This document shows, piece after piece, positions 1 through 64,000 of a stretch of DNA of 64,000 bases. Source of the DNA: Neoechinorhynchus agilis. Lineage: Eukaryota; Animalia; Acanthocephala. Position 1 is the stretch's first letter. Every line of letters starts with the position of its first letter. Position numbers and translations under genes: made by a program. Below the pieces are notes generated by a model. That model was not told where the DNA came from and did not search any database. It saw nothing but the letters and a program-made list of their open reading frames with translations. Where the stretch lies: contig CM121343.1 of assembly GCA_051530055.1 (NCBI GenBank), forward strand, positions 5,116,389 through 5,180,388, written 5' to 3'.

Positions 1-1619
1 CTATAAATAAGAAAGGTAAAAACGTTTTCACGAATCTAGAGACTGACCGTGATTGTATATAGATGTTAACTAAAATGACGGGTGGATGAATCTCGGTAGA
101 AATTTTATAAAAAGCGTTAGCGATGATAACAATTTAAAATATGTCATTCTTGGTGGAGAAACTGGTGTTTTGGATAAAGTATTTTCTTTACAAAAATTTG
201 TAACCCACCTAAAAAACAAATTTATGAATTTGTTCTGGGCGAGTTACTTAATAGAGGTAAAGGATCAATCTTTTGAAAATATAATAAGTCCAAGATCCGT
301 AGCATAAGATATGAATCCGAACATTTTACGTTGAGAAGCCGATATTGGAAATTTCGATTTTTTATTCGATGAAAATTCATGAGGCGGGGCTCTGGTCAAT
401 GGTCTTTAGCCTCTGTTTCAAGGGAATAACTTTTGCTTCTGTCAAAGCAAGGGCAAAAATGTTTTGAAGAAAGGGAACGTCCTGCTTGACAGTTTATGGT
501 CACTAGACTGCTTAATTGTTCACGACTCCAACTGAGGATGCTTTAAGCAAATAAGCCTCCTTAATCATTGCATCATTTGCTTCGAGTGTTGGTGAATTTT
601 TAGCGGGGAAAATAATCCAAAGAGATTCTTGGAGCAGGAACGTTTGCCAATATATAAGGCAAGATGCGGGTAACATTAGAGCCATTGCTTTTAGGCTTTC
701 ATCAAAATAGTTTTTCATATGATTCACACATTTAATGGTTTTGTAGTGTTGGGGGAGCACCTTGGTTTAATGTGAGTTCGGCGCAAAATAGACACCTATA
801 CTCATATTCGCATGATTGAGCATAATGACCCTTGCGGCTATATCTCTAAGAAAATAGTCATGTTGTGATCGAAGATGGTTTCCCGGAGTATCGAAAAGGA
901 GCCACATATGGATTCCCGTATGCCAAAAGACCCAGAGCGCAAAAATCAACCTCTTTAAGTTACAGTGGAGCATTGAACATTACTAACGTCACTCTTCGTG
1001 ATAAATCAGTAAATGTTATTTTAATATAATGAAGCATTTTATTTAGTCCTATCACCAAAAACCCAATATAATTGCCAGTTTGGTTGAAAAGAACTATTTT
1101 ATGCTCTAATAACGAATTAAATATTTAGAGAAAACATCTTTGTTAAGAAGGTAATCTTCTTTCCTTTTTGTTCGAGCAACTGAAGCATTAAAACTTCCAC
1201 TATCATACGAGGGAAAGAGATTCTCACTTACCTGAAGACCTCCAAGGGTGATTTAAGAATCCTGAATGGTAAGACAACGTTTTCAATTCGAGGCTCACGT
1301 GGTATGGACAATTGTTCCGTCCGAGTTCAAACAATTGCATTCGTTGTATCAATCACGTCCCAGCTCGTCGCCAATCGAGGTCTCCACGGAATAAAACCGG
1401 TAACGAACCCCTCAATTTTTTTGTTAGTTTGTGATTAATTTCATGACTTTGGTTGATAAATTCTTTGTAAATCCACGAGACTTGCGAATTCAACTTACCG
1501 TTTTATGGAATTTCACAACCTTAACTTCGCATGAGTTTTTTTAAATTAAAGAACTCAATGTTCAGGCTCAAACGTGTTCCTGAGCTACTATGTTGTTTTA
1601 GCAATCTTAAAATGAAAAC

Positions 1620-2150
1620 TTTTTTTTAATAAATTTTTTATTGAATAACTTTTATTATTCTCAATCGTACTTCACCGTCCCCAAGACGCTCGCTGCGTTT
1701 CCTCGCTGGATAGCCAAGGATATGTTCTGCACTAGGAACGAACGAGCCCTCCTGTCATTGGTCGAGTTGATCAGTCGATGCCCCAGTTCGAAAACAAAAC
1801 TCCTCGCCGCACGTCCGAAAGCTCCTAAGGTTTCCACTGCGAAGGGGACAAAATGATGAGAATTTGTAAAATCGGCGTATTTTGCAACCTTACGGAGCTC
1901 AGCTGCTGATGCGGCTCTCCCAGCCCCGGAGGATGCATCTCGCAGATTGTTGGCTGCAAGGGAGTCGACGCATGTTGCGTCCCATAGGAGAAATCTCCCC
2001 CTGCTCCAAGGAAAAACTGTAACTCCATCCGGCCTACGCCCATCAATCCTGCAGTGCTAGGCTCGAGGATATTCGGAGAGTTAGCCGTTTTCAAAGCGCG
2101 GCTCAGCAATGCGTTTATTTCGGCGTGTCTAGCAAAACGGCCACTTGAGC
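1620..2150 (-). mobile_element. 5'-truncated CRE-type non-LTR retrotransposon 3' end (restriction-like endonuclease domain), frameshifted
   Basis: Manual translation: RHAEINALLSRALKTANSPNILEP, frameshift, then DGRRPDGVTVFPWSRGRFLLWDATCVDSLA...HFVPFAVETLGAFG...FLVQNISLAIQRGNAASVLGT, stop at 1661-1663, followed by an A-rich tail. This matches the RH...RPDG...WD...QRGNA RLE signature. Confidence 0.85.
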
Positions 2151-2384
2151 GTTTACAGGCTAATCCGTGCCCTTGGCTAAGCTGCGTTATAGTGGCACCG
2201 CTAAATTAACTAGATTGAAAATATAAGAATCTCTGAGTCAATATACCAGAAAGAAATAGTGGAAATGGGGTTTTTGTGCATCAACGAACGATTTTTGCTC
2301 ACTGGTCTTAAAGTGAATTAAAAATTATAATTATTGTCGTTTTCAAATGCAACCGTTTTTTGAACTACTAAGATAAAATCCATG

Positions 2385-2557
2385 AGTATGTGGCGATGGG
2401 GAAAAATTATATATCAAAGACTGACTTTAATTGAAATATTTCGTCCAATCACACTGGACTTCTTCACTGTGAATTATTGCTTGTCAGCGTTATTGGACGA
2501 AATATTTCAATTAAGGTCAGTCTTTGATATATAATTTTTCCCCAATCGCGACATACT
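2385..2557. repeat. Fold-back repeat (about 65-bp arms) containing a hammerhead-like core
   Basis: Arms 2385-2449 and 2492-2557 are near-perfect reverse complements. Minus strand 2467-2435 reads GTGAAGA A GTCCA gtgtgat TGGAC GAAA TATT. Confidence 0.75.
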
Positions 2558-3006
2558 TCTTAGGTTTGAAGTCGACTGTGGACGAAAAGTCAAGTGGATG
2601 TCCATTTTGTGATTAAATGTTTGAAAAAGGCATGGTTTCGCATTTCTCACGGCGTCCAACATAATTCAAAAGACGGATTTTGCATGCCTAAAGCTCGTAT
2701 TTTTGCAAAATAAACAAGAATATTCCGTTTAAATAATTCTTTAGGTTTCTTCAATCCTATTACACTTTGCGTACGATAAATATAGAAATTTTGAAACGAA
2801 TAAGATACAAAGACCCATGGAGCTTCACTGAAATCAATTGTTGGTTTTTTTTTCTGACGGAAAAATTTATTCAATTCGATATTTGAGCCCATTTAGTTCG
2901 TTGCGGGACAACATTGATAAACACACACACACATCCGAAATATCGAATTCAAAAGATTACTTAAAAAATTGGGTTCTTGAAAATAGCCGTTATCTTTTTA
3001 GAAAAC

Positions 3007-3519
3007 ATGGCACCGTTTCCTCTTATAAAACTAGGAGCAATATTCGCAAAACAAATCAGCAAGCCAATCGCGAATATGGTAAAAGACAAAGCAACACGGT
3101 CACCGCAATTCAGGAAATATGCGTGTATTGGTCCTGCCCAATGTACGTTAGTGAAGCTTTGCCTCATCTAATTTTGATGGCAACCACTGCTACTTTTATT
3201 AGTTTATCACTGGATTGACGTTAAAGTACGCATGAGAGCGCTGGGTCTCCACAAAGGATTTGAACGAGATGGAAAAGTGAAACCTTTGAGCGAGGAAGCA
3301 GCAGTACAACTCTCTGCTGATTTGTTGGGAGAATCGGTCGTTCTTCTCATTGCTGTCCTTACTCTATATTTGGAATATTCAAGGAGGTCCAGAAACGAAG
3401 CAGAGAAAGTGGACGAAACTGACAAAATATTCAGGCGTTTAGAATCTCACATGGTTAGACTACTTAGTGACGTAAATCAGATTGACAAACGGCTATGCGA
3501 TCTGGAATCTAGATCATAA
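3007..3519 (+). CDS. OPA3: OPA3-like mitochondrial protein, 2 exons (3007-3142, 3203-3519)
   Basis: MAPFPLIKLGAIFAKQISKPIAN...IGPAQ|FYHWIDVKVRMRALG...KVKPLSEEAAVQLSADLLGE follows the OPA3 pattern; a 60-bp GT-AG intron restores the frame. Confidence 0.9.
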
Positions 3520-4128
3520 TAATTTGATTGTTTACAGTGGCCTTGGTCTTTTGAAATTAACGTGATTTCCGAACCGTTGCTACAAAAGAGTATCTATCCT
3601 TTGCAGGATTGATTAAGAGCCATGAAAGTCTTATAACAAAGAGAACTTTGAATTTGATCCTTAATTCTCGAAATTACGGGCATCAGGGGTTGCTCATCCG
3701 CGTGAAGAGATGCCAGCGCTTAAATCACTAAAAATTGGAGGGAAAATTTGAATTTAACTTCGTTCTATGATTATTAGACAGGCCTTACATAAGTACTCAT
3801 TGAAGCATTAGTGAAGCTAAGAAACGAATTCACAAATATTGACCACTGGACATTAGAGAGAAACCTTCTCATTTTGTCATCAGTTCAAAAACACTCAAAT
3901 TCCGAGCTTTACAAATATAGAGATTTAATTGTTCATTTTTTATAACTTTGAAAATTACGAATATTTCAAAACTCTGGGTCGATCCATTTAAACCTAATTT
4001 CTGTGCTAAAATCCATTTTGTTGAAGGCAACGGGTCATTTGCGTTTTAAGTAGAAATTAAAACTGATGGCTCGATCGCGGCTTCTTCTTCTGACATATTC
4101 ACCATTTTAAACTTACTAAAATGAACTG

Positions 4129-4220
4129 GAATTATTGTTTAGAACTCTAAAACGCGCGGTAAATGATTATTTCGATTAAAAGACGTTCTGCGAACCTCAC
4201 CGTGAGTTCACCATCAGTTA
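4129..4220. mobile_element. Family A repeat, single arm (hammerhead-like, pLTR-like)
   Basis: gaattattgtttagaa...gacgttctgcgaacctcaccgtgagttcaccatcagtt closely matches the arms at 13884 and 59245. Confidence 0.7.
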
Positions 4221-4329
4221 GTAATAGATGCTTTCGTTATTTATTATCAAGGCCTCATACACTTGTTGGTCTGTGACATCTTCTTTTGAGAGTTTCGGCT
4301 ATATTCCTTTGGAGTCTTTTCGACTAACT

Positions 4330-4524
4330 TGCACACAACGGAGGCACTCAGCCGCACTCGAAGGAACAGGGCCAACCCCCTTTGGGGCCGATGGGTAATC
4401 TCAAAACCTGACCCCACCCCTTCCAGCAGCCTCGCACAACCGTGGAACCCAGCGACCGGTGGTGTTGAACCATCGACATATCGAGCGCATTATGAACGCG
4501 CACACCACACGGCCACTGGGCCCC
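4330..4524 (-). mobile_element. tRNA-derived SINE-like element (CAT anticodon loop)
   Basis: The minus strand starts GGGGCCCAGTGGCCGTGTGG (A-box-like), then GCGCG-TTCATAA-TGCGC (anticodon arm), then GTCGATGGTTCAACACC (B-box-like) and a GC-rich body. The 5' 45 nt recur at 47897-47945. Confidence 0.5.
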
Positions 4525-5459
4525 ACTTTCGTTAGACATCTTCAAAACTCGCAAATTAAGTGTTTTGATGTAGAATAGCAGCGACCTTTCAACGTACAAA
4601 CACTTTTTAGAACGTGTTAATGTTTTAACTATTGTAGAACAAGCGATATGAAAACACGTTTATTTGTTACTTAACAAGAATGGGACCCATGCACCGTTGG
4701 GGTCTCCTCATAAACATTCGAGTTCAGAGTTGTTTAAAAAATGCGATTGTTGATTATTGAGTATATTACTGTTTTGGTCGAGTGGGATCCGTTCGGGCGG
4801 GGATGGGCGGTTACTATTTGTTGGAAAGTCTGTGAGGTTGGCTTTTCCTCCGGTTCATTTCAAGTTATGATATCCGAGAGAAGATTGGGTAGTATTGAAA
4901 AAGGAGCGCAGGTATAGAGAGCTCTCGAACCTTTTACATCATCGGGCTAAACATTGATTATATCAAATAAGAAATGTAAAAAGCTAATCATTTTGCCAAC
5001 ACTCAAAAAACAAAAATATGTAATCAGACCGCCATAAATCCAGTTTAAAACCTTATTAAATCGCACAATATCGAAGGGGCAAAAACGGTAGATTAAAATC
5101 CATTAAAAGTTTGGATGTAAATCGTCTTCATTAAAATAATGGCATACAATTGTCTGATAAATGCGATCGGCATGCGATGTCAATTGACGAATAAAGGTAA
5201 TTCTGCGCTCGTCTCCTATATGCAAGCGCACGAAAACAATAGTTTTCGGCAGTATTTGGAGCAGTTAACACAAAAACCAAGGTAGCATCGATCGGCCACT
5301 TCGAGGTGCACTCATCCAAGAGCGTAAATCCAGTAATTGACAGAATATCCATTTTTAGGAAACTAAAAAGATGTTCTTTATCGAGCGACGGTTTATAGAA
5401 ATCATTTAAGCCCACAATCTTCATTTCTCGACAATTAACACACTCACCACCTCCCGCCG

Positions 5460-5610
5460 AATTCCAGCTTTTGTCCTTCCTCGACCGTCGCCATCACGCT
5501 GGCAGCATTGCCTCGTTGTACTGCCAGCGAGATATTTTGTCGAAGGAATACGCCTGCTCTTGAGTCTTCGGTTGCCTCTCTCAATTTCTTCGAGAGATCC
5601 CCACAAACAC
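5460..5610 (-). mobile_element. CRE-type RLE extreme 3' fragment
   Basis: DLSKKLREATEDSRAGVFLRQNISLAVQRGNAASVMATVEEG is homologous to the end of the 1620-2150 element. Confidence 0.8.
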
Positions 5611-5669
5611 CAGGAAAATTTGATTTACCATCGAAAATATAACGGAAACGTCCGCTTGGGCTTAATTTA

Positions 5670-5773
5670 GAATTATTGTCTAGATTCTTCATTTTTATCA
5701 TTAAAAATGTTCATCATCAGTTTGTTAATTATTTGATAGACGTTCATGATCACAAACTTCTAAACAATAATTC
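5670..5773. mobile_element. Family A palindromic repeat, internally deleted
   Basis: Termini are gaattattgtctag ... ctaaacaataattc, with internal gttcatcatcagtt. Confidence 0.7.
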
Positions 5774-6428
5774 TGCAACTGATTTCCAAGTCTTTAATCT
5801 CATGATTTCGAAACAAAGCGGATTGATTATGCAAAAGCGACTGTGATATTTCAGATGCATTTCCCCGGATTCTCCCTTGCAGCCAGGGCAATTTTTGGTA
5901 TTTAAAAGAATCATCAACGAATTCTGTGTGCATTTGCGTCAAAGTGAGCCAAACCTACCGTCACTCGGTATTTCGCTGACTTGAACAAATACTAAAAATA
6001 CGTTTGGGGATGACGCCATTGTGGTGTTTAAACCATAACTCACTGAGTGAAATCGTTTAGGTTAGAGACCGATTTACGACGAGTATTTGTGAATAGTGTC
6101 CAGATTCATTGAATTTCGACACCTTTTTATTATTGGCGATTCCAGTAATGGCTTTAATTGACCTCGTAAGCGAATCCTTTGACGTATCCGACAGAATGCG
6201 AAAGAAGTAATAACTAAGCAAACGGATGACTGGTCGCGATCTTTATGAGCGTTAATTCCTTTTATTTGGGTGAGGATTACACTCGATGTTTGTTTACTTT
6301 GTTTTCCTTAAAGCCGGTTTCCTTCTTGTTTAGAGGGGAGCAAATATCGTAAAGTCCAATGTCAGAATCATTTTCCTGTGATTTGTTTGAACACGTATTT
6401 TATCTATATTCTAGAATCAGGGATAATC

Positions 6429-8475
6429 ATGAAGTTTCCAATCGATTCTCGGATGTTGACAAAGTCCGATCTTGATGACTTGTTCATCTTACACGAGAGA
6501 GTGGGTCGAGGTTCATTTGGTGAAGTGTACAAGGCACTTTCGCGTGAAACGAACGAATTGTATGCGGTGAAGATAATCGACTTGGAAGATTCTCCGGATG
6601 AAATTGAAGATATTCAGCAAGAAATACAAGTCCTGTCGCAATGTAACAGTCCTTATATAACAAAGTATTACGGTAGCTGCGTGAAGGAAACTCGCTTGTG
6701 GATAGTAATGGAATACCTGGGTGGTGGAAGTGCTTTAGATTTGATGAAACCTGGTCCAATCGCTGAGGGTTATATTGCGATAATCCTTCATGAGGTCTTG
6801 AAAGGCCTTGAATATCTACACTCAGAGAAAAAAGTTCATAGAGACGTTAAAGCGGCCAACATTTTGCTAAGTGAAACGGGAGAAGTACGATTAGCCGATT
6901 TTGGTGTTGCCAAACAACTTCGGGACTCCGTGCAACGAGGGTTTACTTTTGTTGGCACTCCATTTTGGATGGCTCCTGAAGTTATAAAGCAAGAGGGATG
7001 TGATTTTGCTGCTGATGTTTGGTCGTTAGGCATCACAGCGATTGAATTAGCAAAAGGTGAACCACCGTTCAGCAATGTACATCCAATGCGGGCTTTAATT
7101 CAAATTCCAAAAAATCCTCCCCCTCAACTGTCTGGTGCGTTCTCTAAAGCTTTTAAGGACTTTGTTGATATTTGCTTACGTAAAGATCCAGAAAAGCGGC
7201 CAACCGCGAAGGAGCTACTAAAGCACAAATTTATCAGATCCGCGAGGAAAGCATCTTACCTTATTGAACTAATTGAACGGTATAGGAATTGGCGTTTACG
7301 CAACGAAAATGACGATGATCAGTATGTTTCCGAAGGGTTCACGAATGAGGAATTCGCCACTGTAAAATCAGTTGCTTCATTACGTTGGGATTATCCTACA
7401 GTATGTAAAAGACCCAATGCGAATAGTATAACGTCGTCATCGACAGATACCGATTGCACAAATGATCCCTCGAGCCAATCAAATTCACAACCGACTCGTC
7501 CTACTAGTCTATATTCAACTGCTTTTTCTCGAATAATGGATATAAAGAACGTCTCGAATGATACGGTAGTACCAAACAGGCCTTACATATGTCTATCGTC
7601 CTTAAAGTATTCCGTTGGGCATTGCCTAAAGTATACAATTATTCCAAGTGGAGATTATTTGTCCCCCTTTACGATCGGTAATCACAAGTATCTTGATCTT
7701 TGACGTTAAGATGTACAATCAATCATTACTGTCTTTATAGCAGGCCAAAATTAACGAACAATTTTTGTTGATTTTGTAAAAATTAAAGTCATCAAGAGTT
7801 AAACATCATAGTGACCAGGATGAATTTTGTTGTGTTTGTAGATAATTTTAGACAAACAATCGTAAGCTCTGTAGTCGTTAAATTTGCAAGAGAATTTCAT
7901 CAACAAATTGAACATTTCCGTCATCTTTACGGAGAGGGAAATTGCAGCGGATCCGAATCACGTTTCTAAAACTTCTTATATTTAAAAGAAAAATGAATGC
8001 AGACAGGTTTGTACTTAACCTTTAAACCCCCAATTGATGGGCAATACCCGATGGATAAATATTTTATTAATTATCAAATTATTCTCCGTTTTCGGTTCTC
8101 TAAGGACGCGCAGTCTTAGAAAGCAGTTCTCCACAGGTGCTGCCACCTATCAGTTCATGTTTGACGCAAACAATATTGCCGATACTTAATCGATTCAAGT
8201 TTCGTTGCAGTAGTGGAAATGTGAACGACAATAATGGTGCAAATGTTGGTGACCGAAAAGATACTGAAACGACAGATAGTGCCGGAGATGGCGATGTTGA
8301 TTTTATGAGTAAAATCGAAGGAGTTAGTCGGCTTGCTAATACGTTTAACACAGTTGAGCGGAACAATCCAGGATTCTCTCACTCTTTTGTAACCAATATT
8401 CTTCGGAAATATAACATAGAATCTTTCTCGACACACTTACAGGAGTCTGATTTGCTACAAAGAAATGATCAATGA
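6429..8475 (+). CDS. GCK-III (STK24/STK25/MST4-like) Ste20 kinase; last exon 8137-8475
   Basis: Intact kinase domain ([36 protein letters not shown]). The 8137 ORF carries [10 protein letters not shown] and [20 protein letters not shown], resembling the GCK-III C-terminal PDCD10-binding region. The acceptor is tctccacag at 8136; the donor is not resolved. Confidence 0.88.
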
Positions 8476-9789
8476 ATGCGCAAGTTGTTTGAGTGTCAAC
8501 AGATTGCAGAATATAGACGAAAGTGAGAAATGTATCTGTGTTAAATTTATGCTCTCTTTATTGATAACAAATGCAATAAATTCGTGACTTTACAAAAGGA
8601 ACGCCAATTCGTTAGATAACCCCCTAAACAGATTATTCACTCTTATCAGATATTTTTGTCCGATCGATTTTGATTTATTATATACATATAAAAAACAATA
8701 ACGAAACCTATGTTTTCCAGCTGCGGACCGATTTAAGTGACTACAACAACATCAGTACTCAACTCCTCCTAAACCCCGAGATGGATCAAGGATTGCTTGG
8801 ATAATTTTGTTCACCTCGTGTGACAATGAACGTTCAACTCGACGTTTCGTTTAATTCAAAAAGACCCATTCGTAAAATCCCTAAGCTATGTGCACTTATT
8901 CACCTTCAGATCTTACTAAACTCTACTTCAAAAACTACGCTTTCTCTCAAAAAAGAAAGGAGAATGCAAAAACTACAACATCAAAAAGTATTTTCCAATT
9001 TAGTTCCACTTGATGATAGTTTTGTTGATGTTAAGCGAAAAGACTATTTTCTCAAAATGCTTCAAGATATTCTCGGACTTTATCACGAAAGGTCACATTT
9101 CGAATGGGAATGCCACCGACTTTCACTGAATCTGAATTAGGCGTTAAACCCGCCATCCCATGTTTAGCGCCCCTAAATGACGTTGATTACTTTCTTATTG
9201 GTTACATTTTTTCTAGTTCAGCGAATCCCTGTACGATTACAATCTGACATTTTGTCAAAAATGGGCTTGATGGGTACACTCTAAATTCCAATGCGTTTTC
9301 GAGCCTAGAATACCTAATGTGTACAGCGACTCACGTGCAAAATGAATGCAAATCCAAGAGAATAATCAACAATCATCCTGCTATTTCACTGGTTTGATCA
9401 TTCTCTAAGAAATATTTTAATTAGGCTCTCCATAGGAACAGGAGGGAATCCGAGAAATTAGCCATTGGCAAAATGTATGGGAGACTAATCAACTTCTCAG
9501 CGGAGGACCCTAATGAGGCGGAGCTCAAAAGAGCTCTTGCTGATGTGGATAATTAATACGATGTCGAGTCCACCCATTTCCACATTTCAGATTTGATGGA
9601 TAACTTCAATAAACAAATTGCATGCTCGAAAGATAGATGCAAAAGGAATATTTCTCCTTTCTCCAAATATATAGATCGTTTATATCTTAAACGCAGTAAA
9701 CCATGAAATCAACATAAAACGATCTCACTTGATTAAATTTTAGCTTCTCAGCATGCAATGTTGCCTTAGAATATTATAAGCCATAAGAT

Positions 9790-10440
9790 CATTCACACCA
9801 CCGCCCCTCTGGATCACTCAGCTGCCGTCCTGGTGTAACGGTCGAAAAGACGGATGCAGAGTCGCAAGTGCTGCAGAATCAGAATTATGTTTCACAGGAG
9901 GAATGCTCCTGATCTCGGATCGCCAATGATTCGTCTCAATCTCTTAGACAATTGATTTCTTAGACAATTGATTGACCACGTCCTGCGCCGCGGTACCAAA
10001 CGACCCGAGTGTCTCGACGCCAAAGGAAACGAAATAATGATTTCGACTCAGGTCCCTGTATTTTGTCATTTTGCGTTCCTCAGCGACGGTTGTTGCTCCC
10101 CCCGGTTTAATAGTAGCATGCGCCGTCCGATATCTTCCCGTCATCTCGGCTAAAACCGACCAACTCAAGGAGAGATGGAATGTCGTTATCAAAGCCTTCA
10201 CTTATTAGAGTATTCACCATGCTGTGGTGATTGTGCCGGGCCACTCTTCTAATAAACTGCTCCAAATAAACAAACTTCAATGTCCGTCCATACCATCTAC
10301 TTGCTAACTCTACCAAATTTTTGCGAGACCAATATAATTGAATGGCGGATGTTTGATTTGGACGCCCGAATAAAAAAGGGCATCTTTTAGAAAATGCCCG
10401 CGCTTGATCCAAATCTAACTGCGCAGATTCCGTTTTTAGC
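9790..10440 (-). mobile_element. Decayed CRE-type RLE fragment
   Basis: HHSMVNTLISEGF..DIPSLLELVGFSRDDGKISDG and AEERKMTKYRDLSRNHYFVSFGVETLGSFG occur in shifted frames. Confidence 0.8.
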
Positions 10441-11328
10441 ACTTATTGGCGATACGAATAGACTAAAAAATATGAGATCAATTCGACACTTAGCCTCACT
10501 CCTTCTGCCTGATCAACTTACTACAATGCCTATTAAATCTTTTGAAGAGTAACTGATGTGTGATTGTTTATTTTTTGTTCCATTGAGCCTTCCCTGATCG
10601 TCTCTAAAGCTAAGAAGTGCAAAGAGAATTTCAAGATTCTGCCTGGTTAAGGTTTTGAGGCGCAGTCTTAACATTGAGTGTTTGCAATACTTAATAACTT
10701 ACCTTAAGCTGTGAAGATCCACACTATCCGTCAACGTCACTCCAAATCCACTTTACTCCGAGAAAAAAGTTGTCGACTATATAAAAGTATATCCTCTTGT
10801 CGCGGAAGATCAAAATACAAAAATTTCCATCATGAGTACCAATTTAGAAGCTTCTGATACTCATCTCGATCATGATCAAGTGTTTGCATCTAACGCGAAT
10901 GCAATAAGGACGAAAGTCGTTCAATTTGTGAACGTTTTCATCTTTAAAACATTAGTGTGCTGAGAAGGACAATATTATTCGATATCGTTGTTCCAATAAA
11001 CTACTCAGGCGACCGAATGAGTCGATTGCGTTCATAGAGAGCAAGTCCTACAGTTGTTAAAGTTACCTAAGAATCCAGAATATCGATTTAGCAAATCATT
11101 GTCCCTATGCCGATTGTTTCATTTAATAGCGGAAATAAGATTTTTTTTGGAAACGAGTGTTGAATGACCTAACACAACGAATTTAGACAATAAAGATGAT
11201 GAATCCTTGCTCTAGATTTATCACCACGATAACGAGAGGTCTTCATTAAAAAAAAGTCAGAATATGATCGTTTAGAGGAAAAAGGTCGTTTGTCAACATA
11301 ATATTTAATATCGTTTGTACACATTCAT

Positions 11329-13021
11329 TCAATGATCGAAATCAATAAAAGCGATAGAATCATCATGAGCTCCACTGATAATGAGTTTATGATCGAATTG
11401 AACACGAAAAATTCGTCCAGCGTGAATTTGGTTGCTAATGAGGCAGCATTGCTCATCGTCGTAAGGCGTATCCGTGTTCAAAGCCTTTTCAATATCCCAC
11501 ACCTTCATGATTCCATCGTAGGCACCGGATATAATTCGACGATGATCAAATCTTATACAGCGAACTAGATCGGTATGTCCTTCGAGACTACGAAGGCAAA
11601 CCCCTGATAATACACTCCAAATCCTAATGGTATTATCAGAAGAACCACTAACGATAAGATCTCCTCTAAACTGAAAGCACGCGATTCCACGCCTATGGCC
11701 AAGTAGAGTCCGCGAACATTCAAGAGATTTGGCATCCCAGACCCGAATGGTCCTGTCACCAGAAGCACTCACAATGAATCGATCGTCGAAGTCGACAACA
11801 TTGACAGCAGCGTGATGTCCATGTAGACTATGTGTATCTTGGATGAAATCGTGTGTGTCGAAGTTCAGTTCGAATGTGGCAATTGAACGATCCTTTGATC
11901 CCGAAACTAGTCTCTTACCGTTAAATCTGACATGAAGGACGGCTTCCGAATGATGGAATATGGTTAATAGGTGACGCTGTTCTGATAGAGACCAAATTCT
12001 AACTGTGGCATCCGAGGAACCGGTCACTAAGTAATCTCCACAATATTGAAGGCACAAAACTGATCCCGTGTGTCCGGTTAACGAATAATCGTAATAGGCC
12101 GTGTTAAGACCGGTATCTTCTTCTCTTCCTCGCTTCCACACTTTCACCGTTTTATCTCTTAGTCCAGAAACAATTTTTTCGTCGTCATACTGTAGACAGT
12201 ACACTCCTTTACTTTGGTCGCTGTGACACTCAATGCGACTTAGCTTATATTTCCCAGACGCCCAGTTCTTATCAAGTCGCTCTAATCGCCTCAATGCACT
12301 TCCGTTGGACAGAGGACCATAAATATACCGACAAATGGCGACTAAGGGTAAACACATATTTTGACCATTTTAAAACCTTTCAAAATTCATAATTAAACCT
12401 AGACAGTGTTTTCTATTAGACGCGACATCAAATGCTGTAAAAATATGAATCGTTAAAAAATAAAAGCGCTTCTTTGATTCCATGGATAAAGTCGAGTTTT
12501 CTACTACAAGCTCAAAATCGGTTGATGAACTTCTACGACCCCATAATTGGGTAAGTTTTAGATTAAAATTAGGGACCTCTGTCTTAAATGAACTTATAAT
12601 CTTGGCAATTATTAAAGTCGAGATCCTGTGTAACAACACTGCAAAAGACATCATCTTCATCCATTCGTTTGACCAGAAATTCTTTCCAAAGATCATTGTA
12701 ATCAATAGCACAACGCCATGGAATACTGACCTGTTGAGCAGCGAATAGAGACTGTGGATCTAGATTAGAGAATATATCATGAACAAGATGTCCTAATCCT
12801 TTGTTTGAGAGTTCCGTAATGACATCAGTTCGAAGTTTTGGCTCCAAATAAGAGTGAATTGCGATTTCTTGTCGGTGATCAAGGCATTGGATAAGCATTT
12901 CAATAATTTCGGTCTGCTTAGAAGACGGAGTGCATTTGAAGTACGAGATGAAACTGGATATCTGTTTATCCGTTAATGACCGAAGTGATCCATCCTGGTT
13001 GTTGCAGACCAATGAGTCCAT
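11329..13021 (-). CDS. BTRC: beta-TrCP/Slimb F-box WD40 protein (FBXW1/11-like)
   Basis: D-domain/F-box (HSYLEPKLRTDVITELSNKGLGHLVHDIFSNLD) and seven WD40 repeats (SKGVYCLQYDDEKIVSGLRD, GHRRGIAC, LVRCIRFD, GAYDG, GRIFRVQFD). One or more short introns lie near 12350-12640 and are not exactly resolved; an upstream exon is possible. Confidence 0.92.
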
Positions 13022-13883
13022 CTGAAAACGCGATTCAAACGCTGGTCATTTCTTTAATATTTTCACAGTCAAGCGTTCCAGAGGAGAGCAACACGTTTAT
13101 TCTACGTGCAGCAACCCAAAGCCACCGGTGGTATTCGTCAGAAATATAGAAAAAAATCCTTTCGCTGTGCGCGTGGGAGATAAAAAAAACGCACACTTAG
13201 TCACAGACCACCCAGAAGCGCAATATGACGTAACGATAGATTTAACGAGTGCCCAATAAAATGCGATTACCAGCTGAAAATGAACGACAACTGCAAACAC
13301 ATCAAAAAAAAGATGAAACCACGCACATCGACGAACGCGCGCACATATGCACACTGCAATAAATTGCGTATACGAGCGCGTACACTGTCGGGAAGGGCAA
13401 TTCGTTTGCAGACTCGAAAAAAGGGCGTTGATTCCGTCCATTGTGTAGCAGTAGTAGGCATCCGAGTATAAAACACTAATTCCATAGAGGTCACCACTAA
13501 TCTCGTCTCCTCTATACAAACGCCAAGTAATCCGTTTCTAAATTTAAACTAGTTTACCAACAACGACAAAAAATACTCCCCACCTTAACCACAGTCTACG
13601 TCATCAACCTTGGAGCATCTACGAAAGAATCCAACACTTGGGAGAATGTTCGGTTAACAAATAGGCATGTATCAAAGAAAAACAACGTCAACAAAAACGC
13701 TAATGAGCCAGAGGGTAGATGTGAGTTTTTATTTATGTACCTTCATCAAATCAGGATTCACAATTTCATATTCTTCCAGATACAATGATGTCATTAGAAA
13801 GCTAAACCTGAATTCAAGCTGAAACGCAAGCTTAGAAACATTCGTGAATATCCGACGGTGCTTTTTAAAAGCGAATTCGGAGA

Positions 13884-14057
13884 GAATTATTGTTTAGAAG
13901 TCTTCAATCGCGGTAATTATTTATTAAAGACGTTCTGCGAACCTCACCGTGGGTTCATATCATCAGTTCTACAATACAAACCCGACGAGGTTCGCAGAAT
14001 GTATTTTTAATCGAAAAGAAATCATTTACCGCGATTGAAGACTTTAAACAATAATTC
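13884..14057. mobile_element. Family A palindromic repeat, near full length
   Basis: The long inverted arms run gaattattgtttagaagtcttcaatcgcggtaa ... ttaccgcgattgaagactttaaacaataattc. Confidence 0.8.
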
Positions 14058-14175
14058 CGAATATTGAATTATACAAAATGGGCAATAATAATTGTAGAAA
14101 AAAAATGAACATTGGTTTTTAGGCTCTAATCTATAAAGTGTTTAATATTTCTCTGTGACGCTAGGCAAGCAATGT

Positions 14176-17492
<3,317 letters not shown>

Positions 17493-17771
17493 CCTTATTC
17501 GTCTAAAATACAAGTGTGGAAATTCGACAGTGTGCCACCGCAAAAAAACCTCGATGGACACTGCAATTAGCTTACAAAAAATTCTTCCGGAAATCCAATC
17601 GGACAAACTCGTTAAATTTTTAACGTGCCATTTATAATTTTCAGTTTGTTCAATTTTAACAAATTTATTCGGTATATATGGGCAGCGGCATTTTTTAAAC
17701 AAATTTTTAACTGGTATAAAATTAAAAAAACAAAAACAGTTCGAAAAACATCAACGCTACAGTTCTGGATC

Positions 17772-18155
17772 GGTCGAAAGGGCGGATGCAACGTTCCATT
17801 AGTGCACGGAGGAATGCTCCTGATCTTGGATCGTCTTAGTCTCTTCGACAATTGTTTGACCAAGTCCTGTGCCGCCATTGAGTCCTTTATTAAAATGGCA
17901 TTTTAAGATAAACCCACGTGCAATTGGTCGTTAAAATTAAATTGTTTCCAATCGATTTACTGGTAGTGCAAAACTCGTCAATCCATTTTTTGAACTTTTA
18001 TCTGTAGAGCATAATAAAGTACAAAACGTTCAATCACCACCGTCCGCAAAATCTTAGCTTCTCTCCTTCCTCGGCTGTCGCTATCACGCTAGCGGCATTG
18101 CTCGTTGTACTGCAAGCGGGATATTTTGTCGCAGGAATACACCTGTTCGTGTCGC
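17772..18155 (-). mobile_element. Two short CRE-type 3' fragments (17772-17876 and about 18060-18155)
   Basis: The first matches 9840-9990 at DNA level (ggaggaatgctcctgatct) and encodes AAQDLVKQLSKRL. The second encodes GVFLRQNIPLAVQR / NAASVIATAEEG. Confidence 0.7.
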
Positions 18156-18644
18156 CCATAAATAAAAGTTTAACTTGATTGACTATAATGTATGCACCGA
18201 TACATTCTGTGTATGGGATGGCATGTAAAGATGGTGACTATTATGTCAATCTCTCGACTTATCGATGATGATTACGTTCGATTATGAATACATTTGATCA
18301 ATCATTGAAAAATGGGTGATTCTTGGAAGTTGTCGGGCGTGACAAATGAATTTCTTCTTTAATAAACTCTGGTACAATACTTGGAAGTATTATTTAGGTC
18401 TTCACTCCGTAAATAATATTTCTACCTCACATACCAACATAGATATAAACCGACTTTTCATCGTATTGATCGTCATTTCTCGCGACTTTTGAATAGACTA
18501 CTTGCTTCTCATTCGTTAACTTCCAAAGGTACAGAAGTCCTGGATTGAATCGTCTAAAAATTACACTTTATAGACTGTAAAGAAGTTGTTCATGGAGATA
18601 CTTTGTTTGGGAATATACAGATCAATTTATTAATTCCCTTTCAC

Positions 18645-18676
18645 AATATTTCGTCCGTCTCGTCGAACTTCTTCAG
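18645..18676 (-). ncRNA. Minimal type I hammerhead ribozyme core (candidate)
   Basis: CUGAAGA A GUUC gacgagac GGAC GAAA UAUU: all core nucleotides, a 4-bp stem II, an extra A after A9 and a palindromic AAUAUU helix III. Stem I is only about 2 bp. Confidence 0.55.
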
Positions 18677-18683
18677 GTCTACG

Positions 18684-20407
18684 AAATATTATGAAAGGAA
18701 ATTAATCTCTATTTTCTCAACGTTTTTTAAGTGTTAAAAATACAAGATATAACTATCGAAGATCGTCATTATTTTGAAATGATCTAAAAGCTCCTTTAAT
18801 CGCACGCTGTTTGCAATTACCCATTTTGAAGACTTGATGAAGTCTGACAAGACGGACAAAATATTATGAAAGGAAATTAATCTTTATTTTCTCAACGTTT
18901 TTTAAGTGTTAAAAATACAAGATATAACTATCGAAGATCGCCATTATTTTAAAATGATCTAAAACCTCCTTAAATCGCACGCTGTTTACAATTACCCATT
19001 TTTAAGACTTGAAGAAGTCCGATGAGACGGACAAAATATTTTGAAAGGAAATTAATAAAACATCTATTTTCTCAACGTTTTTAAGTGTTAAAAATACAAG
19101 ATATAACTATCGAAGATCGCCATTATTTTAAATTGATCTAAAACCTCCTTAAATCGCACGCTGTTTACAATTACCCATTTTTAAGACTTGAAGAAGTCCG
19201 ATGAGACGGACAAAATATTATGAAAGGAAATTAATATTTTCCAATTAAGTAAAAATACAAGATATACTATCGAAGATCGTCATTATTTTGAAATGATCTA
19301 AAAGCTCCTTTAATCGCACGCTGTTTGCAATTACCCATTTTGAAGACTTGATGAAGTCTGACAAGACGGACAAAATATTATGAAAGGAAATTAATCTTTA
19401 TTTTCTCAACGTTTTTTAAGTGTTAAAAATACAAGATATAACTATCGAAGATCGCCATTATTTTAAATGATCTAAAACCTCCTTAAATCGCACGCTGTTT
19501 ACAATTACCCATTTTTAAGACTTGAAGAAGTCCGATGAGACGGACAAAATATTTTGAAAGGAAATTAATAAAACTGATGTCTATTTTCTCAACGTTTTTT
19601 AAGTGTTAAAAATACAAGATATAACTATCGAAGATCGCCATTATTTTAAATTGATCTAAAACCTCCTTAAATCGCACGCTGTTTACAATTACCCATTTTT
19701 AAGACTTGAAGAAGTCCGATGAGACGGACAAAATATTATGAAAGGAAATTAATCTCTATTTTCTCAACGTTTTTTAAGTGTTAAAAATACAAGATATGAC
19801 TATCGAAGATCGTCATTATTTTGAAATGATCTAAAAGCTCCTTTAATCGCACGCTGTTTGCAATTACCCATTTTGAAGACTTGATGAAGTCTGACAAGAC
19901 GGACAAAATATTATGAAAGGAAATTAATCTTTATTTTCTCAACGTTTTTTAAGTGTTAAAAATACAAGATATAACTATCGAAGATCGCCATTATTTTAAA
20001 ATGATCTAAAACCTCCTTAAATCGCACGCTGTTTACAATTACCCATTTTTAAGACTTGAAGAAGTCCGATGAGACGGACAAAATATTTTGAAAGGAAATT
20101 AATAAAACTGATGTCTATTTTCTCAACGTTTTTTAAGTGTTAAAAATACAAGATATAACTATCGAAGATCGCCATTATTTTAAATTGATCTAAAACCTCC
20201 TTAAATCGCACGCTGTTTACAATTACCCATTTTTAAGACTTGAAGAAGTCCGATGAGATGGACAAAATATTTTGAAAGGAAATTAATAAAACTGATGTTT
20301 ATTTTCTCAACGTTTTTTAAGTGTTAAAAATACAAGATATAACTATCGAAGATCGCCATTATTTTAAAATGATCTAAAACCTCCTTAAATCGCACACTGT
20401 TTGCAAT
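18684..20407 (+). repeat. Tandem array of about 10 monomers of about 175 bp with A-B-B' higher-order structure and degenerate hammerhead cores
   Basis: Monomer starts (aaaatatt) are at about 18684, 18858, 19032, 19211, 19373, 19546, 19731, 19906, 20081 and 20265. An inverted 56-bp copy lies at 18625-18680. Confidence 0.95.
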
Positions 20408-22044
20408 GACATTATCTCCAAATCATTGAATGGTGAAAGATACTTGCTACAATTGGTAGTTTTACATAAATTAAGAATTGAGTGTAAGTTCTTCGAAGCC
20501 GGGACGCTGAGAAATTTGCATATCATTCCGAAAATACCCCATCGACGTCTTATGATTAAAGGCAGCTTTTAGGGCGACGTCAGTTGCGACGAACGATTAG
20601 TTTTGCATCCATTAAAATAGATCACAGCATCCATATATCGTAAATCATAAAGTGAGAAACCGATTCTCGCTTATCCATAGTGGGAAAATTGGATCACTAT
20701 CGTTTCTAAGCGTCCAAATCCATTGTGCCATCGGTTTTGAACATTTTGTTTGCTTGATATCGGTAATTCTCAGAATGGAATATCGCTGCTATGTAATTAA
20801 AAAATAGGTTCATTCGTTGAAAAACAACAAAAATGTCCTGTTTTCACAGCTTTCTGGCCTTACTTGGAGGTAACTTTATGTTCTAAGAATGTTGCACCAC
20901 GCAAAATCTCAACTAACAATCATTTTAACTATTTATTTAAAGGGCATCACCTACTTAGAGTGAAGATGGTCATTACGTTCAGCAACAAAATCGTTGAACG
21001 AAATCAGTACTACATCCTATTTAATTTCATAATGGCCGTAGTCCAAAATTCATTTTGTTGCCTTCAATGTTCTTTTTTCCTAATGATTTATATCCATTTT
21101 TAACAGCAAATACGACGGTAGAATTTACGTATATTTTATGGCATTTTAAAACATTTTAAAGCTGCGATTTCATTTTTTGTTTATTTTTATTCCTATCGTG
21201 CACAAATTATATTTTTCACTTAAGAAACAAATACGACCATGGAAGGGTTTTAAGTATGATTTTATGCGGTTCCCAGACCATTGAATCAGCGGTGGGCTTT
21301 GTGCCCAAAAGGAGAAATTATCAGCCGTGAAAAAAGAACACAATTAAGCACAGAATAAAAGTTATCAGCTGGCCAGATTTCAAAAAAAGTTAATTTTTGG
21401 TGACAATGCTCTTAAAATTTTGATTATTGATTAGAGTCGCTAATCTGACGGGTAGAGTCGATATCTGTATAGAAGAATGGAATATTTTAAACTTTCAAAC
21501 GGGGAGCACTGTGCAGCGCGGTAGCAATCTTCGAGCAGTCGCAAATTCGTGTTTATTGATCGCACCCGACTTACACGCCGGAGATAGGCGCCTGTAAAAA
21601 CTGATTCAGGCCAATTCCGATGGTGATTTATCGATTGCGATCAACTGTGTGTTTGTTTCTCCGTTATTTTTTTGGGTGGTGCCATTTTAGTTAGACGCCC
21701 AAACGTTTAAACCTTCGTCGAGAGGGAAATTCGGGAAAACGGGATACTGGCTTGGCTTCAATTGTACATTTCGGAGATCGAGTCCCCTTTTGCGTCAGAA
21801 ATATTCCGATGACGTAATCCAAAGAGTGGTGGGCGGTCAAAAGTTTCCGTTTGGACTGTATGCAAACACGCACACCACGTCCGTTGTCTGCACCACCACC
21901 AGCAGCAGCACGTAGCGTTGATGACGACACGAGACGACTACTTTGTGCGTGCGTGTGGATGTTGAATATTGGTAGTGTGCGTACGAAGCTGTATTCTTTG
22001 CTGACATTACAGACGCATATTCTTGGGGCAAATCGGTTAAAGAG

Positions 22045-24697
22045 ATGATCGGTGGTGATCGAACGCGAAACCCAATTGGCACAGGTAGCACCGTGGACTC
22101 TGATTTGCCGCCACCGGGTGGTGTAGGCGATGACGATGGTCCATTTGAGCGTTGTTCGTTGCCCGATGGACACGAAACGCTTAATAGCTTCGAGAAGAAC
22201 ACCAATGCGAATGTTTTTGGAGTTGTGACGAAACAGACTGAAGAGTCGGAGCGTATTGCGAAGGTCACTCGAGTTGAGACCACGATAGTCGTTCGGCGTC
22301 GTAAGAAGCATCTTTTCAGAACGAAAGAAGAATATACATCACCGGAATCCGCTTCGTCTCAATTCGGTGATCAAGCGATTGAACAGAGTGAAAAGATGAT
22401 TGGTTTAAATACTCCTGAGAACACGAAAGGTGAGAAAGTTCATTTGGGCGTTTTTTTGAAAAAGAATGCCAAACACTTTTAGCGAATAAGGAAGTGGATG
22501 ACGTCATCGAGGGCGCTGATGACGAGGAAGGCATTGAACACACGCTTCAAACGTCATACGAAGGTCTTTTTACCTGTAAAGCGAATGAGGAGGATCATGT
22601 GTCCGGAAAAGCTTGTTGGCGTGATCCGGATCTTAATGAACTCGTTGAGTATCTAAATGATCCAGATGATGCGATAAAAGCAAACGCAGCCGCCTATCTT
22701 CAACATCTATCGTACAACAACGACGAAATTAAGGCTTCGATAAAATCCGCAGGCGGAGTGTTAAGTACCGTCCTTTTGCTCAGACACGACAATCCAGTTA
22801 TCCAGAGGAATGCCTGTGGTGTCCTTCTTAATCTTTGTCATGGACTTCAAAATGAATCTAACAAACTTGAAGTGTATAAAGTCGGTGGAATTGAAGCACT
22901 TTCAAATTTAGTTGGGTATTCGGCTTACGAGGATATTAGAGAAACTGCTGCTGCAGTACTCTGGAATATATCTTCATCATCGTTACCTGAAATCAAAATG
23001 ACAATCTTAGATAGCGACTGTCTTAATATACTCGTCCGAACAATAGTAATTCCGTATTCTGGGTGGCATCGGGATGCTAGTAGACGTCTTAATCCTCAAG
23101 GAATTTTCCCGTGTTTATTCAAGAATGCAACTGGTATTTTACGGAATTGTAGTGCCGCTACAACGGATGGTCGTTACCGAGTAAGGTCTTGCTATGGTCT
23201 ATTACCATCACTAGTCCATGCCGTTCAATCTGCGTTGTGCAGTCGCAACGAAGTGAACAGCAAGTGCATTGAGAATTGCATTTGCATTCTTAGAAATCTG
23301 TCTTACAGGATATGCGATCGAGGTTCCCAATGCTATCAACGATCGGGCACCATAACTAGTGCTGACTCATCATCAAGGTCTTCTACGCTGACCGGAAGTG
23401 GTGGAACTATTGGCGGTGAAGGATTCTTCATGAATGGATCAGCTGAATTTCAAGAGCACCAATCCGCCGATTTTTTACGTCATCAGCTTTATCAACTCCT
23501 GCCAGCTCTCGTGACGCTCATTCGAATCAGTACTAACGAGGTCACTGTAGAATCGATTGCCGGAATATTTCAAAACCTTACAAGCTTATCCCAAGATAAA
23601 CACTCATGGAACCAACGCTTCAGATCAGAAATAAGGAAAGCAAAAGGGATTCACGCTCTTATCGAACTTCTGAAGCTTGACAAATGCGATAGGGTTGTTA
23701 GTACTGCAGCCGGAGCTCTTAGGAACCTTGCTATCGACGACGAACGAAATAGAGATATAATTGCCGAATTCGGACTCAAGGATTTGATACTTATTTTAGC
23801 GCATGAGTTCTTTATTGGGCGCAATCTGCAGATTAAAGAACTGATGTCTTACCCGATCCTTTCATTAGATACTCGCTGAATGCGGAATGGTTCACACAGA
23901 ATACAATTGCGTTGTCAATTTCAGCACTCAATGAACTCGTCAAATCCAACGAATTTATTGCTAGAAATACTGCGGAATTGGGTCTTGTGGATCGCCTTCT
24001 CGGAATGTTAAGATCGCCTCACCTTTATTCGATTAAGCTCCTTTCTAGTTGTGCCCATTTGCTTAACACAATGTGGCGGCACAAACAACTTCATGAGCTT
24101 TACAAAAAGATGGGATACTCTAGTAGCGATTTTACATCCCACCAAAAATTGCTTTATCATCTTGCCAGCTCATCGACCGGAGTACCCATGTCAGGGGCGA
24201 GCACATCGTGTCTTATGACATCATCGTACTTTCAGGCAGTTCCGCCGGATAATCACATGAGACAAAGGCGGAGACCTGACGTGAGTGAATGGTCATCCAC
24301 GTGGAGTGGAGTTGCTTTACCTGGCAGTTGGAAAAGCGACAACCTCTCTAGCAATTGTGGAACATCCACCCGAGTATCTTCAGGGAGCAATCCCTTTAAA
24401 ACCCGAGATGAACTTTATCTCCAATCACAATCACTTGCCACCCTATACACGGTTGATGCTGACGCCGGCGATATGATTTCAGGGACGAATCCGCCACTCG
24501 TATCATCCAACGTGCTTAATCAAACAAATTTTAAAGAAAATGATGGTAGCAATAGTGCCTTCCCACTATACGCCACCGTTCGAAAAACAAAAAGACAAAA
24601 CAGCCAGCCAGAATCCAGTTTGCTTCGCCGAAATCACAAAGATAGCACCGGCGCAATTACTAGTGGCATCGACGACCCCGATTCATCGTGGGTTTAA
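22045..24697 (+). CDS. p120/delta-catenin family armadillo protein (introns 22430-22482, 23807-23868)
   Basis: WRDPDLNELVEYL...KANAAAYLQHLSY, NATGILRNCS, KCIENCICILRNLSY, AAGALRNLAID are p120-family ARM motifs, and both GT-AG introns join the ORFs in frame. Confidence 0.9.
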
Positions 24698-26194
24698 TTG
24701 TCATACTTTCACCAGTGAAGAAATGATGTTGTGCCATTCTCCAGATTGAGTGTAGAAATATATAATACTTAGTAGTTCTATAATGTCCGCGTTGTTGTTC
24801 CTTGTACGCAGAGGACTCTTGTTTGTAATTTTCAACGTTTTATATGCTTCTATTAGGGTCACCAGAGAAACGAGAGTGTACAATGATCCTTAAGCTAAAT
24901 AACTTAATTATAGTGATACATTTGTTTTAAACGTCTTTCTCTGTATTTTAGATATTTCACCGAATGATCGTTGCGTTCACGACCTCAAAAAATTGTGTGA
25001 GCGATACTTTAAGATTTAAATTTCGCTAATCTGTTCAACTTCAAGTATCCTGCTGCTTCTTATATTATCATAGACAAAAACGGTGTCCGTGAATGGAGTT
25101 CATTGCAGAATATCTTTTGGGTGTTTCACGCAAAAACTCGTCTGTCTTTTGGAACATTTCGCTGCTGTATAAACGTGTCTTACCGGATAGATGTTCCAAA
25201 GTACTCGGTTATTCACCTTGCTAAAAAAGCAAAGTACACATCCTCTACGGCTTTGAATCTATAAATCAATTCGAAAAGTTAGGAGCAAAGGCTCTTAGCT
25301 CTACTACCATGAATGATTCCCAGCTTTAATCTCATTGAACCCCAAAGCCATCCGCAATTCTAGCGTTTTCGTATAACTGGAAACATTTACCCGAAATCCA
25401 TGAACGACACTGCGCCAATGCATGTGAAATGTTTATAACACAATTGAAAAATTCAAACCAAAGCTTTACTTTCTCAAATGCTTAACGCATCGATTTTTTG
25501 TAGATAAATTGCAAATTCATGAACCGGAAACTCATCTCTCGTGATACCCTATAACCGGTGTAATGTTCTCATTATAAAACGTAGCTGCCGTAATTGCACT
25601 AATAATGATTTAAGGAATTCTTGAAATGCGCCAGGTATAAAGTACTTCGATACTGTTTGAAAATCTTATCTATTAACGCGTAATTATATCTTCCAGTTTA
25701 AGACTGTAATATTGAGATCAAACTCGTCCAGTCTATCGCTTTTAAAATGAGTTGGCTGCAAAACTTGGGTTGTAACTTGTGACGTAGTAAAGTGCCAAAG
25801 CACCAGAAATTGAAATCCTTCGTCGTCTTCATCGTTTCTACTTCCTTTTTAAGCATCCACTTCTGCGTCAATGATTGAAAAAACTAAACGACTATTCTAT
25901 TTCGTTTAATTTCCATTCGAAATCTGTACAACTGTTTGATTGAAATCGGTTTCCTTCAACAGTAATGATCAAATTTATGAAATAGACCAATTACTACTGA
26001 GGCTGTAAAACACTAATAGTTTATTTGTTGCCGTAATTCTTTTTAGTCGTATCTTAGCCTTTGCTTTTAAGATGCATTATTTCCTCACATTTCGAAGCTC
26101 TAATATTTATGCCAAAGTACAAAAACGATCCTTATTCGACAAAAAATGATTCACGCGGTGGTAATTTGTTATTCTTTAACCAACTATTTTCAAG

Positions 26195-27316
26195 TAGAGA
26201 AAATCTCACATTTCAAAAGCATTTAACGATTAAATAGAATCACGAACGTGAGATGTTGAAGAGTAATTAAATGGTAAAATTTAATAGCGTAATGAAATTT
26301 CAGTGCATAATATTTTCACTGGATGATATTAAAGGAAGGAAATTCCTATAATTTTCAATTAGAGAAAATCTCACGTTTTAACGGATTAGCGATTAAATAG
26401 AATCACGAACGTGAGATGTTGAAGAGTAATTAAATGGTAAAATTTAATAGCGTAATGAAATTTCAGTGCATAATATTTTCACTGGATGATATTAAAGGAA
26501 GGAAATTCCTATAATTTTCAATTAGAGAAAATCTCACGTTTTAACGGCTAAATAGAATCACGAACGTGAGATATTGACGAGTAATTAAATAATAAAATTT
26601 AATAGCGTAATGAAATTTAAGTGCATAATATTTTCACTGGATGATATTAAAGGTAGGAAATTCCTATAATTTTCAATTAGAGAAAATCTCACGTTTTAAC
26701 GGCATTTAGCGATTAAATAGAATCACGAACGTGAGATATTGAAGAGTAATTAAATGGTAAAATTTAATAGCGTAATGAAATTTCAGTGCATAATATTTTC
26801 ACTGGATGATATTAAAGGAAGGAAATTCCTATAATTTTCAATTAGAGAAAATCTCACGTTTTAACGGCATTTAGCGATTAAATAGAATCACGAACGTGAG
26901 ATGTTGAAGAGTAATTAAATGGTAAAATTTAATAGCGTAATGAAATTTCAGTGTATAATATTTTCACTGGATGATATTAAAGGAAGGAAATTCCTATAAT
27001 TTTCAATTAGAGAAAATCTCACATTTTAACGGCATTTAGCGATTAAATAGAATCACGAACGTGAGATGTTGAAGAGTAATTAAATGGTAAAATTTAATAG
27101 CGTAATGAGATTTAAGTGCATAATATTTTCACTGGTGATATTAAAGGAAGGAAATTCCTATAATTTTCAATTAGAGAAAATCTCACATTTTAACGGCATT
27201 TAGCGATTAAATAGAATAACGAACGTGAGATGTTGAAGAGTAATTAAATGGTAAATTTAATGGCGTAATGAAATTTCAGTGCATAATATTTTCATTGGAT
27301 GATATTAAAGGAAGGA
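26195..27316 (+). repeat. Tandem array, about 165-bp unit x about 6.8
   Basis: Unit starts (tagagaaaatctc) are at 26195, 26360, 26523, 26678, 26843, 27008 and 27172. Confidence 0.95.
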
Positions 27317-29347
27317 GATTTGTTAGAAGATTCATACTTTTGTTGCCGACACGCACAATAAAACTTCAGTATAATGAAGTGCGGCATAACGTCTAGGAAT
27401 CATAAATGACTATCGAGTTTCCTGACCCGCATTCGTCGTGCTAATATTTTAGTTAATATAATGTCGTTCATTGTTTTTCCTTGCTAGGCGATGTCATTAA
27501 TATTTTTAGCTATCGTTAACATACGAACGAGCTCGTTAAAATTAAAAGCTGTTCGAAACATTTGGACTACGGTTTAGTAGGCTGAAAATCCCATCTATAC
27601 TTTAATGCGTGGCAGCGAGTCATCCCTCGTCTGTCCGGCTGTTAGAAGAAGGTATTTGACAGTTTCCCCCTCCTCTGCATATAGTAGCGTACGAATGTCG
27701 TTGACTGCCCATACGACAGGCGGAAAGGGACTAGATATCAAATGTCATCATATTCTTGATATATTCGTGTGTGTGTGTGGATAGGTTGATCCGTCACGAT
27801 CCGATATTTATCACGGCGCCGCAGAATGCCTAGCACAAAATCACTGTGCACATCTTCTTGCCCATCTCTTTTTTACTATCTAAATCCACCGAGAACTTGA
27901 CGTTATCAGGGATTTTAAGGCAGCATAGCATTGATCCACATCGCATGCTCATCGCAAGCATTACCAAATCCTGACAGTGACAGACATTATTTCCCACCCC
28001 GACCTTTATTATTTATTGTCTTATCCGAGACATTTAATGAAAGAGAAGCGATTATACCACACTCCCACACAACGGCAGCGGTGGCGCGGAAATTGAACCC
28101 ATGTAGCGCTCCCACGCACACCAACCCACCGCCGCTCTAATAATCGTCATGCACGGTACCACCGCTGCTCTAAAGGCTACACATACAAATCGCAAAGTGT
28201 AGATGGAGCAGGAGGCGGATGCACGCGCGCACGCGCGCGCGGTGCTTGTGGGTGGGGGTTGCACACTGTTTTGCGTTTATAAGCCACTTATTCTGAGGTC
28301 GCAGCCATTTGAGTTTCATCCGCCCGTCCCTAGGGATAACTTTGATACTTTTTTGTTGAAAATTATGCTGCAGTAAACAAAAGAAGACGCCCATTTTAAG
28401 GCATCGATAAGGAGAAGTTCTCTATCAGGGAAATCCATACCTTTTTTGTTTTGGTACGAATGCCAAACACTCCCATGTGCCGTTTTTCCATTTGCACACA
28501 TCCCCGTTGTTGAAATAGAAGATTTTCTTAAAGAGTCGGCAAAAGTATTCGTTCGTACCTTCAAATCCGAGTAATGAAGTCTCTTTCCTTTAGTGGCCAC
28601 TAACTTTATAAGTGGTTCTCTATGGGGAAATTTGTTCGAAACGCATAACCCTCAAATACTTGACTTCCTTCAAAGAAAATCTTTTCCCTGTGAAAGCTTC
28701 TCGGTAGACAACGTTGACATCCAGTGTGATCCGAGATGATACTCTCTCTCTCTTTAAATCAGCTAGATCATAATGCTTTTATCTCTCTCTCTTGCGTATC
28801 GATTTTCCTCCTATATGCAATCAGAACGCTATATCTTGAGAACAAATGAGTGGTAAATACCATGATATGGATATTGCTTCTACGATAACTGAACCCGCGT
28901 CGAATAGGCATGCATTGGTAGAAATGTGCTTTGAAGGGAAACAACCTTTTTTTGTAATTCATACATCTGAAGGAAACATTAACCGTGCTGTTTATAAAGC
29001 TAAATTAGTCTTTTTTTCTAAGATTAGATTTATAATCAAAAACCACATCGTTCACTGGCTGGAATTCGTAGGGTTTTTCAGCGCGAATTAACGCATTGCA
29101 CTGAAATAAAAATTGCGTTCTCAGTCAACCACATTGTTCAAAGTCGTTGAGTTTTGATGCTTTTCAAAAATTGAACTAAAACCTTGTCTTTGCTGCGTTT
29201 GCACTATTAGTGCCATTTTGGTTTGCCTTCTGTGGCTGGTAAGATGAAGTGTCGTTTACATCGCAAAGTACTCGCATTTAGATTTAAGATGCCATAACAT
29301 CATCAGGTTTGACGAACTCCTTTTTCTACTACAAGCATACAAGAGAT

Positions 29348-32300
29348 ATGACCACAAATGAAAAAAGTTATAAAAAAGAAAAGCAAATTCTATTCGAATT
29401 TGATCTTTTGTTCAAAGGTAAGAATTGTTCCCAACCTTTATGAGAATAAATTTCCTTCGTTTTTAAGAAAAACTTAAAAAATGGCTTTCCTTCATTTGTG
29501 TTTTATCGAGAAATGGAATCCTTGAAGTTTAGGCGAGTTTCGCCAAGTGCATATTTTGCGTTCTAAAACATTTGGCAAAGCAAACCCCTCTAAAAAGTTC
29601 TGCTACAAACTTCCTATGTAATAAGTTGTATACGTATTGTCTTATCAATTTAAAATCTTAAATTTTTCCACAGCATCATGTTTGAATCTATAAAAATGCA
29701 GAAAATCTTAATTATTGGAAACATTTCAGATTTAATTGTTCTAATGGGTTGAAATCGACTTGCATTTCATTGGTATTGACATAGAAAGATTCCATTATGA
29801 AGTGTGGGTACTTTTGAGCAATAAGAGAAGAATATTTGTTTTCAATTTTCACAAATTAAAGCAACTTCCGTACACATTTAGATATTCGTTCTCAACTGAG
29901 CGAGCAAATAAAATGTCTTGAGCATCAAATTGATTCTCAAAACTTAACTGCGTTGGAACTAAGTGATTTCTTTAAAAAGCGTGCGGAAATTGAGAGCGAC
30001 TATTCCCATGGTTTAGAAGCTCTCGCTAAAAATGCTTCACAGCGAATTAAGGCGAACAGTGTTAAGTGAGTCCTTAAATATTCTAGTCAAATGAAAGTGA
30101 TTGAGTAATATTAATCAAGAAAGGACAGTTTATGGAGTTCCCATTCCACATCGGATTTGCTATCCGATCTTGTACAAGATTCAAAACAGCAAGCACAGTG
30201 CCATGCTCACTTTTCGGAGCTGTGCTCCAAGCATATTCCCGATAAAATCAGTGAGGTCTGCGACGATTCAAAAAGGATGCTCACTAAGGTAAATTGTCGC
30301 TTGCCTCTTATAACTGCTTGGAGCACTCAGAAGTCATATTTAGTGCAAACAGGTAGCTTTTGATTGTCATGCTGAGATATTTAAATCCTTGAAGGAAGTG
30401 CAAAGTGTTAGTACTTGGCTTTACAATCCCCTTAGATATTGCATGGTCAAATTACTAATAAATTCTTATAGTCTATGAAAAGCTACCATCAATACCAATG
30501 CGCTAGTAGGCAGGCGGAGGACAAACTTACAACAACTCAGCAGCATGTTTCCAAGCTCAAAAATAAGAAAAGCTCGTCTAAATATGAGAGGAGGTTGAAT
30601 AAGGTATTTATACGACTTAGTTAAATGCTCACAAGAATATCAATTGTTTTAGCGCCAAACGCAATACTCGGATACAAAATTAAAGGCTTTTAAAGCACGA
30701 AATGATTACATATTGTGTATAGAGTCCTCGAATACTGCACTCAGTCATTATTTTTCCACTGATATTTCAGACTTGATTGATGTACGGTGGTACTGGGTCT
30801 TAGGTTTAAGTCAATATGTGGCTCTAACGTGTCTTTTACTTTAAGTGTATGAATTTTGGCTTTCACACATCAATAGCAAAGTGTATTCTGATGTATATAT
30901 CAGCTCAATCAAACGTAATCCGATCCCGTCAAAGTTGTGTAAATACGCTTAACCGAAGCATCGCTGATTTGGATGCAGTTAAAGACAGACAAAAACTTAT
31001 TCAGCAATACACAAGCTTATTTTCAGCAAAACGAATAATCAGATTTGAAGCTCATAAGGGCGACCAGGTGACAAAATATGTGAACTATTAATTACTATTA
31101 GCGATGGTCCGTTTCAAGGTATCCTTAATACACGCTCAAGTATTGCTAAAGGATGAAATGTTTCAAAGATTCTTTGCTATCGAGAAGCGACTTCAGACAC
31201 TGAGCAACGAGCAGGAGCAGGTACGTCGAATATTTCAATTTCGATTCACATTTAAGATTTCTATTTCAAGATATTTGCTGAAATCGAAAAAATCGAGAAT
31301 GAATTGATGGAACTGATAAATGTCAAAAATTACGATGTTACTGACTTGTTTAAAAACCTACATTTTGATTCATCGTGCATGAAAGCGAAGAGACTCGATC
31401 TGGAGAACAATTACATCGAAAAGTTTCGCCAGTACACTCTTATGAGCAACTTAATCGCCAGATTAAAAACCAAGCACGCTTTACTGCAAAAAGCGCTTGG
31501 GCAATCGTCAACATCCCTTTCTGAATCTCGAATCGTATTCCGTCCAAGGACGAAAAAAATAGGAAAAGCTCCGGTTATTGGACGTCCGAGGCTTTTTGGC
31601 GGAAGATTGGATGATTATGTCAAGGCAACAGGCCAGCCAATTCCTCAAATTATCTATAGCTGTATTAGAGCTATCAACAGATTAGGTGGGTTTTTTGCTG
31701 AAAAAGTTATAGGTTAATACTAAATGACTTTGGTATTCAACAGGTCTTCATCATCAGGGGATCTTTCGAGTATCCGGTTCACAGGTGGATATAAATGATT
31801 TCAAAGAGCAATTTGAGAGGGGTAAAGTATTCTGCATTTTTCGCTCATTTATTTAGAATTGTTTGCTTATCAGGTGATGATCCATTGTTAAGTGTCTCTT
31901 CAAGGGACATGAACAGCGTAGCGGGTCTTCTAAAACTGTATTTCCGCGAACTTAAAGATCCACTATTCCCAAGGGAAAAGTTTGACGACTTTATGAACAT
32001 CATAGGTAAGTGTACCAGGTTAGTGAAGTTCACACATCACCCTATAACCACTGTAGCTATTAATGATGTCGAAACCGCATCAAAATTAACTGAAAAACTC
32101 AAAGAAGTACCTGTTACTCTTTACGTCGTAATGAGATACCTATTCGGATTCTTAAATCATTTGACTGAGTACAGCGACGAGAATATGATGGATGCAAATA
32201 ATATTGCATCGTGTTTCGCCCCAACTCTGATTCCCGTCCCTGAAGACTACGAACAGGTCAAATATTTATCGAATACCATTGAGCTTATTCGACTCATGGT

Positions 32301-33748
32301 GACTCACTACGATGAAATTTTCCCGACTTCATTTAACGAAGGACCTGTGTATGAAAAATTTCCAACGAGTTCAATAGATGAGAAGGACGAGGAAGACGAA
32401 GATGATGATGATAGCAATTTCGATATTGAAGAAGATGCTAAATCGAATGAAAAGACAACTGTAAATCGAAACCACCAAAATATACTTAATGCTCCTTACA
32501 ACACTAATTCAAGTCGTAGTGAGAAAGGTAATTTCGCTGCTGTCTAACGGATCTTACGTTCTGTTACTTTAACACTTTCGACGTTGATTTTCAGTGACTA
32601 ATGTGGGTCAAAGTGAATTTAAATTTCGTCAGCGACTTGGTAGTTGCAAGAGCAACAATTCGTCCAAATCAGCTCGGTAGTACACATTCGCTACTTAGAT
32701 TGCACTAGATCTAGATTTAGCTATTGCAACCGCTCATGTTTGTCCCCATTGAAACCGCTATCCAAGCACTGATGCCTAGTAGCGTTCGATTTCGAATCGA
32801 ATGTTTGTAGACTGCTTAGAGCATGTATTGAATCGCTAAAGCAAATCTCACATTTCCATTTTTAATACTTTTCATTTTAGAACAAATTATCCAAGCACGT
32901 CAACGAGCTTCAGCTCAAGGGAAACGTCTTTTCAAGTACAAGAAGCACGGGGGACAAGGCGGAATGCATCTCAAAGCAGGTAGCATGTCCACTGATAAAG
33001 GGCCCTCAGCTGACCAAAAAAGATCCGCTTTTACTTCATCAATCTCTGTCGACGAATCACGCTCCCATATGTTGAATACTTTATACCGTAGCAGCGATGG
33101 TACTCCAAATAATGCATTAACGTTACGTTCGTCCACTGAATGGATCCCTATTCATGACTATTCAGAGATGAGCGACTCTGTTATGTCTGATACCTGTGGA
33201 TACTGCCAACACAAACGTAAAGATGCAATAAGACCACCTCCACAATTTTACAAATTTACATTGAACGAAATGACCCAATTACCACTCAGTGGTCGGCAGG
33301 TCAAGGTTCGAACGTTCACGACTTCCTCAACATCAACAGAAATATGCCAACAACACTGCGGATCATCACAAAAAACCGACGGAAATTTCCTTACAATTGA
33401 AACACTGCCTGATTCTGGTCGAACTCGGTGTAAATTAAAAACAAGTAGAAGTGCAGGCAACGACGATTCATCTGCCATGGATTCATCGCGCCGGGAACTT
33501 ACAGACAAACTAATTCGCAACCGAGTCAAAGATGACGGACCCAAATGGTTAGTCGATCGCCCACAATCCCGAACTCATCGATTCTAAATTTCAGCCCTGG
33601 TAAGATTAAACCACCACCACCTTCGGTAATTGCGAAATCAGAGGGGGAGGAGGAGACGACGGAGTTGTTGCAAAAGTTCGGCGGGCCGACGGTCAGCACA
33701 AATGATGCAAATAAAGATGGACATCTTAGAAGATCAACAAATGTATAG
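29348..33748 (+). CDS. SRGAP: SLIT-ROBO RhoGAP (srGAP)-like F-BAR + RhoGAP protein, multi-exon
   Basis: Exon 1 MTTNEKSYKKEKQILFEFDLLFK (29348-29417); exon 2 DIRSQLSEQIKCLE...FFKKRAEIESDYS; RhoGAP GLHHQGIFRVSGS, AGLLKLYFRELKDPLF, YSDENMMDANNIASCFAPTL. The last exon follows a 47-bp intron at about 33548-33594. Confidence 0.9.
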
Positions 33749-33860
33749 GCGATTGTAATGAATATCGTTCTTAGTTTTCGTCGAGTTGCTTCCCATAAAA
33801 AATCCTGTATCACTTGCCGCTCTTATTTTGTGAACACAATTTATCGTTTTATTTGACTTT

Positions 33861-34334
33861 TTATGCACTATGGTAACTCGTACTGCTGGTGTCAACTTGT
33901 AATTTGGATATTGAACCGTTTCTGATCGCCATCCATTGTACGATCAACTCACTTGTAAAAATGATAGCATTGCAGATCCATATAATGAGAGATAACACCT
34001 TCAATGCACACAGCCTTTTCAGTATACTAAGAATTGTAATTATAATGCATAATATTGAAATTAAGAGCATATTCAGGTTCCACCCATTTGTGTATTTGCC
34101 GAAACCAATATAATCATCATGAAAGTTACCCCGGGTATAAAGTATAACTGTTGTTGATGTCACCATTAGGCAGGTGAGAGTGCAAGAATAATAAGTCAAG
34201 AATGCATCGCTACCGAAGACCCCATCACCGATCCGGCATGAAATAATTCCGAGAAAGGCGAAAAACAAGATTAGAACGCTAATTATACTCGAGACGGATA
34301 ATATCAGCACCGAATGCGATTGCATTGTGTTCAT
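33861..34334 (-). CDS. Small four-transmembrane protein of unknown function
   Basis: A 157-codon ORF in AT-rich DNA with four hydrophobic segments; GW precedes the third segment. No family recognised. Confidence 0.45.
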   Translation of the reverse strand: MNTMQSHSVLILSVSSIISVLILFFAFLGIISCRIGDGVFGSDAFLTYYSCTLTCLMVTSTTVILYTRGNFHDDYIGFGKYTNGWNLNMLLISILCIIITILSILKRLCALKVLSLIIWICNAIIFTSELIVQWMAIRNGSISKLQVDTSSTSYHSA

Positions 34335-34943
34335 TGTAGAAGACTTTGTTCGTTCTCATCGCTGTTACCATGGCGACGTCTTTGATAACAAACGGGATTT
34401 AACCCATGCCACTTCTATTGATGAGAATAATGTTTTAATTCGAAAATGAATGATGCATGCACCCATAACATTAATAATATGCAATCACCCTAAATCCATT
34501 CCTAATTCTTCATTAGGTTCGATGGTTTCATGATTTTCGTGTGATGTCTCCGTATGACTGATCGATTTGTAGTTTTTAGGAAACAGCTTATTTTCAGTTG
34601 ACCAGAAAATCACAAATTCATTTTAAAACAGTTCTCGCAAAGGTATTTAATAAAATGCTTGAGAGCGGATAAATTGCCGTCATCCTTTTAAAGTATTTTA
34701 AAATGCAAAAATATTCAATTGCATGTACGAACAGCACAATTAAAGTTACGCAAAATATCGATATCGAATGCGCGAAATTCCATGAGATAGCGATCAGAAC
34801 GATTGCACCGCTGTGAATGGAGATTTCACAAAAAATGGTTCATCCATGACGGTTTTAATCACAAACGAGAGCACCGACTGAACAACAAATGTGATAATAA
34901 AAAGGGTAGCTTTAATAGCTCGGATATTTCGCAAATCGTCGGA

Positions 34944-35085
34944 ACCGGGGCAATATGATTAGGATTATTGTTTAAAAGTCTTCACCCGGTAAAGATTTTA
35001 TTAAAAACGTTTTGAGAACCTCACCGGGTTCATCATCCGCCTATTGATGGTTCGAAACTTTTTTAAGACTTCTAAACAATAATTC
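34944..35085. mobile_element. Family A palindromic repeat, diverged, with left flank accggggcaatatgatta
   Basis: Termini are ggattattgttta ... ctaaacaataattc, with internal gaacctcaccgggtttcatcatc and ggttcgaaac. Confidence 0.7.
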
Positions 35086-35585
35086 TAATTCGCAAATCAT
35101 TTTGCAATCATCTCTCGTAAGTGGGTAATTAGGAAAGAGTTAAATGGAGCATTAAAATCACAACACCCAACCATGCGTTATGGCGTTACAATGGTAAATT
35201 TAAGAGCGATACCTACTTCCTAATTCTTGATAGCAATTATATCTTATAAATCGCATGGCTATTGGTCTTAATAGAACCCTCCATAGATCCGCGAAAAGGT
35301 ACTTTTAAACAAATCATTGACATCTCATCATAGTATTCGTCTTTTAAAGAAGACAAATTCTCATATGTATGCCTTTTTGGAGGGAATGAATCACCTCGGA
35401 GGTGCCCGAAAATAGACTTCAATGGACATCATTGTCATGCCGTTTAAAAGAAATGTAGGCATGTGATGCATTGTTAAAAATGTATAAGGAAATGGGGGCA
35501 AAAGGTCCTCTTTCGCCCTTACTCATTCGTGACTATCTGTGGTATACTCATTCCTGAGGAAATTGAGAAAAGGCAATAGCTCTCA

Positions 35586-36964
35586 ATGACTAAAGTCATA
35601 GATAGTGATAACTGCCTTGGCACAGGAGAACAATTCTGCCCCACCGTCCACAACGCACACGTGCCAATACGAGCAACTTCATTGGGAAACGTGAGTGAGG
35701 GTTATAAAGACGGATATTCAGTAGGACGCCGAAGAGAATTTGTGTCAGAAGGTCGTTCAAATATGCAACAACAGCAACATGAAGTAAAACTACAAACCAA
35801 GAATCGAATGAATGTTAAAGGTGGACCAGTAAACGGAAGCAAGGGATACAGCGTCAATTATGATCCAGAACCTGAAGTAGTACGGCGGCAAGCATCCGGT
35901 CAAGTTATATACAAACAAGAAGTAGCTGTTCGATATTTGAAGCCACCAACACCGCCGCCTCCTGGTCCTCTAATAATCAAGGAGGTCCGTGCCACACAGG
36001 CACCTCCTGCACCACCCGTAATAATCAGACAAAGACCACCAAGACCGGCAACACCTCCACCTATGATTATAAGGGAAAAACCGCCGCAGACTCCACAAAA
36101 TTGTGCTCCAAAGGTGATCACAAGGAACCTGCCTCCACCTCCCCCTCCTCCACGGCGTGTTATCATTGAAAGACTTCCACCACTGCCACCAAAACCTAGA
36201 TCCATTATTGTAGAAAGGTGGTTACCGTATAAGCAGCAAAAGCGAAGGGTAATTTATCAGCGAGCACCTCAGATACAGCATCCAGAGCAACAAAAAAATC
36301 TCATTATACAATGGGAAGGAGCTCAGGTTAAGATACTCAAAGAGTTTAGAAATCTGGGAATCGCTAAAGTTGATCCAAATATTTACGTACAAAAATTTGG
36401 TCCGAGTCTTTGCCATACATCAGCCTTGCCGGATTTTAGTAAGCATATGAAACTTCCGAACGCACATAGTGCTATGGGGCACGATATTGACAACATCGTG
36501 AGTTTCCTCTTTCAACGAAAATCAATATATATTCAATATTATGCATTTAGTCATTTAGTAATGGTTTGAGCGATCATTACGAACCCAATCAAAATGGCAT
36601 TGATCTGAATTATAGTGGCAATTATAATGCAATTAATGATTCGTATGGGACAGAGATTACCGACTATCAAAATGGTCACATGCTAGATTCAAACACTTCA
36701 TTTAGCATGAGCGATAACAACTATTCAAATGTACAAGTGAACGATAATCAGTCTCATGAGCCCGAGATATATGAAGGAGGTCAATTACTAAACCAGCAAC
36801 CATTCAATTATCTTCACAACAGCAACCAATCGGATCCTCAGTTAATTGACGGACATTGTGTTGAGCTCGGCGTTCCACCAACCACATCGTCAAACTTTGA
36901 AGATCAAAGAAGTGATATACCTGATTACCAGCCCCATATAGTCAATGATCAGCGACACTATTGA
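35586..36964 (+). CDS. Proline-rich protein with alternating PPP / VII(E/R) repeats (intron 36498-36550)
   Basis: Long ORF with VRYLKPPTPPPPGPLIIKE...PPRRVIIERLPPLPPKPRSIIVERWLPY...KNLIIQWE. A 53-bp gtgagt..tttag intron joins the N/Q/D-rich tail in frame. Confidence 0.75.
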
Positions 36965-37739
36965 AGCATAAAGAGATTGGTATTAGGTACACTGACTAGT
37001 TTCTATATCCAAATGAGAAAGTTCATAGATCATCCTCAAATAAAATACTCCAAATGGTCGACAACTTGACCGTTTGACGAAAAGTCAGCGGAGGCACGTA
37101 AAAATACCATCTTTATCAGTGAGTGAGCATAGCAGTTCTGTAAATCCTATCGAAGACTACAATACTCACATTATGCTACTTGAGTAGACGAAACGTAGAA
37201 CCGTGTAAGCGCCACATGATATTCCAGCACACGGAAAGAGAAATAGAATCCCTTAGCTCTTTTGAACGTGAAGAGGAATGAGCACAATATTGACAATTAA
37301 TCAATGTTAAATTTAACGTCTATCCAATTTTATAGTTCTTAAGTTTTTAAATATGTCATAATCGAGGATGGCGTTAGTTTACGAATCTCTAAAGCCTTCA
37401 GCGGATTAGCGCCTGCAAACAAATCGCAATGTATCCCACAAAACGCATTTGCGATCAAGTAATAGTACACAAACTAAATTGTAGCAGAAATCTTCAACTC
37501 CTTAGTCAAATAAGCGGAATTGTCCAGCAAAATCACTATGAAATAGAGCTTCAAGAACTGACAATTTACAGTTCATATGAATAATTTTAAAATTCTATTT
37601 TCCGTAGATTGTTTTGGGCAATATTTGAACCTTCTATCCGTTTCACTTTATAATGGCAATAAGATCAACTAACCTTGATAGTACAGTTTTAATGGATGAA
37701 AATATGCATCGGTCGCACAGTAAAGGGAATAAAATACTT

Positions 37740-38110
37740 AGAAACGGCCCGGTTAATCGGACCAAACCGGGACGCGATATTTTTGGTCCTAATAAGCGAC
37801 TAGTCCGATTGTCCGGATTTGCCTGTACTGGTTTTCTGTTATCATTATTCCATTAATTGCTTAATGACAAAAGCTAGTCGCTTCATGAAGGATCTTAACT
37901 ATTTTAGATCTTAATTGCCATTTTCCACGACGAAGAACGGATCGATTTTTTCATTTGTGCGTATGATAGGTCGTTCAAATGAATTTTTAGAATTTTGCAG
38001 ATCGTTTGCATTAGTTTCATTTTCATATACAGTGGACCGAATTGATTGGGACCGAACGAGATCCGGATACGAAAAGTTTCAAATAACCGATTCCGGGGGG
38101 GATTCTCCTA
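37740..38110. repeat. Possible Tc1/pogo-type MITE terminal fragments
   Basis: Clusters of GGACC/CCGG motifs, with a TA-CAGG/TA-CAGT-like end at about 37826 (-) and 38030 (+). The ends do not pair convincingly. Confidence 0.25.
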
Positions 38111-38598
38111 GTTTAGAGTGTTCATTTTAAATTTAAGCTACTACAAATCGACTTCAGCATCATACTGAAGATAAATTTATGCGAAACCCTGTTGAAAGTG
38201 CATAAATCCCTTCAATTTCCGGGTTATTCCACAGTGAACCCATTAGTTCAAATTGCTTGCTGACCTTGACTAGAAATGCAACAATACTCAAAGAGAGCCT
38301 AAATTTCTTCGGGAATTCGTCCGGGTAAGACTGGGAATCATGTGGATGTTGTTTCCATTGCCGGAGTACCTGTGCATCCATTATGAACCCCTCGATACTT
38401 CTTCCATGTTAACGGATGTTAAGTGGTGATTTGATGTGGACTAACGTTGCAGTGCAAAATGGCAATGGTCCACGAAGGCTCGGATGTGGAGTTTAATAAA
38501 TGGCTTAGGATCGATTCCATAGGTTTTGACCCTGGCTTCGCTGTCACTCGCGTGGTAAATTCACCGATCAAATTGCGGCACACGCGCCGATATCGTTT

Positions 38599-39915
38599 TT
38601 GCAGATTTATGCAATGTTCGAATGGAAAAGTGCGAAAACAATTTCATGGGCGAAATCAAGTCAGAAATCTTTAAGTGATACCGAACTCAATCCAAACGAA
38701 AGGCAAAGTGTACGGAGATCTAGAAAATCAATAGATTATCTATATAACCGATCGCATTTTCGGGAGCGAGCTACAAGCGAGGACGATAGCGACGAAGACA
38801 AAAGCTATTGGATAGTTTCCCCTGGAAAAAAGTCGCAGGAATCTCGAGATATTAATCGATCGGCCATCAATCGACATATAACACGAATACTGAACTCACG
38901 TAGAATATTCAATGCAAAGCAGTTGTACTCTGCGTTCATGATGAACAACTTTTGTTTTGATCTGATGCCGGTCAGTGGCCGTGTGCTGACTATCGACGTT
39001 GATCTGAAACTCATGTTGGCGTTCCGCGCATTGATTGCGGATAATACTCGTAGCAGTGTCCTATACGACTCAAAGGTTCATAGATTCGTTGGAGTCCTCT
39101 CAGTAACTGATCTTATACATCTTCTGGTCACAAATCACACAAACCCATCACGTGATTGTGATTCTTACACAATTCGATTTTGGCGACAACTCCAAATAAA
39201 CAATGATATGCCGAATCATCCGTTCATCACAGCGACACCAAATACAAACCTGCTGGATGCAGTGTGCATTTTGAGCAAATATCATTTACATCGATTACCG
39301 ATTATAGATCCTCAAAGTGGAAATTATTTACATCAGGTAACTTATAAGCGAATTCTCAAATTCCTGTTTCTTTCAATCTATAACATGCCAACTGTAACGA
39401 TCTCTTAGCGATCTTGATTACTGTAAAGAAATCGTCACATTAAGCCACTCTACATTGACAAATCAATATCTGCACTCAATATCGGCAGCTATAAAGACAT
39501 TCTTACCCTCTCGTATGAAACTAAACTAATTGATTGCTTTAAACTTCTTCTTAAGAAGGGAATATCGGCTCTACCCGTCACTAATCAGTCTCGTGAACTC
39601 TTAAATATCTTTTCTAGATTCGACATCGTTCATTTGGTTGGAAAATGCGTCCTTTTCGATCTAAACAGTACCGTTAGAATGGCCATTGAGTGCCGGCCTA
39701 AGCACGCCGAATCGGTGATTACTTGCAAAGCTAACGACAGTTTGATCGATGTTATGAGCAAGATAGTGCAATCACAAGTGCACAGATTATTCATTATTGA
39801 CTCATCGAATGTTTTAGTTGGCGTAGTTTCCCTCTCTGACATCCTGAACTATATCGCTATAAGACCATGTCGAAAAAATTCCTTGCGTATATCTCATTCA
39901 AATAAACAAGATTGA
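38599..39915 (+). CDS. PRKAG: AMP-activated protein kinase gamma subunit (4 CBS domains); intron 39394-39444; 5' end uncertain
   Basis: FMMNNFCFDLMPVSGRVLTIDVDL, FVGVLSVTDLI, HLHRLPIIDPQSGN..TYKRILKFL, GISALPV..IFSRFDI, VHRLFII..GVVSLSDIL. Confidence 0.9.
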
Positions 39916-40368
39916 CAGTGATTTTATAGAATAGCCGTTATGGAGAAAGTCTAAAATTGACAAGGAGCCTCCTTTCAGAAACTGGGTCCCAATGATCGAT
40001 CGCATCAATGTCCTAAGTTTAAATAATGCCAAAGTATTGACTTTAAAACGCTCGCTTAATTTTTCTTTGTAATAAAAGCGTCCGTTGGTGTTTATTATAG
40101 TGGCAATTTTTCCAAGGTTACAGTATTGCCACCTTTTTTTTGAAATCAATCACAACCATTATATGAATCAGAATAAAAAAGGGCTTATTGTCACGCCTAC
40201 TGAACATCGAGCGCGGTGTTTGCTTAGTGCATGATTACGACGACTAAGCACTTTTTCTTGGTAGCTTAAATTACACAAAGATAGACATGGAAGTTTCTGC
40301 ATTTTGTAAGATTTTAGTAAAAGATTATTCGTTTTGTAGGAGTCCAAGGTAAAAATGAAGAGGATGTT

Positions 40369-40803
40369 CATGCGCCGTCCGATATCTTCCCGTCATCTCG
40401 GCTAAAACCGACCAACTCAAGGAGAGATGGAATGTCGTTATCAAAGCCTTCACTTATTAGAGTATTCACCATGCTGTGGCGATTGTGCCTGGTTATCGTT
40501 TTGGATCAATCGAGCCCTCTTTAAATGATACCGAACTCAATCCAAACGAAAGGCAAAGTGTACGGAGATCTAGAAAATCAATAGATTATCTATATAATCG
40601 ATCGCATTTTCGGGAGCGAGCTACAAGCGAGGACGATAGCGACGAAGACAAAAGCTATTGGATAGTTTTTTTTTGAAAAAGTCGCAGGAATCTCGAAATA
40701 TTGATCGATCGGCCATCAATCGACATATAACACGAATACTGAACTCACGTAGAATATTCGATGCAAAGCAGTTGTACTCTGCGTTCATGATGAACAACTT
40801 TTG
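40369..40803 (+). pseudogene. Mosaic duplication: CRE fragment (copy of 10117-10237) plus AMPK-gamma exon piece (copy of 38668-38954)
   Basis: Direct alignment by eye: 121 bp with 1 mismatch to 10117-10237, a 28-bp linker, then 286 bp with a few substitutions and a 1-bp deletion relative to 38668-38954. Confidence 0.9.
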
Positions 40804-43800
40804 GCGTCAAGCCTAGATCTCAGTTCACCTGGAAGATTTTGGCGTTTTACTCGCGACAGAAATAGCAATCCCAGCCTTTGGCTCCTCCGTGCCCCGAACA
40901 AACACGACCTATCAAATGGAGCAAAGAAATCGAACTTCCTTACCTTGCGAATACATTAATTCAAAAACGTTGGTCAGGCCTTTGGTTTGATAAGGAATTC
41001 TGATATTTTTCTGACGTGCTTAGAACATGTAGATATTTAAAGAGTAATTGACGATAGCTTTGGAATTCAATTAGGTGTTTTTTAAGCCGGTTAGTTAACA
41101 TACTTAAGCGAAGAACCAAAACTAAATTATTTTCAAGAAGATTCTATGGTGAAGTTAATGGATTTCAAATTTCCCCTTAGCATGTTTTACACCCAAATGG
41201 CTTATTCGCTTTGATTTGATTTATTATGGGCGGTAATAAACAGATTCGCTTTAACATTTTAAGCGTACTCTGCGAAATTGGAATGACTAAAGAACCGAGT
41301 ATTTCCAGAAAATTAGACTAAAAAGGAGGTAATTACTTAATTTTTCAATCAATGAAGTAAAGATCAATGCTGAAAGCATAATAAAGAATATTCGTTAGTG
41401 AAAATACATCAAAGCGATTAGAACTCTTTTTAAAACACTTTCTCAATAATGGCGATAGAAAATAATAGCAAAATACTAATTTCACATGGACAAAAGGAGT
41501 TAAGAGTGCAATAAGATAATACTGAAGATTCACATACCCTAAATGAATATCTACACAATGGTGTAAGAATCGGCTCCGTCTAAATTGAAGCGAGTTTCCA
41601 TATCCTTATTGGTATCGTTCTTTCTTCAATTCTTTGATTTTTTGCATACTTAAATACTATATCGACCACACTTAAAAAGTGAAGTTAGGTTAATAATAAA
41701 TGAATATACCAAAATATTATTGTTTAGCACAAAAATTATAATAATAACTTAAGCTGATGGTGCGAAGCAACAGTCCAGAACGCTTGGATATCTTGAAAAA
41801 TCGTGTCGAGGGGAGCTCGGCCTTCCACTAGAACTGCCGTCCGTCTCATGTACTCCGCCAGATACGATTTTAGATGATGACGGATTGTTCCTCAATCGGA
41901 AATAATTGTTGACCCTGGCTCAACGCTAAACCGAATTTGTTAGAGTAGGGTTTCTGCAGTTCGGTTGGAGAATTCCACTAAAAATCTTGAACCGGTCTCC
42001 CTACACAACCCTCCAAACAACCACTGTTGAAACAACATCTTTCCTGAGTTATTCTTCGTTTGAAGATCGATTAGAGAATTCCGCTACCTCCAAAAACCAA
42101 CTGTTAATGCAACATCCTTCCTGAGTTATTCTTCCTTTTGGAGAACAAGGTCTCATCTACTTCAACTACTTTGCCGACTCCTCCGATTTTCCACAGCTTT
42201 TTTATTTTATTTATATCCGTTGTCCTACAAAATGAGTCCCATCTTGCTTGGTCGATGCATGGCATGAAAAACTAGCAATAAAATAACAAAAGTTTACATA
42301 ACAAAAGATTAGTTAATGAACTAACCGGCACACTTTTTAGGATCATTAAGGGTATCGGTCCCCATTAAATTACCCTTTACCAACAATTTTAGTGGCCCAA
42401 TAACAAAAATTAAGGAACACGCACACCGTAGCGCGGCGGAGACAAAAAATTAAATAACGAAAATAATAACGAAGTTCAATCTCAAGCACCTGAACAAATT
42501 GCTAGTTTCTTAATGCCCGACATATTGCGGCTTGGTCTGCTCGCTGCATTTCCTTCAACATTTTGCAAATCTGGCTCTGCTGACAAGCATCGAGCTCTGA
42601 GGAGATTGGTACAAGGGAAATCCATATTTTTAGTATTTAAATTTTCCACAGGAAGGATCGCATACATTTCCTTGTAATTCAAAAAGACCAACTGGAAATT
42701 ATTGTGTAATTGAGTCCTTATTTTAGACCAGTAAACAGGTTAGTTTTTTCTATTAAGGGAAAGGAGTAGTACGGATATCTACTCTGACTCGAGACTTCCT
42801 TTCTCTTCCTACAACTAACATCTATATTTAGATATTTGGCTAATGTATACAAATTCATGGATCCTTAAAAAAACTTGGAGCACCCGTAAACGGACTGAGA
42901 AGGATACATTACAGGAAAGTCTCAAAGATGCAGTGCAGAGAGATCAGCAAGGTCACTAGTGTGATGAAGAGAAGATCAAGGAAGAGGTGGCCGATGAGGA
43001 GGACCACGAGATAAGGAAGTCCGAAGAGCGACCATTAACGTTGGATCAATCAAAATCTCAAGCAGAAGTCTAGGAGAAGCGAAAGATTAAAGAACACGTA
43101 AATGGGAGATGTTACACTCAAAGAACCGTTTGACGCTTAAACGTTCAACGTCCTCGTACGTTCATTGTAGTGAATGGAATGGAGCGAGTTGGACAGTGTG
43201 CGGTTCTTTCCTAAAATAGTGGTATGTTTATGGGTGTAGCAAGCGCGAAATTTTCTATAATCTCAGTAACACCCAGAAGATTTTCAACTGGTAGTAATCG
43301 ACAATGGATCGCGAAAGAGAACCTTATAAGAAATGATCACTTCGTAGGTCAAGACAGCGATAAATTCGCGTCAAAGGCTAAGGAGGGATGTTTGGGAGAT
43401 GATTGTGGAAAAGGAGACAGCAGACTTGTATGCATTGCTCCGCTGATTTTCTGTCCATGAAAAACACTCTCCTAACAATTTTCACAAAGCACAGCAAACG
43501 CCTGATGTCGAATGCGCCGCAATTCGCTCTCCATATTACCCCATTCAACCACCCTCATAGAACGCGCAAGCCATCCTCCTTCAAACCGCATCTCTTCAAA
43601 GTAAGCTCAAAGGATACAACCTTTTCTTGAGCCCTGATAAGTGTCCTGCTGCTCAGTCATTTTTAAATAGTAACTGAATCGGAGGAAAGAGCACAACCAA
43701 CGATACTTCGACAACCAAAGATACACGGGGCGGAACTCGCCGTCGCATTGTCTGCGATAACGCCATTCCTTCCCCTTTCAACCGTCCGGGACATAAGTGG

Positions 43801-45299
43801 TACCGCGGGGAAAGATATTTCTACCTGGTCTTTGAACACAAACCTATGCTGTGGCACTCTCAGTCGTGCTTTGAACATGGTGTGGCCCCCTAAAACCTTG
43901 ACGAAAGGACCGTTCAGTTTTCCATATCTAAACCACGTTGCTTCCAGTGCAAATTGAATCTTGTCAACGATTTTTGTCCATGGACTTCCTCAACGCATAC
44001 GTACACATCAAGGACGATGCTGGAAAAGTTTCAGACATGACGTCCAGTTCTCGTCCGGATTCACCTAAGTGCAGGCGCGCTTCTATGGACAATCCGGACA
44101 TCTATTCCCGAAACAAAGATCCATTTGTTCTCTCCCGAGGGTGCATGAGGACCCAAAGGTACATGGGTCCTCTTCATTGTGACTTCTTCTAACAAAACGT
44201 GTTATTATTATTTAGCTAGGGAGAGATTGTGAACTCAGTGAAGAAGGTTAAAGACGAGGACATGAGGACTCTGGTAAAGATGAGCATCTTAGGGGAGCTC
44301 GGAGGAGGGAAGGTGCTACAAAACGCAGGAGCATAGGACTCAAACTTGAACTTAAAACTAATAAGGGCTGTTTTCAATAAAGGTACTGTAGTAAATCCCA
44401 TTTAGAATGCAATAACTTTGTTCAGCAACATACTGCTCAGAATGTTTCCCGAGATGAGTGAGAAGTTTACTAGGAAATATGGTGTTAGAAAGATTGATAG
44501 GCCGAAGATTGAGTAGAGAAACAGCGCAAGAAACATTGGTTTAATCTAAAAACAGCTCGAATTCCCCATAATCTCAGTAATACCCAGAGACCGAAAAGAG
44601 ATCCGCTTCATAATGTTATGAGAAAGGATCACGTCACAGTTCCGGACATTATTTTGTTTCATTTGTCAGCTGATTTTCTCGACCGGATGTATATGTATTA
44701 CTATTGATGTGCATTAGCAATTTCGGCGGTCGGAGGAACTTTGTTTTTACATCAGAGAAGTGATGTTACCACTTTAACTCGGATGAAACGTTAAGAGTTC
44801 GTACATCTCTCCGGATCCTCAGATACCTCCCGGAGGCGGGACTCATCAGTGAGTTTCCTCCCTTCAGCGGTATTTCGCCAGCAATATTGACAAAAGATTT
44901 TCCCAAGGTAAAGAGCAATAATTTTACAATTAAAAAGTTATCATCATTAGTTTCATATAATAATACCGCGAGCGCTTCCATAACATCAGGAGTATCCAGA
45001 AGATTTTCAACTTGCAGTAATCGATAAGGGACCAGAGAAGAAATCAGCCTTAAATGGTTATAAAAAATGATAACGTTGTAGGTCAAGACAAGCGACAAAT
45101 GCAGGCAATATTGACAACTGATTTTACCAAGGATAAAGAGCTATAATTTTACAATGGAAAAGTTTGAAAGGCCGATGATTGAATAGGGAAGCCGCGCAAA
45201 ACATTAGTTTACTAGAAAAACAGCGCGAAATCTCTTATTATCTAAGGAATGTATTTCTAAGTTTTACTATCAAGAACTAGGAGTTAATTCTCCAGTATT

Positions 45300-47850
45300 T
45301 TTGACAAAGAATTTCTACCAGAAATATTTGGTTAGGGATAAAAAGGAGGAAAATAAAACATACAACATAAAGAAGTTTTTTTCAACAAAAATGGCAGTGC
45401 TATTTACTTTCTTTGACGCTAGTGGTAAGGAATTGTTCATCTCTATGTTAAAAGATATAAAAATGAAATATATAGTAGCTTTCTAATGTACAATCCCCCA
45501 TTAGAACTAAGTGGAGAAGATTTTAGGGATATTTTCAACAAAACTGGGATACAGCCCATTAAATATTTACAGAGAAACAACTCTAATTACCCCTATGCCT
45601 TGATATGTTCAGCAGCACTAGATGTTGCAGAAAGAGTATGTGGGTCGGGATGTGCATTAAGATCGCATTGGATGACCTTTTCCCAACTTAAAAGTACCAT
45701 TCATGATTATTCGTTAAATGCCAGAGGTGCTGTACTTGGGGGCATTATGCCTCCAACTGCAGCCGGGCTCCTAGGTGCCTTTTATGTGCAGGGGCACACA
45801 TGAAAAATGAATGTACCAATACATCCCAAATAAAGTGCACAAATTGTGCTGAAAACCATCCCGCCTTTGCTAGAAGCTGCAAAAAAAGCAAAAGAATATT
45901 TTGAAAATTCTTTAAACAGTAATACCTTCCCCGCCGTAAGGCCCATGGCTCATAAAAGTTTATTATCGCATAATAATAGTGGCTGGAGCAGAGATAGCCG
46001 CAATTTCCCACATCCATTGGATAGAAGGATAACAGAGATAAATTCTCCATTACTGAGAAATCTGTGTCCAGTCTTGATTCGAAGGGATTTGACTCCCCCA
46101 TAACACCTGAACACAGAATGAGATTAACCTTCTTAGGCAAATTCTAAACTGGATATTACAGCATCTGGGCAACACACTGCCCCCTATACATTCTGTGGTC
46201 TCACCTGACCCGTCAACACCGGACCTGGTGAAGATTCTAAAAGATCTAACCCTTTATACACCTGACAGTAGCAAACGGGCCTACTCGCCTGACTCTGAAG
46301 TTAATATAGCTCCATCGGGACCACGATTGGATATTACGGAAAGCAAAAAAGTTAGGCTCTCGGACTCCCCCGATAATGGATCAAGAGCTTGACTTTTTAT
46401 TTTCTACCTATAATGCTTCTAGAGCATTCAATTTACCTACACACCTAAAACAGTGGACATATTATGCTTTCAAGAGTCAGGCCCTCTTCTCCTCTTTAAT
46501 CACTCAGCATATGATTCATTTATAATCTCACCCTCCGCACCATTAACAAATAACTATATAGGTTTCTCTGGAGGGCTTCAATGCTTTATAAATAGAAATT
46601 TGGCGCCTAAACTCTTATTAGCTGTTAAAACTGACATATTTTCAACTCGGATAATCTCCTTTAATAATCCTTTACGTTCAAAATGCCTTAAACTACCCTC
46701 TTTTCTGATTCTGTTTATATAAGGTACTGATGTTCTTAAAAATTCCTCAAAATTTAATATATAAAATTCAATATTTGATTGAATCAAAAGACTTTTATTA
46801 TGAAATTGATCCAAATAACACAATCTTCCACACTCGTTTCGGTGTTCCCCAAGGATCACCAATTTCACCAACCCTTTTTTTAGCCGTGATGATTTATGTT
46901 TTTAGACAAATTAAAGGCTTTCATAACATATTTCCATTAATCTACGCGGACGACATTTTCCTATTTGGAAAAGCTAGAAATCGATCTGGCTTACTGTCAT
47001 ATATTAGGAATTATCTTAAAATTTTATCTTTGTTATTAAAGAAAGCCAATCTTATAATCAATATGAATAAAACTTTTATTATCCCCCTCACTAAAACTAG
47101 CTCTTCAAGAAAATCATTAATGAATTTACTTAAAAACACAAATGATTTTTCTCACTCTAATATTGTTAAACATTCACGAATTTTAGGCGTTGATTTCCGG
47201 TCTAAAAATCATCGTTTCTTTATTAATACAAATCTTAAAACTACTTTTAGTAAAATTAAGTGTTTACTTAAACGCACTCGTCGTTTGGCTTTTAATCCGA
47301 TTTTTATATACCGGGCATTGAAAACTATCACAGGAGGATCAATATGTTTTTTGCACGAGGACGTCCGCCTGAAAATAGATTCATCTTCTTCAAATATTTT
47401 ATCACTAAAAAACTTATTTTACTCCTTAGGAGTTGACTTTGATCCTCTAGTCTCGTTCTTACATAAATTATTCCTGACTAAAATTTGGTTTTTTACTCCA
47501 GGTGTAAATTACTGTAAATTTATAAGAGCAGACAATAACATTTTTGGGTACCCAGCAAATATACTTCAACAATCAATGGACACTTCGAATATCAAAAATC
47601 ATATAAATATTCTTTCAACGAATGAGCAATTTTTATTTAATATTTTAATGGAATCGATATCTGATTTGGATTCGAGATTGATTACTAACATGTTTTAGTT
47701 TTAACTGTAAGTATTCTCAAAATGGATTCAACAGGAGAAGGAGGTTAAGTATGAGGGAGTTGATCACTCCGACGCTCAACTTAACTTCCTCTTCACTGAT
47801 CAACTACAATACAAGAACTGGATAGAGAGGATTAACTGTGTGTTTGCGTT
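45300..47850 (+). mobile_element. Degenerate APE-type non-LTR retrotransposon (gag-like ORF1 with three Zn knuckles; APE start; RT), internally deleted
   Basis: About 45715-45890 encodes KCQRCCTWGHYASNCSRAPRCLLCAGAHMKNECTNTSQIKCTNCAENHPAFARSC; 46453 encodes DILCFQES..GGLQCFINRNL (APE); 46730-47698 encodes GVPQGSPISPTLF, YADD, LIINMNKT, RILGV. Confidence 0.88.
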
Positions 47851-47896
47851 TGATTGTTTATATGTGGCTATGATATTTAATTTTGAACTCATGATA

Positions 47897-48855
47897 GGGG
47901 CCCAGTGGCCGTGTGGTGGTGGTGTGCGCGTTCATAATGCGCTCGGAATAAAATGAAACATTTTTGGTGGATCGTTGCACATTCGGCGTATATGTAAAAA
48001 AAACAACTAAAAACTTGCCCACGCAGACCGGCAATCGGTTCGGACTATAACTGGGTTCGTTCATGCGCGCTAATGTAGTTGGGAACAAAAACTGCGCTCT
48101 AGCGAAACCGACGCCAGATCCAAGGGATATTCGAGGGAGGATTTTGACAAAGAACAATAAGGTTAGTTTGTAAGTTTGATGCTTTGATCCTCGAATAGGA
48201 CTTGCTTACAATATTTCATTCGCTTCGTTACTTGTTTAACTATAAGTTTTTCTCGGAATGCAGCTGGGTTGTAGCTTCTATCGCATTAATATCATTGGAG
48301 CTTCCTGTTTATTCGCATCGTCGATAGTAATTTTATTCAGAGATCTGGAACGAGCGAAGGGAAAGCTTTATTGCTAACCTATAACCCGATGGTTTAAGAG
48401 AAACTACATTGCGTCCAGGTTTTATGAGCGAAGTGTTCATTGTTCAGAGTAAAAAATAAAACCCTGACGGAGTATTGAGCTACGATGCAAATAAATACAA
48501 ATGTATTCTTCTAAAACAATCGTATCAATTCTATCATTTAATGAAGATTAACTAAAAAATCTTTTAAGGTTTCAACGACCATTGTACAGGGAATTATCTA
48601 TCAGTAGCTGCAATCTCAAAAACGGCAACTTTTCACCATGCAATCAGCGAAGTAACTCCTTGCGAGTATAAATCCTGAGTTACGCGATTGCATAGTCGAA
48701 CAACGGAATAAAATGAAAGATTTTTGATGGATCGATAATTTCGTCACGTTGCACATTCGGCGTAAATGTAAAAAAACACAACGGGAGGATTTTGACAAAG
48801 AACAACAAAGTTAGTTTGTATGTGAGTTTGATGCTTTGATCCTCGAATAGGTCTT
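47897..48855 (+). repeat. tRNA-like SINE head (47897-47945) fused to a repeat present twice (about 47945-48205 and 48703-48855)
   Basis: ggaataaaatgaaa...ttgcacattcggcgta...gggaggattttgacaaagaacaa...tttgatgctttgatcctcgaatagg occurs in both copies; the second lacks about 130 bp. Confidence 0.75.
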
Positions 48856-49427
48856 GAAAATTGCATATCTTTAAGCATGATGGTGACTCTTCGAACAGGC
48901 TAACCAAAAAAGCCTCGGTTGCCCCTGGCTGTTCAATACCTTTTTCCGCCTAGCTAGCCAAAAACTTTCACCTCTCACCTCCTACCGAAATGATCCGTCT
49001 TACACTTTATTGAATGTTAACAACGTCCTTAATACATTAACCAATATCTTTCTATTTCGTACGGTCAGATTTTTCTCTCGTCCAAATGATAGTCGATCTC
49101 TTCGTTTTCTGGGACGATAACCTTTTCTCTCGAAACGTTCTGGAGATGCACTTCTTACTAAAATTTCGTCCAGTCATTACTGGGCAGCTCGATGTAGGCA
49201 AAAGACACAACAACGAGCAAATCTGCTTGCTAACTTGAAGCCCTTTTTTTCTCAGCGTTTGAAATCGGCTGCATTGATTTTCCAAAATGTTCGGTAAGAG
49301 CCGACCCCGCCATTGTGCGGGACAAAGGCTGAAGAAAAGGTTAGAACGTATACAGCAAACAAAGTTTGAACATCGCAAAGTTAAGATGCTATTAAAACAC
49401 CCAGCTCACAAAATAACGTTGATTTAT

Positions 49428-52677
<3,250 letters not shown>

Positions 52678-53469
52678 ATTGATCGCTGATTGTTTAGAGC
52701 ATGCCATTGTATATATCTGCGAAAACTTGGATTATGTAGAGACGGCCATGGATTTTGGTGTGCGTGCCTTGACACTGTAAAGTACTGCCGACTGCACACT
52801 GGAGCCAACAACGAAGTAGTTGGAGCCGGAGTGGTATTTTTCACTGTAGATGAAAAATTCAAACGCTTCTAGAAGCCTACTTAGTAAAAATGACACAAGG
52901 AAGTAGTAGACTACGATCACAATGGCATCGCATGCGTGTGTAACTCTAATAAGCGGCGTTCCAGGAATATCCCGCTAGAGAGATCCGCACATGATGGTAA
53001 TTCAAATTTAGAACTGTTGCGTATATACAATGTGAAAAGATCTCTCACACAAGACATATCACTGTGGTGCCTTGCTGATCGAATGTGCATGTCGTCTACT
53101 TTGGTGAAGAATATAAGTAGATTTAGAAAGCCGCCGTCTATCCACATACGATTTCTTTTCGGATTACAATGGACATACATTTCAAGCTTCACCGATCTGG
53201 TCCATTTTGATTAACGATCAGTTCATGGAACCACACGTCGCTTCCATCACTATTGATAACCCTATTAATGTGCTACATCAATTTTTTTCTAGTGCAATTC
53301 GATACAAAACCCGTGCTTCTGATTTTTCTCCAAGGATCGATTCATCCAAACCACCAAATCACTTTCCAACATTTTTATTTATGTTGTTGTTGGTGTTTGT
53401 ATGCACTTTACAAACACAGCGTTATGTAGAAAAACAAGTATCTATACAAATCGTTTATCCAATAAGTTC

Positions 53470-55092
53470 TTAAGTTGATATGCATTTAAAGACTGAACAT
53501 TGATTCGGTGATGACCAAGATCTTTTAGCCAATAAATGAGCTTGGTTTTTACGTTCAACATTGATTATGCACGGATCTGCTAGAAATGGTTCACCGTCGA
53601 ATTCCAGAGCCATCGACTTTTTTAAAGTCAATCTTATAGTCTTACCTTGAGCAAGTCTTCTACCCTGTATACCCATCTTCATGTTTGCAAGCTCATAGTG
53701 TCGAAAGCCGATAATTTCAAGGTATCCATCGTCGCAGCGTTGAAGCTTGAATGATGGTCGCTTTGATTCAAATGAAGCATTAAGGCTCATCGCTCCAGCA
53801 CGATCGGAATTCATATTAACATTACTCTCGGATTTTTCACTCTCTAATATAGCACTCAAATTATTATTACTATTTTTATTGCTATCATAGTCGACCGTTG
53901 GAATACTCATATTTTTGCATACTCTGCATTTCCCACGCCACGGTTTCATTCCAGCGGCGTATGTTTTTATGTTCAAAAATAAAAGTCCATCGACATTTTT
54001 AATAATTTCAGTGGGCAAGATAGTACCGTCTACTTGTAACTCTATATCACAACAAATCGAGCCGAACAAGTATTTTTTATCAAGTAATTTCCTCAATGAA
54101 ATTCGGCCATAATGCATAAGGTTCAAAAACCGATTCGTGAACATCTTTGGGTTAGCATTGCGCTCATTGTGAAAATCAAGGGCAACTTCAGCGTCTACTC
54201 CTACGCTGAAATAATTGTAAAATACAGTCGAAGAGACTCCCGAACGAGCTGATAAAGATGATACTGCTTTGAGCTGTTTAATGTTAGCTTCATTTAGATT
54301 AATGTTTGTTTTATCTGCATGACATAATGACTCACATGGATTGACCTGCAAATCCATTTGGTAATCGACCAGGGGCAAGAACTGAGCCATCCATCGATCG
54401 AGACGTATTACACCTGCGCGAGAAACTCTAGTAATGAATTTCTCCGTCTTCTTTATCTTGAATCTAGAACCCCACTTGAGGAATCTGGCCATATCATTGC
54501 CAGTACCAAGTGGCATTACAGCGACGGCTGGTCCGTAAGGTCCGATCCGTTGATCGATTTCATTTAAAACCCAACAGACGCTTCCATCTCCCCCGCATAC
54601 AATGATGCGCATAGATTCATTAGGTTCGTATATTTCAAAAGCCTTGGACGTTCCATCGTCCCTGACAAGGTCGAATACTTTTGGAAATTCATCAGTGGAC
54701 CCTAACAAAGTATCAAGTTTCTTTTTAAGTGCTGCACCAAATCCGCCTGAAGCCGCGCCGCTCTTGTGGTTGACAAACGCAATAATCGTGGTAGGTGATG
54801 AAAATTCCTTTGAGCGTCGATATCGCATCAGAAGTAAGGAATGTAGATTTGCTGGAGTGAGAGCTATATCGACTCCTCCTTTTCCTTGTCCTAAATGAAG
54901 TAGTACTGTAGTGGTGTATCTGCGGTTGGATCTTTTTTCGTGACAGAGGAGAAAAGGACGCGTCGAGCAGTGCTTTGGTTTAGCAGAAGTAACAAAAGGC
55001 TGTAGGAAGTTTATGTAATTCAAAAGGAAAGAGCCAACCCCGATATGGAATACAATCGTTTCATTTTTGATGTCATTGTGCACATCATACAT
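53470..55092 (-). CDS. DGK: Diacylglycerol kinase, zeta/iota-like catalytic and accessory domains
   Basis: FVNHKSG, CGGDGSVCWVL, PLGTGNDMAR, NYFSVGVDA..FHNERNANP, DDGYLEIIG, DGEP. The true start is uncertain. Confidence 0.9.
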   Translation of the reverse strand: MYDVHNDIKNETIVFHIGVGSFLLNYINFLQPFVTSAKPKHCSTRPFLLCHEKRSNRRYTTTVLLHLGQGKGGVDIALTPANLHSLLLMRYRRSKEFSSPTTIIAFVNHKSGAASGGFGAALKKKLDTLLGSTDEFPKVFDLVRDDGTSKAFEIYEPNESMRIIVCGGDGSVCWVLNEIDQRIGPYGPAVAVMPLGTGNDMARFLKWGSRFKIKKTEKFITRVSRAGVIRLDRWMAQFLPLVDYQMDLQVNPCESLCHADKTNINLNEANIKQLKAVSSLSARSGVSSTVFYNYFSVGVDAEVALDFHNERNANPKMFTNRFLNLMHYGRISLRKLLDKKYLFGSICCDIELQVDGTILPTEIIKNVDGLLFLNIKTYAAGMKPWRGKCRVCKNMSIPTVDYDSNKNSNNNLSAILESEKSESNVNMNSDRAGAMSLNASFESKRPSFKLQRCDDGYLEIIGFRHYELANMKMGIQGRRLAQGKTIRLTLKKSMALEFDGEPFLADPCIINVERKNQAHLLAKRSWSSPNQCSVFKCIST

Positions 55093-56433
55093 AGTTATTT
55101 GGTATTCATATATCGACGAGATAGCGAGAGAGCAGACTATAATGAATATGCGAGTATTCGGAGAGGGTGGAAGAGAAAACGCGGATCAGGAGGCAGACCT
55201 TTGTGAGCAATTATCTCGGATATCCACCTCCGCTAAGATGCATTCAGATAATGGTGCCCAAATCTGCATGAATGGTGGGATCCGTGATACGTCTGTCTCT
55301 TAATGCACAATAAACTCCGTGACTTGGTACCCTAATGATTTCGTGTCTCAGACATCCGGATGTTGTCTACACCACCACCAGCACCAGCACCACCACCACG
55401 ACGACGACGACGACGACGAAGTATGGTAATTCAATTATATCTTAGACTAAAACACTGCATTTCGACCTTGACACATGGATACACATCGATGGAACAAGAT
55501 GTATGCTTTCATAAAAAAGTCAATATTTTCGGGTGACGGATTCATATGCTTGATTTATCGCGTTTTCTTCGGATAAAGATCAACTCTACTCCTGTGCAAA
55601 AATAACCTGACCTCAAGTCTGACGTCCTAATGGAACTTGGGTTTTAAGAAGGACTCGAGAATAAACCCGCTAACGTGTGTTTCCCCTCCAAAAAAAGAGC
55701 TTCTATGTTATCACTGTTTTACATACCGACACTTGTTTTTCTTAGATATGCAACAATAAATCCATATAAATACGAGCGATCTTCGTGTATTGATCCTTTG
55801 TGTCATCTCATTATTCATTCCTCACATCAATGATACTCAAATCGAGTTGAATTATTCACCACCGCACATCCATTCCGAATCGCGGAGCAAGGGACGATCT
55901 AGTTAAAAGCATTTCCAATGACGACCTCATCGAATTTGATAGATTGAGTACGAGAGCAGCACAATTATTTCAAATGATGCTGCTCATTCCACATACCGAA
56001 AATAAAAGAAGATCCACTTATGCGCAAAATCATACTTTGCTGTTCGTTAACACCTCTCGCTTCAAATCGTCCCTTTAGGCACAGTCTGCGTGTTTCCTCT
56101 ACGGTCCCATCTCACTTTGGCGGAACGATTTTTTAGCATCGCTGCATCTACAAAGTAGATTACGGCATCAGTGAGGAAGTGGGTGGGAGTTCGCGGCACT
56201 AAAACTCAATTTCATTTGCCACATAGAAACAGGATACACGTCAGCTTAATATTAAGACGACTTAGCTTGATCGTCTTCGTTCAAATTCGCCTTCATAGTG
56301 ACAGCAGCGTACTCAAATAAAATATCAAAAGAAGAAAAAACAACAACAATATCAATTTTAGAATGCAACGCAATTCGAGCTACATCGAGTCGCGTTATTA
56401 AATTTTGTCTTCGAACTAGCAATTGTAAAGGGG

Positions 56434-58143
56434 ATGGATTCTAAGAATAGAATAATTCTGAATGTTGGAGGTACCAGATATGAGACTTATAGGCATACGC
56501 TTAAAAAGATACCTGCAACGAGGCTAAGCCGATTGACGGAGGCATTATCCAACTACGACCCAATACTGAATGAATACTTTTTTGACCGGCACCCGGGCGT
56601 GTTCCAGCAAATACTCAACTACTACAGAACCGGAAAATTGCACTATCCAACCAATGTGTGTGGACCTCTATTCGAAACGGAGCTCGAATTCTGGGGATTA
56701 GATTCTAATCAAGTCGAACCGTGTTGCTGGATGACATATACGAAGCATAGGGCTACTCAAGAAACACTTGCAACGCTTGACAAAATTGAACTGGACGAAA
56801 TAAGCACAATGGACGATATGCGACAGAAATTTGGTTGGGACGAATTCGAAACTTTTGCACGTTTACCATGGTATCAGCGATGTCGGCCGTTCATCTGGCA
56901 GTTATTTGACGAGCCTCACTCATCGGTTTATTCAAAGGTTTTAACTGCTATATCCTTATTTTTTGTATTGCTCTCAGTGTTCGTCTTCGTAGCCGAATCT
57001 GTACCTGAGCTACATGATCCCATGGGAACGACGAGTAAGAAGACTGATATCGAGGTATACGGACCAAAAAATTACATCCAAAATACAGGATGTACGGGGC
57101 TTCCATTCGAACGCAACCAACGAATATTAGAATCAGATCACTTACCGAGCATGAATCAATCTCTTGACCGAAGAAATTTAAGTTTAACTCCACCCACTGA
57201 TATCCGCTGTGATCAATTGATAGTTTATAACAGAACTAGCGTACAAAGGATTGAATGTGCCCATCGTTTGCGTACTTTCCTAAGAGCGCTGGACATTACA
57301 AGCAATATCTATTTACTTATTGAAGTAGTCTTGAAGATATTGGTTTGTCCAAGTGTTCATGTGTTTTTCAAATCGACTATAAATGCAATAGATTGCTTCG
57401 CAAGTTGCTGGTACTTTGGCAATCTTGCAGCGCGCACTTTATTGCCAACAATGTTCAATCAAAATTATGCCTTTAATCTACTATCCAACGTACGGATCCT
57501 GAGGATTTTTAAGATATGCCGACACCACACTGGTCTTAGGGTGATTGTTGCGAGCCTACGAAGCAGTGCTCAAGTACTGTGGCTTTTTATACTATTTATT
57601 ACCCTTGGAATGATGATATATGCGACGCTCATATACTACGCTGAGCGGGTAGCATACCGTTGGTGGCACGCAGCTGAATATGTAGATCCTTCGTTGAATG
57701 CCACAAGGGTGACCTCGACCTATAGTCCGGATACAAACGATTATAATACAGGCGAAGACGATAAGAGAAGCATTTTTGATTGGTGGTGGTTTTCTATTAT
57801 TACCGCGTCCACAGTTGGATACGGAGACGTATGCCCGAGAAGTCTCCTTGGAAAGCTTTTTGGGTTTTATTGCGCCGTTTCCGGTGTTATTGTGACGGAT
57901 TTGCCAATGGCAATCATTGTGCAGACGTTTACGGATTTTTATAAACATCAAAGTGCAAGGTCAAAGCTTCCTAGAAAAAGACGAAGAGTGCAAACTGGAG
58001 ACTCAACAGTTAACGCTACACCTGGAAGGTTGAAACAAACTAAAGATCCAAATGTTGTCATGTCACCTGAACATGGAAGGATTACAATATCCACTGCAGA
58101 AATGGGATCATCGGAGGAAAGTTCCATGACAGCCGAATGTTGA
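56434..58143 (+). CDS. Shaw: Shaw (Kv3) family voltage-gated potassium channel subunit, intronless
   Basis: T1 TLKKIPATRLSRLTEALSNYDPILNEYFFDRHPGVF...EPCCWMTY; S4 VRILRIFKICRH; selectivity filter TVGYGD at 57811-57828. Confidence 0.95.
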   Translation: MDSKNRIILNVGGTRYETYRHTLKKIPATRLSRLTEALSNYDPILNEYFFDRHPGVFQQILNYYRTGKLHYPTNVCGPLFETELEFWGLDSNQVEPCCWMTYTKHRATQETLATLDKIELDEISTMDDMRQKFGWDEFETFARLPWYQRCRPFIWQLFDEPHSSVYSKVLTAISLFFVLLSVFVFVAESVPELHDPMGTTSKKTDIEVYGPKNYIQNTGCTGLPFERNQRILESDHLPSMNQSLDRRNLSLTPPTDIRCDQLIVYNRTSVQRIECAHRLRTFLRALDITSNIYLLIEVVLKILVCPSVHVFFKSTINAIDCFASCWYFGNLAARTLLPTMFNQNYAFNLLSNVRILRIFKICRHHTGLRVIVASLRSSAQVLWLFILFITLGMMIYATLIYYAERVAYRWWHAAEYVDPSLNATRVTSTYSPDTNDYNTGEDDKRSIFDWWWFSIITASTVGYGDVCPRSLLGKLFGFYCAVSGVIVTDLPMAIIVQTFTDFYKHQSARSKLPRKRRRVQTGDSTVNATPGRLKQTKDPNVVMSPEHGRITISTAEMGSSEESSMTAEC

Positions 58144-59202
58144 ACAAGAAACGTAATTTTTTGCATAAATCATATTGTTTTCTTGGTCGCTATCGCTGCG
58201 CGGAGAAAATGCAATCGTCATGAACAAACGTTTAAAATTTTAAAGATATTATCCATGGGAATTAATAAACCAATCTCTATTTTTCTTACCACCAAAAAAT
58301 ACATATAAAAATGATTTAATTTGAATAACATTTCGTCCTCTACGTGGGACTACTTCAGAGCTGCTTGTAAGTTTTTTCAAGTACCGAAATATTAATCAAA
58401 TTAAATCATTTTTCTTTATTTCGCTTAATCAAAAACTTTTAGCGGAGCGCAGAACGACGAAGTGCACGACTCAATGACACTTCGAATCTTGGTGATCTTC
58501 ATTTCTGAATATCTCAAGATAAAATGGATTAAGATGGACTAAATTTTTGCTCGAATTGACGATGCACTCGTTGATAAGCGGCAGCTTAAGTGATGCTACT
58601 TGCTAAAATCTTAGCGTCCTCAAGTTCGGTTCTTAGGCGAAGAAATTTATAATTAATGTATGCAATGTGCTGTTAGATTGGTACCAACTTTTTACAATTA
58701 AAATGATGATCGAATGGTGAAAGTAAATTTTAAAGCAAAAGTATAGTCTCGATTCAACTTTATTTAGGTTAGAAGTAAAGAACCGAACAAAAACAATCAA
58801 GGGTGGATTAAGATGGATAGCTTTGGGAGTTGATTCCCGTGTTTTTTGCTTTGGCAGGTGGCACCATTATTCGATTATTAATTAAATGTTTCGTTGCCGG
58901 ATAAATGATTTAATTTATTAAGATTAAGTGTCTTCATCAGAAGAAGGAACTTGAACTAACCTTTTATCAGTGATTGGCGTTACAATCGGCTTTAAAGCCG
59001 AGTAAGGGATGTTTCAACACTTAATCAATACAAACGGCTAGCCAGGAGACAGGAGAATTAGATTATTGATTTTATCTCAATCAAGTTAAGTTGAATTCAT
59101 ACTTTTTGGTGTCGTTGACATTAAAAGCGAATTTAAAAATAGACGCACATTTTCAACTTTTTTTGAAGCAAATCTTTTAATTGTTTGAAAATTGAACTAC
59201 TC

Positions 59203-59370
59203 ATGTCGATATGTGAGGTACAGGGGAATGTGCCACGGCAAATGATTATTTCGATTAAAGGCGTTCTGCGAACCTCGTCTGGTTCATCATCAGTTCTAGG
59301 TTAACCACTTGTATTTTAGAACTGATGATGAACCCGACGAGGTTCGCAGAACGTCTTTAATCGAAATAAT
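59203..59370. mobile_element. Family A palindrome (54-bp arms 59245-59298 / 59317-59370) with left flank
   Basis: The arms match at 52/54 positions; plus strand 59322 reads CTGATGA T GAAC ccgacgag GTTC GCAGAA CGTC. Confidence 0.85.
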
Positions 59371-59371
59371 G

Positions 59372-59477
59372 AACTATTCATGCTTGTTTATAGCGTAAAA
59401 TTGAAGGAATTTATTAAATCTGATATTTCGGCACGGGTTTTTAAGTGCGTTTCCGCCGTAAACAAGCATGAATAGTT
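59372..59477. repeat. Small element with perfect 19-bp terminal inverted repeats
   Basis: aactattcatgcttgttta (59372-59390) and taaacaagcatgaatagtt (59459-59477). Confidence 0.6.
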
Positions 59478-60599
59478 AAATTTTTAAACCTTTTTAGAAT
59501 CAGCGGAACGTGAAGTACTTAATGGTTACACTTGCTTCAAATATTCTCAAAATAAACAAACGACCATTATTCTTATGGATTCGAGAGTTCATCAAACTCA
59601 AACGTCTTAATCAGAAATAGGAACTAGGACTAGCTTTTCATCAATATTTTGAATTACCATAAACCGACCAACCAAGAATACAATTAATCAACTACTTTTC
59701 GGTAGTGCATTAATCAAACCAACTAAGCATTGATTACATTTTAAGATGATGAATTAAAAACATATAAGAAATTACAGGATCTTTAGGCAAAGAAATGGGG
59801 AGCTTTTGACCCTTTTTAGGCCGTCTGAAAATAATTGCATAAGCGTTACGGAGTTCAGATAAACCGTTATTCTTTACGCGCATCGATCCAGATATACCTC
59901 CAACCCGTTAGTTTAATCTTCAGAAACGAAAATTGGCTACGCGATCATTGAAAGTGGCTGTTCTCAAAACTGGAAGGCTTCGAGTGTCCTGTCGATTGGC
60001 CAACGAACCCGTCAAACAACCACGATTTATCAAGATCTTTTTAATATTTCTAGTTTTTTATGGTTAGTCGGACGTACTTCGTTGCAATAGTTCATTTCCA
60101 CGTTAGAATCAAAAGTGGATCGCCACCATTCGCTAATTTGACCAAAAACAAATAAAACGTGTTATTATTTATCTTAAAAAGATTCCACGTTGTGCTACGA
60201 TTTCACTATCGAATATTGCAGTAGTGATTATTCGTTGGCAAGTATTAGCAAATGCGCTAATGAGGCGGCTAGCAAAACCACGATGCGTTTTTTCCGGTGG
60301 TACCCACTTGATCACTCCTTTATCGACGAAGCTCAATATAAAATTTTGTGTTAAAATTAAGAATACAATTTTAAGGCAATTTTAACTTTGAACACGTGTT
60401 TGCGATTCCTCTTGTCTGCTGCCAAGTGAGTTCGTCGGATAAAATTGCTATGTTTCGTATTGCGATGCGAGTGATTATGGATTCACTTTTCGTTGTCCGC
60501 GTGATATTTAGAACCTTCACTAAGTTAAAACACAAAGCTTATTAAAGGCCCATGCTTATCAAACAAGGAAAAAAAGATATCATGCAAATCGATCACCGG

Positions 60600-63073
60600 T
60601 CATTTGGGCGTTCGTTTTACCTTGTCGCTATCCCTTTTCTTTTGCTTGACTTGTTGTTTCTTCTTATCGCTTCGTGCCTTCTCGTTTAATTCTTTTCTCA
60701 TAACGGAAAGAGTACTCATCCTCGATTTTGAACGAATCACGTTAAGGTGTCCAGTTTGCAGCATACGCATTTCCCATGCTTCAATATCCTTAAAATATCT
60801 TTCATTATCCTTCAAAGCTAAATCCTCGAACGTCTAAATAATAAACTTGAATACGCGTATCTTTAAAATCATTGTACATTTCTAGCTGCTTTATCCATAG
60901 ACTGCCAACGCGCTCCACATTTTCTTGCAAAGGTCTAACCGCATAGAATCAACAAACGCATAAATGTATTTTTGTATACTTACAACTATATCCTCGTCCT
61001 TGTCTCTTTTAACTGATTGAACAAAGAACGAATATGCATTGCGTGGCTTTTGAGGCATTTTCAGAGATCGACGTTCCTATTTAGCCTTGTTGAAAAATAA
61101 AGCTGTCTAAACAACGGAAACTCACAGCCTTCAGTCTTCTTCGTTGTCGACATTCACGTTTCATTTTAAGCTGCTCTTCTAAACTCCCTTTCTCTTCGTC
61201 CGTCAATTTCAAATTAAATGCTTTTACAGCTTCAGTGTAAATCTTCTTGTTTTCATTTGCTCTGTCCAAATACTCTCTTTTCTCTTCAGGTTCCAAGGCT
61301 CGCCATGCAAGTGCGATTTCGCGTCCTATCTCATACACTGGCTTACCTGACATAAGCAGAATAAATCATTGAGTTTCTCAAAAATACTAAACCTAATTGA
61401 ATGAACACGAACAACCGTTGCACAACCTAACCATTAAGTTCTCGTATTTTGAATTGTGGTGATCATAACCACAGGATAAAAAATATTTTATTGAGGATAT
61501 TTCGAAAGAGGAAGCCTCGACTCATCAGTCATTGTAAACTAATCTAAATCTGACGAGATGAGGCTTTCTCTTTAGATATATCCTCAATAACAGACATTTT
61601 ATCCGGCGGGGAATATCATCGCCACAACTCCATGGACATTTCAAGGATTTAGAGCTCCACGTCCTTAACGAAAATGCCATCGCTTTTTTGTAACGAACTT
61701 CAGTCCCGCCTAGTAAACAAAACGTTTAACTCATTTAAGGTTAAATAACGACATAATTAGAAATCATAGATAGAAAATCCGTCGAAATGATGGAGTTGGA
61801 GGTGTGATGGTGGTGATAATCCTCCGGATAAAATGTATTTTATTTAGGATATTTCAAAAGAGAAAGCCTCGTCCCATCAGTCATTTTTCGGAGAAAAATA
61901 CAAGATTATCATAACAACAATTCAAACATTATCATACCGAAGGATTATTTCTCTAAGCTTTTATATTGGAACTTGTTCAAATAATTCGTTCGACGGTTGT
62001 ACCATGTAACAGTTTCATTTAATTCATATTCATTCAGCAAAACCTTTAGCGCTCAATCTGTCCGTTGAATTTCATCAAAAAAGTTTTCTCTGCTAATATC
62101 CTGGCATGTACATTTGAAACCTTACATTTTTGCTTCAAAATCAGTTAAATTCGAAGAAGACAACTTATTTAAAGATACATTTACTTTATACAGCAATTGA
62201 ACGATTTACATGTACAATTAACAATAATGAGCTGAGTAGAAAAGAGAGATTGTTGGAAACCACAGATGAATGTCACGCTCTGAGGGTTGAAATATGAAAA
62301 GACGTGAAATTGCACGAATTTTAAAGTTCGGGAGCTTCTTTACTAAGAATGATTTTCAATCAATAAACTAGGCGAATTCGACTGTGCAAAATTCGATCAT
62401 TGGTTGCATGGCCAGCAGATGACGTAGGATGTTAGCCTTCCGTGGAGCCGAACGTTCATCGTTGAACAAAACGAAAGACGCAATACAAATAAGTTTGTAG
62501 CGATGCTCTAACCTGGAAGTCGGGCTTGGTATCCGGGAAATACTGTTTGCATGAAGCATGCATACGCACCAGCAGGGCGCTTAGGTTGCCTCAAAAGTAA
62601 TTGATTTTTTAGTGATTTTGAAGAATCAGGTCTATTATTGGAAGAACCTCCTTTCCTGCCGTCTGTTTGAGATAAATCGATACAACCACCAAATCCTGCC
62701 TTAAGCATTTCTGAGCAATCTTTATTATGATCGATCATCAACCTGTACAAAAATTAAAGTCTTTAGTTATTGTCTTTGGACGAAAAGATTCTTTTGGTAG
62801 TTTTACCACTTCTCGGATTTTCTAAAAAAAATCAATATTTCCCCAACATTTCGTCGAATAATTCCGAGATTTCTCCTAGGTTTGTCATTGCTTCTTAATT
62901 TTTAAATATGTGAGCTCATGCTGGAAATAAATTAGTGAATTTAAATCCGGGGTGGCAAAACTACCAAAAGAAAGACAAAAATTAATACAGAAACAATCGA
63001 ACTGATTTTACCTCTCGGATAACTGTTTAAAGACCGACGAAACAGACTTCGACCTAATAAAAATCAGCACCAT
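60600..63073 (-). CDS. TFAM: Mitochondrial transcription factor A-like tandem HMG-box protein, multi-exon
   Basis: PKRPAGAYACF.., IALAWRALEPEEKREY, MPQKPRNAYSFFV, ERYFKDIEAWEMRMLQTG. The first exon (MVLIFIRSKSVSSVFKQLSER, presequence-like) joins in frame through the 62743-63011 intron; an alternative ATG lies at 63223. Confidence 0.8.
61454..61886. mobile_element. Family B fold-back repeat (61454-61627) plus a single arm (about 61820-61886) in the TFAM intron
   Basis: Arms 61488-61528 and 61550-61590 are about 83% reverse-complementary; the arm consensus is CTGATGA GAYGAG gcttt CTCTTTC GAAA TATC. Confidence 0.65.
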
Positions 63074-63414
63074 CGAATCTAAATGTGAAGTGGAAAGAGA
63101 ACACGCAACCGAGGAAATACCCAAACCACACAGGAGTTTGTCGGTAGTCGGAAATCGCCATAACTTCCATTCTTCCGTATTAGGAAATTGATTCTTTCTT
63201 TGTGCGTCATTCTGGGATTCCATTTTGCATTTGTGTTCAAAAAATGTACGATGGTACTTGGAGTCTATTTCTGGGATATGTTACAAGATTAACGCACTTA
63301 ACAAGGACTCTGAAATTCCATATTGAACGCTTTTTCTAAAAAATCAATCACCGAGAAGCCTTAATTTATGGTAAAATGTCGAAACCGAACGATCTAATGC
63401 CGTTTTTAGATAAG

Positions 63415-64000
63415 CTCTTGCTACAGACCGCTTCGTTTACAAGCTTCTGCGTAAACTCGACAATAATCAATCTCACGTCACCCGTCTCATTCAACTTGAT
63501 TTATCGAAAGCATTCGACTCCGTGGACCATTCACTACTCCTCCAGACCTGCTCCAATGTCGGTCTAAAAGGGTGGCAGATCCACTCGCTGGCCTCTTATC
63601 TCCACAATCGCCAATAATGCATTGACTACCGTTCTATCTCTTCTATCAGCCTATCCCTTTCCAAAGGCATGCATCAAGGTGCTGTATTGTCACCGCTTCT
63701 CTTTAATATTTTCCTAAATGAACCTCAAACCTCTCTCTAAACTTTTCTTATATGCAGACGATCTCGCCCTCATCACTCATTCACCACCCCATCTCTCCCT
63801 TTCTTTAACCTCTAAAGAAATCACACACATAAAAGATTTCTGCAACAATCACAAACTCTACCTGAACTTCTCTAAATACTTCGAAGTGGTCCCCACTCTC
63901 TCCCGCAACCCCACATTCTTCCCCGAGCTTCTAAATGACATCCTACAAGTAACCTCCCTAAGAATTATGGGTATCCAATTTCAATCGAATTTGAAATGGG
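63415..64000 (+). mobile_element. Degenerate non-LTR reverse transcriptase fragment running off the window end
   Basis: LDLSKAFDSVDH, GMHQGAVLSPLLFNIF, YADD, LRIMGIQFQSNLKW, with an in-frame stop and a frameshift. Confidence 0.88.

Follow-up and report, generated by a model that had tools for sequence, protein, structure and literature searches.

Dispersed short repeats with a hammerhead-core-like motif and a higher-order tandem array of one of them in Neoechinorhynchus agilis

The minimal hammerheads of Penelope-like elements (Cervera and de la Pena 2014, PMC4209133) have a CUGANGA core, an extra unpaired base between A9 and position 10.1, a G10.1-C11.1 pair, and a GAA that leads directly into A15.1-N-N'-U16.1 and H17, with a palindromic dinucleotide at 15.2/16.2 and no loop 3. 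Their helix I is 4-5 bp long, a variant with a 2-bp helix I having been reported from Drosophila virilis, and they act only as dimers and weakly in vitro. They occur as many diverged and mostly single copies, some of them nearby on opposite strands, and also in tandem. Naiad elements carry core-only 'HHR_core' motifs (cuganga ... gaaa with a 7-17 nt spacer) that fit no stem/loop descriptor; these lie in the 3' UTRs of autonomous elements of 3.4-4.4 kb (Craig et al. 2021, PMC8557442). Penelope-like insertions typically show an adjacent inverted truncated copy at the 5' end and head-to-tail multicopies (PMC8557442). Retrozymes are tandem, AT-rich, intergenic repeats of 150-450 bp (PMC7229834; bioRxiv 10.64898/2026.07.22.740005). 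The animal non-LTR retrozymes and hammerhead satellites, among them newt satellite 2, Schistosoma Sm-alpha and those of coral, mussel and axolotl, come in arrays whose copy number ranges from a few to tens, carry complete cleaving type I hammerheads and give abundant, highly self-paired circular RNAs (PMC7229834).

The window analysed here is a 64-kb stretch (64,000 nt) of contig CM121343.1 of Neoechinorhynchus agilis (assembly GCA_051530055.1, about 5,116,389-5,180,388). The features discussed below are located as follows.

18684-20407, + strand: tandem array, 9.8 copies, monomer length 160-184 bp (Tandem Repeats Finder, monomer alignment, identity matrix)
18684-19212, 19213-19730, 19731-20264 and partial 20265-20407, + strand: higher-order units A-B-C of the array, 3.3 copies
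18834-20271, + strand: nine hammerhead-core-like strings with U3 and A12, 32 nt each (pattern search, descriptor scan)
18607-18680, - strand: part of the repeat unit, truncated and in inverted orientation, 75 nt (blastn, 84% over 75 nt against the monomer junction, E 7.6e-15)
18645-18676, - strand: perfect minimal-hammerhead-type core in the inverted copy (pattern search, descriptor scan)
18629-18706: fold-back junction with arms 18629-18654 and 18681-18706 (26 nt each) and a 26-nt spacer (repeat search, RNA fold)
2397-2544, - strand: L1, dispersed relative of the array repeat within a palindrome (60-nt arms, 95% complementary)
58307-58413, - strand: L3, dispersed relative of the array repeat within a palindrome (29-nt arms, 93% complementary)

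Tandem Repeats Finder described the array with a period of 175, 9.8 copies and 90% matches. The array is ~1.8 kb long with a G+C content of 29%, and three monomer variants (A, B and C) are repeated three times in it as a 534-bp higher-order unit. As in a higher-order-repeat satellite, monomers three apart were more similar (99.4-100% identity, save m4) than adjacent ones (92-98%). In the identity matrix m2, m5 and m8 were 100% identical, m1 and m7 shared 99.4% identity and m3, m6 and m9 were mutually 99-99.5% identical; m4 bears a deletion and is 93.8% identical to m1 and m7. Between types, identity was 93-94% for A and B and 97.7% for B and C. The array stops mid-monomer at 20407. The block-wise identity of 99-100% among the trimers points to DNA-level copying, and in the last amplification a 534-bp trimer was copied as a block, which resembles DNA-level exchange and not a circle-driven process. 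Ordinary higher-order satellite DNA shares with this locus the A-B-C unit block-copied at such identity, the divergent edge copy and the inverted duplication at the boundary; unlike in ordinary satellites, the monomer is a member of a dispersed family with a hammerhead-core-like conserved block. A second tandem array, at 26186-27320, is without a hammerhead-like core.

The array is intergenic, with the MCM3 gene (14176-17702, - strand) on one side and an ORF at 21691-22311 on the other. Exact-protein look-ups of the neighbouring ORFs gave no recorded match, and a tRNA scan found none. No Penelope-like reverse transcriptase or GIY-YIG gene and no pseudo-LTR was present in the 64-kb window, unlike for the minimal hammerheads of Penelope-like elements. 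The sole reverse transcriptase fragment (46730-47698; YADD, RVT_1) looks LINE-like, and a homology search with this ORF returned no match at E <= 1e-5. With the animal retrozymes and satellites (PMC7229834) the array shares monomer size, tandem layout, low G+C, intergenic site, copy number and one hammerhead-like motif per monomer. It differs from them in its mutated core, missing helix I and three-monomer higher-order structure, and its RNA is not unusually structured: the 533-nt unit gave a fold z of -1.2, which is not highly self-paired, and the junction windows gave -0.5 to -2.2. The complete type I hammerhead of each retrozyme monomer is lacking here: there is no helix I, the best solution of a relaxed descriptor for types I and III had 2 + 3 bp, which is noise level, and neither a canonical hairpin for helix III nor a cleavage site was found.

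A pattern search returned exactly nine + strand strings of the form TTGA[A/T]GA-A-GTC[C/T]G..[C/T]GGAC-AAAA-TATT, with a chance expectation of 0.00, starting at 18834, 19009, 19188, 19348, 19522, 19706, 19881, 20056 and 20240 (TTGATGA in type A, TTGAAGA in types B and C). On the - strand it returned a single copy, CTGAAGAAGTTCGACGAGACGGACGAAATATT, at 18645-18676. The nine disabled cores that had been reported earlier are real as strings, but they are not nine samples, being three monomer variants each copied three times. The inverted copy, which had been taken to begin at 18625, was found by blastn to begin at 18607; it takes in 4 nt upstream of the core and ~46 nt beyond it, and falls outside types A, B and C. 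Its core reads C3UGAAGA9, extra A, stem II GUUCG/CGGAC with loop ACGAGA, G12AA, A15.1-UA-U16.1 and U17. Only in this copy is the C3-A9 / G12-A14 core complete: all nine array copies have U3 and A12, L1 has G3 and L3 has U9. Position 12 of the hammerhead is the general base.

Both array-family relatives were recovered by nhmmer (the copy at 2467, L1, with E 1e-10; the copy at 58358, L3, with E 5.5e-13). The L1 core, at 2435-2467, is GTGAAGA-A-GTCCAGT GTG ATTGGAC-GAAA-TATT; its position 3 is G and its stem II is 7 bp long. The L3 core, at 58327-58358, is CTGAAGT-A-GTCC..GGAC-GAAA-TGTT, with U at position 9, and homology to the array monomer extends ~90 nt downstream, to ~58273. Neither L1 nor L3 is sharply delimited. 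Two further palindromic repeat families with similar cores lie at 16515 and 61528. Outside the window, no relatives were matched in public metagenome contigs (two patterns) or viral contigs (one pattern).

The family agrees with the minimal hammerheads (PMC4209133) in the core itself, in an unpaired extra A after A9 in all array-family copies, in the G10.1-C11.1 pair closing helix II, and in a GAA followed directly by the dimer-type A-UA-U and U17 without a loop 3 (15.2/16.2 is UA, but UG in L3). The many diverged and mostly single copies, some nearby on opposite strands, and the additional tandem arrangement are likewise shared. Stem II is 5 bp long in the array family, as against 7-8 bp in the minimal hammerheads of Schistosoma. 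With the Naiad HHR_core (PMC8557442) the family has in common the cuganga ... gaaa motif that fits no stem/loop descriptor, and partial tandem insertions with an adjacent inverted 5'-truncated copy; here the motif occurs only in short non-coding repeats.

In the family alignment the core block was far more conserved than the flanks, and loop 2 was the most variable part. Each deviant copy has its own core change (two, U3 and A12, in the array copies), and the majority at every position is the canonical core. In stem II 97% of alignment cells were paired, with one G-C to A-U double change, which is compensatory, and three wobble-compatible single changes. The RNAalifold consensus instead paired UGAAGAA, weakly, with a downstream U-tract. 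The copies outside the array indicate the direction of the core changes. Position 12 is G in three of three (L1, L3 and the inverted copy) and position 3 is C in two of them (L3 and the inverted copy), so the U3 and A12 of the array are derived, and because both are common to all monomer types the changes preceded the amplification. The polarity of G12-to-A rests on these outgroup copies and not on CpG decay, an argument that was abandoned because the observed/expected CpG ratio is 1.14.

Helix I is a defining part of every hammerhead, and it is absent from these repeats. Anchored runs reached 2, 1, 1, 0 and 3 bp at five loci, while the array copies had 0 bp; the null mean is 0.64 bp, with P(>= 4) = 0.025, and minimal hammerheads have 4-5 bp (PMC4209133). 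The Rfam models Hammerhead_1, _3, _II, HH9 and HH10 gave no match at the gathering score or at E <= 10 in the 64-kb, 2.3-kb or 301-nt sequences, nor did any other ribozyme family of Rfam, although these models contain a helix III loop and may miss minimal forms. Two alternative foldings were rejected. A site GUA/GUCUAU at 18499 would give the inverted copy a 6-bp helix I (chance probability ~0.04, estimated by hand), but the resulting 145-nt helix III is closed by 2 bp. A type III reading, in which the palindrome arms form helix III, leaves helix I only an unstructured spacer of 8-33 nt and has G12-A14 paired with the arms as well.

The arms of the fold-back junction at the 5' edge of the array are 92% complementary with a breakpoint at 18680/18681, and the 5' half of the inverted-copy core sits in the spacer. 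As RNA the junction is predicted to form a hairpin of -36 kcal/mol (z = -5.9), in which G12-U17 of the inverted copy are paired within a long perfect helix. The first array junction reads tACGAAATATT at 18680-18690 and thus keeps GAAATATT, as the preliminary description had noted, but it and the inverted copy are the two arms of one palindrome, so that their G12 observations are linked and not independent. G12-A14 are likewise paired with the left arm of the palindrome in every motif-bearing locus. This differs from the minimal hammerheads, and a DNA palindrome fits it better than a ribozyme helix III does. An inverted truncated partner accompanies every copy of the array repeat family in the window (array, L1 and L3); to call this locus a unique 'satellite-birth intermediate' overstates it.

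With helix I missing and, in the inverted copy, G12-U17 sequestered in the palindrome, the array is a dead relic rather than a functioning ribozyme element. The inverted core is perfect as a CTGAAGA-A-stem-GAAA-TATT string, but with a helix I of only 2 bp and G12-U17 locked in the hairpin it does not amount to an intact ribozyme, and no copy in the window is predicted to self-cleave. Our preferred reading, which we hold at about an even chance, is that of a dead, non-coding, intergenic satellite-like array built from one member of a dispersed short-repeat family with a hammerhead-core motif. The best conserved block of this family is hammerhead-core-like beyond chance and resembles the minimal or core-only motifs that have been reported from Penelope-like elements and animal retrozymes. 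As the sequence shows, the older state of the family was C3 and G12, and the lineage that founded the array gained U3 and A12. A short tandem then diverged by 2-7% into monomer types A, B and C, and the 534-bp A-B-C unit was copied about three times very recently. At the 5' edge the inverted truncated copy forms the fold-back palindrome, L1 and L3 having the same kind of partner. The family may have spread via RNA, with Penelope-like or retrozyme-like machinery leaving head-to-head truncated copies, and the last amplification probably proceeded by unequal exchange or replication slippage of DNA. The earlier proposal of a ribozyme retroelement inactivated and then amplified is consistent with this order of events and with the core, but less so with the absence of helix I and of Rfam matches and with the block-wise copying of the trimer.

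A chance resemblance is possible, if on the doubtful side. The array would then be an ordinary AT-rich satellite that goes back to a palindromic DNA repeat, MITE-like or fold-back, whose CTGANGA...GAAA never belonged to a ribozyme; a protein-binding site or a hairpin of the element might account for the conserved block. Apart from the lack of helix I in any copy and of Rfam hammerhead matches, this reading is favoured by the abundance of short palindromic elements in the window (16 pairs), by the classical terminal inverted repeats, ATTAGAATTATTGTTTAGGTCT, of one motif-bearing family, and by arms that pair through GAA as a DNA-level inverted duplication would give. As for MITE or fold-back transposon criteria, palindromic arms are present and there is no convincing flanking duplication around the array, the search for target-site duplications having given only chance matches of 8-10 nt. 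The CTGANGA string itself is unenriched in the window (36 versus 30 expected). A core with two mismatches and a 5-bp stem has 30 other occurrences in 128 kb (both strands of the window), or about 8% per 175-bp monomer, so that the disabled motif of the array alone is weak evidence.

The perfect core with a 5-bp stem had no other occurrence under that descriptor in the same 128 kb. Against chance, the minimal-hammerhead descriptor had two perfect matches in the window; 300 dinucleotide shuffles averaged 0.05, and 0/300 contained two or more. With one substitution allowed, it matched five loci outside the array, all within palindromic repeats. The match spans features specific to minimal hammerheads that had not been used in the first reading (the extra base, G10.1-C11.1 and the palindromic 15.2/16.2), and the retention of the core block while flanks and loop 2 diverged, together with the paired and once compensated stem II, also speaks against chance. 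The three motif-bearing families could, on the other hand, be one superfamily, in which case the enrichment reflects a single event.

Such a superfamily of short palindromic repeats, with hammerhead core, stem II and minimal helix III but no helix I, may be present in this little-sampled invertebrate lineage. It might represent a new arrangement, in which the substrate strand is provided in trans or by the fold-back arm, or a snapshot of the decay of ribozyme retroelements into palindromes and satellites. At least three families occur within 64 kb. We consider this reading unlikely.

It is very unlikely that the fold-backs at 18629-18706, 2397-2544 and 58307-58413 are functional, their hairpins being processed to small RNAs and the array being incidental. 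The low z of the 18629-18706 hairpin and sub-threshold matches to several microRNA precursor models, which reflect hairpin shape only, would fit such a locus, but all these matches were far under the gathering scores (e.g., 39.8 versus 80), the arm sequences are not alike between loci, and errors of insertion or replication are expected to leave palindromes behind. Least credible is a living retrozyme, in which the array or a master copy resembling the inverted one is transcribed and self-cleaves as a dimer, and circles of ~175 nt or ~534 nt are reverse-transcribed into tandems: monomer size, composition, layout and site would suit it, as would the dimer-only, weak activity of minimal hammerheads and the Drosophila virilis variant (PMC4209133), but in all nine array cores A12 replaces the general base and U3 faces G8, no copy has a helix I, the lone perfect core is not tandem on its own strand and is buried in the hairpin, the unit RNA is not highly self-paired, and the near-identical trimers point to DNA-level copying.

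For genome scans, these results caution that finding a perfect CUGANGA...GAAA core together with a good stem II does not amount to finding an intact ribozyme, and that copies from a higher-order array should not be counted independently. Should the motif truly derive from a hammerhead, the locus would document a ribozyme-type repeat that first lost two bases of its core and later grew as an ordinary higher-order satellite, and a lineage without close sequenced relatives would join the range of minimal or core-only hammerhead repeats.

Tandem Repeats Finder placed the array at 18684-20407, with a period of 175 and 9.8 copies, the last of which ends mid-monomer. Pattern searches confirmed the strings of the preliminary description: nine on the + strand within the array, TTGA[A/T]GA-A-GTC[C/T]G-loop-[C/T]GGAC-AAAA-TATT, and one on the - strand at its 5' edge. 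The first array junction is ACGAAATATT. The monomers m1-m9 are of three types, A (m1, m4, m7), B (m2, m5, m8) and C (m3, m6, m9). Identity was 100% among the B monomers, 99.4% between m1 and m7 and 99-99.5% among the C monomers, and between types 93-94% (A vs B) and 97.7% (B vs C). In this higher-order organization a 534-bp A-B-C unit is repeated about 3.3 times, so the nine disabled cores claimed before, although real as strings, represent only two or three independent sequences. The 99-100% identity of the trimer blocks indicates that the array last grew by whole 534-bp units, for which unequal exchange or replication slippage would be the simplest route. A second tandem array at 26186-27320 (165 bp x 7.0 copies, 94% matches) has an internal 9-bp inverted repeat (TCTCACGTT...AACGTGAGA) and neither a hammerhead-like core nor a fold-back edge.

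The surrounding sequence is animal nuclear DNA with 39% G+C and no CpG depletion (observed/expected 1.14). It carries genes, mostly with long exons, for a protein kinase, a WD40 protein, MCM3, an Arm-repeat protein, a RhoGAP, a diacylglycerol kinase and a Shaw-type Kv channel, and their closest protein matches (acanthocephalan, rotifer, nematode, arthropod) are only 40-50% identical. Rfam RF00485, the potassium-channel RNA editing signal, gave a sub-threshold match at 57814-57926 (+; 41.1 bits against a gathering score of 51, E 1e-4) within the single-exon channel ORF (56434-58143). The array is flanked by:

14176-17702, - strand: MCM3 gene, on one side
21691-22311: unannotated ORF, on the other side

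With one substitution allowed, the core was found at five loci outside the array (2467, 16515, 18676, 58358 and 61528), all on the - strand and all within short palindromic repeats. The array monomer is a member of a dispersed repeat family to which two of these loci, L1 and L3, also belong (nhmmer E 1e-10 and 5.5e-13):

2397-2544, - strand: L1 (core at 2467), 60-nt arms, core with G at position 3
58307-58413, - strand: L3 (core at 58358), 29-nt arms, core with U at position 9

Beyond the core, homology of L3 to the monomer continues downstream for about 90 nt. Aligned across the family, the U4-U17 block is nearly invariant and loop 2 and the flanks are divergent. Stem II pairing is kept in 97% of cells; its changes are three wobble-compatible single substitutions and one compensatory G-C to A-U double change in L1. 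Core changes differ by copy (G3 in L1, U9 in L3, U3 and A12 in the array), and the majority base at every core position is the canonical one. When L1, L3 and the inverted copy served as outgroups, G12 was present in all three and C3 in two, so these are the older states. By this comparison U3 and A12, common to A, B and C, are derived in the array, in support of the order proposed earlier, core changes first and amplification after them.

The - strand core at 18645-18676 reads CTGAAGA-A-GTTCG ACGAGA CGGAC-GAAA-TATT. The inverted copy that contains it, 84% identical to a monomer junction, exists with a perfect core string as reported, but its extent had to be corrected to 75 nt, 18607-18680. 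Together with the array start it forms one palindrome (arms 18629-18654 and 18681-18706, 92% complementary) whose 26-nt spacer contains the 5' half of the core. Both the G of the first junction and G12 of the inverted copy are present, but they are fold-back partners and therefore not two independent witnesses. The copy previously called intact is predicted to fold as a hairpin (-36 kcal/mol, z = -5.9) that buries G12-U17, and its helix I is only 2 bp. The inverted fold-back edge is a family-wide feature, with head-to-head pairs also at L1 and L3, and the idea of a unique satellite-birth intermediate was given up.

A minimal hammerhead, active as a dimer, is described from Penelope-like elements and related repeats (PMC4209133). 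In this form an extra nucleotide stays unpaired between A9 and 10.1, G10.1-C11.1 is conserved, and there is no helix III loop: GAA leads straight into A15.1-N-N'-U16.1-H17, whose dinucleotide is palindromic (PMC4209133). All these features are present in the inverted copy (CUGAAGA / A / G...C / GAA / A-UA-U / U). A descriptor of this form, requiring stem II only as a closing pair and leaving helix I free, matched the window twice (18676 and 61528, both - strand), against a mean of 0.05 in 300 dinucleotide-preserving shuffles, none of which gave two matches. The resemblance is therefore not casual, and the motif of the array family is hammerhead-core-like beyond chance.

Helix I is required in every hammerhead. 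Contiguous helix I runs anchored at 1.1/2.1 were 2, 1, 1, 0 and 3 bp at the five loci and 0 bp in the array copies; random anchors gave a mean of 0.64, with 2.5% reaching 4 bp. Rfam hammerhead models gave no match at gathering score or E <=10 in searches of 64 kb, 2.3 kb and 301 nt, and a type I / type III descriptor that was loosened on purpose reached no more than 2 bp in helix III together with 3 bp in helix I. The palindrome arms were rejected as a type III helix III: the spacer for helix I is only 8-33 nt with no closing pairs, and the left arm pairs on through G12-A14 and even C11.1, which fits DNA-level inverted duplication and argues against a ribozyme helix. No copy can therefore be filed as a hammerhead ribozyme. 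A complete ribozyme is absent from the copies in the window, the inverted one included. Among described categories the nearest is the core-only HHR_core of Naiad Penelope-like elements; it likewise fails stem descriptors (PMC8557442).

Predicted folding shows no unusual structure in the array RNA (z = -1.2 for a 533-nt unit and between -0.5 and -2.2 for windows over the junctions). For L1, L3 and the A, B and C monomers together, RNAalifold gives as consensus a weak three-way junction (-11.5 kcal/mol, covariation term +0.32) that joins UGAAGAA to a U-tract lying about 50 nt further downstream. Each monomer also contains ATTTTTAAGACTTGAAGAAGT, which has 81% complementarity to ACGTTTTTAAGTGTTAAAAAT some 55 nt downstream (19075-19095 with 18998-19018 / 19177-19197), so the 5' half of the putative core can join a long helix, giving the three-way-junction fold predicted for B and C monomers.

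Loci 16515 and 61528 belong to palindromic families different from that of the array:

16433-16568: second family, MITE-like 136-bp element, terminal repeats ATTAGAATTATTGTTTAGGTCT
13926-14006, 34958-35089 and 59245-59370: second-family relatives
61460-61618: third palindromic element, 69-nt arms, 77% complementary

The second family has an internal palindrome with CTGATGA-T-GAACC..GGTTC-G(CA)GAAC-GTC; its copy within an MCM3 intron (core 16484-16515, -) is one base off the minimal hammerhead core, with G at 15.1. On the - strand of the third element, 61496-61528 reads CTGATGA-GTCGAGGCTTCCTCTTTC-GAAA-TAT-C, a perfect minimal-hammerhead core with an interrupted stem II and no helix I. Palindromic, MITE-like repeats are abundant across the window, with 16 inverted-repeat pairs in 64 kb (arms >=20 nt, <=120 nt apart). 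Among these are further short pairs at 59364-59485, 2864-2958, 41790-41878 and 62989-63080. CGAAATAT has 10 occurrences where 5 are expected, many of them within or adjoining these palindromes.

Penelope-like insertions are described as partial tandems truncated at the 5' end, where an inverted copy, itself 5'-truncated, often adjoins them directly, and their non-autonomous relatives insert as multicopy head-to-tail arrays (PMC8557442). Animal retrozymes are AT-rich, intergenic tandems of 150-450 bp monomers linked to pseudo-LTRs of Penelope-like elements (PMC7229834; bioRxiv 10.64898/2026.07.22.740005). This picture is matched by the array, bordered by an inverted truncated copy, and by the head-to-head pairs of L1 and L3. 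The match is circumstantial, because the window contains no Penelope-like gene, no target-site duplication was found, the array ends mid-monomer and the window is generally rich in palindromic, MITE-like repeats. One decayed reverse transcriptase is present:

46730-47698, + strand: reverse-transcriptase ORF, GVPQGSPISPTLF and YADD motifs, Pfam RVT_1 5.8e-15

This fragment looks LINE-type, and a length-limited protein search returned no homologue at E <=1e-5.

About half of our confidence goes to the best explanation, in which a repeat of the minimal or core-only hammerhead type was amplified as a satellite-like array and is now dead. Under the main rival, which is possible if somewhat doubtful, the conserved block of these MITE-like palindromic repeats would be a chance resemblance or otherwise unrelated to a ribozyme. 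A living retrozyme is very improbable. The original interpretation is supported in part: the core likeness and the order of events remain, but the inverted copy is no complete ribozyme and the fold-back edge no unique birth intermediate.

Hammerhead satellites, retrozymes and decayed copies are already known, and the novelty is modest. What is unusual is that helix I is consistently lacking and that the motif goes with palindromes, in a lineage that has no close sequenced relatives.
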